Assembly (NCBI GenBank): GCA_044892505.1
Contig: CM097884.1
Coordinates: 99,758,001-99,822,000 of the forward strand
DNA: 64,000 nt
Reading direction: 5' to 3'
Source of the DNA: Schmidtea nova
Lineage: Eukaryota
Shown here piece by piece: positions 1 through 64,000 of the stretch. The notes below the pieces were generated by a model. The model saw only the letters and a program-made list of their open reading frames with translations. It ran no database searches and was not told the DNA's origin. Each line of letters starts with the position of its first letter. Positions within the stretch are counted from its first letter, which is position 1. The position numbers and the translations under genes were made by a program.

Positions 1-1170
1 CAACACCAGCGAAAACTGTGATAAAGGTCGGATCTTCTTTTCAATTTATTATGTTTAGTTTAGCAATTCGGTAAATAAAGATACATTTCTAAAATCAGAG
101 GTAAATGCATACTTCTTAGTTTAATAAGCAATATAAAGATGTTAACAAGTAAAGTTCCATGCAATCCTAAATGAAGTAAGTTCCTTTTACTTTTATAAAC
201 TTGGTTTGAAGAAAAGAGATTATGTAAACTTATTTTATAACGCCTGTAGAGTCCTTATTGTAATTTATTGGTGACCTTTTAGAACAGTGTTTCTCAGCCG
301 GTAGTCCTTGGAGCGGTTTCGGTAACAAACTAATTTATTATTTCCGAGAAAATCTCAAAAGATATTAAGTTAATATTTGTTGTAAAATAATTTAATTAAA
401 GCTAATGGTGGCTTGACAAAATGTTATTTTTCATTACATAGATTATTTAATTTTTTCATAAGTCATTTCATCTTATATTTTTTTCACTACCATTTTTCTG
501 CGGTAATTTTGTCACATGACATTTTGTTCATTCCATTTTGTCATGGACATCCAAGCTAGTAATATAATAATCCTGCGAAGATAATGTAACAAACGTATGC
601 GTGACGAGTGAGTTAGTGAAATCAAAGTATTGTCACGTCTAAAGTTACTACTCACTACTCACTACTTACTACTCACGCATAATCCTGTTTTACATTTTGC
701 TGAAGTCGGTAGAAAATAAAATAATATTTCACTGGTCCGAGTAACATAATGAGATATTATAGGGTTCATGGTAACTTTTGGATTGGGAAATACTGCTATC
801 GTAAAGAAATAGGATATTGTGTAAAGAATAAGAGTAGACTGCACATTTGAATTTATTTTTTTATTCATTTAAAACCAATTAAAAACTAATTAAAGCAATC
901 TGCAAAATTTAAATTAATTTTTACATACCTGACAATCTGCTCTTTTTGATATGTAATAATATGAGCTCAAACACATTGTTTGAATGAAGGATAATCTAAA
1001 TATAAAAGTTATAAATATTATTTGTTCCTGTTTAACTTTAATATAAATTTAATAATTTTTCTTCATTTAGTTTTTGACTATAGGTCATAGTTAATTTGAA
1101 GGTAAACTGATCTATAATTGTAAACTAAATGAAGATTGATAAAATTTCAAAGAAAACAAACTGTCACTAA

Positions 1171-4100
1171 CAGGACCGTATTCAAACCCTTATAGCCAGG
1201 ATTTGTAAAACGGGTAGGCTTTTTTTAAGCACAACCCGGAAACATCAGCAGTGGAACTTCAAATATGGCGCGAAGCGCCCTTAATAGCGCCGTAGGCGAA
1301 AAGTTTTTGGGGGGCATGTTGTGGGCCACTATAAGGGCGCTACGCCTTACGGGGCCGCTGCGGCATTGTAGTTCTGAATCTCAAAACCTATACAAAAACC
1401 CTAAACCGGTAAAACCGGAGAAATTGTTTCAAAAACCGGAGATTGGAGTACAAAACCCAGAGACTTCGGATGAAAACCGGAAATCTTGTCATCCTAAGTT
1501 GGCTAAAAATTTTGATATTTATGTTTTAGGGTAATTTATTTTTCAAAAAAGATACCACAAAAAATTTTAAAAAATATGACAAAATCTCACAAAAAAATCA
1601 CAAAAAATCAAAGAAAGTTTAAAAAATATAAATTACAGAAAAATAACATAAATATAATATAAAATATTCAATAATGAAAGAGAGTAAATATTTAAAAATG
1701 TCTGTATATTGTAAGAAGTTTATAAAATTATAATATTTCTTCGACTTTTACCATTGACATTAGTAGTATATTTGTCCAATATCTCATTATCGCTAATATG
1801 TATGCCCCGATGGGTTGCCATTAGAACTAATCCTACCAGACGGTTTTCCGACATAGTATTTCTTAAATAACTTTTCAGACGTTGAAGAGTGGAGAAGGTC
1901 CTTTCAACTGAAGCTGTAGAAACAGGTAGCACTGCTAATATTTTAAGAGGTGCATAGATATTTGGCAACAAGTTCTGATCACAGAGAACTAAACTTTCTA
2001 TGGCAGTTGTCGGTAAATGTTCTTGAACTGAACTCCATTTCATCTTCCACAGTTGATATTCCTGGGTAATCACTTTGGGTAGTTCTGGTAAATCATCTTC
2101 ATAAAATTCCGCGGTTGATGAAATATTTCATTCTGCATGTTTTATAGCATAAAGAGGAATAAGACACTGCAATGAAACTATAGACTATTCATGAGTTAAA
2201 CCTTTTGATTAGTGAAGCAATAAAATAGTCAATATATGTAATGAATATTGATCTCCTATAATGCTCTTCAGGGGAATCAAATGGAGCATTATTTCTTTGA
2301 TTTTTGCACACACGTGTTAAAAGTCTCGTGTGCATCAATTTGTTCAGCGACAAGTTTTACTTCCTCATAAATAATCTTGAAGGTAGTTTCCGCATTTTCT
2401 CTCATTTCTTTCAAAGCGTTAATAATGTTGCGAATTTGCATTGCAGTATTCACTAGGTCGATTTCTTTCTTTTGTATATACTGGAAGATGTTTTAAGTTA
2501 GTGCAAGTAATTTTCTGGTAGTAAAAATAGAAACTAGAAAAGGAAACGTACGTATACTATTTAACAATAAATTGGCTTTCTTCGACGATTCCGAACTATG
2601 ATCTATTTTGATGCTTTCAAGAGAATAAAAAATCGGCTCGATAAAATTTTTGAATAACATAACTGCTTCATGTCGCAATACACAGCGATTTTAACATTAA
2701 GTTTTTATTCGGGTTAAATTTGAATTGGGCATCATTTCGTGAATTGTATTTTTAAGAGCAGCACTACGCTTGCCACATAAGTGATAAAATGCGCTAACTT
2801 CCGAAAGAACACCAAATGAATTTCGAATTTCGGGGACAACTGAAGAATCAGATAAACAAAGATTTAAACTATGTGCCACACAGTGCGTATATAAAGTTTT
2901 TGGGTATTTTTCTTTTAAAACAGCTTAAATGCCCCGAAATTGTCCACGCATAGCTTCTCCTCCATCGTAACCTTGTCCTTGAAGGTTTTTTAAGTTAAAT
3001 CCCATATTTTTAATGTTCGTTCTATAGTATCTGCGAGTAAATTACCAGTCAAATCGGATACTGGTACAAAAGTTAGCAAATCTTCACGCAACCTTTAATT
3101 TATATCAGCGTAACGAAAACACAGAGAAAACTGTTCGACTTGGGAAATATCAGTAGTTTCATCTACCAATATTTAAAAAACATCGGAATTGTTAACTTGA
3201 CGCACAATTTCCGATTGTATTAATTCACCAAATATATTAATTTAATAATTTTGTACTTCGGGACTAGTATACATTGCATTACTGGCACTAGTTCTTAAAT
3301 GTTCCTCTAAAAGTACGTCACCACAGTTGGTTCGATAATCACTTGAAAATTACCCGCATTTTCAATTGGTTCAGTAAGATATATCCTTCCAAAATTTAGG
3401 ATATTCTTGAAATGCCATTGTTTGTCTGCCAGATAATTTTATTGTTTGTATGATTGGCTTAAGCTTTTTTCTATTTTCGATGATTAGTTCCTTACGTTTT
3501 GAATTAAGTTGATTGATTATTGTTTCCTGCTTTTTGGTAATAATATTAGTTAAATTATAATAATAAGGTAACAATAGTAACAATAGTAACAATAGTAAGC
3601 TTTCTCGACATTGCGGAGAAGGCTTACTATTGTTACTTTATTATTATATTTTAATAAACTCTGCTAACGACAAACCAATTTGTATTAGTTAAATTATTAG
3701 CGGTGATCAATGAATGCTTATGATATTTGGTATTTTCATGATTTTTAAATATTTAAATAGCGTTCTTATTCATAATAGCTGTGAATGGTGTAATTACTAA
3801 TGCACCATGTTCAAAGGAAGAAGTAGATGGACGAAATAAAACACAATATCTGAAAAATGCTCCTTCTTTCGTTGCTGAATAACTCAACCATTTATAAATT
3901 TCCAGCCACTTAAGTTGAAAATTTCGCTTCTGAGGACTATCCTGTACAACAGGAATTTTACAATTTTAGAAGGTACCCATACGTGATTAAGTAAGTCAGT
4001 GTTTTCTTTGTTGTTAAATGAGGTTCGCTTTTTATCATCTATATATAATCCGATGTCTTTATTATCAACAAGAACAATATTCTCATTTGGAATTAAATTA

Positions 4101-4662
4101 ACTTCGGTTGTATTGGAAGTAATAGTTGAACCTAGATCGGTATTGGGGTTCGCATCGGTTACTGATACGGAAACAAAGGAAGCACCACTGCTCGTAGCTG
4201 AATTACCATCTTCTTTTGAACGTTTACATAAGTTCCTAATATCATTTAGTTTGTCACTATTCTTTATTCTTTTCATAATTTGAATTATGAACTACAAACA
4301 AGATCAATTTTTATTCAATATAAAATAAAAATAAATAAATATTTATTAAACTTACGATTAACGAATTATCAACAAAACTGTAACAGCACAATACAGCCAA
4401 TTCTCATCAAAGCGCAACACACAATCAAATCAGAATAAAACATTATCTACTGACTACTATTTGATGACTGACTACCACCCAATAAAAACACAATTAATAT
4501 CATGCATTTCTGCAGTATTAATAAAACCAACAATACAATTTTTTGAAGCAACCTCCTTTTTATTATTTCTGTTTATATTTTTAAATTTTAGATATTTAAA
4601 AACTGGGTTTCAAAATCGAGGGGTAGGCTGCAGCCTACCTCCTGCCTACGCCTACGTCCCGG
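1171..4662 (-). mobile_element. hAT DNA transposon (ZMYM1/DUF4371-type), decayed
   Basis: Imperfect TIRs CAGGACCGTA (1171) and CCGGGACGTA (reverse complement ending 4662). Near-perfect 8-bp TSD gtcactaa (1163-1170) / gtcattaa (4663-4670). Internal transposase fragments. Confidence 0.8.
1720..4276 (-). pseudogene. hAT transposase, frameshifted and with stops
   Basis: Fragments include the catalytic region DETTDISQ, QGYDG, CVAHSLNL, and the C-terminal hAT dimerisation motif VLPVSTASVERTFSTLQRLKSYLRNTM (ORF 1720..2073). Confidence 0.9.
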
Positions 4663-4962
4663 GTCATTAACAAAAAAATAAATTTTTTTCGATCAATCGT
4701 AAATAATAAATTTTTTATAATTATTATCTCAACAATAAGGAAAAATTTTTCTTAAATAAAATAAAATGCAATTAACATAATAATAAAATCTATTTCAGCG
4801 GCATATTTGTTCTCTTCAGTTACACGTAGCAAATTATTTTTGATCTTATTAAAAAGACAAAAAAACAATATTATGAGTCAATAAATTCAATAAATATCAA
4901 TAATATGTCTGTTAATGACGATAATTTATTATCAATGCTAATTTCATAATTCTTCTAATAAT

Positions 4963-7196
4963 CAGGGTGGAAGTGACGGATACAAAGCAACGGGGCGCCT
5001 CTTGTAAAGGGCGCTTAAAAATAGAATTTTAGTCTCTATTTAATGTCAAAAAACCAATAAAATATATTTTAGATTATAATATAATGCATAATATAATTGG
5101 TGAATTTGCAAGTTTAAAAGCTAGAAAAGAAAATGTCTAGAATAATAGTTTTGTCTGATTTTATAAAGAATTTTATTTATTTTATGTTGTGTTACAGAAT
5201 AATAGTTTCAATAAAAAGAAAAAAATATAAACAAAATAGAACCTGTATTTCAGTTGAAAAAGAATTTTTAATCTTTATGTTTTTATTACAAATTTGTTAC
5301 AAATTTGGCAGCTGCAAACTCGGAAATTACGTCTTCAAAATTATTACTGTGTTGCCTTGTGTTGCTAATTGTGGGTCATAAATAGTTTTTGATTAATTTT
5401 TATTTACTAAAGCTCCTCTCGCACGAAACAACAAATAGGCAAATTGTCACAAATAACTTTAGTGCGACGATAAAATTTGGAAGGGATTCTGTAAATTTTC
5501 TTTCCACGATGAATTTCAAAAAGTCTTTATACCCAACATTGGCTACTTTAAAATTTCTTCTCAACTTTGGTATCCCTTGGAGGAGTTCTGCTTCTGATAC
5601 CTCATCATAAAAAAATTTCATCAAAACTTTGATAAAGCTAATTTCAATTCGTCAATGTTCGCCGAAAGCAAAGTATTTATATGGACAAACCCGAACGATG
5701 AAGCTACATCTTCAATGAACTTTGATCTATTTTGAAATTCAGAAGTATTTTTATTACAGAATAATAGGCTATCCAACGCGTTGTTGAAAGTCTTTTAACA
5801 GAAGCTTTGCTGTGTTTAATAATCACTTGCCAGCGGCTAGTGGAAGCAAAGAAAGATGTAAAATTTGACTCTACTTTCCTAAAAAATGATACACGAGATA
5901 CAATGTGTGCAAATGAGTGCAAATGAGTGGTAAACACATAAATTTATTGAATCTTCAACACATTCAACAAAAGCTGCTTTTTTATTTTTTGCTTTAGAAA
6001 TTGGCTTGTACTCCTCCATGTACACCGCTCATAACAGCTGCATTGTCATAGCCTTGAGACCGACACATCATAATATTTTAACCGTCACTTTCAAGCTTCT
6101 TAAGAATTTCTTCACTTGGATCAGTGGCTCTATTTCCTTTTAAGGGAAAAAATCCAAGGAATACTTCTTTGACTTAGACTTTTATGTTATAAATTTTCAC
6201 AAAACGAATCCCTTCAGACATTTGATCACCATGTGAAATGTCGGGTGTGCTATCAAACATGACGCCGAAATATTTTGCCAATTTAATTTCGTTGACAAAT
6301 TTAGATTTTACGTTGTTCGATAAAACACTTATGAATTCATTTTGTACATCTGGCGACAGGTATGATACTTCTGATGATTTACCATGCTCCAAATTCAATA
6401 TGTGTTCTTTCAGCACTACATCATACTTCGAAAGAATTTCGACTAGTTCTAAGAAGTTGCCTTTACTTTTACAGCATGCTCCTTTATCGTTTCTACGAAA
6501 TGCTAGATTTTGTTTAGCCAGGAACAATGTTATATCTAATAATCTAGATAAAAGATCCTTCCACTTCTGTTTTTCAGTATCAAATAATTGCAAGGATGCG
6601 TCATCTATTGTTTTGTACAATTTTAGTCTCAATTTTAAAGTTTTTCACTTTTCAAGATTTTACAATTGTTCATTTGAAGTTTCATTGTCAGCCACTTTAG
6701 GATTCTGAAAATCCATTCAGAAATGCAGATTTTGTATCAGTGGTATTGGTGGCAGCAAACAAACGACTGCAGAAGAAGTAAAGGTTCTTAGTGATAGAAG
6801 AGTAAATCATCTTCGATTGCAGAACATTTTCACCATCAGACATCTTATAAAACCATTCTTTTGAAAGATGTCGATTATCGCTTTTAGTATTTAATCCGTA
6901 CCTAGATACAGTGCCAAATAGTCCTTCTCTGTTTTGGGAATGTTAAATTCTTTCTTGTATGATCTCAATGCAAACATTATTAGGAACGGGTATACTCCAT
7001 TGAGAGAAGTCTCTCAAGTCCTGCATAGTTAATGATTTATTCATATTATTACCATTTTTGACAGATGCAACATTATCAGTATTATTAATGTCATTGTCAG
7101 CAGTTTCTAAAAAGAACCAATAAAACAATACTCCTAGAAAATGCTCGTCTAAAATGAGTTTCGCATCGGGCGCTTCTAATTCTAGAGCCGGTCCTG
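4963..7196 (-). mobile_element. Second hAT transposon (ZMYM1-type), internally deleted and decayed
   Basis: CAGG...CCTG termini with GGGCGC subterminal motifs. TSD ctaataat (4955-4962) / ctaataaa (7197-7204). Fragments: GNFLELVEILSKYD, FGVMFDSTPDISH (6174..6632), STTRW, FVVSCERSFSK. Confidence 0.8.
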
Positions 7197-7895
7197 CTAA
7201 TAAATATCAAATTTTAAATATAAGTATAATATTTAATTTTGCTTAAATATTACTAATAATCTTTCGAACAATTATGTTTCTTTACTCTATTGAGTATAAC
7301 AGGCTTTACCTCTCAATGTATATGGCATTACGCTCACTATAGGTCTGTTTATTCATTAGGTTGGAGACCATACCTATCGTGTTTGTAAATTATTTTTAAA
7401 TATATATATATATATATATATCTTGAAACTATTCTGAAAGAATTTAATTTCATAATGCTAGATTTTTAAAGTGTTTAAAACCTTCATACTAGTGGACAAC
7501 TAGTCCAACTGAACTTTCTTAAGTTATTTTCGTTCTTGAACTTTTTCCCAATGAAATCTATAAAATCTATCCTTAGACCTAAAAAACTAAACATTTTTTA
7601 AATTAAATTAAATTCCTTATGAATTCTTAACGTATGTATATATTTGTTGTGAAGGAAATTTGTAAACGGGTACTGACAACTTACATCCCTTCTTTGCGGT
7701 TTTTAAAGCCCATTTAAGTTTGGACGAGAGCCTGAAAATGAAACTTTCAATTATTGTCACTGTCATAAAAGCCATGTTTCAACTCAATAGATGTTCAAAG
7801 GGACTTGAAATTATTTTTTCAATATATATTTATATATATATTATTTTATATATTATTTACTGTATTTGAAATTGGTACATTATATTTATAATTAA

Positions 7896-10092
7896 TAAGG
7901 GGACCAACTATTTTTTGTTCAAAAAGAGTACACTTTGCAAGTATTTCATAGGTGAAAAAATAGAAGAAAAAACGACAAAAACTTTATTTTCTTTTAAAAA
8001 CATATTTTTCTTCGGAGTGGATTTTTTTGCTAAATGAGGATGTTCGTCTAATAAAGTAGCCACATCAAAACAACTTTCATTTTGCATATTAAATTTGACT
8101 GTTAAGACGGCAGATAATGTTTTTACTGAAAGTTGCGACTTCTCACTGCTCCAATTATCATTCCCCAATGAAAATACTCTTTCAACTGCAGCATTAGTGC
8201 CTGGACAACATAAAGAAATTTCTATTAAAACTTTCAAATTTTCATGTGTGATATGTTCTAGTCTAAAATGCTGAAAGATTTCTACCCACCTTTTGTCAAG
8301 TTCTATTTTCTCATCGTTCTATTGCTTCAATTTATCTTCATTTAAATATAAATTTACTCTTCGAATTTCTTCAAACAGAAAATTGTCATTAATATAAATA
8401 TCTTTTACTTCCTTCATTACAAATTCGAACGCTGAAGAATTTTCTTCCCATTCAATTTTACTATTCAGAAGGGTCCATTTGAAACAATTTAATGCTTTAA
8501 AGTTCACTATCCATTCTTCGATATATTCATAGCAAATTTTATAAAAATTCTTAACTTCTTTTAAAAGTTCTTTTTTTATTCCGGGATTGGAATCTTCCAA
8601 AATGGCCAGCTTATTCTTTAGAATTAGTGGTAAAAATTCACTATTAAATCTTGATTTACATTGCAGTATGAAATCGTTTAATATAGTACAAACTTCTGCT
8701 GCTGAGATTTTATCTCCTTCAATTTGTAGAGTAAGTTTATGAAACAACGACGTCTGAATGTGAATAAAATAAAGCATAGGTTCTGACATATCGTTTTGAA
8801 AGAATTTCTTCAGAATTGTAGGACATTTGTCAAGAGTTAAAAATATGAGCGTAGTGGATCATATAACTGCAAAATGCGTTCCAATGCTGGAGTTAAAGCA
8901 AGCTATCTAACTTTGGAAAAACCAAGAAGTTTTTTGTATTAGTCACCAGCCTCTTCACAAAATTCTTTTAAACTTGCTACCCGCACTGTAAACCGATTGA
9001 AATATAAATATATATTTGTAATAATTACTTCCACATCTATCGACATTGAACTAGATGCTGTATTGATGGCATTTGATATAACGTGAGCATTACAACCAAT
9101 CCCCAAAATGTTTCGTTTCAGAAAATCTTGTAATTTTGTGTATACATTATTGACACCTTTACGGTTGCGTCCTCCAAAATTAGTATTTGTGTTATCAGCC
9201 GAGAGGGCCAAAATTTTCTTATTCAAATTGTTGTCTGTTATAACTCGAAATAAGTGATTAGACAAAATGTCTGATGTTTCCCCTTTGATTGATTCCAAAT
9301 TTAAAATCTTAATTTGAATACCGTTCTTAATATCGAAATACCTTACTAAAATTGGATAAAGTTTTATTTCATTGTGATTCGATGCGTCTGATAGAATAGA
9401 TATATATGATACAGAATCCAGATTTTTTGATAGCAATTTCTTGCAGTATTCATTAAACACGCTGGTTACGATAGACTCACATTTTGTTGGCGCACAAGAA
9501 AATTTTTCGTCGCAGAATTTTTTTAATAATTTAGTAGTGCAGTCCATATTGCGAAAACTTTGATTATGGATTATTGTGTGATAAGCGAAAGTACACTCCA
9601 TAGCTGCCAATTTTTTTTCATTAGTTCCAAAAGTATTCCCTTTAAAAAATGTTGTCAATTAGGATGTTGACGCTGCTGTGTCATTAGACGTTTTATGTAC
9701 ATTGGTTTCGATGTGTGCCGTTACTGCATTACGCCCATGAATTGCAATTGAAAATTCCCTATCGCAGATTGTGCATTTAACCAAGGAGTCATCATTTCGA
9801 TTTGTAACTACAATGAACGGAAACTCCTTTTTTAAATTTTCGTTTAACCGATTTTTCCTTCTTTTGTTATCCCTCATATTTGAATTAATAATCTAAAAAT
9901 TATATTAATAATAATATTACAAATATTGGAGAGATAGAATTTAAATATTTAATTAATAAAATTGAAATAAAATAGTCTAAAAAAATGTTTTAGAAATACA
10001 AATGAGTACTTTCAGAGTACAGGATTTGAAAAGAGTACGGTTTGCGAAAAAAGAGTACAAAACTCAGTAAATGAGTACAGTTGGACACCTTA
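7896..10092 (-). mobile_element. Third hAT transposon (BED-finger, CGGBP-related type), decayed
   Basis: TIRs TAAGGGGACCAACT / AGTTGGACACCTTA, flanked by direct repeat ataattaa (one-base register ambiguity). Fragments: CTICDREF...HIETNVH finger, ILSDASNH, LSADNTNTNFGG, CPGTNAAVERVFS. Confidence 0.85.
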
Positions 10093-10869
10093 TAATTAAA
10101 AAATAATAAATTGTTTTTTTTTATTTTTGTTAACTTATTAATAGAATGATTAATTGCAAATCTTTTATCATAGAATACGGGAAGGAAAATGATATTGTAA
10201 GTAGAGAAAACGTCGTTTTATTGTTTTCAAAAATTGATAAATTATTANNNNNNNNNNNNNNNNNNNNNNNNNNNNNNNNNNNNNNNNNNNNNNNNNNNNN
10301 NNNNNNNNNNNNNNNNNNNNNNNNNNNNNNNNNNNNNNNNNNNNNNNNNNNNNNNNNNNNNNNNNNNNNNNNNNNNNNNNNNNNNNNNNNNNNNNNNNNN
10401 NNNNNNNNNNNNNNNNNNNNNNNNNNNNNNNNNNNNNNNNNNNNNNNNNNNNNNNNNNNNNNNNNNNNNNNNNNNNNNNNNNNNNNNNNNNNNNNNNNNN
10501 NNNNNNNNNNNNNNNNNNNNNNNNNNNNNNNNNNNNNNNNNNNNNNNNNNNNNNNNNNNNNNNNNNNNNNNNNNNNNNNNNNNNNNNNNNNNNNNNNNNN
10601 NNNNNNNNNNNNNNNNNNNNNNNNNNNNNNNNNNNNNNNNNNNNNNNNNNNNNNNNNNNNNNNNNNNNNNNTTCTCACCCTTTTTAATTTTAAGAAAACA
10701 CATATTTTTTTCTCGAGATTTCTTGAGATTTCTCGAGAAAATATTTTATTAAAATAAAAATCTAATGCAGTATAATATAAACTGAAATTCACATTTTTAT
10801 TATACAACAAAATAAAAAATAATAACGTAAAAATAAATTCTTAAAGTTTTACAAAAATACATAAAATAT

Positions 10870-12790
10870 TTTATAAAAATATAATAAATTAAATCATTTG
10901 TGTGATTTAAAATAATGTTTTAAGAAACACAGAGCGTCCAAAGTTGAATCTTCCATTCTGGTTCTTTTTTGGTAACAAAATCTGTTGCACTAGAAAAATT
11001 CCGCTCATTTTGCGTAGAAGTTGGTTTAATGGTGAGAAGTGCATCCAAAAGATTCTGCAAATTTGAGGTTCTCTTCCCATTTGCTTCAAATATTTTAAAT
11101 TCCTTATCTAATGATTGAAATTTGTTAGCATTCTGACTTTCATACTCTTGTAAACTTTTTGTAATTGCAAAATTTATTTGTTGTTGTAGACTTGCCTCTT
11201 CTTCTCGATCTGAACATTTTTCAATATTTTCAGTGTCACCAATTTCTTCAGTATTATTGTTATCACTGTTTGTAATTTCAAAAATTCTAGATGATATAGA
11301 TTTAGCCAATTTATATATCTCTTTTTTTGGTGCCATGTCAAAGAAACTATCATTTTCTTTATGTGACATACAATCAGGATTCTGTAGGAACCTAATAACC
11401 GATACTAAAGTATAATCCATCCTTTTAGACATTTTCTCCCTAACTGCATTAAGGAGATCTCGACTTAAATTAGTATTTAATTTTTCCAAAGTTGTAAATA
11501 AAAACCTGAGAGCTCCTTCAGCAGTTAATAATGTAGAATCTTTTCGGCTAAGATTTTCAATTGTAATACGGAGTGGTTTTAATGTTGCTAATATTATTTT
11601 AGCAACCTCAAGGTAGTCGTCATTCCATAAACTACCCAAATTTAATTCAATCAATAATGCTTTTTTGATTGAGCCGCTAATTCGTACAAATCTTTCTACC
11701 ATAGCCTCTATTGTGTTCCATCGTGTAGAAAAGTCTAAAAATACCATTAGCTCTTTTTTTTCATCTTTCATTACATATTTTTGTAATATAGCATTTTTAA
11801 AGGGGAAGTTTTTAAACATTTTTGATATTTATATTATGAATTTAATTGCTTTTTCGATTTGGGGTTGCAAATAAACATCAACGTCTTCCACAACTTCTAT
11901 ATCGGAGTCGTCAGAGTTATTATTTTCATTTTCTAAATATTCTATTTCAGATTCGTTATCAGATTCCTCGATACAAGCAAAGTTATCAGGATAGCCCTTC
12001 TTGACATAAAATACTTTCAGAACAGCCAAATGCAACCCGTGATTGTAACAAAGTTGGTGAAATTGAGAAGATAATCTTCCAAATTTCTGCATCACAGCAG
12101 CACCATCACTCATCGTAGCTACGACATCGTCATTAAATATGATATTAAACGATTTTAATTTTTCTTTCACTAATTCCAATGCTTTTTCTGCAGGGCAACT
12201 ATCAACAACAGGAACCATCCTCAAATTGTCTGAATCTTTGTTATTATAATAAAGGTGTACATCCATATATCTTTTATTTTTCATGCTGGTCCATTCATCA
12301 GTGGATATACTGAATTTCTTACCATTACCTTTGTGTTTAATTATTTTTTTTATTAGCTGTTGTTTTACTTCTTCATAAAAGTTCAGCATTAATTGCATCA
12401 CTTTGGTCGAGTTCTGTGGTAAATTAAATCCTTTGCCACTCATAGATGTTCTAATAAATTCACTTTTAGAAATTCTGTGAAACGATATTCCATCAACAGC
12501 TGCTAACTTTGAAACTAATTCACCAATAGTTGGTCGTTTCAAGAAAGATTCAATTGGATTGTCTCCATACCTGTATTTTTTGCATTTTTTGAGGTACTCT
12601 GACCATAATTGTTTTCTTCTCTTTTATACTCATGTACACCTTCAAGATGCCTATGCAGGCCAATAGTCGCCGAACCTTTGCATGAAAGTGGTTTGAGACA
12701 TATTTTACATATTGCCAAATCTTGATTACTTTCACTTTTTTTAAATGTTCCCAACAGTCCCGGTAAATTTTACTCATTTTCTGCGTAAAT
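10870..12790 (-). pseudogene. Fourth hAT transposase (Ac/Hobo-like, BED finger), decayed; termini probably lost in flanking gaps
   Basis: BED finger CKICLKPLSCKGSATIGLHRHLEGVH, FSISTDEWTS, TMSDGAAVM, CYNHGLHLAV, STRWN, LLTIKPTSTQNERNFS. TTCTCGAGA subterminal repeats lie next to both gaps. Confidence 0.9.
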
Positions 12791-14033
12791 GGTTTCTATT
12801 TTTTTAATTAGACTTATTTTAAAAACAGTATTTATAATAAAACATCTACTTACATTAAATTTATTATATAGTTATATGGTTTCCTTTTTTTAATTAAAAA
12901 TGTTTTTACATACAAAACTCTAATTATTACTTCGCTAAAACAAGACTTATGACTTCAAGTTGTTATTTCACAATGAAATTAGTTATATAGTAATTGCTCA
13001 ACTGATAATTTATTTATTATTCAAATATACTATCGGGAATTTCCCGAATTATTAAGTATGGTACAACAACTTAGATATGAGGATGAGAGAATGATGAATA
13101 AGAAAATAGAAAACTAACGGTGTTGTAAAAAAATTGTATGACACTGATGAATAAGAAAACGAAATAGAACGGTAAATTATTAAAACTTTCATAATTACAC
13201 AAAATAACAAAGTTTTATTCAAATAATACACTTAATTATATTTGTTACATATTTCTCGAGAAATATCTAAATTACTCGAGAAATATCTAAATTTCTGGAG
13301 AATTGCTACTTAATAATTTTATCAATTTTATCGAGAATTTCTCTAGAAAGANNNNNNNNNNNNNNNNNNNNNNNNNNNNNNNNNNNNNNNNNNNNNNNNN
13401 NNNNNNNNNNNNNNNNNNNNNNNNNNNNNNNNNNNNNNNNNNNNNNNNNNNNNNNNNNNNNNNNNNNNNNNNNNNNNNNNNNNNNNNNNNNNNNNNNNNN
13501 NNNNNNNNNNNNNNNNNNNNNNNNNNNTAAGTAACAAAATAAGCTTTTGCTGCAATAACAATTTTATTAAGTGAGAAAATTTTCGATTATAAAATAATCC
13601 TCATCAATCTCTATTTCGGCAAATAACTGGTATCTTCATTCATTTCTGCTTATTCTTTCTCGTTTTCATTGGATGTTAATTTGATTAATATAAATTTTTA
13701 ATTTTTAATTGTTTTTAAATGTTTTTTGGTAAAAATTTTAAAATAAAAAATAAAAACTCTAAAATCTTTAAAATTTTTTCGTTTTTTCAGAATAAATAAA
13801 TTTATCTATTTTAAAATTTAAAATTTTTAATTTTATTGTTTGTATTTTATATTTCAATTTTCCAACCCTTTATATTTGAATTTTTTTAATTTAATTATAT
13901 CTCTTTGAAATGCTCATAAATTCTCAGTACTATCTATTTTCTTCCCCTTTTTCCCCTCTTCCTATTTTACTTTCTTCTTTGTAGAACCACATGTTTTTTA
14001 ACAAGATAGTAAGTGGGCGATTTCATTAACTTC

Positions 14034-15960
14034 CTATTTAGAGTTAATTTTTGGGTGTTTGTCTCTAATGTGAATAGCTTCTTTAAGTCTGAGATTTTTT
14101 TCGTCGTTTTCGCTTGTCAATTTTCTCACTGATATTAATTTTTCTTTATTTTCTGTCTGACATTGGTGAAGATGTGTATATACAGATGACTTTCCACTAG
14201 GATCAAGATGTTCTTTAATTCTCTGATGCAAAGTCCGAAGGGTGCTTCCGATGTAAATTTCTTCGCATTTATTATACACGATGCTATAGACTTGCAAAAG
14301 CATATTTTCTTTGGTATTTGGCAATTTTCTATCTTACATGTATTTTCCTTTCTCCTGTTGTTCGCTAGGGCTTGCCTTAATATCTTAGATTATGTGCCAT
14401 CCGAATCGGAAGACCAGTGAGATTAAGTATTTTTGATGATCATAAAATCTATTCAGTCATTGATGAAAGGAATTCGAAGGTAAAAATATTTTTTTTTAAT
14501 TTTGTAGGTCTTTCTGCCTTCCCTGGTTTAATTTTATTTTGTTATTCTCGTTAATATTATGATATCCCTTACGATGCGGGACTTCAGTAAGTATTGTTTG
14601 TTGTGCTGAATTGTCCTCTTCCCTTGTGCATCGATTAGCTATCCTGTCTCTCATTTTTATTGACGTTTACCTTATGCAGACGAGGAAGTGCTGATCTTCG
14701 GTGCATAAATATTTCTTTGTGGGCTGATTATCTGTAGAACCCGTACGTTGATGTGTATGAGTTTATTTTTTTCCTCAGATCTAATAGTTCAGGGGATCCG
14801 TCTTCTTTCGGGTATTCAATCTCAAATTTTATGTCATAGTGTGCCCCATTGAAAATACGAAATATTTCTTCGGCTTCCATTTTGCAATTTGTCGTGAAGA
14901 AGATATCATCTACATCTCTTGCGTATATACCAATAGTATTTGGATTTTTAGTATTTGTTGTTCGAGATAATCCATGAATATAATCGCTAGTATGGCTGAT
15001 ATACTAGAGCCCATTGGCAGACTCTCACTTGTTGGTATACTTTCTGTTCAAATGTAAAGTAGGTGTTTGTGAGAATCACAATTAGCAGTTCAATGATGTC
15101 TTTTGTCTGCATCTCATTTATTATAAGTTTATATTTTTTTAACTTCCTTTCTTAACAATCTATAGTATCTTTAGGATGGATAGAGGTATATAGGGATACC
15201 ACATCGAGGTTAAAGGGATAATTGAATTTTGCATGGGTGTTTTTATCTGTTTTATTCAATTTTGACATAAGACAATCTCTGCTTTGAAGATGGTGTGGTA
15301 CTCGGTTCAGCAGTGGTTTTAGAACTTTGGAGAAAAGCCAACTCACATTGGTTGTTGGACCATTTTGTATTGGATACAATTGGTCTAATCTTGATCGCGG
15401 GACTTTATTTGTGGGTTTTAAATTAACAGTAAATTAACAGGTTTAAGTTTTTTGTTATGAAGCTTTTGATTGAACTTTCTTTGACACCTCTTTTCCTGCC
15501 GATTATTTTGAATACTTTGTTAATCTTTCCTTCAATCGTGTTTGCTGATATGCGTTTCTTCTCTTTATATATATTTGTGTCGTTAAGGTGTTCAAAAGCT
15601 GCTTCACAATAACGGCTTTTCTCAATTATGCAAAATTCGCCTCCTTTGTCACTTGGTAAGTAGATGTTTGGTTTGAGTTTAAGAGATTTCTAAGTAGCCT
15701 GCTCATAGGTCGATAAGTTTGAGTTGCATGGTTTCATTTTCGCTTTTCTATAATACATACAATTTTGTTACAAACTTTTGACAGAGTCGAATCAAGTTCT
15801 GTATTAGGATAGGGAGTGTACAGTCTATCCGTGTTTGTGTAGACAGAGAACTTATTCTGGTTATCGGTCTCAGATGTGTGATCATACCATTTGATTTGAT
15901 ATGATAATCGACAAATGGCGGCTTTGACATCAAGTACAATTTCATCAGTAATTTTGCGGT
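14034..15960 (-). mobile_element. Penelope-like retroelement (RT + GIY-YIG), decayed
   Basis: GIY-YIG fragment VYSIVYNKCEEIYIGSTLRTLHQRIKEH (14034..14324). RT fragments LDVVSLYTSIHPKDTID (15152..15379) and LPMGSSI. Confidence 0.85.
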
Positions 15961-16264
15961 TTAAACTGAATTTTGGACCGAGTGGTAGTAATCCTTTGTC
16001 ACTGTTGGTAAGGCTATTTGTGAGATCGGTTACTAGTCCACCTTTATCATTATTAATGGATATATTCTAGTCTTATTTTTTTATGTACGTGTNNNNNNNN
16101 NNNNNNNNNNNNNNNNNNNNNNNNNNNNNNNNNNNNNNNNNNNNNNNNNNNNNNNNNNNNNNNNNNNNNNNNNNNNNNNNNNNNNNNNNNNNNNNNNNNN
16201 NNNNNNNNNNNNNNNNNNNNNNNNNNNNNNNNNNNNNNNNNNNNNNNNNNNNNNNNNATTTATA

Positions 16265-17551
16265 CGTGGTGCGGTCAAAATGTTTCCGGCCTAACCTACT
16301 TAACAAATTTATTTTTTAATGGAAATAGGTTTATTTTATTGGAAATTTATTGACAATTTCATGTTGAAAATCTTATTGACCCAATACATTTACTTTTTCT
16401 GTCGCAGATGGAAATGTTGTTGCAAGTGCATTCGCTGGAAAAAATTGAGTATCGCTGTGCTATTCGCTTTTGTGTTCTTCTCGGCCAAACCAACCAGGAA
16501 ATCATGGCAAATCTGAATCGAGTCTATGGCGAAAAGTGTCCCTCTCAGTCTACCATCAAGTTTTGGATTGCTGAATTTAAACGGGGTCGGCAAAGTGTGT
16601 CAGATGAGGAACGAGAGGGTTGACCAACGACTTCGAGAAATGAAGATGTGAAGGAAAAATTGGAGAAAATGGTACTGGAAGATCGCCGTATAACTACCAG
16701 GCAGCTGGAAGAATCCCTACAAATATCACACGGCACCGTAGTGCAATTATTGAAAGACCTTAACTTCAACAAGGTAGTGTCTCGCTTTGTGCCTCGCTTT
16801 TTGACAACTGAGATGTGCAATAACCGAAAGAATGCGTGTCTCATGAACATCGCCATTTACCGCAAGTATGGAGAAAGATTTATCCAAAACATCCTCAGTG
16901 TTGATGAGACACCGTTGCCTCTACATCAGCCTGAATCAAAGCGGGAGTCTATGGAATGGAGAAAGCCGGAAGAAGGAAAAGTTTGGAAGTCTCGTTCCGG
17001 AATGTCCCACAGACGGGAACTCATGTTGACTGTGTTTTGGAGTCATAAGGGAGTGATCCTCACCGACTTTCTTTCGGACAATCAGCGGAGAATATTACGG
17101 TAATCTCTTTGAGCAAGCTCGTAGAAAGTGCCGAAAACCATATGGTCTTCCTCACTGGTTTCAACATGACAATGCACCAGTTCACACCAGCCACATTGCC
17201 CAAGCAAAACTCAATGACTGTGGCTTCGAGATCATTAGCCACCCTCCATACAGCCCTGATTTGGCTCCCTCAGATTACTGCCTATTTAAAGAATTGAAGA
17301 AGCAACTGCGGGGACAGTATTTCATGGATGCAGGCGATTTAGAGGAGGCTGTAAATCGGATTTTTGACCAGCTTCCACCCTCATTTTACCATGGGGCATT
17401 CGAAGCCCTCCCTGGTCGTTGGCAGAAGTGTGTTGATGCCGGAGGTAATTGGTTCGAGAAGTAATGGTATTGGTGTTGATAAAAATATAGTTGTGGTTTC
17501 TTACTTTTACTTTTTTCTGGGGTAGGCCGGAAACTTTTTGACCGCACCACG
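16265..17551 (+). mobile_element. mariner element, full length (1287 bp), with disrupted transposase
   Basis: TIR CGTGGTGCGGTCAAAA(T/A)GTTTCCGGCCTA at both ends with TA TSDs. Transposase 16408-17464 has a premature TGA and a frameshift. Motifs FVPRFLT, SVDET, HDNAPVH, YSPDLAPSD. Confidence 0.95.
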
Positions 17552-20500
17552 TATTCTATCTATATTTTTTTCTTTAGGATTTTGTTATTTAATATAATAT
17601 TTATATAATATTTTTTTAACGACAAATTTTTACCAGTAGAGAAGAACTAATTTCTATGAACAACATAAATTTTCAGGAACAATTTTGCACCATTTGAACG
17701 TATTAACAATGTATCAGCCTATCTATTGTATTTTTCTTTCGAAAAATAAAATGTAATCGTAAGTGCTATTTTAATTTGTGGTGCTTCTCAATTAAACTCT
17801 CATGCATAATTTCCCCTTAAATTTCATAGATGCGGCCTTATTTGTGAGAGCAATGAGGTTGACTCTCAGAGTTATGCGAGCGCGGTGAGACATACTTAGA
17901 TAAATTTAATTCAGGGTTGAGTTAATTTTTGTCGTTAAAAAAATATTCTCTCGATAAACTAACGCTGCTACAACTGATTTGACATCAGTATATATACTGA
18001 TTTGGTTCGTCGAATCAGCGAATCAGATTCGACCTACAGCTTATTTATTTTAATTTATATTATTTCCGTTTGGTATTTACGTTCGCTGGCTCGGGGTTCA
18101 ACCAATTAATCAATCAAAAGTAACTTTTATTTTTCTTTATTTTATAATTCGTTGATTTTTATTTTAGATTCTTCCCTTTCCTGTCGGCTCTCGGATGTTC
18201 CATAATGGTTTGATAAATGGGTAATTTTTATTGTTTATTCTTAGTTTTATTCTATTTATTTTAGATTATCTTTCGTTTTTAACTTTATAGGTTAATTATT
18301 GTTTGTATTTTTATCTCTTAATTTTGAATTAATTTGTCAGTTTTAGGTGAATTGGTCAACCCAACAAAGATAAATAATAATTTTTCAAATAATTTGGGTT
18401 AATATGTACCGAAGATGAACTTCTGTTGGAAGGTGTAATTCAAATACAATAAGGCATAGAGGATGAAGATCTTAATGAACAGCTGTCTGTCAAATCTGAT
18501 TCTAATCCTCACAGTAAAGAATTTCAGTCTATCATGTTGTAATATCGTGGTATCTTTAATAAAAATCAGTTTTATTTATTTTGTTTTTTTTCAGTTTTTA
18601 GATGTCATGCTCTTTCTAAATTATTTTAATGACAGAATCTTTTATCTAACTTGAGATATAATATTTAATATGCGTCTTATATTTGAATCACCTGTAATCC
18701 AAAAAAAGTCATCTAAATAATTTTTTGTATCAACACTCATTTCGCCTTATAGCCGGAGATATGCGGTAATTGTTATTTAATATAAGAATATATTTAAGAA
18801 TATATAAATATTAACTTTAAAGATTAATTTTGTAAAATATTTTTAAAATAGTATTTTCAAATTAACATTTTAAATGTGTATTATTAAAAGTTAAATATTC
18901 TATAAATTTCAAAATAATAAATTTAGTATGTTAATATGAATTGAATGTATGATGAATCGAATCTGTCCTTCTGAAAATATCAATAGTTGACATTTAAAAA
19001 ACTCGAAAAATATTAGTTGTTTAAATAATATTGTGAGAAAGAAATTGTTTTTGAATTGAAATATATTTTGTTAATTTATGGATATCATAAATACGAGATT
19101 CACGGTAACTAGTAAGCAACATAAAATATATTTAGTAATTATCTAAAAGTTACATGTTGAATTCAAAACTGAACATTTAAAACGCAAAATATAAATACGG
19201 AATTATCAGAAAAATCTCAGTCAGTTTTGTCAGTAGTTATTTCTTCAAAAATTATTAAATAAATAATAAGTTTGGTATATATTTTGAGATTTACTAAGAA
19301 AAGGAAGGTATGGTAATTAAAGTTGAATTTCATTTAAATAGAAGAGTCTTTGGTTTTTTCAATAATGCAAATATTATATAATTATAACTGCTAACGCATT
19401 ATTGTTTTATAAAATCCAATATTTCATTGTTTATATACTGTTAAAAACGGTATCTTACTACGGGACATTGGAAGAATTATATTATTTTGTGATCTGATTT
19501 CAAATCTCAGAAAAGAAACAGTAAGGGTTATCAAGTACTTTCCTTAAAATCAAATAATTTTGAGTGAAAACTTGGATATAGAAAATATTGTGGTAACCCG
19601 CACTTTTCGGGTAATCAATTATCTGTACTTATTCCCTGGTGTCTCATTTTGTTGGTGGGGGCAAATGGCTGGTAAGTCAAGTTCCTCGTGATAAATATGT
19701 ACATTATATGTATATTTATTGTTGTAATTAATATGTATAGTAAATTTCATTTTAGCAATTGTATTATTTCCAACTTGAGTATTTTTGATTTCATTAGCGT
19801 TATTACTTTTCACCTAGCCTTAATATGCTAAATATTATGCTCCAAAGATCTCATATGCAGTTTTGACTACACCGGAAATTGATAAACAACAATATGCTCC
19901 ACAATTCTTTGTCCCACCAACAAATAAGACCCACCACAAAATAAATAATGACTTATGATAACCGGTGAATCCTTAACGAGAAAGTAACATGATTGACAGA
20001 TATATTGTTTTAGGCGCTCCATATAGTAAACATCAATCTTGAAGAAATCTTTGATGAATTACTTGGTTATTTATATATATATATATATATGGAAAATATT
20101 AAGACTTGTTTTATTCTACAGTCTTCGCAAAAAAGTAGTAAGTTATTAATTTTGTTGAGTTTATGGGTTGTTGGTGAAATGGTGAAAGTTACCAATCAAA
20201 TATCTGATTTCCAAGCGTGCCTTTTAATGACCCACAGTATAACAATTTCAATGACACAAACTTTATTGGTTATCACTCTGAATTACATGATTCAGAAAAT
20301 CACGATCAATTCAACACCTCTTTAGGCAAGTATACGAGCTTGTTACGACACTTCGTGAAGAATTGCTCTATTGTAAAACGTCCAGAAAACAACAACTACT
20401 AACCACTGATTTGGATTTAAATAGAGGTAATGGGTTTCGATTGTTTCCGCGCTTTGACTTTATACTTTATCAATATTCTTTGGCTTTTTAAATTCTCGTC

Positions 20501-22228
20501 TGCTTAGCTTGTTTTCTCTTTGCAACACAATTTTTATTTCTGCAACTGATTCAATCAATAAATTTCTTTTCGTATATCAAATTTCTCCTTTTGCGTTTCA
20601 CTTAAATTTTTATTTTTCACTTCTGTTCAAATTTCAAGTTTCTCTTTATCAACTTCAATTTCTCGAACAAATTCTGTCTGATTTTTGTCTCTCACAACTT
20701 CTGTCCCACACTTCAGTTTAAAAATATTCTGCTCCCTTCTGCTGTTCTTCTTCTTTTTATATCTCGTCAAATTTTATGGCACTAGAAATTGTTTTGTATT
20801 TTGCATTTAGATTCCCGTACATCTTGTGTATTTTCTCCAATTCCCGTTTTATCTATGACAGCTGTCTAGATTATTTTCGATTTCACTTCTTCCTTATTTA
20901 GCTGACTTTTCTTTGCACTCCTGTTTTCTGACAAGCTGTCATAGTTTTATTTTCCTACCTGTTTTTGATTTCTTGTTTGATCTCTTTTGTTTGTTCTCTA
21001 CTTCTCATTTTCCAATTTTTGGCTGTCTTTTTCTTTTCCGGACTCCAAAATATCACATTATTTGTCTAATGAATTTCCCCCTAAATAATTTTATTATTTA
21101 TATATTATTTTATATTTTAGATGTCTTCAACAATTTTTAAAAAAAATGCTCCTTATTCCACAAACACAAATATTTATATTTCAATATATTAGAAAGAAAA
21201 TATTGTCAAGACAAAATATGGGAAATTATTCGACCAAATAAATATAATTGTTGATTAGTAATAAAGTTCATTAATAAATGCAGAAAAATTAATTGAGAAA
21301 ATTAAAAAATATGTCATTTGACTTGAATTCAACTGTTCATTAAAATATATTGTATTCATTTAAACAAAAACAAAATTAAATCCTTATAAAAAGTTATTTT
21401 CTGCTAATTTATCAACTCGTCTTTCATTTCAGTTGATTAACTTGAAGAAGAAGAACCGAATCTTTCAGCCATATCTAATTATTGTTAAATTAGTTTCCTT
21501 CTTAGCCAGTAACAATTACTAAGACACCGATTAAAACAAACAAGTTTAATTTAAATCTAGCTTTAGGTTTATTTTGTTTTTTTCGAAATTATAAATAATT
21601 TTTGTTGATTTTTGAAAATCAAAAATATATCAAATATAATCTGGATTTATTATTAAATATCCATTTCTTTTGTTTTAATATCTACATAATTGATTGCCGC
21701 GAAATTAGAAACGATTTATTTTTTTCCTTTTAATTATGTTTATTCAAATATCAAATGAAATGAATAAGTTTAATTTCAATCCTTTTCTAATTTAATTTTG
21801 TCTTTTTCAAATTTATAAATAATTTTTGTTGATTTTTGAAAAATTGAAAAATAAATTAAAAATATAATCTTGATTAATGATAAATATTATTTCTTTTGTT
21901 TTAAAATCTACATTACTGATTGCTGTGTAGAAATTATTTTTATTTTTAGTTTTATTTATTTTAATTCAAATTAAGAATGAATCAAATAAGTTTAATTTCA
22001 ATTTTTATTTTTTTTATTCTGTTTATTTAGAATTTATTAATAATTTTTTTTGTTTTAAAATCTGCATAAGAGCTATTCGAAGTGGTGGTCCGTAAAAGGC
22101 GCCAAAAAATTACATATCAAAATAATATCGACTTTAATAACAGATGAAACTTAATTTTTTATTACTACATCAAAACATGTTAATACGACTTGACTATCGT
22201 AAATAAACAATAAACAATTAAAGGCTTA

Positions 22229-23529
22229 TGTGGTGCGTTCAATAAGTACCCGACCTGACGAAGAAAACGAATTCCAAAATGGGCCATTTTTATAACACAA
22301 CAAGCTTAACGTATGTAGGCATCATTTTTCAACATAATGTCCATTTCGCTCCACACACTTCCGCCAACGAATAATCAACTCAGAAAACGCATTTTTGAAG
22401 AAATCTCGGGGACATGCATTGAAGAAATCTTCCACGGCAACCTTCAAATCGTCTTTGGATCCAAACTGGGTGCTTCTCAAATGCTTCTTTAGTTGTCTAA
22501 AGAGGTAAAAATCGCTTGGTGCCAAATCTGGGCTGTACGGCGGATGATCCACAAGCACTAGTCCAGCACCTTCAATTGTGGCCCGAGAAACGCCCGCTGT
22601 GTGCACTGGCGCATTGTCGTGGAGAAACCATAGTGGCGTATTCTTCTGCTTCCGTCTATTCTTTCTGGCGGTTGCCACTAGTTGGCTGTAATAGGCAGCG
22701 TTGATGGTGATGCCTTTATCCACGAAATCAATGAGAATAACACCTTTATGATCCCAGAATATGGAAAGCATCATCGCTCGCCCATGACTTGTCCCCGTTC
22801 GCATCTTCAAAGATGGCTTCTCTCCAGGAAGTTTCCACTCTGCTGACTCACGCTTTGTTTCCGGCAAATACATACTGAGTGGGGTTTCATCCTCCGTTAT
22901 TAAATTTGCCAGGAAAGTCTCACCATGTTGGTCCCACAGGTTCAAGTTGTTCTGACTGCACTCCAAGCGGTTTCGCATCATTTCACCAGTCAAGAAGCGG
23001 GGTACGAATCTGGAGCACAGTTTTCTGATACCCATGTATTTCAATTTGGCGTGGGCTGTACCAACACTGATGTTGAGCTTCGTTGACAGCATTTTCATGG
23101 TGATTCGACGCTCTTCTTGTACAAACTTCTCCAATTTTTCATCAACTGTGTCAAAAATTTCTTGTGGCCGACCTGATTTTTCTTGATCAAAAACGGAGGT
23201 GCGACCACCTTTAAGCTCTCTGACCCGATATTTAACAGTTGTCAGAGATGGGGAGTCATTTAGGTAAGTTGACTGCAAAAGATCGTAGATTTCACTGCAC
23301 GTCTTCTTTTGCAACACAAAGAACTTGATAACGCTGCGATACTCAACGTCTGAAATCATTACACCGACGAAAATTCAAAATGTCACAATAAAAATTTTAA
23401 TGCGTTTGATAAAATAAAACAATAACTGAAATCAAAACCTATATTTATTTATTTATTTACACAAAAAAAACTAAAATTTGTCATTACATTTCTTTTACCT
23501 TTGGTCGGGTACTTATTGAACGCACCACG
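22229..23529 (-). mobile_element. mariner element, full length (1301 bp), apparently intact
   Basis: TIRs (C/T)GTGGTGCGTTCAATAAGTACCCGACC with TA TSDs (22227-22228, 23530-23531). Confidence 0.97.
22322..23359 (-). CDS. mariner DD34D transposase, 345 aa, uninterrupted
   Basis: N-terminal HTH region. Catalytic TEDET, HDNAPVH and YSPDLAPSD, with 34 residues counted between D2 and D3. Confidence 0.97.
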   Translation of the reverse strand: MISDVEYRSVIKFFVLQKKTCSEIYDLLQSTYLNDSPSLTTVKYRVRELKGGRTSVFDQEKSGRPQEIFDTVDEKLEKFVQEERRITMKMLSTKLNISVGTAHAKLKYMGIRKLCSRFVPRFLTGEMMRNRLECSQNNLNLWDQHGETFLANLITEDETPLSMYLPETKRESAEWKLPGEKPSLKMRTGTSHGRAMMLSIFWDHKGVILIDFVDKGITINAAYYSQLVATARKNRRKQKNTPLWFLHDNAPVHTAGVSRATIEGAGLVLVDHPPYSPDLAPSDFYLFRQLKKHLRSTQFGSKDDLKVAVEDFFNACPRDFFKNAFSELIIRWRKCVERNGHYVEK

Positions 23530-23636
23530 TATGTTTTTTCCAAAATAAGTTTGAGTATATAGCACTAAAAGTAGCAAATCCTATGCCCAGTGCACCATAA
23601 ACCGTAGGCAGCTGGAGCTTAGTCTCAGACAACTTA

Positions 23637-24242
23637 CCGTATATACTCGCGTATAGGCCGAGTAATTTAGGATTGATTTATTTCCAGATTGATGGTTCGG
23701 CTTATACGCGAACCTACTTTTAATTTAAATAATTCTGGTTCAATAATCAATTTATATTATATTTAATGTGTTAATACCTTATTATTATTTTGTAAATTAA
23801 TATATAGAAGAAATAAAATTAGGTATATTATTATTACTTTGATTCAATAAGTTAATTTTTTTGCTTTTCGAAGTCAGTACAATGAGTTTTGGTGCCATTA
23901 AACAGTAGAGGTCATTATATAATGCCGCATTTAAACTTCAAGTAGTTAATTTTGCAATAGCGAACAACAATTGTGCAGCAGCTCAGAAATTAGGTGTTGA
24001 TGAAAATCAAGTAAGAGAATGGAAAAAGATAAAAAATAAATTAGAAACAATGCCTAGAGTAAAAAATGTTAAATTGTTAAAATTCTAAGTAAATTGCATA
24101 ATTTAAAATAAATTATATATTACCCAAAATAAAATTTTTTATAAGTCGGCTTATACGCGGGTCATCTATTTTGAACATGTTTTTGAACAAAATTTGGGGA
24201 GTCGGTTTATATGCGGGTCGGGTTATATGTGAGTATATACGG
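23637..24242 (+). mobile_element. Non-autonomous pogo/Tigger-type deletion derivative (606 bp)
   Basis: TIRs CCGTATATACTCGCGTATA / TATATGTGAGTATATACGG with TA TSDs. Remnant Brinker-type DNA-binding domain YNAAFKLQVVNFA...VDENQVREWKK at about 23880-24055. Confidence 0.85.
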
Positions 24243-25149
24243 TATTATAAGAGGCTTGCTTCAATTCACAATAGCACTTATGGCGTTCGGTCGACCATCA
24301 TATAAATACAGAGAAAATGGTGCGCCAGGCCCTGGTACCACGTAAAGAATCCTGCTTTTCTGTCACATGGAAATGTTTAACAAGCAATGATTTGTTAAAG
24401 CAATTGCGGTTAAGAAAAGAATTATTTTTATTTTAATTCAGACATCAATTTAAACAAAAAATTTTATTGTATGTCGTACTTAGATTTTATTGAGATTATA
24501 TAGAAGTTATGAATATTTTTGTGGATTTTGTAAATCATAAATAAATCAAATATAATCTGGACATATTATTATTATTATTATTAAATATCCTTTTCTTTTG
24601 TTTTAATATTTACATAATTGATTGCCGCAAACTTTGAAACTAGTTTTCTTTTATTTGATTAAGCAGACGGAAACATTTCAAGTGTTGTTAATAAATAAGC
24701 TTCTAATTCATCTAAACATTTCCGGAGATTTATTGTCATAAATAAATAAACTATCATCATATCACTGACAACTATAATCATTTTGTTCTGATTTCTTATT
24801 TCCATTATTGAATCCATTTGCAAAAATTAACCAAACTTTTTTATTATAACACATCAACGGGATTAAATAAACAAATATCACAATTATCTTTTGGTTTCAC
24901 CTTTGATCTCTTTTTTGTTTCATTCTATAATAAGGTACAAGATATTTCAGCAAAGTCTCTAATAAAGGCTGTGTCGAAATATTGTGTACTTAACAACCAA
25001 AAAAAGATTTTGATCAATAGTCTTACAAAAATTAATATGAAAATTATTGAATTAAAAAATGATAATTTTAACATTATCAGATAATATTGGTAATCAAAGT
25101 TATGCAGATGTCATGTGTAACATACCAAATATCGTTAAAAGATTTTGTG

Positions 25150-25681
25150 GGTTCTAGGACAAAATGGTATATGGACAAAATTGTACGGACAAAATGGCAC
25201 GGACAAAATGGTAGTAGGATAAATTCATATAATGGATGAAGTAGTATAGCTTTGAGTCTATTTAAATATAACAACAAGTTTTACTTTTCAGTTATAAGAA
25301 CTGTAATGGGTAATCATTCAAATACATAATTATATAATACATAATATATTACTGATAAGAAAAGGTTTGCAAGTAAGTAGGTTAGGTTGCCTCTGGCGCA
25401 TTCACTTGACAGTAATAAAAATCAATACAAAAATCTAGACTAGTAAAATAAAAATAAAAATTTTTTAGTTTAGATCGAAGGTCGTATAAACAAATTCTAG
25501 CATGGGTAAAAATTAAATAAATTATAATAATAGTAAATCTAATGGTAAATATTATTAATAAATAAACTTCGAAGTTAATAATTAATAATAGTTTTTTTTA
25601 AATAGTCTAGGGAAGATGTACCATTTTGTCAATACCATTTTGTCCGTACCATTTTGTCCTATACCATTTTATCCGGCCACC
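25150..25681. mobile_element. Mutator-like MITE
   Basis: Inverted ends built from GGACAAAATGG repeats. 9-bp TSD gattttgtg (25141-25149) / aattttgtg (25682-25690). Confidence 0.8.
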
Positions 25682-28528
25682 AATTTTGTGTCTTATATTA
25701 CTCAAAGCTTGAAGATTTATTGTGGTATGGAAAATTATGCTTATCAGTTTTTTGAGAAACAGATTTAGAGACTTTTTTATGGCGAACTTTTTAAAAAAAT
25801 TGTATTTGCTTCAGGACCCTTTACAGTTTAGTGCCGAGCTTTTATTAGATATTAATTTTTTAAGCAATGCTTTATTTAAAATAATTATTTAATAGATTAT
25901 ATTATTATAATAAAATACAAGATATACCTAAATATTAGAGATAGATAGCTTGGGAACCGCTGTATTAAAGTTGTTAATTATCTAAAACTAAATTTTGTTT
26001 TATATGCCTTTAAGTTTTTCAATGTTTTCAATTAATGATATAAAATAAATGATTATTTGTTTTGTCGAATAAAAAACACTTCCTAAAAAATTGTCATTAA
26101 TTAATAAAACTTTTAGTATGAGATGACAATTAAAATATGAGCAATTAGTGAAAAACATCAACAGAAAACATTTTTATCGAATATGTTAAATTAATTAGAG
26201 TAAAATAATTTTATGCACACCTTTTTAGTTTTTCTTTTCCTGTAATCTTTGAATTATAAAATTTTAAAAACTTTTTTAGAATTTTTTTTATCAATGATTA
26301 TGTTTAATTTAAGGGTTTTCTGCAAGGAGTCAATTTCAAAATAATTAATCAAAATAATTAATTAATTTTTAAAAATAAAAATATTTATACATTGTTTTAT
26401 ATGAATAATAGAGGTTGGTTTAAAAAAGATATATTATCATAATCTTCAATGGGGCGGATATTTTATTTTCTCAGATACGTCTCAAAATGAAAGAGGCGGA
26501 AACGTCTTCATCTTTTCTCCTTCAATTTTGCATTCTGATATTTAATGAATAAATGTTGGATTTTTAAGTTAGAATATTTTAATTAAGTTATTAATATGGA
26601 ATTTTAATTTAATTTTAATGTAGTATTATAATTATATATTAAATGTATATATTCTAATTGTCTAAATATATAAGTTAAACTTTCAACATCATCAATGATT
26701 TAGAACAAAGGATTCTTAATAATATATTTTTCAATTATTTTTTTGCTAATTTTAAATTAAATTTTTCATTCATATTTAAGCAAAGCACACAAATTAAATT
26801 TTATATTTTTTCATGAAACATTTGAGAAGGCTTGAAAATTGTTTTAATCTTCTTTTCATTCGAGTCATCAAAGATTTTCTTGATTGGACTATATTTCTGG
26901 TAACTGACAACAGATTGCATTATATAATTATGACTAGTTTTGTTCTGTTATTTATTTTCGTCATTTTTTGTGTTCAACCAATAATATTCGAACATCTGTA
27001 TTGCACATGACATTCATGATCTTTTATGTGTGTTGACCTATATGACCAATATTATGCACATGTACTGCATTTCGATTGCATTTCTATCGCAAATTATATT
27101 TAAATGCAGGTTAGAATGTTGTATTCATTGAAATACTTGGTAATAAATTACAGGTCATTAATAAAAAATTACTAGATGGATTACTTTTCCATCAAAAAAA
27201 CACTTAACTGAAAAATACTTCACAAACAATTACAGGTCATCAATAAAAATTACTAAATGGATTACTTTTCCATCAAAAAGAATTTTTATCATAGCTTTTT
27301 CTAAAGGTGTATTGAAAATATATACATTTAAAAAGACTGCGTCAAAAATTCATGTGCTAAAAAAGAAAAAATTTTGACTTGTATTCTATACAAAAATATT
27401 TGAAACTTTCTGAAATAGGAAAGAAGATATTAAAGGGGAAAAAATAAAAAATAATCATAAAAAATTTTAACTGTTGGATTTTAATTAATCAAAATTAAAT
27501 TATACAGCTATTCATATTCAAATATTCGACGATCATGCTTCACAAAAGTTGAAATAAAGAAAGCTTCTACAAAATAAAAATAGTGAATCACTTTGTACAA
27601 AATCAAAACTTCAACCAATTTTATCACAAAACAATATTAATATTCTTTTTCTGGTAATTCCTTAAATATCCTTTAATTCTTCTTTAATTTTTAAATTCTG
27701 ATTATCTTTTTTTCATTACTTTAGGCTCAATGTAAATTCTTTGAATTTTAATTCTCTACTAATTAGAAAGCGTTTGAACTTTCCATAATCAAATGATCCT
27801 TTCATAATTATCTTTTGGTTTTACTTTTGATCTTTTTTTCAATTCAATAATTTTCATAATAATTTTTCCAAGACTAGATAGAAAAAATTTTTGTTTATAA
27901 TCTTACAAAAATTAATTTGAAAATTATTGAATCAATTGATAGTTGCGCGTCACGTGTTGATATTATTAACAGTGATAAGTAAAAACTATTTTAAATATTG
28001 ATAATAATTTAAATTCAGTGTTTGATCTGATATGGTTTCAAAATCGATTTTAAATACGCATCAGATATCAGCAAAGCCAACCCTAGGTAAAAAAGGTTTT
28101 TGTTACTTTACAAATATGTGTATATTTTAATTAATTTCAGCTCGCTAAGTATCTTTATCACTGTAATTGGATAGGTAATATGTCGATTGGTTAATTGATT
28201 TATTATTTAAGTCTTCTTATAAATGATACCAATCCTTCATTGACTAAATGAAAATCAATAAGCGACCATTAAAAACAAATGACAAGTTGAGTGACACTCA
28301 AGAATTCTCGCCTTGTTAATGCTCAAAATAATAACATTATCATTACATCATTGAAATTTTTTGATGTAAAAAGCACTTAAGAAATGTTGACATTGGTTTG
28401 GCATGTTGAAGAATGAAAGTAAAATAGTAGTTTGTGAATACATTTACAAAAACAGAAACAATTATCAATATGATTGAAATGAAATTTATAATATTTTTTT
28501 TCTTGTAATCTGGATACTCAAGATTATT

Positions 28529-28586
<58 letters not shown>

Positions 28587-29159
28587 GAGTGCATATTTAT
28601 TAGTGATTTAAAAACTAATTTGTAGTATCATTTAAACAAAAGACTTTATTAACCTATTGGTAATATAAAACTAATAAGTAGTTAAAGCAATGTGCCAAAT
28701 TTTAATTAAATATATTTGAAGATTTAACCCTACTTTATCATCCAAAATCTCCGTCAATCAATTGAAAATAAAAGTTATTTTGAAATCCCCACCAAATTTT
28801 ATTTATACAAAATATTTAGAAAACCACTTTTGTTTAAACATACTAATTATTCTATACGCACTATACACAATTAAAAGTCAATATAATGTTCTTTTACACA
28901 CACCTAATTCCCACCAAATTTCATGTATACACACACTTTATTACCACCAAAGTTCATTTATACACACCTAATTCACACCAAAGTCCATGTACACACACTT
29001 TATTACCACCAAAGTTGGTTTACACACACTATAATCATTCTATCGTTAATGTTAGGGAAGGGTGGGGTAAGTGGTCTAGATGTGACACATGACTAATTTT
29101 TCTAATTGAATTTTATTGAGACTAGAAAATGGAAGGTCACTGGATGTTTCATTAATTAA

Positions 29160-29410
29160 TGGAATCGTCTTGCTACTGTGGAAGGAATTGCCATGGCCAG
29201 ATGTTGGAATCGTGATTTCTCAGATCTGATTTTTGAGTAGTTGAAAGAAATTTTCAATTAATTGAGCCATGTTGAAAAATTTCCGCTGAATTGAGATATT
29301 TTGATGGAATTGGAATTAATTTCTGATGATTCCAAATTTAATTTGTTATCAGGAGAATTTGAAAGACTTTTGACACAAGCACTGGGTTTATCATCAAATT
29401 GAGGCATTTT
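29160..29410 (-). pseudogene. Possible decayed Gypsy gag N-terminal fragment
   Basis: Hand translation FSTWLN*LKISFNYSKIRSEKSRFQHLAMAIP resembles the WF..E..F...I...KF...P pattern of invertebrate Gypsy gag. Contains stops. Confidence 0.35.
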
Positions 29411-30131
29411 TGAATACTTTATTTTTTACATTCTTTTCATATTAAAATAAATTTAATTGCTTCTTTTAAAATTAAATTAATTAATTTCACAATAGTTAAG
29501 TTCAAAAATTACACTTTAGCTTCTTCCCTAATGAAAATCAAAGATCCCAATTTTTGGTAAAACATTTTGAATATAAAATAATTTGAGTAAAATAATATTT
29601 AAAATTAATTGTACCTCCTGCGTAATGCTAATGTTGTAAGGAAACTAACTGTGACGTCCATGGAAGGTATTACGTTGGTAACGAAATCGAGTTATGCGAT
29701 GCTGCGTATTCAGTATTTAATCGTATTAAATGGGTTACATGTGCGGATTATGTAATACTATGTGTTAGTTATGTGATATGATTATGTAGAAAACCGTTTC
29801 AACCCCTTCATCTGGTTATGTATTCTGAATATGCAATTCATACACTAACATATGATAATTCATTATTTATCCAACTTACCAAATAACTTATATAACTGTT
29901 ATAATATGCTAGATATTAAAGTCTTATTATAATTAAACATTACTATTGATTTGAATGTTTGTCTAATAGTCATGGTAACTAAATTTAGGAAATCATATGA
30001 TTTCAAATTTAATTTAATTAATAAAGCATATGAAATAATTAAAGATATGTTTAAAAATTACTTTCGTGCATGTTCTTAATATTATTAGTAATAATTAATA
30101 GGAAATAAACTTATTATGAAAATAAACTCAC

Positions 30132-30893
30132 AGTATCCCAACTAATTTGAATAATTGGTCTGTTAACGTGAAACACATCTCCAACAAAATCCCCAATGAT
30201 TTCTGGTATCAGATTTCTCATTCCCCTGCCACAATTAACAACTCTCAAACCCCTGTTGAAGACAATGTTAAACGGAAAAACTTCGAAAAATAATTCTGAA
30301 GGGATTGACATGTTGTCACCCTCATTTTTAAAGCACTGATTGTCAAATTTTAATCTCAGAATACAGTTAAACACTTTATTCGGCATTTTGTTTTCGCCAA
30401 TTATTTCAATTTCAATTGTCGTATTGTAAAATGTTTTTGCGATTTCAAAGATCTGCCCCCGAACGTAATGGACAAATCCGGCTCTCTGTGTTCGATATTG
30501 CAAAGTGATTCCAGTTCGACTTTCATTTACGCAAAAAAATGACGGTGGCTTCAGTTTTGGATAACTGAATCGTAGATATTCATGCAAATTGTCGAGACCG
30601 TTGAGGAAATCTCGAAGATCTCTTCCAAGCACTCGAAGAATCGAGTCATACCCGTAATGAGATAAAAATAAAATGAAATACTTTCCATTTTGAAACATTA
30701 ACTCGTCTTTTGTGATTCGACAAAAATCGGCTGCGGTGAAGACAATTTTTTTCAACAGTTCTTCATCGTAGACATCGTGGATGGCAAACACGTTGACGTC
30801 GAGTTTGGATTTTTCGAGGATTTGAGTCCAGGCCTGCAAACCGTACGTAGAACAAATAAACTGTCGAATGCCTTCTAACAATAGACCGTACAT
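30132..30893 (-). CDS. Gyc88E-like: First coding exon (254 codons) of an atypical soluble guanylate cyclase: H-NOX domain plus start of PAS/HNOBA
   Basis: MYGLLLE start, YGYDSILRVLGRDLRDFLNGLDNLHEYLRFSYP, YxTxR heme motif. Phase-0 donor GTGAGT after WDT at 30131. Downstream exons were not found in the window. Confidence 0.93.
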
Positions 30894-31725
30894 GGGTAAA
30901 TAGAATTTGTTTTCTCTCGAAAGACTCTAAACTAACTTTCATTATAGAGTTGAAATATTTATCAGTATTTTCATAAATCATCCAATCCGAAATCCAAATA
31001 TCCGCTCTATATCGAAATTAGATTTATTACGAAAAATAATTTTTTTCCTTTTTATTGGTTAATTTCATTTGTGAAAAGTAGATCTTTTGTCACGTTTTTT
31101 TTTCCCCTAAAAATAATCAAATTGCCATTATCGGTGAAATTATTGATAATTAGTTGTTTTAATCAATCACTTTGCTCGTTAATCAACCGAATGGATTTTT
31201 ATTTATTTTTCCGTCAACAAATTTTTCTTTTAATAATATTAGCAGTCTACTTAAATATGTAAATTTTCAGAATAATTTTGGACATTAATATTTTAGAAAT
31301 GAATTTATTATGAAAAAAATAATTCTAATTACAGCGGACGCCCGCACGACGCACGGCATATCAGACATGAGTTATCAAACAAATTTTAGCAAGTTTAAAC
31401 ATTAAATTTACCGCCCTATCGAATGCGCTAATGCAATTATTCTATTTATTTTATTTTACGCAACTTTTTTTTTTAATACTGTTGGAGTTTTTAAATGATT
31501 TAGGGGGATATTTGCAGTTTTGACTCCTGTATTGTTTATAAGAATAAATAATACAAACCCGAATAATTAAATAATTTATTAATCAACTATTGTAGAGTTT
31601 TTATAATAACGCAACGATTTTCGGACACCAAAAAAAAATTATTTCACTAAGCTTACGTGGTAAATGACAATTTGTTCCTCTATCAGTTCCTTTTAATAAA
31701 AACAATCCATATCATTCATTGTTGG

Positions 31726-32409
31726 CAGTGCAAGCCGTATGGTTTTAAGCGCCCCGGGCAAGAAATTAAAAGCGCCCTATGAAAATTTTTTTAATGTTGG
31801 TTTGTGTCTTGGCTGAAAAACGCTTACGGTTTATTTGTGTCCCGGCTAAATACTAGCAACAAATTAAATTTTATTTCATGTAATCATTTTATTATTTTGT
31901 TTTTTGCGAGAAAACCACGATAAATAATTATTTAATATATATAACAGAATTTTTTATGATGAAGAAATTGGAGTTTGAGGAATTTTGAAAAAATATCACT
32001 TTGATGTTTCGTTTGATTTAAAAATAATTCAAAGAATTTAAATTATTACCTTTGAAAAATAATTATTTTTAAAGTGATTTATGTAACTAACATTAATTCG
32101 CAATTACAAATAATAATTCACGAAAGATAACTCGCTGTATTTTGTAATTTCAATTCACCAATTTATATTTAAAAGACTTTTATCTATTCATAAAGAATAA
32201 GAAAATCACAAGCAATAATCCGCAATTAATCATTCACAGTTCACAAATAAATCAATCACTGTATTTCACAATTTTAATTTAGCAGTTTAAAAACACTTTC
32301 TATTTCGTTGCGCACATCAAAATTTTATTTAGATAAAATCTTGATGGCGCCCCGAGCAAGATTGCACCCGGGCGACCACCCGGCTTGCCGGTACCTTGAA
32401 CCGGCTCTG
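31726..32409. mobile_element. Non-autonomous hAT MITE
   Basis: CAG...CTG termini, GCGCCCC subterminal motifs, TSD attgttgg (31718-31725) / attgtagg (32410-32417). Confidence 0.8.
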
Positions 32410-33693
32410 ATTGTAGGATATTTATATTTTGGTTTCTTCGGAAAAACTGTTCAATTTTATATCTTAATACTGTTGGTACCATAGCAAGGTCTAATTTTAT
32501 GGTAACTAAATAGCTATTATAGTAGAAATTGCCAGTAGTTACCCATCGGAAACAACGTTGGTAATGTATCTATTAGGGGAAAATACTTGAAAAATTAGCG
32601 CTGTTATCAGAACTATAAATGATTGAGTAGAAATTCATTTCTAGATTGTTTTTATACGTTTTATTTGTTATGAATCTTGAAATAATCGTTTCATTCTAGC
32701 TTTTTCACGTGATTCGTGATTTCCTATTATTAGCACTTATTTTAAACATGTCTTCCCAAATTTTTAAAATCGTTAAAATTATTAAACAATTTTACTTTTG
32801 AATACCACCTATTATAGTTAAATAATTTTTATGATGACAGAATTCATACTTCCAATACAATTTTAATATGATTTTCTTATATTTCCTTTGTTACCCTAAC
32901 CCTGACCATTCGGGAAAACGGAAGTGATTGATAATCCTTAACGGAGATTGTAAATCCGGCTTAACCTTATTAGGTCACCACAAAGTCCAGCTCCCAAAAC
33001 ATTAGCCTCACCTCGAATGTCTAAATCAGCGTGCTCATGATCGCATCAAGGTCTCTTCTTATGAGAAACTTATTCGTCTTTGATTTGATAATTGGTACTT
33101 CTACATGTTTGCAAATATTCCATTCGAACCAACTATGTTACCTTGTTACCTATATACCCATTGCCTTAAGTTTAGTGGTCGTTGATTGTATTACTCAGTG
33201 TTGATAATGGTATATTTTTTTACTCACTATAGACCCTATTTTAATGTATTTATTCCTTCCCTAAATGTTTAACCTGAATATTGAATGTTTTCCTATTCAT
33301 GTTGTTGGGGTTCGTATAAAAATCACAAAAGTAACAAGAAATATCAAAATAAATAAAAGTTCAAAAAAATTAATTAAAATTTATCAAAAATTTAAAATTA
33401 ATATTCATCGGGAGAAATGGGTATGGTTGAATGCCAAATCAAAAGAAAAACCCAAAAATAATAATAGAAATTTAGTAAGGGGCCCCCAGAGAAAGTTATT
33501 TAATAAAATCAAACTACCGTAATTATCCAAATATAAGACGCTTTTTTTTCATCACTTTTGGGGATGATAATCGTGGTGCGTCTTATACATGGGTATAACA
33601 GGAAATATTTTTTCCTACTCAGAAAATTTTCTGAAAACCCGGTATGGGCAAGGGAAATAAAGCATAAATTAATACAAAATATTTTTTTATTAG

Positions 33694-34211
33694 TTACAGA
33701 ATGTTTTTTTCATTACAGAGATCATTATTTTCATCTTCACTTTTTATCAAATTCTCAATCTCAATGGACTCGTCCACTTCTTCAAACATTAATTCATTTC
33801 CCATATCATCATCCTCATTCCCTACATCAGATATATCGTCCTGCCAAATAACATCGTCTTCTGATCCATCCATAGCATTACTCAAACAACATTTCTTGAA
33901 TCCTTTGATAATAATTGCCTCACTAACTGCATCCCATGATAATTGAATCCATTTGCAAATAGTTTCTAAATCAACCTTTCTTCTGTTTCCAGAAGCAGTA
34001 AATGATGGAGCTCCAGAAAAAAACCACTCAATCCATCTCTTTCGCATCTCTTGTTTAAATGGCCTATTGCAAACTACATCCATAACTTGGAGTTGCCCGG
34101 TCATCCCTCCAGGAATAATCACAAGATCTGTTTTGTTTTTTGCCAAAATTTCCTTTACGCATGGCATACGGTGGCATCTAAATGCGTCTAATACCAGTAA
34201 CCTCCTTGAAT
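33694..34211 (-). CDS. pogo transposase, C-terminal half (D2 and D3)
   Basis: NSRRLLVLDAFRCH...PGGMTGQLQVMDVVCNRPFK. Joins the N-terminal half in frame after removal of the insertion and one TSD copy (814+518=1332 nt, 443 aa). Confidence 0.95.
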
Positions 34212-34217
34212 TTCGAA

Positions 34218-34435
34218 AGTAGGTAGATGTGTGGAGCCGGGAACAAAGACAATATGACTCATGCGTGGGCGGAAAAAAGAAGAACAAAGACCCCCCCGGG
34301 GGGGGTAGAAAAATTTTTTTTTGATGAGTCATCGATGACTCATCGATGACTCATCATTTTTATGACTCATCGATGACTCATCATTTTTATGACTCATCGA
34401 TGACTCATCATTTTTATGACTCATCGATGACTCAT
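34218..34435 (+). repeat. Left TIR with ATGA(C/G)TCAT array
   Basis: Inverted match to 45150-45339. Ten ATGA(C/G)TCAT palindromes and a C7G8 hairpin. Confidence 0.95.
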
Positions 34436-34479
34436 TTCAAATTCAAATTTTAAATTTGAATTTCCAAACGTTAAATAAG

Positions 34480-35090
34480 GTCAAACCTTCAAACAAGGGT
34501 ATCATTCGAAAGGTCTTGGAGAGGTCTATACAATGGTCATAACCTCGAAGGTTTATGGAGGGTCTTTAACCTTCAAAGGGTGCAAAACCTTCAACCTTTT
34601 TCAATCCTTATGATATATATATCATTCTAAAGGTATTTAAGAGGTAGATATGTTGGTCATACCTTCGAAGGTTTATGGAGGGTCTTTAACCTTCAAAGGG
34701 TGCAAAACCTTTGAACCTTTTTCAATCCTTATAATATATATATCATTCGAAAGGTATTTAAGAGGTAGGTATGTTGGTCATACCTTCGAAGGTTTATGGA
34801 GGGTCTTTAACCTTCAAAGGGTGCAAAACCTTCAACTTTTTTCAAACCTTATAATATATATATATCATTCGAAAGGTATTTGAGAGGTAGGTATGTTGGT
34901 CATACCCTTGAAGGTCTATGGTGGGTGCTCAACCTTCAAAGGGTGCAAAACCTTCAACTTTTTTCAAACCTTATAATATATATATCATTCGAAAGGTATT
35001 TGAGAGGTAGGTATGCTGGTCATACCCTCGAAGGTCTATGGTGGGTGCTCAACCTTCAAAGGGTGCAAAACCTTCAACCTTTTTCAAACC

Positions 35091-35169
<79 letters not shown>

Positions 35170-35752
35170 TTCGAAAGGTATTTGAGAGGTAGGTATGCTG
35201 GTCATACCCTCGAAGGTCTATGGCGGGTGCTCAACCTTCAAAGGGCGCAAAACCTTCAACCTTTTTCAAACCTTATAATATATGTATCATTCGAAAGGTA
35301 TTTGAGAAGTAGGTATGCTGGTCATACCCTCGAAGGTCTATGGTAGGTGCTCAACCTTCAAAGGGTCCAAAACATTCAACGTTTTTTAAACCTTGTGTGT
35401 AATATATCAAACAAAAGGTAACTGAGATGTGCACACAATGGTCATACCCTCGAAGGTTTATGGTGGGTACTCAACCTTCAAAGGGTGCAAAACCTTCAAA
35501 AAATTTTAAACATTACAAGTTATATATCAAACAAAGGGTAATTGAGATGTGCACACAATGGTCATACCCTCGAAGGTTTATGGTGGGTGCTCAACATTCA
35601 AAGGGTGCAAAACCTTCAAAAAATTTTAAACATTACAAGTTATATATCAAACAAAGGGTAATTGAGATGTGCACACAATGGTCATACCCTCGAAGGTCTA
35701 TGGTGGGTGCTAAACCTTCAAGGGGTCAAAAACCTTCAAATCTTTTCAAACC

Positions 35753-35801
<49 letters not shown>

Positions 35802-36000
35802 AACAAAAGGTAATTGAGAGTTGAGTATGATGGTCAACCCTCGAAGGGTCCAAGGTTCAAAATTTTTAAAACTATGTAATATATGTATCAAACAAAAGGT
35901 AATTGATAAATGAGTTTAATGGACATACCATTGAAGGTGGGTGGTCGACCCTCGAAGGGTCCAAGGTTCAAAATATTTAAAACTATGTAATATATGTATC
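34480..36000 (+). repeat. About 120-bp tandem array (about 12 diverging copies with variable (TA)n)
   Basis: Unit TCGAAAGGTATTTGAGAGGTAGGTATGCTGGTCATACCCTCGAAGGTCTATGG...AACCTTCAAAGGGTGCAAAACCTTCAA. Present on the left side only. Confidence 0.9.
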
Positions 36001-36012
36001 AAACAAAAGGTA

Positions 36013-39000
36013 ACACTTTGCAACACATGTGCAACATTTACAAAGACATTGCAATCCACATGCAACGTAAACAAAGACATTTCTTTGCCAAATTTCATAA
36101 TAAAGACATTTCATTGAAAAATTTCATAACAAAGACACTTCAATGCCAAAAAACTAAACAAAGACATTTCATTGCAAAATTTCATAACAAAGACATTTCA
36201 ATGCCAAATTTCATAACAAAGACACAACAATGCCAAATTTCATAACAAAGACATTTCAATGCCAAAAAACTAAACAAAGACATTTCATTGCAAAATTTCA
36301 TAACAAAGACATTTCAATGCCAAAAAACTAAACAAAGACATTTCATTGCAAAATTTCATAACAAAGACATTTCAATGCCAAATTTCATAACAAAGACTTT
36401 TCAATGCCAAAAAAAATTAAACAAAGACATTTCATTGAAAAATTTCATAACAAAGACATTTCATTGCCAAAAACTAAACAAAGACATTTCATTGCCAAAA
36501 ACTAAACAAAGACATTTCATTGCCAAATTTCATAACAAAGACATTTCATTGCCAAATTTCATAACAAAGACATTTCAATGCCAAAAAAAAAAACTAAACA
36601 AAGACATTTCATTAGCAAATTTCATAACAAAGACATTTCATTGCAAAATTTCATAACAAAGACAATTCATTGCAAAATTTCATAACAAAGACATTTCATT
36701 GCAAAATTTCATAACAAAGACATTTCATTGCAAAATTTCATAACAAAGACATTTCATTGCAAAATTTCATAACAAAGACATTTCAATGCCAAATTTCATA
36801 ACAAAGACATTTAAATGCCAAAAAACTAAACAAAGACATTTCATTGCAAAATTTCATAACAAAGACAATTCATTACCAAAAAACTAAACAAAGACATTTC
36901 ATTGCCAAATTTCATAACAAAGACATTTCATTGCCAAATTTCATAACAAAGACATTTCATTGCCAAATTTCATAACAAAGACATTTCATTGCAAAACACC
37001 TAAACAAAGACATATCAATACCAAAATAACTAAACAGAGACACGAACATTTACTAGCAGAACATTTACTATCAGAACATCTTTTGTGATGGTTTTTATCT
37101 GCCAAAGCTTATTACTCGAACATTAATTACAATTCAACTTCATTCAGCATCATTTGATAAAACAAAGACATATCATTGTCAAAACACCTTAACAAAGACA
37201 TTACAGTACCCATGCATTGTAAGCAACATACTAACAAAGACATTACAGTACCCATGCAGTGTAAGCAACATGCTAACAAAGACATTGCAATACAGATGCA
37301 AGTTAACAAAGACATTGCAATACAGATGCAAGTTAACAAAGACATTGCAATACAGATGCAAGTTAACAAAGACATTGCAATACATATGCAAGTTAACAAA
37401 GACATTGCAATACATATACAAGTTAACAAAGACATTGCAATGTAGATACTAGTTAACAAATNNNNNNNNNNNNNNNNNNNNNNNNNNNNNNNNNNNNNNN
37501 NNNNNNNNNNNNNNNNNNNNNNNNNNNNNNNNNNNNNNNNNNNNNNNNNNNNNNNNNNNNNNNNNNNNNNNNNNNNNNNNNNNNNNNNNNNNNNNNNNNN
37601 NNNNNNNNNNNNNNNNNNNNNNNNNNNNNNNNNNNNNNNNNNNNNNNNNNNNNNNNNNNNNNNNNNNNNNNNNNNNNNNNNNNNNNNNNNNNNNNNNNNN
37701 NNNNNNNNNNNNNNNNNNNNNNNNNNNNNNNNNNNNNNNNNNNNNNNNNNNNNNNNNNNNNNNNNNNNNNNNNNNNNNNNNNNGGATTCAAAATTTTTTA
37801 AACAAATACATTGTAATGTCAAAACATCTTAACAAAGATATTGCAATACAGATACTGGTTAACAAAGACACACATGCAAGTTTTTAAACAAAGACATTGT
37901 AATGCCAAAACAATACATATGCAAGTTAACAAAGACATTGCAATACAGATGCAAGTTAACAAAGACATTGCAATACAGATGCAAGTTAACAAAGACATTG
38001 CAATACATATACAAGTTTACAAAGACATACATGCAAGTTAATAAAAAATATTCAAAAATATTCAAGGGTTCAAAATTTTTTAAAACTATATAAATATCAT
38101 GCGAAAGATATTTGAGATGTGTGTGTGTATATTTTCAAATCTTCAAGATGTCAAAATAATTAAACTACCACATCGTAATATATATATTAATTTTCCTACC
38201 CATTTTGACGCTGCAATTCATGTGCAATATTAACAAAGACATTGCAAAACAGATGCAAGTTAACAAAGACATTGCAGTTGCAAGCCAAGTTAACAAAGAC
38301 AACATGTCAAAAAAGACTAATTATTATTAATCACAAAGTGCATTCTCTTAGCCAATGATAAAAATAAATTAAATGAAAATACATATATTTTGTATGACAT
38401 TATATGTATATCACATGATATTCATCAATATTAATACCACAAGATTCACACTTATCAATATTGTTCAAACATTTTGAACAAATAATGACATGTCCACAAG
38501 GTAAATATAAAATACCAACTCTATTTATATTACATATTGAACATGTGAGAAATCTTTGTTTGATTTCTTCCAATTTCTTGGTTACATTTACCTCTAAAAT
38601 ATCCACATTCAGCATGAAAGTTCGAATAATAGTACGATATTTTCCAAGTCGAAATTCCATACATGACCAGAAAATGGTATTCAAATTGAATTCAGTAGAA
38701 TCGATATCATTAAGAATCATAATGAAACTGGACAATTTCATCATGGATTTATCATATCCGAATGATTCTGTTAAACCAATAATTAATTTATTATTGAAGG
38801 ATTTGAATAATTTTGAAAGAATGTCGATATCGCATTTCTCAATCGAAGTTAAAAGGTCATCAAGTATTAAAAATGATTGGATCCAATTGTCCAAAGTAAT
38901 GAAATTATCTGTAACCTATTTTAAAATAATTAATTTAAATATATATTTTTCAAACTAACTTTATTTGTTTCTTTATTCATTTTCGTCAATCAATACTATT

Positions 39001-39229
39001 TACAAGTTGTATTTATATTGCAAAAATCAACCAATTTAATAACCAACCATTTTATTAACCAACCAATTATTGAAAGTTTTGCTAAACTGCTACATTAAAA
39101 TGATGATAAGGGACATTGAAAATTAGGTAACAATATATTTATTATTAGAAATATGTTCAAGTAATGAGCTTTTGCACATAAAAACCATCACAGAATAGGT
39201 TCTGCTACTAGGGTTCTGCTCGCAATGTT
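36013..39229 (-). repeat. Left arm of internal inverted repeat (about 3.2 kb)
   Basis: Reverse complement of 41410-44712, apart from scattered SNPs and repeat-number differences. Contains AACAAAGAC arrays with 29-30-bp units and the RING gene. Confidence 0.9.
38400..38980 (-). CDS. IAP/Mdm2-type C-terminal RING protein (about 178 aa, one predicted 44-nt intron), copy 1
   Basis: CSICNINRVGILYLPCGHVIICSKCLNNIDKCESC at the extreme C-terminus. ATG at 38980, mirror of copy 2. Confidence 0.8.
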
Positions 39230-41409
39230 CTGCTCGCAATGTTCTGCTACTAAATGTTATGTCACTATGACAAATACATGAAAAATTATCATACTATTGA
39301 GATAATCACACAAATTATTCTTAAATTATAATACAAATATATCAAAAATATATGAAATATACATTACATACTTGAAATATTATCACAAAGTATCATTACA
39401 TACATGAAATATCTACATATTTGCTCAATTACATAGAAAATCATCAAAGTTACACACAAAATATGAAAAGTATATAGAAATTCGTCACATACAAAAACAT
39501 CGTATATATGAAATATTATCAAAGATACATAGAAATTTATCACACACGTACAAAATATCACCATACTATAGTGTATAACTATACATACAAAATATCAGAA
39601 ATACAAACATACATAAAATTTCATCTTACTATAGTTTGATAACATAGAAATACTTGAAATATTCACAAAATAAAGAAACTAACAAAGATATATAGAGTCA
39701 TCACACATGCAAAATATCACATATAAGAAATATCATTACAGATTATCACATGCATGAAATATTATTATTATTATAGTACAAATTACATAGAAAATAGTAA
39801 AGATACATGAAATATCATCAAAGAAAATACACACAGAATTATAGGAAATTTTCACACACTAGAAATACATACAATAATAATGATCATTAAAAGAATATTA
39901 TCACGCCAGTACAAAGTTTTACACAGAATATTATCATATTGAACAAAAGCTTATCATATATATGAAATATTATTATACTTTTATGTAAACTACAAAGAAA
40001 AATACAAACATATACACAAAATATTATCACATTATAGTGTCTAAACAATAGAAATACTCACAAAATATATAAATTTTGATCATAAAATATCAAAGATTCA
40101 CAAAGAAAATATATAAAAGATTATCATATTTTTGATTGATAACATGAAAGTACATTGAAATAGATAGAAATATTATTAAAATACATACAAGTATCAATAC
40201 ATACATGAAATATCTTACACAAAATGTTATAACATGCATGAAATATCTACATACAAAATATCAAAAGTACATAGAAATAAATCCTATACACAAAATATCA
40301 AAAGTACATAGAAATAAATCCTATACACAAAGGATATCATTACATATATAAAATATCATCATAAAATATCTTTACATACATGAAATATCATCATACTTTA
40401 ATGCAAATACAGACAAAATATTATCATGATATATTCCAAATACACTTAATAATTAAAAGAATATCATACATACACAAAGGATATCATTCACATGAAAAGT
40501 TGTCATGTTATAGTCAGTCAAAAGCATGAATTATTATCATCCTAGTGTAAAATACATATATATATATATAATATCAAATAATGTATCATACATACAAAGG
40601 ATATCATTACAAAGTATCATTACATACATTAAATATCATCACACTATAGTACAATTATATAGATAATCATCAAAAAATATACAGAAATTAAATCAAATTC
40701 ACAACAATATTCATTAAAGAAATATCTACATACTTGTGCAATTACATAATAAATATCAAAATTATATGAAATATCATCACATATGACATATTATCATACA
40801 TACACAAAGGATATAATATCACATACTTAGAAAATTATTATCACATACAAAATATCAAAAGTTCATTACATATGCAAAATATAATTACATATATCATTAT
40901 ACTATAATTTAACAGTAATAAATGTTTAACTAATGAGCTTTTGCACATAAAAACCATCACAAAAGATGTTCTGCTACTAGGGTTCTGTTCGCAATGTTCT
41001 GCTAGCAATGTTCTGCTACTGAATAAATTTGATGAAAATGTAACAATGTATTATGAATGGAAATAAATGCATGAAATATCGTCATACTATAGTGGAAATA
41101 TTAACAAATTGATATTAGATGCATCATATATTATCTTACTATAGTTTGATAACATAGAAAAAATATATATATAGAAATCATCAAAATTATACAAAATATT
41201 AAAAAAGATCATATTAAATATCATCACAAAGTACATAGAAAATCATAAAAATACACAGAAATTCATCAAATTCACAACAATAATCATTAAAGAAATATCT
41301 ACATACTAGTGTCATTACATAAAAAATATCTGAAAATATCTGATATATCATCACAAATATCAACACATATATGAAATATTATCACATACAAAAGTTCATT
41401 ACACATACA

Positions 41410-44400
41410 AACATTGCGAGCAGAACCCTAGTAGCAGAACCTATTCTGTGATGGTTTTTATGTGCAAAAGCTCATTACTTGAACATATTTCTAATAATAA
41501 ATATATTGTTACCTAATTTTCAATGTCCCTTATCATCATTTTAATGTAGCAGTTTAGCAAAACTTTCAATAATTGGTTGGTTAATAAAATGGTTGATTAT
41601 TAAATTGGTTGATTTTTGCAATATAAATACAACTTGTAAATAGTATTGATTGACGAAAATGAATAAAGAAACAAATAAAGTTAGTTTGAAAAATATATAT
41701 TTAAATTAATTATTTTAAAATAGGTTACAGATAATTTCATTACTTTGGACAATTGGATCCAATCATTTTTAATACTTGATGACCTTTTAACTTCGATTGA
41801 GAAATGCGATATCGACATTCTTTCAAAATTATTCAAATCCTTCAATAATAAATTAATTATTGGTTTAACAGAATCATTCGGATATGATAAATCCATGATG
41901 AAATTATCCAGTTTCATTATGATTTTTAATGATATCGATTCTACTGAATTCAATTTGAATACCATTTTCTGGTCATGTATGGAATTTCGACTTGGAAAAT
42001 ATCGTACTATTATTCGAACTTTCATGCTGAATGTGGATATTTTAGAGGTAAATGTAACCAAGAAATTGGAAGAAATCAAACAAAGATTTCTCACATGTTC
42101 AATATGTAATATAAATAGAGTTGGTATTTTATATTTACCTTGTGGACATGTCATTATTTGTTCAAAATGTTTAAACAATATTGATAAGTGTGAATCTTGT
42201 GGTATTAATATTGATGAATATCATGTGATATACATATAATGTCATACAAAATATATGTATTTTCATTTAATTTATTTTTATCATTGGCTAAGAGAATGCA
42301 CTTTGTGATTAATAATAATTAGTCTTTTTTGACATGTTGTCTTTGTTAACTTGGCTTGCAACTGCAATGTCTTTGTTAACTTGCATCTGTTTTGCAATGT
42401 CTTTGTTAATATTGCACATGAATTGCAGCGTCAAAATGGGTAGGAAAATTAATATATATATTACGTTGTGGTAGTTTAATTATTTTGACATCTTGAAGAT
42501 TTGAAAATATACACACACACATCTCAAATATCTTTCGCATGATATTTATATAGTTTTAAAAAATTTTGAACCCTTGAATATTTTTGAATATTTTTGAATA
42601 TTTTTTATTAACTTGCATGTATGTCTTTGTAAACTTGTATATGTATTGCAATGTCTTTGTTAACTTGCATCTGTATTGCAATGTCTTTGTTAACTTGCAT
42701 CTGTATTGCAATGTCTTTGTTAACTTGCATATGTATTGTTTTGGCATTACAATGTCTTTGTTTAAAAACTTGCATGTGTGTCTTTGTTAACCAGTATCTG
42801 TATTGCAATATCTTTGTTAAGATGTTTTGACATTACAATGTATTTGTTTAAAAAATTTTGAATCCNNNNNNNNNNNNNNNNNNNNNNNNNNNNNNNNNNN
42901 NNNNNNNNNNNNNNNNNNNNNNNNNNNNNNNNNNNNNNNNNNNNNNNNNNNNNNNNNNNNNNNNNNNNNNNNNNNNNNNNNNNNNNNNNNNNNNNNNNNN
43001 NNNNNNNNNNNNNNNNNNNNNNNNNNNNNNNNNNNNNNNNNNNNNNNNNNNNNNNNNNNNNNNNNNNNNNNNNNNNNNNNNNNNNNNNNNNNNNNNNNNN
43101 NNNNNNNNNNNNNNNNNNNNNNNNNNNNNNNNNNNNNNNNNNNNNNNNATTTGTTAACTAGTATCTACATTGCAATGTCTTTGTTAACTTGTATATGTAT
43201 TGCAATGTCTTTGTTAACTTGCATATGTATTGCAATGTCTTTGTTAACTTGCATCTGTATTGCAATGTCTTTGTTAGCATGTTGCTTACACTGCATGGGT
43301 ACTGTAATGTCTTTGTTAGTATGTTGCTTACAATGCATGGGTACTGTAATGTCTTTGTTAAGGTGTTTTGACAATGATATGTCTTTGTTTTATCAAATGA
43401 TGCTGAATGAAGTTGAATTGTAATTAATGTTCGAGTAATAAGCTTTGGCAGATAAAAACCATCACAAAAGATGTTCTGATAGTAAATGTTCTGCTAGTAA
43501 ATGTTCTTGTCTCTGTTTAGTTATTTTGGTATTGATATGTCTTTGTTTAGGTGTTTTGCAATGAAATGTCTTTGTTATGAAATTTGGCAATGAAATGTCT
43601 TTGTTATGAAATTTGGCAATGAAATGTCTTTGTTATGAAATTTGGCAATGAAATGTCTTTGTTTAGTTTTTTGGTAATGAATTGTCTTTGTTATGAAATT
43701 TTGCAATGAAATGTCTTTGTTTAGTTTTTTGGCATTTAAATGTCTTTGTTATGAAATTTGGCATTGAAATGTCTTTGTTATGAAATTTTGCAATGAAATG
43801 TCTTTGTTATGAAATTTTGCAATGAAATGTCTTTGTTATGAAATTTTGTAATGAAATGTCTTTGTTATGAAATTTGGCAATGAAATGTCTTTGTTTAGTT
43901 TTTGGCAATGAATTGTCTTTGTTATGAAATTTTGCAATGAAATGTCTTTGTTATGAAATTTGCTAATGAAATGTCTTTGTTTAGTTTTTTTTGGCATTGA
44001 AATGTCTTTGTTATGAAATTTGGCAATGAAATGTCTTTGTTATGAAATTTGGCAATGAAATGTCTTTGTTATGAAATTTTTCAATGAAATGTCTTTGTTT
44101 AGTTTTTTTTTGGCATTGAAATGTCTTTGTTATGAAATTTGGCATTGAAAAGTCTTTGTTATGAAATTTGGCATTGAAATGTCTTTGTTATGAAATTTGG
44201 CAATGAAATGTCTTTGTTATGAAATTTGGCAATGAAATGTCTTTGTTATGAAATTTTTCAATGAAATGTCTTTGTTTAGTTTTTTTTTGGCATTGAAATG
44301 TCTTTGTTATGAAATTTGGCATTGAAAAGTCTTTGTTATGAAATTTGGCATTGAAATGTCTTTGTTATGAAATTTTGCAATGAAATGTCTTTGTTTAGTT

Positions 44401-44712
44401 TTTTGGCATTGAAATGTCTTTGTTATGAAATTTTGCAATGAAATGTCTTTGTTTAGTTTTTTGGCATTGAAATGTCTTTGTTATGAAATTTGGCATTGTT
44501 GTGTCTTTGTTATGAAATTTGGCATCGAAATGTCTTTGTTATGAAATTTTCCAATGAAATGTCTTTGTTTAGTTTTTTTGGCATTGAAGTGTCTTTGTTA
44601 TGAAATTTTTCAATGAAATGTCTTTATTATGAAATTTGGCAAAGAAATGTCTTTGTTTACGTTGCATGTGGATTACAATGTCTTTGTTCATGTTGCACGC
44701 GTGTTGCAAAGT
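41410..44712 (+). repeat. Right arm of internal inverted repeat (about 3.3 kb)
   Basis: Mirror of 36013-39229. The arms are separated by a 2.2-kb AT-rich spacer (39230-41409). Confidence 0.9.
41659..42239 (+). CDS. IAP/Mdm2-type C-terminal RING protein (about 178 aa), copy 2
   Basis: ATG 41659, exon 1 MNKETNK, intron GTTAGT...AATAG (41680-41723), exon 2 in frame with ORF 41745..42239. TATAAATA at 41622-41629 and ATTGG boxes upstream. Confidence 0.8.
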
Positions 44713-45149
44713 CCTTGCACGTGTGTTGCAATGTCTTTGTTAACTTGCACGCATGTTGCAAAGTCTTTGTTTAGTTTGAAAGATAATAATAATAATTAAA
44801 TAACAACATTAGTAGCAGAACATTTAGTATCAGAACCCTGGAAGCAGAACATTGCGAGCAGAACCCTGGAAGCAGAACCTCTTCTGTGATGGTTTTGAAG
44901 TGCAAAAGCTTCATACTTGACAAATAATTAATTAAACATGCACACATATAAAAATGTCTTTGTTTAGTTTGCACACCTGTTGTAAATATTTTTGATGACT
45001 CTAATTTTGTCTTATAAAAAAAATTGACTAAAAGAAATTGGTGTTATAAAAAAAAAATTTGGGTTAAAAAATTTGTGTTAAAAAATTTGTGTTAAAAAAA
45101 AATTTCTAAAAAAATAATTTGGCGCGAAAAAAATTTTTGAAAAAAAAAA

Positions 45150-45339
45150 TATGACTCATCGATGACTCATCAAAAAAAAAGTATGACTCATCGATGACTC
45201 ATCGATGACTCATCGATGACTCATCGGTGACTCATCAAAAAAAATTCTACCCCCCCGGGGGGAGGGGGTCTTTGTTCTTTTTTTCCGCCCACGCATGAGT
45301 CATAATGTCTTTGTTCCCGGCTCCACACATCTACCTACT
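45150..45339 (-). repeat. Right TIR with ATGA(C/G)TCAT array
   Basis: About 130 bp nearly identical (inverted) to the left end, with about 8 TGA(C/G)TCA sites. Confidence 0.95.
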
Positions 45340-46153
45340 TTCGAAATTCATCTTTTCTATCATTACACCAAATAGTCTTAATCCAATCCTTAGTCAACTC
45401 CTCATTCATCCATCCATTTTCTTGTGCTTTAACAATCATACCAGCTGGCCAATGAATGTTCTTTGGTAAAAATTTTCTTTTAAAAATTACATAAGGCGGC
45501 ATCTTCTTTCCGTCACCATAAGCTCCCAACATAACTGTAAACCGATTCTTTTCGTTGCCTGTAGTTTTAATAGGTACGGACTTGACTCCTTTGAAATCCA
45601 ATGTCTGAAATGAAGGTATATCAAAACTTAGTGGAGTCTGATCCCCATTTGCTATGCAACTAATTGGATATTCATGCCTTTTCCTTAAATTTATTATATA
45701 TTTCTGATAGTCGAGCAGCTTATTTTCTACATCATCCGGCAGTCGCTGTGCAATCGAAGTCCTTCTTCTTATAGAAATATCATTCCTTTTCATGAAGAGC
45801 TGGCACCAGCGCGCCGAGGCTTTAAATATTGAACCAGGATACATCTCCTTGACTAACTCTAAAGCCTTCAATCTAACTTCTACAGTGGATATTGAGGAAC
45901 CTGAAAATCGCCTTTCATGAACATATTCAACTAATTTTTTCTCCACGTCAGGAAAAAATAATTTTCTCCCTCTGCCAGGGGCCTTTGTAGAGGATCTGCA
46001 CTCTTTTAAAGTATTTTTATTTTTTCTCCAATGCCTTACATTAGCTTCACTGAGTCCATATTCTCTAGATGCTCCTCTATTTCCGATACGTTCGGCTGCT
46101 TCAATTACCTTCAATTTGAAACCTGTCGTATAACTGCAGCGTTTTGAAGACAT
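45340..46153 (-). CDS. pogo transposase, N-terminal half (Brinker DBD, CENP-B HTH, first catalytic D)
   Basis: YTTGFKLKVIEAA, FKASARWCQLFMKRNDISIRRRT, ANGDQTPL. Ends at the TSD (KDEFR). Confidence 0.95.
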
Positions 46154-48084
46154 TATAGGGAAATAAAAATTTGAATTTAAGTAACTGAAATTTTAATTTT
46201 AAACAAAAAATAAATTTAATAATAAATTTAATGTAATACTTATATTAAGGTAATAATTATACATGCGTCTTATATTTGGGTTACTTATATTTTCTTGAAT
46301 TCAGTCAATTTTTAATGATGCGTCTTATATTGGATGCGTCTTATATTCGGATAATTACGGTAATTAAAATTAATTAATCGCTCAATGGGAAACCCGAGGC
46401 AATGGGAAACCCGAGCGCAGTAGATACCCGAGAGATCAAAGTCGGGAGATTGCGCAAGGCAATTAAGGAAAAGCCACTCGAGCGCAATCACAATAATTTG
46501 TTATTAAAACAATTAAGCCGAGATTGGGTATAAAAGGCAGCGCAAAGCAGAGGACGAGCCGACGAGCTGAGAGTTAAAAACAGAAAGTATTAAAAATTAC
46601 TTAAAACAAAGAAAGAGAAAGATCTTGAGAAATTCAAAAGAGATAAAGTGAGGAAAATATTTTATAACTAGAGAATCAAATCCGAATATGGAAGAGAGCG
46701 CAAATTGGTCAGGAGTGTACGTAACAGAAGTTGTAATTTGTGGTGATCGTTAAATAAATTGTTCTATGATGGGTTCATTGATTTCGATAATTAAAGAACA
46801 CGAGGAGTCAGGTCAGTAAACCGATCCTAAACAGAATAATAACCCAACAGTGCTTATCTAAGAAATTTTAGAATTTTTTCCTTCATTTTCCGTTTATAAT
46901 AAATTTGAATGGTAGTTTATTTAAATATTACTACTGGCTGATCTTGGTGATAAATAACGCACCGAAGGCACTCATAGTGACCTACATTCATAATGTATAT
47001 ATTATAGCTACGAACTTTAAAGTGTTGTAGTGAAACTGCCACGCTAATTTATTGATTTTTTATTAATAATATTATATTGGTATTCGTTTTTAAAAATACA
47101 TTTTCGGGAAATGGATTCTGATGGCTTTACTCCTTAATTTAGATAAATTCATAGTTTGGCTTGGTTAATTCAACTGTCTGGGAATTATTCTCTTCCACCA
47201 TCATTTCTTCTCAGGTGGGTCTCTCACTACAGGCGTACACTTTAATTTACTGACTTGCTAAGCTCCATTTCCCAAGCTGATTTGTTAGATCAGTTTTATT
47301 TTATGTCGCGCTTTCTCGGGAAGTCTTAAACTTCGGTAATTTTGTTAACCGATCAGAGGAAAGGTTTAGTATAATAATGATATTGGGGGCAGCTCAGTTG
47401 AACTTCACTCCAAAGCACGTATCTTATATAATAAAGTATCTTATATAATACTGGTTGAACATCAGCCTAATACTTAGATACAAATTATGGATAATTCTCT
47501 CATTATCGGTCTTGAATTTATGTTGGCTCCTAAATTGGGGTTACTTCATTAATTAGGCTCATGAAACGAGCTGAAAAGATGACTCAGAAAGCTTTTCTTA
47601 ATGGGTAGTTGTGATTATGTACTATTGATTTAAACACTTTCTCCGTTACTACACAGGGTTGCCCTCACATTCCGCTCGGTAGGACCTATTTACTATGGGG
47701 TTACCCATTTCTTCAGGGAAATTGTTTGCCAGCCTCAGTCGCTCATTATAAATTCTTCTATTGACCACAAAAAACTATCATGCCAATGTATTGGCTTTCG
47801 AATCATCTTTGAATTGGGTCAAATGTCGTTGAATTTAATTTTTGAATAAAGACCTTGCATGTGATTGATTTGAATCACTATCGAAATCTTAACATAAAAA
47901 GTCAAAGGATCTAAAACATTTAATCAACAATAAAAATGTATACCGTACAATAGAATTGTCTAGGACAAACTGGCTACATCAATGAACAAAAATGGTCACC
48001 GGTCAGAGCATAACCAACTGCGGTCGAAAATAAATGGTGAACACTTACCTAAAGTTACGTGCATAAAGATTCTGTGAAGTAAAT

Positions 48085-48592
48085 TGTAGTGCCTTAGATT
48101 ATAAACTTTTCTTTTTTAATTAATTTATTTATTAAATAATTATTGAATGGAAGATTTAAATGACTTTGTTTTAATATTTACTTTTTTGCACCTTTTTTTC
48201 AAATAAATCCAACATGGTTCAACAAGAACTAATACAATTTCTTCCAATCAACATGAATCGATTTTTCCAATATCAGCAATCAATGATGTCGCCAAACATT
48301 GTCATAATGCCGTTATTGAATCCATCAGAAACCACTCAAACTGCTGCGTCGCAATCTAATCAAATGTTGGCTCGAACCGATCAATCTAACAATCCAATTT
48401 CATATCTCGCTGGGCCACATGCATTTTTCAGCATGTCAAGTAGTGGATCAAAACAAACTGCACAACGAGTCATGACGCTGGATCTATAATCAATAAAAAT
48501 CAACGGGCTAGGCTGTCAAAGATGCCATCAATGTCAATTCTGAATATATATTATTTTCATCAGGCTTATTTCAAATTGATTGTTTTCCTACA
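48085..48592 (+). repeat. 5' LTR of a Gypsy retrotransposon
   Basis: TGTAG...CTACA termini, immediately followed by a primer-binding site. Confidence 0.75.
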
Positions 48593-48594
48593 AT

Positions 48595-48608
48595 TGGTGT
48601 CGGAAGTG
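48595..48608 (+). promoter_or_regulatory. Primer-binding site (tRNA-Leu-like)
   Basis: TGGTGTCGGAAGTG two bases after the LTR; complementary to a tRNA-Leu-type 3' end (CACTTCTGACACCA) with one wobble pair. Confidence 0.7.
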
Positions 48609-49079
48609 ACAAACGTAAGTTTCATATCTTTATAATGTAAATGTTTAACTTTGTCATTTATATCTTTCATTCATAAAATATTTATAATGTTTTTTTGCAA
48701 TTGTATTGAAATTTTTAAAAGCAATTTTCATTTTCTAATATTTAAAATTAATAAAGCAGTTTCGCCTACCTTTTCAAATCTCATTTACCCCCAAAACGAC
48801 ACCCTCAAAAATTTGAATTCGCCAAGCCCATCTTCAATGGCAAACAAAAATTTTAACATCACCGTACGCCACAACAACATTCTACACACAGTAAAAATTA
48901 CCTCGACATATTTCTTTAGGGACATAAAACATTATTCTCAATAGAAAACAACGATTTCTATATCTCAAATAACGGAGTTACTATCACAGATCCTCTTTCA
49001 GTTCCAATAAATTCAATAATCGCAGTCTTTGTACAGGCAAGAGGCGGTTCCAAAACAATCAATGTCCATAACATTTCCA

Positions 49080-50469
49080 CAGCCATAGGCCGCACTCAAC
49101 TGATTTTCTTAGATGACGACGGCACCCCTTCATCTTGGTTCCGAATTTTTGAGGCACGCATTAAAGCCATTCCCAAATCCAGACAAGATCTTCTCTTAGA
49201 TGCAATACCCGACGAGTTAATGTCAGAATTAGGCTCACAAATAGCTGACGCGTTAGACTCAGAAACCCCATACAAATCAATCAACGGGGTCATACTAAAA
49301 GTATATTTACCCACGCGCAGTTCAGCGATCGAAAAGTTATCAAAACCCACCCCATACGCCGGCCAAGCCCCATCATCATTTTTATCGCAACTAGTACGTG
49401 AACTCGAGGCAGCCCACGCTGGTCTATCGAAAAACACTACTGTCATATGTCATCATTTTTTAACAGCTCTCCCACATCACGTACAGTCGGCCCTCTTCGT
49501 CGTCGATTCCGATGATCCATTTTATCTAGCAAAAATTGCTGATAATTTGGCCACAGGACCATCTGTCCGAAACGTACCAACTACCATCGCATCAGTTTCT
49601 GACCCTTCAATACAGGAACAGATATCTTCGAAACTGTCGATGCGATACTCAAATCATCTCAACCAAATGCACGCCCCCGAAGAAGCGACAAGTCGAATTC
49701 TTTTTCCCTTATGACTTGTTTTTTTCACGAGAAATTCTCTTCCAAAGCCAGAACATGTCATATCGGATGTTCATGGCCAAACCCCCTTTCCACTTTGAGA
49801 ATCATTCCTATTTGCGTCTATCACAACATTTTCGGTTTACACGCACAAAAATGCTTTGCAGGTTGCACTTTTGTAATCCATCACTCAAATAAATCAAATG
49901 ACAAATATTATTCCAATTCTTCACAAAAAAACTAGCTCTGCTGTCTGTCAACCCTGGATTTTCAGGCGGCGTCCTTGCAATCAACAATATCTGCACTGCT
50001 GAAGCAAACTTCGATTCCAGCTCATCTATTCATTTTCTCGTCGATTCCGGCTCGTCATTTTCAATCCTTCCAACAACTTTCACACCGAATTTCAAATATC
50101 CGTTCACTGTATTAGTCGCCAACAGCACACCAATTCAATTTTTGGGAACAAAAAACTTTCATTCACAATACTAACATTAGACTCAACTTTTACTCACATT
50201 TTCCACATATCAGACACGATCCACCCAATACTAGGCTCCGATTTCTTATGCAAACAATCCATCATGGTAGATTCCAAAAACCGCAGGTTGTTCACTCGAA
50301 AACAAAACATCGACTATACATCAAAAGATATCATCGTCAAATGTAGCATCAGTCTCTATCCAGACATCACCAGGGACACAACTAAACTCGATTCAACAGA
50401 TTTCCACGACGGAAAGCACTCAACACACATTGGATATCAACCAATCAGCCAATCCAGATACAATGCACC
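49080..50469 (+). pseudogene. Gypsy gag-protease, decayed, truncated by the Polinton insertion
   Basis: SSWFRIFEARI...AIPDELMSEL, HHFLTALPHHVQ, knuckle CFFHEKFSSKARTCHIGC, aspartic protease FLVDSGSSFSILP (about 50030-50070). Confidence 0.85.
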
Positions 50470-50529
50470 AGTAGTAGGATGTGAGCGCATCAGATATAGG
50501 TCAAGACCCCCCCCTAGAAAAAATTTTTT

Positions 50530-51545
50530 TTTTATGTAGGTCGATTTAAGGTCAAATTTTTTATGTAGGTCGATTTAAGGTCAAATTTTTCGCTTAAGGA
50601 CACTTTAAGGACACTTTAAGGTCAAAAAAGTAGGTCAAGGTCGTTTTAAGGACATTTTAAGGTGAATTTAAGGTCAAATTTATGGTTTAAGGACACTTTA
50701 AGGACAATAAAGTAGGTCAAGGTTGTTTTAAGGACAATATAAGGTCAAAAAGTAGGTCGATTTAAGGCCACGATAAGGACAAAATAAGTAGGTCAAATAT
50801 TTTAAGGTGAATTTAAGGTTAAAATAAGTAGGTCAAATTTAATTTTCAAATTTTTTCTATGTCAGAAAAAAGTAGGTCAAATATTTTAAAGTTGCTATGA
50901 CAACGAATAAGTAGGTCAACTTAATTTTTTCAAAATTTGATAGTTGCTATGACAACGAATAAAGTAGGTCAATAATAATTTTGAAAATTTTTCTATGTCA
51001 GAAAAAAGTAGGTCAAATATAAAAAACTTGAAAATTATTCTATGTCAGAATTAAGTAGGTCAAATATAAATACTTGAAAATTTTTCTATGTCAGAAATAA
51101 GTAGGTCAACTTTATTTTTCTCAAAAATTTTTCTATGTCAGAATAAAGTAGGTCGATTTAGGGTCATGATGAGGACAAATTAAGTAGGTCAATAATAATT
51201 TTTAAAATTTTTCAATTAAAGTAGGTCAATAATTTTCAAATATTTCTAAGTTCGAATTAAGTAGGTTAATAATTTCTGTATATGGCTATCTTACGTGTCT
51301 GTATGTTTTTAATAAGGATAATAGTATGCATTGAACGCGCGTTTCACGCGCGTTCTTCTCCTGTTATTGTTTAAGGCAAATAACAGTACTCATTGAACGC
51401 GCGTGAAACGCGCGTTCTGCTTCTCTTGTTGTTTAAAATAAATAACAGTACGAATTTTCTAAGTCAGAAAAAAGTAGGTCAACTAGATAATTTTCTATGT
51501 CAGAATTATGTAGGTCAAATATAAAAACTTTAAAATTATTCTATG
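50530..51545 (+). repeat. Polinton subterminal repeat array (AAGTAGGTCA, TTTAAGG[T/A]CA)
   Basis: About a dozen exact AAGTAGGTCA copies spaced about 40 bp apart, plus variants. Two GC-rich hairpins at 51333-51355 and 51395-51417. Confidence 0.9.
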
Positions 51546-51839
51546 TTAAAAANNNNNNNNNNNNNNNNNNNNNNNNNNNNNNNNNNNNNNNNNNNNNNNN
51601 NNNNNNNNNNNNNNNNNNNNNNNNNNNNNNNNNNNNNNNNNNNNNNNNNNNNNNNNNNNNNNNNNNNNNNNNNNNNNNNNNNNNNNNNNNNNNNNNNNNN
51701 NNNNNNNNNNNNNNNNNNNNNNNNNNNNNNNNNNNNNNNNNNNNNNNNNNNNNNNNNNNNNNNNNNNNNNNNNNNNNNNNNNNNAAACTACAATCCAAAT
51801 TACTAAAATTTATTGAATATAACATTTATAAAATAATAT

Positions 51840-52256
51840 TTATGTATATCGTGCACTGTCGATTCTCCAAATTGGAGTTATAACATCTTTGGTATCGATT
51901 TTATAACCCTGAATGATTATGGTAATAAACCAATTTTCTTGATCCTTGTATTCGATAGATTGGAAAGCATCATGGAAACGGGTTTTTCGATTGTTGATCC
52001 ATATAGTTTCCTTGCAGCTTAAATTGTTATTGATTTTGAATAAAACTTTATTTAGTGCAACAACATCTTCTTTACTTAGATTTGCGGCTAAATTATCATA
52101 CAATGACTTTGTTAATTTAACTGGATACGATAAACGAAATGGTATTTCTTGAACCAGGAAATAAATTTTGTAATCGTAATACATTTGTACTGGTTTCACT
52201 TCATTATTGATTTTTCTTTCTTCACTGATGTCATAAGTTGATTTACGTGCTGGCAT
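51840..52256 (-). CDS. Polinton accessory protein, 138 aa, possible OB-fold ssDNA-binding protein
   Basis: Intact ORF. The C-terminal pattern WFITIIIQGYKIDTKDVITPIWRIDSARY suggests beta-strands of viral SSBs. Function is inference. Confidence 0.55.
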   Translation of the reverse strand: MPARKSTYDISEERKINNEVKPVQMYYDYKIYFLVQEIPFRLSYPVKLTKSLYDNLAANLSKEDVVALNKVLFKINNNLSCKETIWINNRKTRFHDAFQSIEYKDQENWFITIIIQGYKIDTKDVITPIWRIDSARYT

Positions 52257-52734
52257 TTTATAAATTGTGACAACATCTTAAAAATGTCTTTGTATTTATA
52301 GTGATGAGTTATGTCTTTGTCCAATCAAAATCATGCATTTGTATGACTGCATGTCTTTGTTTTGCATGCATATGTATGTGTGTGTCTTTGTTGTATGTAT
52401 GATTGTGTGTTTAATTAATGTGTTTATCAACTTTATTTATCATGTTTTTATCATAATAAAAAATGACTTTTCAAAATTTAAAACTAATTATCGTGTTTTC
52501 TATCATATTAAATAATGACTTTTCAAAATTAAAACATATCACAGAAACTTATTTACATTCAAAAAGTTATTCTACTAATTTTTTACTTTATCTTTCTTTA
52601 AAGACTTTTATTTTTACTTTAAAATACACTAAAATAAAGTGAAATAAAAACCGAAGACATAAATAAATAAACATTTATTAAAGCGTAACAAAAATAATAA
52701 CATATAACAAATAAAAATGATAATACAAAAACAT

Positions 52735-53342
52735 TTATTCAACCATGTCAATATCATTATCAACTTTGCGATGGCATTCATCGCAATTGGGTGATTCTGG
52801 TGATTCTTGCGATGCTGGAGACTGATCGCATTCCAGCGGATATGGTCCATCGATGGTTGGTGCTGGACAATTTGAAGAATCGGGACCATCAGTATTTTGG
52901 TCACATTCGGACGCATCTTCAGGAGTTGAGTTTGGCCATTGTATTGGTGTTTCTTCATTTTCTTTTTCTTTTCGAGAATCCATCTCGAAATTTTTGAGCG
53001 CCTTTCTCAAAACCCAAATCCGATATTTTGCAATTCTATCTGTACAGTGACCGCATTGGTAGGCACAAAGAATGTGCTCTGCCATGAATGGCAGCTCCAA
53101 ATCCAAGTTGGCCAGGTGATCTAGCAAGACCTGGTTAATATCAATCCCATTGATCGATAATATTTTGATTGGGAGCATTTCCGGAGCTGTATAAATTAAA
53201 TTCGCCATTAGATTAGGAAACATCTCCTCTACTTTCCCTAAAAGAACTGTCATTAATTTATCTAAAAAATAAATATTATAATAATGAAAAATAATAAATT
53301 CAAAACTTTACCATATTTCACTAGAGTGGATTTTAGACACAT
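52735..53342 (-). CDS. Polinton accessory protein (about 185 aa, two predicted exons), unknown function
   Basis: Exon 1 53342-53312 (MCLKSTLVKY), 50-nt GTAAAG...TTTAG intron, exon 2 from 53261 in frame with ORF 52735..53253. Acidic, Pro-rich tail. Confidence 0.65.
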
Positions 53343-53514
53343 TGTAAAATTATAATGAATGAAAAATATTCATTCTATATATACCAAAGTAACACACAAG
53401 AAATTGAAACACACAATCAACAAATCAGATTCGAGTATGTATAATATGTCTTTATTATTGAAATAGACACTGAACCAATCAGAATCGTGCATTTCTTTTG
53501 CATCTTATTTGCAA

Positions 53515-53982
53515 TCATGAGTCACACGATAATATGAAATCAACAAAGGCTTTATCTTCAATAATTGATTTTATATCTGTAATAATATTATCAACTATAT
53601 TTAAATAGTCTTTGTCTTTTAAACCTAATATAACTATTTTACCACTTGCAAATATATTAACACACATGGGATTATATTTTATATATCTCAAAGCTGGAAA
53701 TAATTCAGGCTCATAAACACATTCTAGTAATTTAGCCAAATCATTTAAATTACAAATAAATCCTAAATCTGACGTTACAGTAATCGATTGGATTGTTAAA
53801 TCATAAATCTTTACTTTTTCATCACTTATAAATTCCTTGCATCCCATAATTCTAAATCTCCCGGTCTTAAAATATATTATCGGATATTTACCACTTCTAT
53901 CAATAATTTGTTGTGGTTTCCCCTTAGGAAATTTCATGTGTGATACATCTGTCTTACCCTTATAATTTATGTTGCTAATCAT
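53515..53982 (-). CDS. TATA-binding protein (TBP)-like protein, 155 aa
   Basis: Second TBP repeat clear: TIQSITVTSDLGFICNLNDLA...YEPELFPALRY...NIFASGKIVILGLK. First repeat shortened: ISNINY...IIYFKTGRFRIMGCK. Confidence 0.88.
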   Translation of the reverse strand: MISNINYKGKTDVSHMKFPKGKPQQIIDRSGKYPIIYFKTGRFRIMGCKEFISDEKVKIYDLTIQSITVTSDLGFICNLNDLAKLLECVYEPELFPALRYIKYNPMCVNIFASGKIVILGLKDKDYLNIVDNIITDIKSIIEDKAFVDFILSCDS

Positions 53983-54044
53983 TACTGGAAATTTTTTAAA
54001 TATGATAATAATAATTAAAACTATTATTTAAAACAAATATAAAC

Positions 54045-54087
<43 letters not shown>

Positions 54088-54103
54088 TAATAAAATAAAA
54101 AAT

Positions 54104-54727
54104 ATGGAATTAAGAAATGATGCAGTGTTTCAAATTGTTGGACCAAGCGGGAGTGGAAAAACTTTATTTGTTTGTAAATTATTACAATCAAAATTATTTA
54201 AATCAAAGTTTAATAAAATTTATTGGCATAGGGGTGCGGATGATGAACATGGAATGACTCAAGATCAATTTTGTAAAATAAAAATGACTATAATAAAAGG
54301 TTTCGATAAAAATTGGTCATCTAGATTAAGAGAAGGGGATGTGATTATTATTGATGATTTGTACCAAGAAGCAAATAAAGAAAAGGATTTTAACAATTTA
54401 TTTACCAAAATCGCTAGACACAAAGGTGTTACAGTCATATTTATTACTCAGAATTTATTTCATCAGGGCGGTAGTCATCGAACTCGTAATTTGAATGTTC
54501 AATATCTTGTTGTTTTTAAAAATCCTAGAGACGCAACAGTGATTGATTTTCTTGCAAGACAAGCATACCCTTCTAATCGTAATTTCTTGATTGATGCATT
54601 CCAAGATGCCACAAAAGCACCTCATGGATATCTTTTTCTTGATTTCACACAACAATGTAGTGATGATTTAAGAGTTAGAACCTATATTTTCAACAAGGAA
54701 GGAGCCATGGTTTATAAACAAAGTTAA
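54104..54727 (+). CDS. Polinton DNA-packaging ATPase (A32/FtsK-like)
   Basis: Walker A GPSGSGKT, Walker B VIIIDDL, ARHKGVTVIFITQN, FKNPRD. Confidence 0.95.
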   Translation: MELRNDAVFQIVGPSGSGKTLFVCKLLQSKLFKSKFNKIYWHRGADDEHGMTQDQFCKIKMTIIKGFDKNWSSRLREGDVIIIDDLYQEANKEKDFNNLFTKIARHKGVTVIFITQNLFHQGGSHRTRNLNVQYLVVFKNPRDATVIDFLARQAYPSNRNFLIDAFQDATKAPHGYLFLDFTQQCSDDLRVRTYIFNKEGAMVYKQS

Positions 54728-54747
54728 CTAGATGTATATTATCAATC

Positions 54748-55290
54748 ATGTTAATGAAATCTAGAGTAAAGTTTGAGCGCTTGATAAAGGCTAGAAAAAT
54801 GAAGAAACCGGGAAAGAAATTAGTTTCAAAGAAAGTATTTACAAAGAAAACAAAGAAACCAGTTTCAAAAACTAGTTATACACCATCTAAAAAATTACTT
54901 ATTGATAATATCCCAAAAAGTAATCGTATTCAAAATACTTACAAACCAAATCCAAAACAAATACATCATCGTAGTTTCCCATTTTTCAACGCATTACTTA
55001 AAGCCCCTAGTATTAGAAGAATGAGTATTTTACAATCGTTTCCTAATTACGTTATTGACGATTTACTAATGATTTTAATTAAAGTTGTTAGAGGTAAAAT
55101 CAATATAAGTGAATCTAATAGAAGAGTTTTGAACAAACACAAGAAACCATTGTTATCACTTGTAAAAACCAAAAATAGAAAATTAATGCGTAAAATAATA
55201 TATAAACAACAAGGAGGGTTTATTGCAGCATTGTTACCATTAGCATTATCACTATTAGGAGGTGCTGGTTTATTAGGAAAACAGTCATAA
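54748..55290 (+). CDS. Basic Polinton core/virion protein with hydrophobic C-terminal peptide
   Basis: Lys/Arg-rich. Ends QQGGFIAALLPLALSLLGGAG, similar to the adenovirus pX-type GG-hydrophobic tail. Confidence 0.7.
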   Translation: MLMKSRVKFERLIKARKMKKPGKKLVSKKVFTKKTKKPVSKTSYTPSKKLLIDNIPKSNRIQNTYKPNPKQIHHRSFPFFNALLKAPSIRRMSILQSFPNYVIDDLLMILIKVVRGKINISESNRRVLNKHKKPLLSLVKTKNRKLMRKIIYKQQGGFIAALLPLALSLLGGAGLLGKQS

Positions 55291-55345
55291 ACAATGGGAC
55301 AATCATTGCCTAATCTTAATTTAAACTTTAAATCTTCTTGTTGTA

Positions 55346-56393
55346 ATGGAGAAGATTTGGACCAACCCAAAACACGAAGCAGGTTTCGGTGGAGTCGAAA
55401 AGCTAAGCAAAAATGTATTGAATTCGAAAAAACAGACTCAAAGTTGGTTATCGGGGCAACTTGCATACAGTCTAAACAAACCGATGCTGAAACGGTTTCC
55501 GACTCGAGCATATAAAACATATAGAATTAATGATTTGTGGCAAATGGATTTGATGGAAATGATTCCGTATTCAAAAATTAACAAGGGATACAAGTATATT
55601 TTAACATGTATTGATGTTTACAGTCGTTTCGCTCGAGCTATTCCAGTAAAATCTAAATCTGCTAATGATATGGCAATCGCAATCAAAACAATGATGAAAA
55701 AGGATCGTCCAACTAATTTACAAACTGATTTGGGTAAGCTAATAAATATTTTATATAATGATAATTATTTATCCAGGTAAGGAATTTTACAATAGCAAAG
55801 TCAAAGAAATTATAAAGGGAATCAATCATTACTCAGTATTCTCTCAATTCAAAGCCGCTCATGTTGAAAGACTTAATCGTACATTACGAGATCGTCTCAA
55901 AAAATATTTTGTGCATCAAGGTAATAAAACATGGATTAATGTTTTACCACAAATTATTCATAGTTATAATCATTCTGCTCATCGAGGTATAAATGGAAAG
56001 AAACCTGCTGAAGTAGTTGATACTGAAAATATTTTGAGTGATACAAAAATAAAGAAACCAAAATATAAAATAGGTGATCATGTTCGAATTAGTAAAATTA
56101 GCGCATCGCCATTCATTAAAAATTTTGATGGTAATTGGAGTGATGAGGTATTTCAAATATCGAAAGTCAACACAGTCCAGAATCCTGTCATGTATACTAT
56201 TTCTGATTCTGATAACAATATAGTCAGTGGAAAATTCTATGAACAAGAATTACAAGTTATTCCCCCTCCGACAATATTTAGAATTCAAAAAATATTGAAA
56301 ACTAAAATGGTCGGTAAAGATAAACAATACTACGTCAAGTGGCATGGATATAAAGAACCATCATGGATATCGTCAAAAAACCTAGTAAAGTGA
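55346..56393 (+). CDS. Retroviral-type integrase with C-terminal chromodomain; one predicted 43-nt intron (55734-55776)
   Basis: WQMDL (D), LQTDL|GKEFY (D), AAHVERLNRTL (E). Chromodomain YYVKWHGYKEPSWI. Confidence 0.95.
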
Positions 56394-57409
56394 ATTTTTA
56401 TACTATATTACCAAGTAATAGCTGTCCGCTAATACATCCAGACAATCAAGCCAGTAAATTCATGGTCAATCTTCAAAATCCAATTTATTTAGATGGTAAT
56501 TGGGAAGTTGCATTACAAGATTTCACGTTTGTGTACAATACATTTCCATTTTATAGTCAATGTAAGATTGATTACAAAAGAATTGAAAATAGAACATGCA
56601 GTGGTCTATTCATCATCAACAATTTTGAAAGAATTTATAATATTCCTAACCAAAATTTGAATGTTCATTGTAGTATGTATTTCAGCAATGGTTGTTTAAA
56701 TATTAATTGTGATTTTACTCCATATACAATTACATTTAAAAATATTGAAGAAGCCAAGCGAATGGGAAGTAATCAACTTAAAATTGTGAGTACACTGAAA
56801 GAATATCAATTAAAGTTCATATTATTTGAACCGAATAGTTATTTGAAAGAAGATATTACGGTGACAATATCTTATGAGGCAGAAATTGAAGATACATTTA
56901 CATTTGCAAATGATTTGTATATAGTACAATTGGAAGATTTATCTAAATATTTATCATTCAATTGTTCCCATATCTTTAAAACTCTAGAGATTAATAAATG
57001 GTTCCAATTCTGTCTCAATGATAATATTAGTGAAGTTACATTTGATAAAAACTTGGTCAATACTTTAGGATTAGCTAAACAAACGTATAGAGACCGAAAC
57101 CTTATCGATGGGACTGTGAAACCTAAAATACTTGTTCATCATCAACAAATGTTCATTTACAGTAACATTATTGAACCAATAATTGTCGGTGATTCTCTGG
57201 TTCCTCTACTGAAATCTGTATGGATCGAAAAATATGAACAGGATGAAGTTGTACAAATAGTAATGGATAATCCAATGTACTTACCTATTTCTACCTCATG
57301 TATAAACAATATAGAAATAAATATACGTGACGATAGTGGTAAATTAATAAATTTTCCAAAAGATTCAAAAACATATTTGACATTACATTTTCGTAAATTA
57401 AATGAGTAA
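56363..57409 (+). CDS. Minor capsid protein (penton, PX)
   Basis: FYTILPSNS...NQASKF.V.L..PI.L.G.WEVAL; IYSNIIEP.IVGD...PLL; YLPI...INNIEINIRDDSG...F...LTLHFRK. Confidence 0.9.
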   Translation: MDIVKKPSKVNFYTILPSNSCPLIHPDNQASKFMVNLQNPIYLDGNWEVALQDFTFVYNTFPFYSQCKIDYKRIENRTCSGLFIINNFERIYNIPNQNLNVHCSMYFSNGCLNINCDFTPYTITFKNIEEAKRMGSNQLKIVSTLKEYQLKFILFEPNSYLKEDITVTISYEAEIEDTFTFANDLYIVQLEDLSKYLSFNCSHIFKTLEINKWFQFCLNDNISEVTFDKNLVNTLGLAKQTYRDRNLIDGTVKPKILVHHQQMFIYSNIIEPIIVGDSLVPLLKSVWIEKYEQDEVVQIVMDNPMYLPISTSCINNIEINIRDDSGKLINFPKDSKTYLTLHFRKLNE

Positions 57410-57767
57410 TCCCGATATAATTTCATTGTATAGTAATAGCCAAACCGGTGGTGAATTACCGTATTTTGTAGGTAAGCAGTATGGATCAGGTTGGTTGAAA
57501 ACTATTGGTAGATTTGCACTTCCAATTCTTAAACGACTAGGTAGTTTTGGAATGAAAACTGCTAGAGATGTTATCATGAAAGACCAGAAAATATTGCCTT
57601 CATTGAAAACGAATGCTATGGATGCTGTTTCAAAAGCGATTCCTTCAATTACAAATATGTTTACAAAAAAAGAACCTGAACCTGAACCAGTAGAACCAAA
57701 ACGTAAAAAAGGTAGAAAGCGTATAAACAATCGAATGAAAGGACATGGAACTATATTTGAAGAATGA
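57402..57767 (+). CDS. Conserved small Polinton virion protein (QxGxG type, amphipathic helix)
   Basis: SQTGGELPYFVGKQYGSGWLKTIGRFALPILKRLG. Overlaps the stop and start codons of its neighbours. Confidence 0.75.
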   Translation: MSNPDIISLYSNSQTGGELPYFVGKQYGSGWLKTIGRFALPILKRLGSFGMKTARDVIMKDQKILPSLKTNAMDAVSKAIPSITNMFTKKEPEPEPVEPKRKKGRKRINNRMKGHGTIFEE

Positions 57768-58983
57768 TTTGCGGTAAATCTGAATTATGTCTTTTTGATC
57801 GACCATCTCCCCAAGCAGTTATTGAATATGGGGTGTTTGAAGATGTGTTTCCAATGAATTCCATTACAGATAGTAGAAATGATATCGAATTTTACATTAA
57901 CGGTTCACAAACCGAATATTTAGATTTGAATGATACTTTATTATCCGTTACTGTCAAAGTTGTAGATAAAGATAAAAAACAATTAGCTGATGCTAGTGAT
58001 GTAGTACCTAATAATTACCTGTTTCATACACTTTTCAAAGATGCAATTCTTGGATTTAATAATATAAAGGTTGAAGGTGGAAACAATACATATGCGCACA
58101 AGGCAATAATTGAAACTATTTTAAATTATACTAGTGATGCAAAAGAAACTTGTCTTACTCCAATGGGATACGGCGCATCTGACGATAGAAAAAAGTGGAT
58201 TAAAGGATCGAAACTTTTCAACATGTGTTCATCATTACAACTAGATTTTTTGGATCAACCTAAATATTTACTTCCTGGAGTTAATGTACATATTAGATTG
58301 AAGAGATCTGATTCTGCATTATCATTGGCATCTACAGCTGGGAAACCAATAATACAAATAGTAGATGCAAAATTAATGGTACGAAGAGTTCGATGTGAAT
58401 CTTCAGTATTAGCTGGGCATCAAATTGGATTAAATAACAAACATGCAATTTATCCGATAAAATCAAAAGAAATTGTATCTTTTGCAATCGGTAAAGGGGC
58501 ATCATCTTTTTACAAGGAGCAAATATTTGGAGATAGAAGAATGCCTAATTTCATTCTTGTAGCTTTTCAAACTGAAAATCAATATAACGGATCTTATTCT
58601 GCTTCTTCATCTACATTCAAACATTTCAATGTAACATCATTATCTCTGTCAAAAAATACTGATTATCGGGAAACTTATAATCAAGATTTTGAAAATGATA
58701 ATTTTAGTGCCACATATATGCAAAGTCTTGTCCGGAATTTAGGATATTTGGATAAAAACTTGAATTGTGGTATAAGTCTAGATGAATTTAAATCAAGTTA
58801 TCCATTCTTACGTTTGTTCTTGCTCCTGATTTCGATTTGAATCAAAGTCAAATCCCTCAAAATGGAAATTTACGATTAGATATCAAATTTGGTAAAGCCA
58901 TTGAGGAACCGGTTCATGTATTAATATATGGAGTTTTTGAAAATGAAATCCAAATTACTGCAAATCGAACAGTATTAGTTTGA
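57764..58983 (+). pseudogene. Double jelly-roll major capsid protein (PY) with a single 1-nt frameshift near 58810
   Basis: KSELCLF, IEFYING...YLDLNDTLL, LQLDFLDQPKYLLPGV, YPI. The conserved C-terminus (FVLAPDFD...GNLRLDIKF...LIYGVFENEIQI) continues in another frame to TGA at 58981-58983. Confidence 0.9.
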
Positions 58984-59048
58984 GCTCAAACATCTTTGGT
59001 TTGAACTCTTATAGTATAAATGAACCAAATCACTATAGTAAAATTATC

Positions 59049-59431
59049 ATGGAGTAAGATTTTAATTTGTAAAAATAATTAATTAAATTAGTTCAATTCA
59101 GGTATATAGACTTGGCAAAAAACTATTGGGAAATCAATTTATTGGAGTTTATCCATTAGATAAAATTCCTTATCTGGATGTTAATCAAGCTATCATCGTA
59201 AAAACTCAGACATCTACTTTGGGTGGTGAACATTGGATTGCTGTTTACGTTAAACCAGATCGAATATATGCATTTGATCCATTTGGATGTTATTATCCCA
59301 ATTTATTAGTTAGTAAATTGCAAACTTTGGGTAAACCGATTGTATACAATAGAATTCGATATCAACATCCATTAACAATTACTTGTGGTCAACATTGTCT
59401 TGCATGGTTATTATCCATGTTATATGTATAA
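59049..59431 (+). CDS. Adenain-like cysteine protease (start uncertain, possibly spliced)
   Basis: FIGVYPLD, GGEHWIAV (His), FDPFG (Asp), YQHPLTITCGQHC (Gln/Cys). Confidence 0.9.
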
Positions 59432-59463
59432 ACAATTTAATAAAAATAAAATTTAGTATAAAA

Positions 59464-59850
59464 ATGACTTGTTATTTTATTGATTTTATAGGAATTTACA
59501 ATAATGGAAGATTAATTATTAATGAATTATGTATTATAAACGTTAATAATATTTTTAGACCTAAATATTACATATATAATAAAGTTTGTAGTGAGTGGTA
59601 TGAGGAGGAAGATTACTTTTGTCCAACATGTATTATGAAAGATATTGAAGATAGTAATGCTATTTTCTATGTCACGGATATGGATAAACTTATTGCTTTG
59701 AAGAAATATTTTCCCACTTTGAGACTAATCAAATATAATTTAAAAGAAATTGAAGATGTTCCAGATAATATTTCTTGTCCCTATAGAGACCATAGTATGT
59801 GTGCCTATAAAGAATGTTTGCGTAGTGTTATAGATTATTTAAAGTCATAA
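59464..59850 (+). CDS. Polinton accessory protein, 128 aa, Cys-rich C-terminus
   Basis: Intact ORF. N-terminal FIDFIG...IINEL and C-terminal CPYRDHSMCAYKEC. Confidence 0.6.
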   Translation: MTCYFIDFIGIYNNGRLIINELCIINVNNIFRPKYYIYNKVCSEWYEEEDYFCPTCIMKDIEDSNAIFYVTDMDKLIALKKYFPTLRLIKYNLKEIEDVPDNISCPYRDHSMCAYKECLRSVIDYLKS

Positions 59851-60252
59851 ATATATTGTTATTTCAATAAATTTATTTCATTGTATTAATGTCTTTTATT
59901 ATTATTATTTAATGAATATTATTATTTTCAAACTAACAAAGTTAACAAAGACTAGATAAAGTCGACAATGACGTCAGAGGTCATGAACGCGCATGTCTTT
60001 ATGAATTCACATGGAAACTGACATGACATCATATGTTATATTGACACACATACTAGTATTATAAACACGTCAGTGTATTAACCATAAAGAAATATATGTG
60101 TGCGTATATTTCTCTCACCTAAAACGTATTTGATTGGCCGGTTAATAACCGTTGAAATATTTTAGTTATATACACTATCTTTTCATTTTTCATCACTTTT
60201 TAACAACCAATTTTACTATTGCATTCAATTTAATTAAAATCTCTCAATCAAC

Positions 60253-60735
60253 ATGCTGAATAATATTAAAAATATAACTAAGAAGAATGTCACCGCCATG
60301 GGTAATTTTATTTTTTATTTTATTATATTATCTTTAAATTATTTCAATTTTTAGCAGCTTCGAATGATTCCAAGTTGAAGTATGAAGCCCCAGTAAATAT
60401 TGTTTTAGGGCAAAATGGTATTTATTTTTATTTTAAATATATTTTTTAAAATTTAAAATTTTAGAAATTCGACAAGTTAAATCAAATTTATTCAGACCGA
60501 TAGACCAACGCGGACGCATTTTTCCCGCTGATATTGATGCCGAATATACCAATGGTAATTTATTATTTAATATTATATATTTTTATTTTAGAAATTATTT
60601 TAGAAAGTAATGACGAATGTAGAAAATCGTCAAAACAATTTAATAATAATGATGAAGATATGCCAAAGAATTCGGAGGAAATGTATAATATTTCGGATGA
60701 TGATGATATTTTGAATGAAAATGAATCTGATAAAT
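60253..60735 (+). CDS. Predicted 5' exons 1-4 of the pPolB transcript (or a separate spliced gene)
   Basis: Exons 60253-60301, 60355-60417, 60465-60554 and 60592(or 60604)-60735, joined by GT-AG phase-1 introns of 37-53 nt in one open frame. Confidence 0.7.
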
Positions 60736-61512
60736 GTAAGTTTTTATTCTATTTTTATAGCATTTTGAAATACTTTTTTAATTTTATAATATATAATTAA
60801 TAATTTTATAATATGTAATAAATGATTTTCTTAATATTAATAATAATAATTTTACTATTANNNNNNNNNNNNNNNNNNNNNNNNNNNNNNNNNNNNNNNN
60901 NNNNNNNNNNNNNNNNNNNNNNNNNNNNNNNNNNNNNNNNNNNNNNNNNNNNNNNNNNNNNNNNNNNNNNNNNNNNNNNNNNNNNNNNNNNNNNNNNNNN
61001 NNNNNNNNNNNNNNNNNNNNNNNNNNNNNNNNNNNNNNNNNNNNNNNNNNNNNNNNNNNNNNNNNNNNNNNNNNNNNNNNNNNNNNNNNNNNNNNNNNNN
61101 NNNNNNNNNNNNNNNNNNNNNNNNNNNNNNNNNNNNNNNNNNNNNNNNNNNNNNNNNNNNNNNNNNNNNNNNNNNNNNNNNNNNNNNNNNNNNNNNNNNN
61201 NNNNNNNNNNNNNNNNNNNNNNNNNNNAAATAATTTATGATATTATTTTAATAATTTTAAACTATTTAAGATATTTCAAGACATATCATAGTAAATTCGT
61301 TACTATAATATTTCTTCAAATATTTTAAACTTACTATTTCAAGTTATTTTTATAATAATAATAATTTACGTTATCTCACGATGAAATCGAGATAATGTAC
61401 AAATATTTTATAATACTATTTTAATTCAATTTTAATTGTATAATTTTAATTTTATATTCTATTTTAATAATAATAATAATAAACATTTTATAATTTTCTC
61501 CTGTATATTCAG

Positions 61513-64000
61513 GCTCTCTATACCCTAAATATTGCAACATGTCAGGTAGTCACATCACTCAATGCCACAAACTCATGACTGTTTATTATCGTCAGAAGTT
61601 TAATGGCATTGATTACTATATATGCCCAAAATGTGAGACTTCACAATCCCTACCCTACTCTGATTTTTATTCTAAACATCATGAGCATCTTACACAATTT
61701 TTCAAATCGAAAAAACTTATTTTTAAAAAATGTAAAAATCAATCTTCTTCGTCGATTAAGGTATCTACTGAGAAATCAACTTCTTTGAATAATGTATCTG
61801 CTGAGAAATCGTCTTCGGTTAAAATTTCGTCGAATAATGTATCTGTTGATAATTCTTCTAAGAATAAATTACTCAATAATTTATTAAATAATTCAGACGT
61901 TCAAATTATTAATATAAATAATAATAATAATAATAATAATAATATCAAGAAAAGACCTGCTGATAAAATTAAAATTATTGCACCTAAAAAATATAAACCA
62001 GAAGTAATTATAATTAGCGACGATGAGGAAATTATTAATCAAATAGGAGGATCTATTGATATCGACGATGAGCCTGTAGTGGAAAAAGACTTAAGGGGAT
62101 CTCGACGCTCGTTAACTTTTAATGTCGAATCCCATAATATTAATCAAATTGCTGTCACAGAAAAAATTTCTGTGCGGTTAAATAAAGAAATTATCAAAAT
62201 GGGGAACGTAAAAATTCAATTCGCCCTTAATATTGAATTTGAAAAAGATGGGGTCTTTAAGAATGAATTTTTGTCCACTAAAGCTGAGATCTTTTCAGAT
62301 AATTTCTTAATAGAAAGCATTAGGAAATTATATAATAAAATAGAAAATTTTACACAACGGGGTAGCGGCTGGATTGTTAATAAAATAATGGAAATCCATT
62401 TTATTTTGACAAAAATTTCTACCATGAATCGATTATCTGGCCACGGACATTTTGAAACTCCTAACCCATTAAAAAATAAAAGGGCAATTATAAATGTAAA
62501 AAATTCAGATGATTTATGTTTTATATATAGTGTTTTGGCTATAACAAAATATAATTTAATCGTTAATAATCATAGTTCAGCCTCGAGTTATGTACCGTAT
62601 TTAAATGATTTAGTTTTTGACCCTTTAAAAGACTGTCCCATGAAATTATGCAATATCCCTAAATTCGAAAATAATAACCCTGGCTTAGCCATTAATGTGC
62701 TATCTTATAACCCTAAAGTGATTAGAAATAACAATATAGATATAGAAGATGATGATTATGTTCCTCATCATCCCCACTTGGTAATAATCCATCGCACAAA
62801 ATTAAATCATTTAAACCCTATTTATCTTTTATTATTAGAAGATAAGGGAATTTTCCATTATACTGCAGTTATTAATCTGCAAAGGTTAATGAACAGTAGT
62901 ATAAATAGTACAGTTACCAATAGGATTCAGTCGATATGGTGTCCCAGATGTTTAAACGGTTTCCGTATTCAGGAAACCTTTGATAAGCATTTTAATTTAT
63001 GTAAAAATAATCAAATAGGTGCAACCCTTTATAGTCTACCAAAAAATAAATATTTAGAATTTAAGGACTATTCCAAAACCGTAACCCCACCTTTCGTAAT
63101 TTATGCTGACTTTGAGTCAATTTTATCGGGTGATGACAGGTATCACCAAAAACATTTACCGATATCAGCAGGTCTATTACTTTTAAATAATTTAAATAAT
63201 TCAAAATCATATTATGAATTTATAGGTCTTGAATGTGTGTTAGAATTTTTAAAGAAAGTGGAGGAAATTGCTGTCACAATAGTACTCCCGTATTATGATT
63301 TATTCGGAAATACTCCATTAGGGCCTTTATCATTTGCTGAGCAGGAAGCTTTTAGGACTTGTTCAAATTGTTATTTATGTAAGAAACCAATTAGAAATAG
63401 AGTTCGTGATCACGATCACTTTTCTGGTAGATATCTTGGCGCTGCTTGCAACATTTGTAATATTTCCCGTAGAATTAGAAAACACTTACCTGTTATTTTT
63501 CATAATTTGAAAGGTTATGACCTACATCACATTTTGAAGTATGGTCTGTCTGATTGTTCATCTTGGGAATTAAATATTATTCCGACTACTACAGAGAAAT
63601 TTATTTCTCTTATAGCTCACATTGATAAACTTGCTGTTAGGTTTATTGACAGTTATCAATTTGTATCAGAGTCTTTAGATAATGCGGTTAAAACTCTGTC
63701 AGTTTTTCCCTTAACATCTTCAGTTTTCACTGGTTCAATTATGGATTGTAAGGGTATTTTCCCTTTTAATTTTGCTACGAGTCTTGAAGTCCTAGAATCC
63801 ACTCTTGAATTGCCTCCGATTTGGGCTAAGGTGTCTGAGGCTGATTATTTACGAGCTCAACAAATTTGGACTGAAAATAATTGTCTCAACTTGTTAGACT
63901 ATATGAAGGTTTATCTAAAGTTGGATGTATTTCTTCTAGCGGATTACTTTCAACAATTTCGAGCTAAGTCCATTGCTCACAATGGCTTAGATCCCTTAAA
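61513..64000 (+). CDS. Protein-primed family B DNA polymerase, main exon, open to the window edge
   Basis: Hand translation is open throughout. QRGSGW; OTU-like DLCF...FHY; Zn finger WCPRC; Exo I VIYADFES; HNH/endonuclease VII-like insert CYLC...RDHDHFSG...CNIC; Exo II IFHNLKGYD; Exo III YLKLDV. Confidence 0.97.

Follow-up and report, generated by a model that had tools for sequence, protein, structure and literature searches.

A multicopy family of Polinton-ended palindromes carrying RING genes under purifying selection in Schmidtea nova

Results

The element at positions 34218-45339 of the window (the whole stretch of 64,000 nucleotides that was analyzed) very probably belongs to a multicopy palindrome family, as a copy that has lost its centre and swapped one end. 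This family has Polinton ends, lacks all helper genes that were tested, carries its own selected RING genes and probably depends on the polymerase and integrase of a helper Polinton for copying and integration in trans. The first-pass annotation had proposed a helper-dependent, Polinton-ended palindrome, and this is supported by many further copies and by an autonomous Polinton that shares the terminal repeat. It had also named beforehand a single arm, or a lack of other copies, as evidence against the element; both arms and many other copies were found.

Anatomy of the focal insertion

The focal element is 11,122 bp long and is flanked by a direct duplicate of TTCGAA (34212-34217 and 45340-45345). 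It interrupts a young pogo transposon, whose pogo/Tigger transposase on the minus strand is split into a 3' part (DDE_1, 33694-34217) and a 5' part (BrkDBD, HTH_Tnp_Tc5 and DDE_1, 45340-46192). Pogo copies elsewhere have one TTCGAA, with flanks 99.2-99.9% identical (3/3 loci). The 6-bp target site duplication reported earlier is real, though within a palindromic site, because these three other copies keep a single TTCGAA there. Both termini, at 34218 and 45339, read AGTAGGTAG, the same as in helper family A. The terminal repeats, already recognized by their AGTAG start, extend over about 200 bp and are 85% identical to each other. The left one (34218-34435, plus strand) is common to the autonomous Polinton family A by sequence comparison. 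Twenty matches to TGA(C/G)TCA, an AP-1-like motif, were found within 34218-34440 of the left end.

A 120-bp subterminal array follows (34461-36012, plus strand; the array was confirmed at 34500-35767), which is present at one end in the focal copy and at both ends in many sister copies. The outer part of the left arm (36013-39229, plus strand) contains a 29-bp array (36070-37017), arrays of 30-42 bp and a RING gene. The right arm is the left arm inverted (41410-44687, minus strand), and the inverted arms previously placed at 36013-39229 and 41410-44712, around a spacer of 2,180 bp, were confirmed. The spacer (39230-41409, plus strand) is the inner left arm, unpaired after a central deletion; sister copies have the mirror image of this part as well as a loop gene. 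The deletion junction (41409-41410) shows 2-bp microhomology and occurs once in the genome, and about 5-6 kb is missing relative to the sister copy L091. On the right side, the satellite arm joins a helper-type end at a crossover within a common 12-bp repeat word (44676-44687). This right end (44688-45339, minus strand; terminal inverted repeat at 45140-45339) is of family A type, and its nearest non-self relatives with loci were family A ends in 19/19 cases. The focal copy is a shortened hybrid, with its centre deleted and its right end of helper origin, and L238 is a second copy with mixed ends. The 2.2-kb spacer and the one-sided array, which had been read as the architecture of the family, are peculiar to this copy, and the typical member is a near-complete palindrome.

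The inner 1.45 kb of the focal arms contains 5 mismatches and one 10-nt gap between arms. In the outer 1.5 kb there are 13 mismatches and 8 gaps, several of which are whole repeat units (28-120 nt). This is more than the few SNPs first described. The N runs at mirrored positions in both arms had been taken as a hint of an artefact, and are uninformative: an AAT/AAC-rich simple repeat is found at the matching place in 25 sister arms.

Family size and architecture

An arm 20-mer has 4,084 exact matches in the genome; the helper polymerase has 1,150 and a reversed control has 0. Among the first 100 arm matches listed, 74 pair up as 37 inverted pairs with a median spacing of 8.2 kb. We estimate roughly two thousand copies of about 15 kb each, some 2-3% of the genome. 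Typical copies are whole-element palindromes of 11-19 kb (about 16 kb), a range limited by 20-kb fetches and a 12-kb spacing limit, with a loop of about 0.7 kb. The loop measured 659-772 bp in 15 of the 24 analyzed regions, and the arms pair across most of their length, but only partly in the focal copy. The median length was 15.9 kb (13 copies), against 17.6-19.9 kb for the helper. Flip-flop of the loop is not readable from a symmetric element, in which matches numbered 377 forward and 393 reverse.

Twenty copies were chosen by position. Both termini were present in 14, with a perfect 6-bp duplication in 13 and an inverted flank with no duplication in one, while 6/20 had one or both termini undetectable. 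Inverted flank duplications adjoin several copies of the family. Other copies with these terminal repeats and different 6-bp duplications had been predicted, and the 35 duplications collected all differ from one another. As to a possible targeting of helpers, satellites were inserted in Polinton genes in 7/35 cases and other termini in 5/48, the background being 8.7% in 80 kb. Twelve helper proteins, including pPolB, integrase, capsid and ATPase, gave no tblastn match in 10/10 satellites (the focal element and nine sisters). No protease ORF was seen for the focal element, protease lying outside the 12 tblastn queries. The first-pass annotation was right that mobility genes are absent from the element. 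The element is not gene-less, however: the annotation missed a RING frame in both of its arms, and also the loop gene that sister copies carry.

Genes of the arms and the loop

Each focal arm has a RING frame of 171 codons (PF13920, E 3e-9). The main exon is open in the left arm (38400-38915, minus strand) and recurs in the right arm (41724-42239, plus strand). A first exon of 7 codons is predicted at 41659-41679 (plus strand), with a GT donor at 41680, an AG acceptor at 41722-41723 and phase 0. Its mirror image at 38960-38980 (minus strand), before a predicted 44-nt intron, is proposed for the left gene from this symmetry and from splice-site conservation: the donor is GT in 34/36 covered arms and the acceptor AG in 40/40. 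A promoter-like module, related to that upstream of helper gene o145, lies upstream of the left RING gene (39169-39192, minus strand), and one is found 212 bp upstream of the predicted start codon in the right arm (41447-41470, plus strand).

The protein has a helical N-terminal domain and a C3HC4 RING with a dimerization helix and a hydrophobic tail, as in IAP-type RING E3 ligases. The prediction is that it acts as a dimeric E3 ubiquitin ligase and is transcribed from a promoter of helper type. A profile search gave no BIR domain in the 171-residue exon, to which the predicted first exon adds 7 residues. Fold searches with a model of the whole protein returned only weak helical matches for residues 1-117 and no clear fold match for the N-terminal domain, for which a UBA domain of IAP type was a candidate. 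A full HMMER search found 8 related proteins with E below 1e-10, the full-length ones being unnamed proteins with 31-49% identity. No relative was found by a word-indexed protein search or in the viral contigs searched; metagenome contigs held two short related loci with no usable context, and atlas searches returned generic RING matches. The genome also has an LTR element that encodes a remote relative of this RING protein.

The RING gene evolves under purifying selection. Its pN/pS is 0.33 (p 8e-5, 40 arms), while the remaining five frames gave 0.64-3.33, and it is 0.37 in 23 arms selected by a non-coding query. A first value of 0.10 was discarded, as the copies had been chosen by protein similarity and were biased. 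Both arms of L232 and of L240 have stops in the RING frame. Since these broken copies have integrated, the protein is not strictly required, and it likely helps in cis on average. The listed sequencing runs included no RNA run containing the focal sequence. Contigs of three runs from one study covered 30/30 bins of 38040-39900, and those of a fourth run 15/30; these were not counted as support because they may include the assembly's own source data, and the joint of the predicted intron was absent among the displayed contigs of the four runs.

Most sister copies have a second small gene, located in the loop. It is also under selection: pN/pS is 0.45 (p 0.002), against 0.71-2.38 in the other frames, and none of 18 copies has a stop. 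DNA divergence among its variants reaches about 20%, yet the frame is kept. Pfam gave no match for its exons, and an atlas search gave a weak bZIP-like lead for the second exon.

Homogenization of the arms

It had been suggested that the arms are homogenized within copies, and this is borne out. The median divergence within a copy is 0.10% for the RING gene and 0.10% for the upstream 1 kb; between copies it is 1.7% and 4.4%, respectively. The nearest relative of an arm was its own partner in 16/20 copies, and in 4/20 a closer arm was found elsewhere. L236 has an identical 11-bp deletion in both arms, the stops of L232 and L240 likewise stand in both arms, and one 10-bp deletion is common to both arms of two separate elements. 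Private differences between arms remain in several copies, including the focal one. Gene conversion following insertion is another possible source of this arm identity, and polishing of the assembly across arms so alike may account for part of it.

The helper Polinton and its fold-back derivatives

Ten terminal-repeat matches were followed inward and 8 belonged to family A, 7 of them being Polintons of 17.6-19.9 kb with both termini. The terminal 103 bp of the focal element are 93-98% identical to those of these seven full-length Polintons, and the duplication of family A is 6 bp, as in the satellites. The family is autonomous (18 kb), with ORFs for pPolB (PF03175, E 1.7e-21), integrase, ATPase, capsids and a TBP-like protein; rve, Pox_A32, DJR and Peptidase_C5 were scored on the related Polinton of the window, whose core is 85% identical to family A. 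Satellites and helper share only termini, repeats and the promoter-like module, and the cargo genes match no tested helper protein. For several satellite end types, no helper with the same terminal sequence was identified.

One helper derivative of 12.0 kb has arms of 4.04 kb at 99.4% identity and a perfect duplication, and the ends of two others mark them as probable fold-back derivatives. The helper makes long-armed fold-back derivatives, which is therefore a likely route of satellite origin. No RING-carrying parent element was found in the 10/26 unpaired RING matches examined, so that the case for an origin by end replacement rests on analogy. These were degraded, interrupted or half elements, with a second arm in 2, and L194 abuts a truncated polymerase and has no terminus. 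RING pairs 24-28 kb apart were considered as full-length parents and rejected: in 3 of the four fetched, a Polinton with termini of its own was nested inside, and the fourth was a duplication-inversion.

Discussion

Common ends, 6-bp duplications and end exchange suggest that the enzymes of the helper mobilize the satellites in trans. The protein-primed helper polymerase would start at either end and displace a strand, which may fold back through its own inverted repeats. One half would then be copied onto the other by repair or template switching. Such copying would at first form the palindrome, one end being replaced by the other, and would afterwards keep the arms alike in each round. The helper integrase would insert the product and generate the 6-bp duplication, and satellite and helper may swap ends by crossover in common AACAAAGAC-type repeats.

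Several other explanations were considered. The copies may be a pile of defective fold-back derivatives of an extinct or unsampled autonomous Polinton that bore the RING and loop genes, the selection having been earned in that parent. We consider this unlikely. In its favour, fold-back derivatives of the helper do exist, the arm layout, in which a promoter-like module precedes a small outward-facing gene, is similar to the accessory end of the helper, broken RING copies integrated, and a parent was looked for in 10 of 26 unpaired matches, one of which adjoins a truncated polymerase. However, tblastn found no RING match within any fetched autonomous Polinton (loci L001-L140 and the window). In addition, the loop-gene variants that keep their frame at about 20% divergence, together with synonymous variants common to many palindromic copies, point to selection during diversification as palindromes. 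A second possibility accepts mobility as Polinton satellites and attributes the likeness of the arms to chromosomal gene conversion or cruciform repair after insertion, rather than to extrachromosomal replication. Long inverted repeats readily recombine, and inverted flank duplications past the terminus in L089, L242, L051 and A037 show rearrangement at these repeats. This explanation nevertheless appears rather improbable. The same lesion occurs in both arms of two separate insertions and was therefore symmetric before spread, and private arm differences persist in several copies, the focal one included.

That library amplification or assembly produced the palindromes as fold-back artefacts is very hard to sustain. 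The evidence comes from an assembly, and some loci have inverted flanks; yet the copies have distinct direct 6-bp duplications, with flanks on the two sides that are unrelated, the empty pogo site is restored exactly, and SNPs and repeat numbers distinguish the two focal arms, whose ends are of different type. Foldback elements have long, repeat-rich inverted arms. The arms described here recall them, so that a cut-and-paste transposon, of Foldback or another type, which a DDE transposase moves and which has Polinton-like ends by chance or capture, was also weighed. This is scarcely credible in view of the 93-98% identity of the terminal 103 bp to an autonomous Polinton, the shared duplication length and the ends exchanged with that same Polinton.

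Mobilization by the helper thus remains our preferred reading. The size of the satellites is suggestive of packaging in helper capsids. A further proposal, to which we give somewhat less than an even chance, is that the family is a genuine satellite virus living off an endogenous Polinton. Its self-mirroring genome, near capsid size, would outnumber its helper, trade ends with it in shared extrachromosomal replication and gain helper-type promoters, and its own double-dosed RING ligase and its loop protein would keep infected cells alive or redirect helper proteins. Polinton replication and particle formation have hitherto been argued mainly from gene content. A satellite with re-synchronized halves, end swaps and near-helper size would preserve in nature the traces of a single-stranded intermediate that folds back, and of extrachromosomal replication shared with the helper. 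Its selected cargo genes would make it an entity with its own biology, not debris. The family is also a large genomic source of inverted repeats. Protein-capped linear DNA, hairpin DNA and satellite DNA in capsids are direct targets for experiments.

Comparison with known systems

No published description of whole-element palindromic Polinton satellites was found in a search that lay outside subscription journals, Repbase and supplements. Non-autonomous Polintons were reportedly described by Kapitonov and Jurka in 2006 as internally deleted derivatives. The satellites are like these in helper dependence, Polinton ends and the 6-bp duplication, and unlike them in being whole-element palindromes with two selected genes unrelated to the tested helper genes. 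In a study of the anole, non-autonomous Polintons were not seen (PMC3014272).

Autonomous Polinton/Maverick elements, as described in PMC10748475 and PMC8097293, share with the satellites the 6-bp duplication, AG-starting termini, a length of about 17 kb and, for the resident family, the terminal repeat. The satellites differ in having no polymerase, integrase, ATPase or capsid gene. Their inverted repeats are 5-9 kb, whereas Polinton terminal repeats are given as 46-1,447 bp in vertebrates, or as 100-1,500 bp. The satellites number roughly 2,000 copies, while vertebrate Polintons average 22 and reach about 287 at most (PMC10748475, PMC8097293). The AG...CT ends of (AGT)n type are a variant of the (AGT)2 motif of PMC8097293. 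Surveys that demand polymerase and integrase, as those in PMC10748475 and PMC8097293 do, are blind to such elements.

Snap-back and copy-back defective viral genomes, AAV snapback included, also consist of one end and its mirror image and depend on a helper, according to PMC13506859 and PMC8235507. They are short-lived pieces of the parent virus, whereas the satellite family is integrated and heritable, has split into diverse subfamilies and keeps genes of its own. Beyond termini, repeats and the promoter-like module, its sequence is not derived from the present helper, unlike snap-back genomes. The RING protein resembles the IAP-family RING E3 ligases (cIAP2, XIAP, BIRC7 and IDOL) and viral BIR-less IAP-like proteins in its C3HC4 RING, preceding helix and hydrophobic tail, and these were the best sequence and fold matches; it differs from the IAP family in having no BIR and in a helical N-terminal domain with no clear fold match. 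Like the giant LTR retrotransposons Burro/GYPSM1, for which PMC6431247 describes apoptosis and ubiquitin cargo, the satellite is a mobile element with IAP-related domains, but Burro/GYPSM1 is an autonomous retroelement and not palindromic.

Insertion site and structure

The element occupies positions 34218-45339 (11,122 bp), is bounded by two TTCGAA hexamers and has terminal repeats of about 200 bp, whose first bases are AGTAGGTAG. It splits a pogo/Tigger transposase (DDE_1, HTH_Tnp_Tc5). All three other pogo copies found (3/3) carry a single TTCGAA at the matching site, and both flanks are 99.2-99.9% identical; therefore the 6-bp target duplication proposed by the first-pass annotation is real and the insertion is recent. 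The first description holds for the 120-bp array, for both inverted arms and for the spacer of 2,180 bp. The claim that the arms differ by only a few SNPs did not survive counting, since the inner 1.45 kb shows 5 mismatches plus a gap of 10 nt, and the outer 1.5 kb shows 13 mismatches plus 8 gaps. The mirrored N runs, read earlier as a hint of artefact, are uninformative; 25 sister arms have an AAT/AAC-rich simple repeat there.

TGA(C/G)TCA is dense at 34218-34440 (20 matches) and 45120-45339 (16 matches), against 0.05 in shuffles, and AACAAAG occurs 50 times (0.7 in shuffles) in 36013-38330. We take these motifs to resemble AP-1 and TCF/Sox sites, respectively, and they may recruit host factors. 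The window also contains a soluble guanylate-cyclase-type exon (HNOB, HNOBA; 30114-30926, minus strand) and an intact-looking mariner-type transposase ORF (22322-23374, minus strand).

A family of palindromic satellites

The element belongs to an abundant family of palindromic, putatively helper-dependent Polinton satellites with two genes of their own; replication, and possibly packaging, would be borrowed from the helper. In the 1.25 Gb assembly, a 20-mer from the RING exon carried by each arm has 4,084 exact matches, against none for the reversed control. Among the first 100 matches, 74 form 37 outward-facing pairs (median spacing 8.2 kb) and 26 are unpaired; we estimate 1,500-2,500 satellite elements in the genome. 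Two samples were used: a selected set of 26 copies from search lists (27 with the copy in the window), and a positional set of 20 consecutive pairs less than 12 kb apart on contig C1, omitting one pair already sampled and one 22-kb pair. The usual satellite is a palindrome over its whole length, with a loop of 659-772 bp in 15 of 24 regions analysed. Both termini were found in 14 of the 20 positional copies. Of these 14, one has an inverted flank; the other 13 show a perfect 6-bp duplication and are 11.0-19.3 kb long (median 15.9 kb). Perfect duplications occur in 22/27 of the selected set, and the target hexamers of both sets all differ (35/35).

Several loci depart from this build. At L204:2191-8912 a one-armed satellite of 6.7 kb interrupts another Polinton's polymerase gene; both of its termini are present and its duplication is near-perfect. 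Near the end of contig C2 (G000:C2:455080088-455718051) there are five RING copies in one orientation; the same context in both copies fetched suggests a segmental tandem array. An inverted copy of the opposite flank lies beyond one terminus at L089 (2.5 kb), L037/L038 with L150 (at least 10 kb), L242 and L051-L055, L051 being a duplication-inversion with an outer duplication, CACTCG, at its end. These are either real rearrangements or assembly errors.

Probable helper and other Polintons

When ten terminal-repeat matches were traced inward, eight led to an autonomous Polinton, family A, and two to satellites. Seven of the eight have both termini (17.6-19.9 kb), six with a perfect duplication. 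Family-A ORFs encode a protein-primed polymerase (PF03175), an intron-split integrase, an ATPase, a TBP-like protein and capsid proteins. For integrase, ATPase, capsid and protease, the family scores come from the related Polinton of the window, which is 85% identical in its core. Searches of ten satellite copies with 12 helper proteins gave no match in any of them, and some satellite end types had no matching helper within the sample fetched. The family-A polymerase 20-mer has 1,150 matches against 4,084 for RING, so the satellite probably outnumbers this helper.

The window's own Polinton (18.2 kb; 50470-64000 and on to G000:C3:99826655) has other termini and the duplication TGCACC. It contains genes for a TBP-like protein, an ATPase, a split integrase with chromodomain, capsids and a protease, a polymerase-like ORF of 1,343 codons, and subterminal arrays of AAGTAGGTCA, presumably a nuclear-receptor-like motif. 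Many different Polinton termini were seen in the fetched loci, and Polinton coding sequence makes up about 9% of 80 kb in an evenly spaced sample (L252-L271; 4/20 stretches). From the sampled loci we read this genome as unusually rich in Polintons.

The copy in the window is an atypical, deleted hybrid of its family. Its spacer is the inner part of the left arm, which lost its partner when about 5-6 kb was deleted; the junction shows 2-bp microhomology and occurs once genome-wide. The loop gene is absent. The right end is of helper type: among its nearest relatives with loci, 19/19 are ends of family A. The switch from satellite to helper falls within a common 12-bp word (44676-44687). Because both ends share one duplication, the end was either swapped before insertion or converted after it. 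Such mixed ends occur in 1/14 positional copies.

Genes of the satellite

The first-pass annotation noted no mobility genes and overlooked a gene present in each arm: an outward-facing open frame of 171 codons with a C3HC4 RING (PF13920, E 3e-9). The best solved relatives by sequence and fold (model pLDDT 84.8) are the RING domains of cIAP2, XIAP, cIAP1, BIRC7 and IDOL; no BIR domain was found in the protein, and full-length relatives elsewhere are 31-49% identical. It is a predicted ubiquitin ligase, putatively expressed and active. From the sequence we predict a first exon of 7 codons, followed by a 44-nt intron whose acceptor is kept in 40/40 arms and whose donor is kept in 34/36 covered. 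Over 40 arms (24 synonymous and 33 non-synonymous variants) pN/pS is 0.33 (p 8e-5), against 0.64-3.33 in the remaining five frames; it is 0.37 in 23 arms picked with a non-coding query.

A second predicted gene, of about 86 codons in two exons and with a coiled-coil-like end, lies in the loop. Where covered (18/27 selected copies), it has no stops and retains its start and splice sites, with exon insertions of 6 nt (six copies), 18 nt (one) and 25 nt (one). Its pN/pS is 0.45 (p 0.002); it was found in 15/20 positional copies, and its 20-mer has 770 exact matches. Both cargo genes of the satellite are under selection.

Upstream of the RING start, at a distance of 212 bp, is a 24-bp module, and in 7/13 cases a close variant precedes the helper gene o145 by 155-206 bp. 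The core of the module matches 16 times in one full satellite. We infer a helper-type promoter.

Arm homogenisation and probable origin

Sequence comparison indicates that arms are homogenised within copies. In the positional set, median divergence between the arms of one copy is 0.10%, both in the RING exon and in the upstream kilobase, versus 1.7% and 4.4%, respectively, between copies. The nearest arm is the copy's own partner in 16/20; in three of the four others the upstream part is rearranged or mosaic. Lesions are also mirrored: L236 has an 11-bp deletion in both arms, L232 and L240 have stops in both, and one 10-bp deletion occupies both arms of two separate elements. The RING gene is thus not an absolute requirement in cis.

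Family A itself produces long-armed derivatives, one seen whole and two inferred from ends. The whole one (C3:137668101-137680106; 12.0 kb) carries one 4.04-kb end twice, once on each side (99.4% identity), has a perfect duplication and is without the polymerase and major capsid genes; its geometry is that of copy-back/snap-back defective genomes (PMC13506859; PMC8235507). Two of four end pairs (L172/L173, L179/L189) point to further fold-back derivatives of about 15.5 and 11.7 kb with intact duplications. By analogy, the palindrome may have arisen when replication by strand displacement freed one strand, which would fold back on itself so that one half of the element was copied onto the other. 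A RING-bearing parent was not found in the 10 of 26 unpaired RING matches examined, so a lost or unsampled parent with the RING gene is possible.

Comparison with known systems

A further IAP-type RING gene, 27% identical to that of the satellite over 100 residues and present in at least 150 copies, lies in an LTR element (G000:C3:137654335-137687179; L145, L144, L143, L141) with 3.09-kb direct repeats, a protease, ankyrin repeats and an ORF resembling the Polinton accessory gene o205. Retroelements and Polintons may have cargo in common.

Non-autonomous Polintons were reportedly treated by Kapitonov and Jurka in 2006. Our literature search, at the level of listings, found no published description of whole-element palindromic Polinton satellites. 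The terminal repeats of known Polintons are put at 100-1,500 bp (PMC10748475), and vertebrate Polintons have repeats of 46-1,447 bp, a size near 17 kb and a mean copy number of 22 (PMC8097293). The satellite lacks the coding features of an autonomous Polinton but has the cis features of a non-autonomous one.

Follow-up and report, generated by a model that had tools for sequence, protein, structure and literature searches.

A Polinton-like mobile element that encodes a conserved, shortened homologue of the TATA-binding protein

An intact open reading frame (ORF) of 155 codons was found on the minus strand at positions 53515 to 53982 of a 64,000-nucleotide stretch of AT-rich, probably animal, genomic DNA (hereafter, the window). 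It has an ATG start and no internal stop, and about 0.03 ORFs of this length are expected by chance in the whole window at its base composition. The ORF encodes a TATA-binding protein (TBP)-like protein and lies inside a Polinton/Maverick-type element that runs from about 51.8 kb to beyond the end of the window. It is divergently oriented from, and 121 bp away from, an A32-type packaging ATPase. The features of the element and its left flank are as follows.

50528 to 51552, no strand assigned: array of short direct repeats (units of about 10 to 11 and 46 to 47 nt) that abuts a masked stretch just left of the first element gene and may be the terminal region of the element.
51840 to 52256, minus strand: 138-amino-acid (aa) protein of unknown function.
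52735 to 53253, minus strand: 172-aa ORF between the TBP-like gene and the 138-aa gene, Cys containing, with an acidic and Pro-rich tail, of unknown function.
53515 to 53982, minus strand: TBP-like gene, 155 aa; the N-half (aa 1 to 56) is a remnant of TBP repeat 1, predicted to be helix-less, and the C-half (aa 58 to 153) is a complete repeat 2.
53983 to 54103, no strand assigned: divergent 121-bp spacer between the TBP-like and ATPase genes, 5.8% GC, with an (ATA)n run and one ATAAACAA site.
54104 to 54727, plus strand: A32/FtsK-type genome-packaging ATPase, 207 aa, open.
54748 to 55290, plus strand: 180-aa ORF of unknown function, its C-terminal part conserved in relatives.
55346 to 56393, plus strand: rve integrase with C-terminal chromodomain, with one change of reading frame relative to three relatives.
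56363 to 57409, plus strand: 348-aa conserved protein of the virion module; a minor capsid or penton protein is a guess from its position.
57402 to 57767, plus strand: 121-aa conserved small protein.
57764 to 58980, plus strand: capsid protein with a weak double-jelly-roll signal, with one change of reading frame relative to the ~407-aa relatives.
59126 to 59850, plus strand: adenain-like cysteine protease (Peptidase_C5), read in two ORFs.
61539 to 64000, plus strand: long open frame (820 codons, no stop) that runs off the window end, its last 159 aa being protein-primed family B DNA polymerase (pPolB).

The ATPase matches Pox_A32 with an E value of 2.7e-6 (27.5 bits against a cut-off of 22.8), and the integrase matches rve (E value, 7.9e-9) and Chromo (E value, 6e-5). 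The protease matches Peptidase_C5 with an E value of 6.7e-5 (23.1 bits against a cut-off of 21.3), and the end of the long open frame matches DNA_pol_B_2 (E value, 1.5e-5). The capsid protein scores only 19.7 bits (E value, 5.5e-4) against the Pfam DJR-like domain, below the cut-off of 27, but it has 134 homologues of about 407 aa, with up to 81% identity, all of them unnamed metagenome or assembly proteins. Two masked stretches lie at 51553 to 51784 and 60861 to 61227. No inverted repeat was found to pair the two sides of the element within the window, whose end falls short of the right end of the element and in which the left end abuts the first masked stretch. The TBP-like gene, the ATPase, and the visible part of pPolB are open, whereas the integrase and capsid genes each contain one frame change; this copy may be inactive, or the changes may be assembly errors.

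The protein matches Pfam TBP (PF00352) with an E value of 4.6e-14 (52.5 bits against a cut-off of 22.9) in one stretch at aa 62 to 129. A sequence search of the PDB returned 35 TBP chains and nothing else of note, the best being the TBP of Methanococcus jannaschii (E value, 1.3e-18), and a profile of the family matched PDB TBPs at 2.6e-21. The single complete repeat of the ORF scores higher against TBP repeat 2 than against repeat 1 (45 versus 24 bits) and is therefore the counterpart of repeat 2. In a profile-profile comparison with TBP-type proteins (E value, 1.5e-31), the N-half aligned to repeat-1 strands S2 to S5 and skipped helix H2. The two halves of the protein also match each other locally (E value, 6e-5), although a global alignment of the two halves failed (E value, 0.1). 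The PDB scores of archaeal and eukaryotic TBPs interleave, leaving the origin of the gene unresolved.

An AlphaFold2 model built on an alignment of 51 sequences has a pLDDT of 92.9 and contains four strands and no helix in aa 1 to 50, followed by a complete S1-H1-S2-S3-S4-S5-H2 repeat. In a Foldseek search of the PDB with this predicted structure, the top 44 hits (E value, ≤0.001) were all TBP, with about 170 aligned columns, so that both halves are covered, and TM scores of 0.64 to 0.70. The predicted saddle keeps its continuous concave sheet of ten strands, but both helices of the first repeat are lost. By alignment (ORF numbering), three of the four DNA-kinking Phe residues of TBP are conserved in 51 of 51 sequences: F95 and F111 of repeat 2 and F38 of the repeat-1 strand 4, in the sequence FKTG. 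The repeat-1 stirrup Phe position is Lys in the window and in 36 of 51 sequences and is never Phe; a nearby F18 is present in 46 of 51 sequences but does not align to that position. The dyad Asn and Thr positions, whose residues hydrogen-bond the central TATA base pairs in TBP, are replaced by Ser66 (51 of 51, at the repeat-2 dyad Asn position), Met46 (51 of 51), and Leu119 (48 of 51). Only the N-terminal strand keeps Asn (N4 in 49 of 51 and N6 in 50 of 51), and its register is not fixed by any alignment. The C-terminal stirrup E-P-E-L-F, which in cellular TBP is probably the TFIIB contact, is invariant or nearly so, with E91 and E93 invariant and P92 and L94 at 90% or more; R99 and G114 are also invariant. 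These results agree in every point that could be checked with a preliminary description of the locus, which had reported an intact ORF with an unmistakable second TBP repeat, a truncated first repeat that keeps FKTG but lacks one Phe, and a Ser in place of the second dyad Asn.

The gene is not a one-off host capture. The ORF has 68 homologous clusters (at 90% identity) in public metagenomes and assemblies, which are 40 to 62% identical to it, are nearly all 144 to 174 aa long, and all carry PF00352. A profile search of 1.8 billion representatives found 60 at an E value of <1e-30, and most of the best 150 were matched in one stretch across both halves of the protein. In the 51 aligned members, at 38 to 61% identity, 15 columns are invariant and the N terminus is conserved from the second residue on; the short form is therefore the native form. 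The three groups of longer contigs that carry a homologue (L001, L002, and L005/L006) are all collinear Polinton-like elements with ATPase, rve integrase, and a ~410-aa capsid protein, and two of them also show pPolB. The ATPase of the window is 71 to 77% identical to the ATPases of L001, L002, and L005, and its pPolB matches that of L001 with an E value of 3.9e-40. The protease is also in two ORFs in L001. In all four elements, the TBP-like gene lies just outside the ATPase end of the virion-gene block and next to the same ~125- to 155-aa gene, represented in the window by the 138-aa gene (E values of 1e-18 to 2e-20 to L001 and L002 and 3e-8 to L005). Its orientation relative to the ATPase varies, being divergent in the window and L005 and co-directional in L001 and L002.

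The two ORFs downstream of the TBP-like gene (the 172-aa and 138-aa ORFs) were examined for TFIIB- or TFIIA-like partners, and no family or PDB match was found; the 172-aa ORF has only a weak 31-aa match to a small L005 protein. Inverted CCAAT boxes occur upstream of these two ORFs, but the word is not enriched in the window (11 found against 11.4 expected).

Interestingly, inspection of the upstream regions for TATA boxes revealed the word ATAAACAA, usually with T on either side (T-ATAAACAA-T) so that it contains TATAAA, at eight sites between 54039 and 59435.

54039 to 54046, plus strand: 65 nt before the ATPase ATG.
54714 to 54721, plus strand: 34 nt before the ATG of the 180-aa ORF.
55202 to 55209, plus strand: 92 nt before a 73-codon ORF that is conserved in L005.
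55287 to 55294, plus strand: 59 nt before the integrase ATG.
56320 to 56327, plus strand: 43 nt before the ATG of the 348-aa ORF.
57302 to 57309, plus strand: 100 nt before the ATG of the 121-aa ORF.
57723 to 57730, plus strand: 41 nt before the capsid-protein ATG.
59428 to 59435, plus strand: inside the protease region, upstream of its second ORF.

All eight sites are on the plus strand, against about 0.7 expected (P = 6.5e-7), and each lies 34 to 100 nt upstream of a gene start. In an unbiased ranking of 4639 8-mers, run after the motif had been noticed, only the (ATA)n microsatellite words and one other word scored better. The three relatives show the same strand bias, with 11, 11, and 8 sites on the module strand against 1, 3, and 0 on the other and about one expected per strand, and the sites again lie before gene starts, although the comparison rests on only these three related elements. 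No such site lies 8 to 130 nt upstream of the TBP-like gene or pPolB in any of the four elements. A literature search for the motif returned only unrelated primer sequences.

The preliminary description had proposed either a dedicated promoter-recognition factor for the element or a TBP mimic or decoy, and the motif in front of the virion-module genes fits the former better than the latter. We infer that the factor is made from a promoter without the motif, binds the variant TATA box T-ATAAACAA-T, which lies about 35 to 100 nt upstream of nearly every gene from ATPase to protease, and recruits host TFIIB and RNA polymerase II there, thereby turning on the virion and integrase module. In TBP-TATA co-crystals, the N-terminal repeat contacts the 3' half of the box; here the N-terminal repeat is the altered one, and the motif departs from the TATAWAWR consensus in its 3' half (C at position 7). 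Loss of the repeat-1 helices might also remove surfaces that host regulators of TBP use. We consider this reading about as likely as not. The link between motif and factor is circumstantial, with no DNA binding, TFIIB binding, or expression observed. Since the motif contains a canonical TATAAA, host TBP alone could serve it, and with the dyad residues replaced and one of the four Phe missing, TATA-type binding is not assured. More tentatively, a lineage of probably animal-associated Polinton-like viruses may run a two-tier transcription program in which a "one-and-a-half-repeat" TBP reads this box in front of every virion and integrase gene, the remodeled half of the factor matching the altered half of the box, as a minimal counterpart of the herpesvirus late-gene TBP system in the smallest class of eukaryotic double-stranded DNA viruses. 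Polintons, Mavericks, and adintovirus-like viruses are assumed to rely wholly on host polymerase II factors, and the TBP derivative and the motif together provide a concrete hypothesis of self-directed, staged transcription.

Other roles appear less likely. The protein could be a decoy that sequesters TFIIB or occupies host TATA boxes, damping host transcription or host defense genes, because a TBP that has lost the repeat-1 helices and one Phe while keeping the stirrup resembles a dominant negative, and L005 carries Bcl-2-like and RING genes beside it. However, conservation of three Phe residues and the whole ten-strand sheet is more than a TFIIB trap would need, and the motif gives the factor an obvious target in front of the element's own genes. 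An architectural role, in which the saddle bends AT-rich DNA for replication initiation at the termini, for integration, or for packaging, is similarly unlikely. It draws support from the adjacent packaging ATPase, the nearby terminal-looking repeat array, and the probable occurrence of TBP-fold domains in nontranscription proteins such as RNase HIII and DNA glycosylases, but the similarity is to TBP proper, including the stirrup, every significant PDB fold hit is TBP, and the orientation relative to the ATPase is not conserved.

Equally doubtful is a general replacement of host TBP at all element promoters, or in a host in which TBP is limiting, without any link to the ATAAACAA class. Other promoters in the element do carry TATA boxes, such as TATAAATA 44 nt before the 138-aa gene, yet this reading explains neither why the altered half of the protein matches the altered half of the motif nor why the motif class excludes the factor's own gene, both of which are weak arguments. 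A functionless relic, whether a recently captured host TBP fragment or a chance ORF, might be suggested by the truncated first repeat and the broken neighboring genes, but it is very unlikely given the shared layout, length, and N terminus of the 51 homologues and the synteny in four elements, and it is refuted as far as sequence evidence can do so.

The presence of a TBP-like gene in this class of element is not new, and the novelty implied by the preliminary description, whose author knew of no TBP in a Polinton, is not supported as worded. A "TBP" gene, which may or may not belong to the present family, is already labeled in maps of MELD viruses with adintovirus-like PolB (Starrett et al. 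2021, PMC8502044, Fig. 5), in a figure legend in the section on datasets from nonanimal eukaryotes and without analysis, and automatic annotation by JGI names several homologues TBP. No paper in the literature searched analyzes such a gene, and the other Polinton and PLV papers examined do not mention it. The conserved one-and-a-half-repeat architecture, the size of the family, its fixed place in the element, and the motif appear to be undescribed.

Compared with cellular TBP, the protein has about 150 aa instead of a core of about 180 aa. The TBP homologues of giant viruses (Nucleocytoviricota), including entries named TATA-box-binding protein in BFVD, are the best viral structural matches (E values, 2.5e-6 to 1e-3), but they are longer (186 to 547 aa), belong to viruses that bring their own RNA polymerase, and are more distant (9 to 20% identity in the structural alignments); the best BFVD hit has an E value of 2.5e-6 at 18% identity, against 4.6e-8 and 23 to 28% identity for PDB cellular TBPs. 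The closest functional analogue is the herpesvirus late-gene TBP mimic (BcRF1/ORF24/UL87), a factor that probably reads a variant TATA element (TATT) in front of late genes transcribed by host polymerase II. This is an analogy only, as BcRF1 appeared at rank 38 with an E value of 0.048 and a TM score of 0.34, and the herpesvirus proteins are apparently large and bind polymerase II directly. The TBP-related factor TLF/TRF2 (TBPL1) likewise appears to serve a subset of promoters with altered DNA-contact residues, but it probably keeps two full repeats and has probably lost the intercalating Phe, and no TLF-specific match came back from any search.

The protein is also a natural experiment in TBP architecture, in that the predicted saddle keeps its sheet while one half has lost both helices, and the motif may be useful as an annotation marker for gene starts in this element family. 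Rfam found no RNA gene in the window. Assignment of the surrounding genome to a small animal is likely but not proven and is based on its GC content of about 30%, a soluble-guanylate-cyclase-like first exon at 30114 to 30893, mariner and pogo transposases, and the Bcl-2-like gene of L005.

The strand-specific motif ATAAACAA (T-ATAAACAA-T) was found at eight sites on the + strand between 54039 and 59435, lying 34-100 nt upstream of nearly every gene from ATPase to protease. The motif is conserved in three related elements (L001, L002, and L005) and is absent upstream of the TBP-like gene and pPolB, and it looks like a promoter class of the virion module. The two ORFs downstream of the TBP-like gene are each preceded by an inverted CCAAT box (TGATTGG) (52290-52330 and 53385-53481, minus strand), and the 138-aa gene is also preceded by TATAAATA at -44. 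These look like host-type Pol II promoters, although the CCAAT word is not enriched in the window.

Directly left of the first gene of the element, at 50528-51552 and next to a masked stretch, lies a dense array of short direct repeats consisting of AAGTAGGTCAA-type and TTTAAGGACA-type units with periods of about 10-11 and 46-47 nt, which may represent the terminal region of the element. The pPolB open frame has about 660 codons ahead of the polymerase domain (61539-63520, plus strand), and these include three 45-nt tandem units (61745-61867) and a weak endonuclease-VII-like match (E 0.0016).

A large, nearly perfect inverted repeat was discovered within 36000-44600, flanked by tandem repeats of about 29 nt and comprising the following arms:
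38039-39229 and 41410-42600, arms at 99%
36655-37400 and 43150-43895, outer arms at 98%

Masked stretches lie inside both arms. Each arm carries a 164-aa ORF with an IAP-type RING finger (zf-C3HC4_3; E 2.8e-9) that resembles the RING protein of L005. L005 carries a Bcl-2-like gene between the ATPase and the TBP-like gene, as well as a RING-finger gene further on (8091-8576 and 10662-11075), and the same is true of L006, nearly the same 11-kb contig having been assembled in two samples. This suggests an animal host.

The window also contains a probable host gene exon and transposase sequences:
30114-30893, minus strand, 259-aa ORF with H-NOX and HNOBA domains
22322-23359, minus strand, intact 345-aa mariner (Mos1-type) transposase
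16648-17103, second, partial mariner-like ORF
45335-46153 and 33694-34332, both minus strand, Pogo/Tc5-type transposase remnants (BrkDBD, HTH_Tnp_Tc5, and DDE_1)

The 259-aa ORF aligns from residue 1 of soluble guanylate cyclase beta-1 (E 9.6e-33) and is probably the first exon of a host gene. The intact mariner transposase is 97% identical to a protein from a JGI metagenome, so the host or a close relative is present in environmental samples.

Follow-up and report, generated by a model that had tools for sequence, protein, structure and literature searches.

A 43-nt segment that splits the integrase gene of a Schmidtea nova Polinton is very probably a spliceosomal intron

The integrase frame of a Polinton-type element in Schmidtea nova shifts just past the second catalytic aspartate, and the locus raises the question of whether the 43 nt at the break are a spliceosomal intron or a lesion that is private to one decaying copy. 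If the segment is an intron, it must also be asked whether it was gained, how it was gained, and whether its splicing serves as a switch. We examined the 64,000-nt stretch of contig CM097884.1 that contains the gene (assembly GCA_044892505.1, positions 99,758,001 to 99,822,000 of the forward strand), which is referred to here as the window. Judged from its sequence, the gene is part of a Polinton/adintovirus module. The order of the module was TBP-like gene, ATPase, integrase, likely penton, major capsid, adenain protease, gap, and polymerase, and the order of the ATPase, capsid, and protease genes was conserved in relatives. This compact array (an rve integrase with a chromodomain, an ATPase, a capsid module, an adenain protease, and a family-B polymerase) resembled that of Polintons/Mavericks (adintoviruses; PMC8502044, PMC8097293, and PMC10748475, which, like the other papers identified by number below, are cited from excerpts of their text). 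The features of the element are listed in Table 1.

Table 1. Coordinates of the element's features in the window
Feature	Position	Strand	Remarks
Candidate left end AGTAGT	50470..50475	+	Field of subterminal repeats behind it, up to ~51.5 kb; 1 of 15 such hexamers on the strand, tentative
TBP-like accessory gene	53515..53982	-	No intron in the window
Packaging ATPase	54104..54727	+	Pox_A32; no intron; 64-75% identity to relatives
Overprinted 73-aa ORF	55294..55515	+	Starts Met-Gly, Cys-Cys pair; overlaps the integrase 5' end; no Pfam match
Integrase exon 1	55346..55733	+	Both catalytic Asp codons (55547-49, 55727-29)
GGTAAG, 5' copy	55733..55738	+	Last exon base plus donor
Integrase intron (very probable)	55734..55776	+	Phase-1, GT-AG, 43 nt, 84% AT; interrupts a Gly codon 2 codons past the second catalytic Asp
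GGTAAG, 3' copy	55776..55781	+	Last intron base plus exon 2 start; overlaps the retention stop codon 55778-80
Integrase exon 2	55777..56393	+	Catalytic Glu 55866-68; C-terminal chromodomain (weak match)
Likely penton/minor capsid	56363..57409	+	No intron; same position in relatives; named from gene order, no Pfam match
Double-jelly-roll major capsid gene	57764..58983	+	DJR-like match below cut-off; one frame break
Adenain-type maturation protease gene	59049..59431	+	ATG at 59049; first exon of 5 nt, then the body (59092-59431); Peptidase_C5 match above cut-off (E=9.3e-5)
Protease intron	59054..59091	+	Phase-2, GT-AG, 38 nt, 89% AT, 5 bases past the protease start
Divergent family-B DNA polymerase	61539..64000	+	N-terminal plus exonuclease part, on the far side of an assembly gap; continues past the end of the window

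The upstream part of the integrase frame (55346-55780) matched the rve domain (Pfam PF00665, E=8.8e-9, above cut-off), and the downstream frame (to 56393) gave a weak Pfam match to a chromodomain. All codons of the DDE triad were present, with both aspartates located 5' of the segment at 55734-55776 and the glutamate located 3' of it. When the two pieces were aligned with full-length homologues, they occupied adjacent columns that were separated by the split glycine alone in 13 of 13 cases. The segment started with GTAAGC and terminated with CCAG, and its AT content was 84% compared to 64% and 69% in the flanks. The coordinates, the GT..AG ends, and the homologue alignment bore out the initial annotation, which had described a 43-nt segment with GGTAAG at both junctions that splits the integrase frame. 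Features of a U2-type intron were also in place, namely, a GT donor, a YAG acceptor, and flanks corresponding to neighboring positions of uninterrupted homologues. Loose branch-like motifs were found 13 to 19 nt before the end of the intron; such motifs are common in AT-rich DNA and were missing from two of six introns in the protease gene described below. Without splicing, the integrase frame met a stop codon at 55778-80, and the earlier suggestion that integrase expression would depend on host splicing was in agreement with the premature stop predicted upon retention.

Both halves of the integrase were still conserved. Specifically, the window copy had lost conserved residues at 2 of 54 columns in the N-half and 3 of 85 columns in the C-half, which was no excess relative to 30 relatives; as many or more conserved residues were lost in 16 (N-half) and 7 (C-half) of these 30. 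Gap columns in the C-half numbered 8 in the window copy versus 0 to 5 in relatives, which, like a frame break in the capsid gene, points to some wear in this copy.

A second core gene of the element, that of the adenain-type protease, also appeared to be interrupted. The protease body had no in-frame methionine upstream, and the start was supplied by the 5 nt at 59049-53, an ATG followed by two further bases. As a control, we looked at the starts of other genes in relatives, and an in-frame methionine was present at 72 of 72. The segment between the putative start and the body (59054-59091) ran from GTAAG to TAG, and its phase fit the protease body. The same phase-2 site was found in seven of the seven related loci with the gene (L007, L011, L013, L017, L020, L021, and L023, representing five distinct elements; the distant protease of L024 was left out). 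The introns in these loci had GTAAGT donors, lengths of 37 to 47 nt, and AT contents of 74 to 93%, and the donor GTAAG was present at all eight protease introns when the window was included. Their interiors were only 47 to 74% alike, and fixed ends with changing interiors are the pattern of a working intron. In L011, an internal methionine was located a few residues into the protease body. The integrase intron of the window fit the set of protease introns in length, AT content, and donor.

A further candidate was found in locus L005, where the TBP-like gene contained a private 40-nt, phase-1 GT-AG segment in a glycine codon (positions 376-415) that the window, L012, L013, and L017 lacked. Because the integrase, protease, and L005 TBP-like genes all contained such segments, members of this Polinton lineage probably depend on splicing by the host and have acquired introns more than once. 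Gene callers that are blind to introns would mis-start or miss the protease gene. Additional short, AT-rich GT..AG segments were noted by eye in accessory or host genes at ~60.2-60.8 kb (+ strand), at 53.26-53.31 kb (- strand), and near 48.6 kb (+ strand).

The homologues indicated the direction of change at the integrase site. Among 239 homologous proteins that were fetched, 204 were contiguous at the D-x-G-x-E-F motif, 7 lacked D-x-G-x-E-F and terminated no more than 30 residues from the QTD motif, and 28 were not assessable at the junction. In addition, the insert was absent from 20 of 20 metagenome loci (~12 distinct elements) that spanned the site; L016, L022, L023, L025, and L026 were left out of this count, as their sequences stopped short of the junction. 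Searches for long proteins favor intron-free genes, and the counts thus speak to the ancestral state rather than to intron frequency. Since most homologues were contiguous at the junction, the integrase intron appeared to be a gain and not a loss.

Some of the relatives that were not contiguous broke at the same codon as the window copy. Proteins P0202 (tail KIII) and P0205 (tail N), which were among the top matches of a search with the N-terminal ORF and were 74-75% identical to the window protein, stopped just past the same glycine. Two more proteins were obtained via cluster look-up: P0239, which ended in QTDLG-KIII, and P0240, which ended in QTDLG plus 17 residues. In the P0240 tail, 14 of the 17 residues came from AT-rich codons and no clean junction was resolved, making it the weakest of the split relatives. 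Thus, the relatives that broke at this codon were 74-78% identical to the window protein, their tails differed, and all split forms terminated 1 to 17 residues past the glycine. Two additional proteins, P0125 and P0129, were C-terminal halves that began downstream of the junction. The pairs P0202/P0125 and P0205/P0129 were complementary halves on contigs of matching size and source (3759, JGI; 1550, Logan); the pairing rests on these equal contig sizes, and the split relatives are known from protein tails and not from DNA. An intron-spanning DNA pattern, which requires a CAA glutamine codon and an intron of 32 to 62 nt, matched the window and gave no matches in viral or metagenome contigs. A search of sequencing runs listed four runs of one organism with 0.71-0.78 of the query words and one soil metagenome with 0.20, none of them RNA, and it bears on splicing neither way. 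Searches of the viral and prokaryote collections yielded one distant locus and otherwise no matches.

Quick trees, the only kind cited here, were in line with a common origin of the split forms. In the C-half tree, P0125 and P0129 were the sisters of the window sequence (SH-aLRT 85), and these three rows nested in a 15-row clade (support 98) whose remaining 12 rows were contiguous. A single clade for the five split N-halves was not rejected (p-AU 0.76, with a log-likelihood 3.7 above that of the free search). The free N-half trees did not resolve the placement of the split forms, and a p-AU above 0.05 is no proof of a clade. Overall, the shared codon of the breaks strongly suggested that the integrase intron is common to close relatives. 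The initial annotation had reserved the possibility of a private disabling insertion; the breaks in P0202, P0205, P0239, and P0240 spoke against it. Together with the contiguous homologues, they favored the gained spliceosomal intron that had been proposed. Four other proteins were dropped as split relatives: P0207 and P0226, which ended at QTDL or QTDLGK and may mark contig edges; P0219, which had a motif mismatch; and P0204, in which the N-half was joined directly to the C-terminus. The fusion in P0204 was at the same glycine and involved the last 14 residues, and P0204 is probably an internal-deletion derivative of the P0240 lineage.

These findings made it very probable that the 43-nt segment is a genuine spliceosomal intron rather than a private lesion. 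The reading that we favor, to which we assign a probability of roughly 0.88, is that of an ordinary, constitutively spliced major-spliceosome intron that arose a single time, in the ancestor of a small Polinton/adintovirus clade, and has been kept since. In such a scenario, the element would be transcribed by Pol II in the host nucleus, and the spliceosome of an animal host with short introns would excise the introns. Because the host spliceosome would remove them, insertions that landed on donor-like G/GT sites would be tolerated and could then be fixed. The integrase would need one splice, as the protease presumably already did in the ancestor of the lineage. Transcripts that retained the intron would encode a 144-aa piece without the catalytic glutamate and would probably be destroyed by nonsense-mediated decay.

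The alternatives concerned either the use of the intron or its reality. One alternative is that the intron is real and is retained in a regulated manner, depending on the tissue or on whether the element is latent or productive. Splicing would then gate integration, and the truncated protein might serve as a repressor. The third intron of the P element would be an analogue. The positions of the catalytic codons are compatible with this idea, since retention would part both aspartates from the glutamate and stop the frame. The uniformly early ends of the split forms and the persistence of the intron across ~25% protein divergence are compatible with it as well. However, a nearby stop is expected from any AT-rich intron, the tails varied in length and sequence, the donor was a strong consensus site, and most relatives do without the integrase intron; we therefore regard regulated retention as improbable. 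The integration/lytic switch that had been suggested for the integrase intron found no backing, as most relatives lack this intron and the lineage-wide need for splicing sits in the protease gene, which the initial annotation had overlooked. An extension of the idea takes in the protease gene: with no in-frame protease start in the absence of splicing, the ancestral protease intron would gate virion maturation, the integrase intron would gate integration and yield a repressor that lacks the glutamate, and the splicing state of the host would choose between the integrated and the particle-making state. Excision also leaves a perfect donor where the two integrase exons meet, and this donor could feed a second splice to the capsid genes downstream. 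We consider this two-gate arrangement to be quite unlikely.

The least probable alternative, and one that we regard as very unlikely, is a private disabling insertion in a dying copy, in which a 6-bp target-site or repair duplication placed a second GGTAAG that mimics a donor. In its favor, the repeat at the integrase junctions was an exact 6 nt, compared to none at any of the six protease introns that were measured, Polinton integrases produce 5-8-bp duplications (PMC10748475), an acceptor would arise by chance in ~23% of cases once a duplication is given, and the capsid gene of the window copy is broken. It is opposed by the same-codon breaks and varied tails in relatives, by the fit of the segment's length and composition to the conserved intron of the lineage, by the conservation of both integrase halves, and by the scarcity of donor-like sites, which occur at fewer than 1 in 1,000 coding positions. 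Specifically, the chance that a random, duplication-flanked insertion would yield GTRAG..YAG was ~2 in 10,000 for each insertion, the product of the GTRAG frequency (46 in 57,117 coding nt) and the chance of an acceptor (0.23).

Even for an inherited intron, the GGTAAG repeat could bear on the mode of gain. The initial annotation had viewed it as consistent with a duplication or repair origin. In a scenario of this kind, a staggered-break repair or an integrase or transposon insertion would have duplicated GGTAAG, and the repeat would be a preserved scar. In the window as a whole, GGTAAG occurred about as often as expected (15 versus 14.45 times). The exactness of the repeat at both junctions stood, and GGT-AAG codons were found at the junction in 0 of 20 intron-free loci, both of which favor a duplication. 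Against it, the element used GGT for 33 of 80 glycines and AAG for 38 of 182 lysines. Given this codon use and the GTAAG donor seen at 8 of 8 protease introns, a 6-nt repeat has a probability of ~0.09 by chance (0.41 x 0.21); the first G and the Gly-Lys backbone of the repeat are fixed because the splice site and the protein require them. The tails of two split relatives also implied other donors. For P0205, the implied donor was GTAAY; it cannot be GTAAG, and hence the repeat cannot be intact there. For P0240, the implied donor was GTAT.

Other signs of a duplication or of a mobile intron did not emerge. Tandem duplication of exon DNA was not supported (p 0.66 and 0.93). The best match to a second intron copy in the window was 27/37, which was equalled by 21 of 100 shuffles, and no stable hairpin was found in the integrase intron; consequently, the window gave no introner signature. 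Comparative data cut both ways, as 43% of gained introns in Daphnia have short repeats, whereas in Drosophila the proportion with repeats of at least 5 bp is 25% for gained introns and 26% for conserved ones (PMC3443670). At a protein divergence of 25%, turnover of third codon positions is also to be expected, which weighs against a preserved repeat. Moreover, the gain looks old, judging from the 74-78% protein identity among the sharers, which makes the repeat unreliable as a scar. A duplication origin is therefore doubtful, and the repeat is better viewed as mostly donor consensus that coincides with Gly-Lys codons, with a short duplication at the time of gain being possible.

We compared the element to known systems. 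Intact vertebrate Mavericks are reported without introns in the excerpts of PMC8097293, and the core genes of nematode Polintons are described as intronless, with introns in cargo only (bioRxiv 10.1101/2022.07.12.499685); in contrast, two core genes were interrupted in the window element, one of them lineage-wide. A parallel within Polinton-type elements is provided by maverick-polinton-like proviruses of dinoflagellates, which contain spliceosomal introns in the form of multi-copy introners that were mostly inserted after integration (PMC11957031). Unlike these introners, the integrase intron was single-copy in the window, lacked a hairpin, was apparently inherited across divergent elements, and resides in an animal host. 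Ginger1 likewise has an intron-bearing DDE integrase-type gene, with one to four mostly GT-AG introns, some of which are conserved between families, but it is a cut-and-paste DNA transposon without a capsid, protease, or polymerase (PMC2836005). Recently gained introns of Daphnia share the short length, the G/GT site, and the junction-spanning repeat with the window intron, whose gain, as noted above, looks older (PMC3443670).

In a literature search that covered openly accessible papers, we found no account of spliceosomal introns in the core genes of animal Polintons. The excerpts of PMC11296320, 10.64898/2026.07.28.741278, and 10.1101/2024.03.25.586562 contained nothing on such introns, and those of PMC12220804 described group I introns only. 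Some surveys rely on long, uninterrupted ORFs to pick elements (PMC8502044 and PMC10748475). In a lineage whose protease intron is conserved and in which further introns were repeatedly gained later, such pipelines would split or mis-start members, and the pairs P0202/P0125 and P0205/P0129 look like examples. Reads that span the spliced protease or integrase junction cannot stem from contaminating DNA and would provide a test of virion-gene expression in animal Polintons. In addition, shared intron positions are useful clade markers.

The remaining observations concerned the rest of the element and its surroundings. Near 58.80 kb, the major capsid gene contained a single frame break that had no intron-sized insert and reflects decay or an assembly error. 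The candidate AGTAGT left end had the end motif of the Mavericks in PMC8097293, and the right end of the element fell outside the window. The window polymerase was 39% identical over 640 aa to the polymerase of L017 and had no PF03175 match. The L017 homologue contained Pol A/B/C-like motifs (identified by eye) and an endonuclease VII domain, and it resembled the divergent pPolB2 class (PMC10748475). The window polymerase, which has an endonuclease VII-like insert, was on the strand of the capsid module, and its counterparts in L013 and L017 were convergent; the gap at ~60.8-61.2 kb may conceal a mis-oriented join or a second element.

The TBP-like gene was also found in four related loci, on the opposite strand relative to the ATPase, and two penton-like genes in tandem were present in L002, L003, L004, and L013. 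An ORF similar to the one that overprints the 5' end of the integrase gene was found in 16 of 18 loci examined. Its Met-Gly start and Cys-Cys pair presumably indicate possible myristoylation and palmitoylation. Because the ATG of the overprinted ORF precedes that of the integrase, integrase translation may need leaky scanning.

The window also contained an exon of a soluble guanylate cyclase beta gene and pogo- and mariner-type transposons, as fits an animal host. A large inverted-repeat structure was located at 35.9-44.8 kb, between two pogo/Tc5-type transposase pieces, with arms of up to 1191 nt at 99% and 29-30-nt satellites. The arms of this structure contained ORFs with weak similarity to an accessory gene that is present in L005 and L009.
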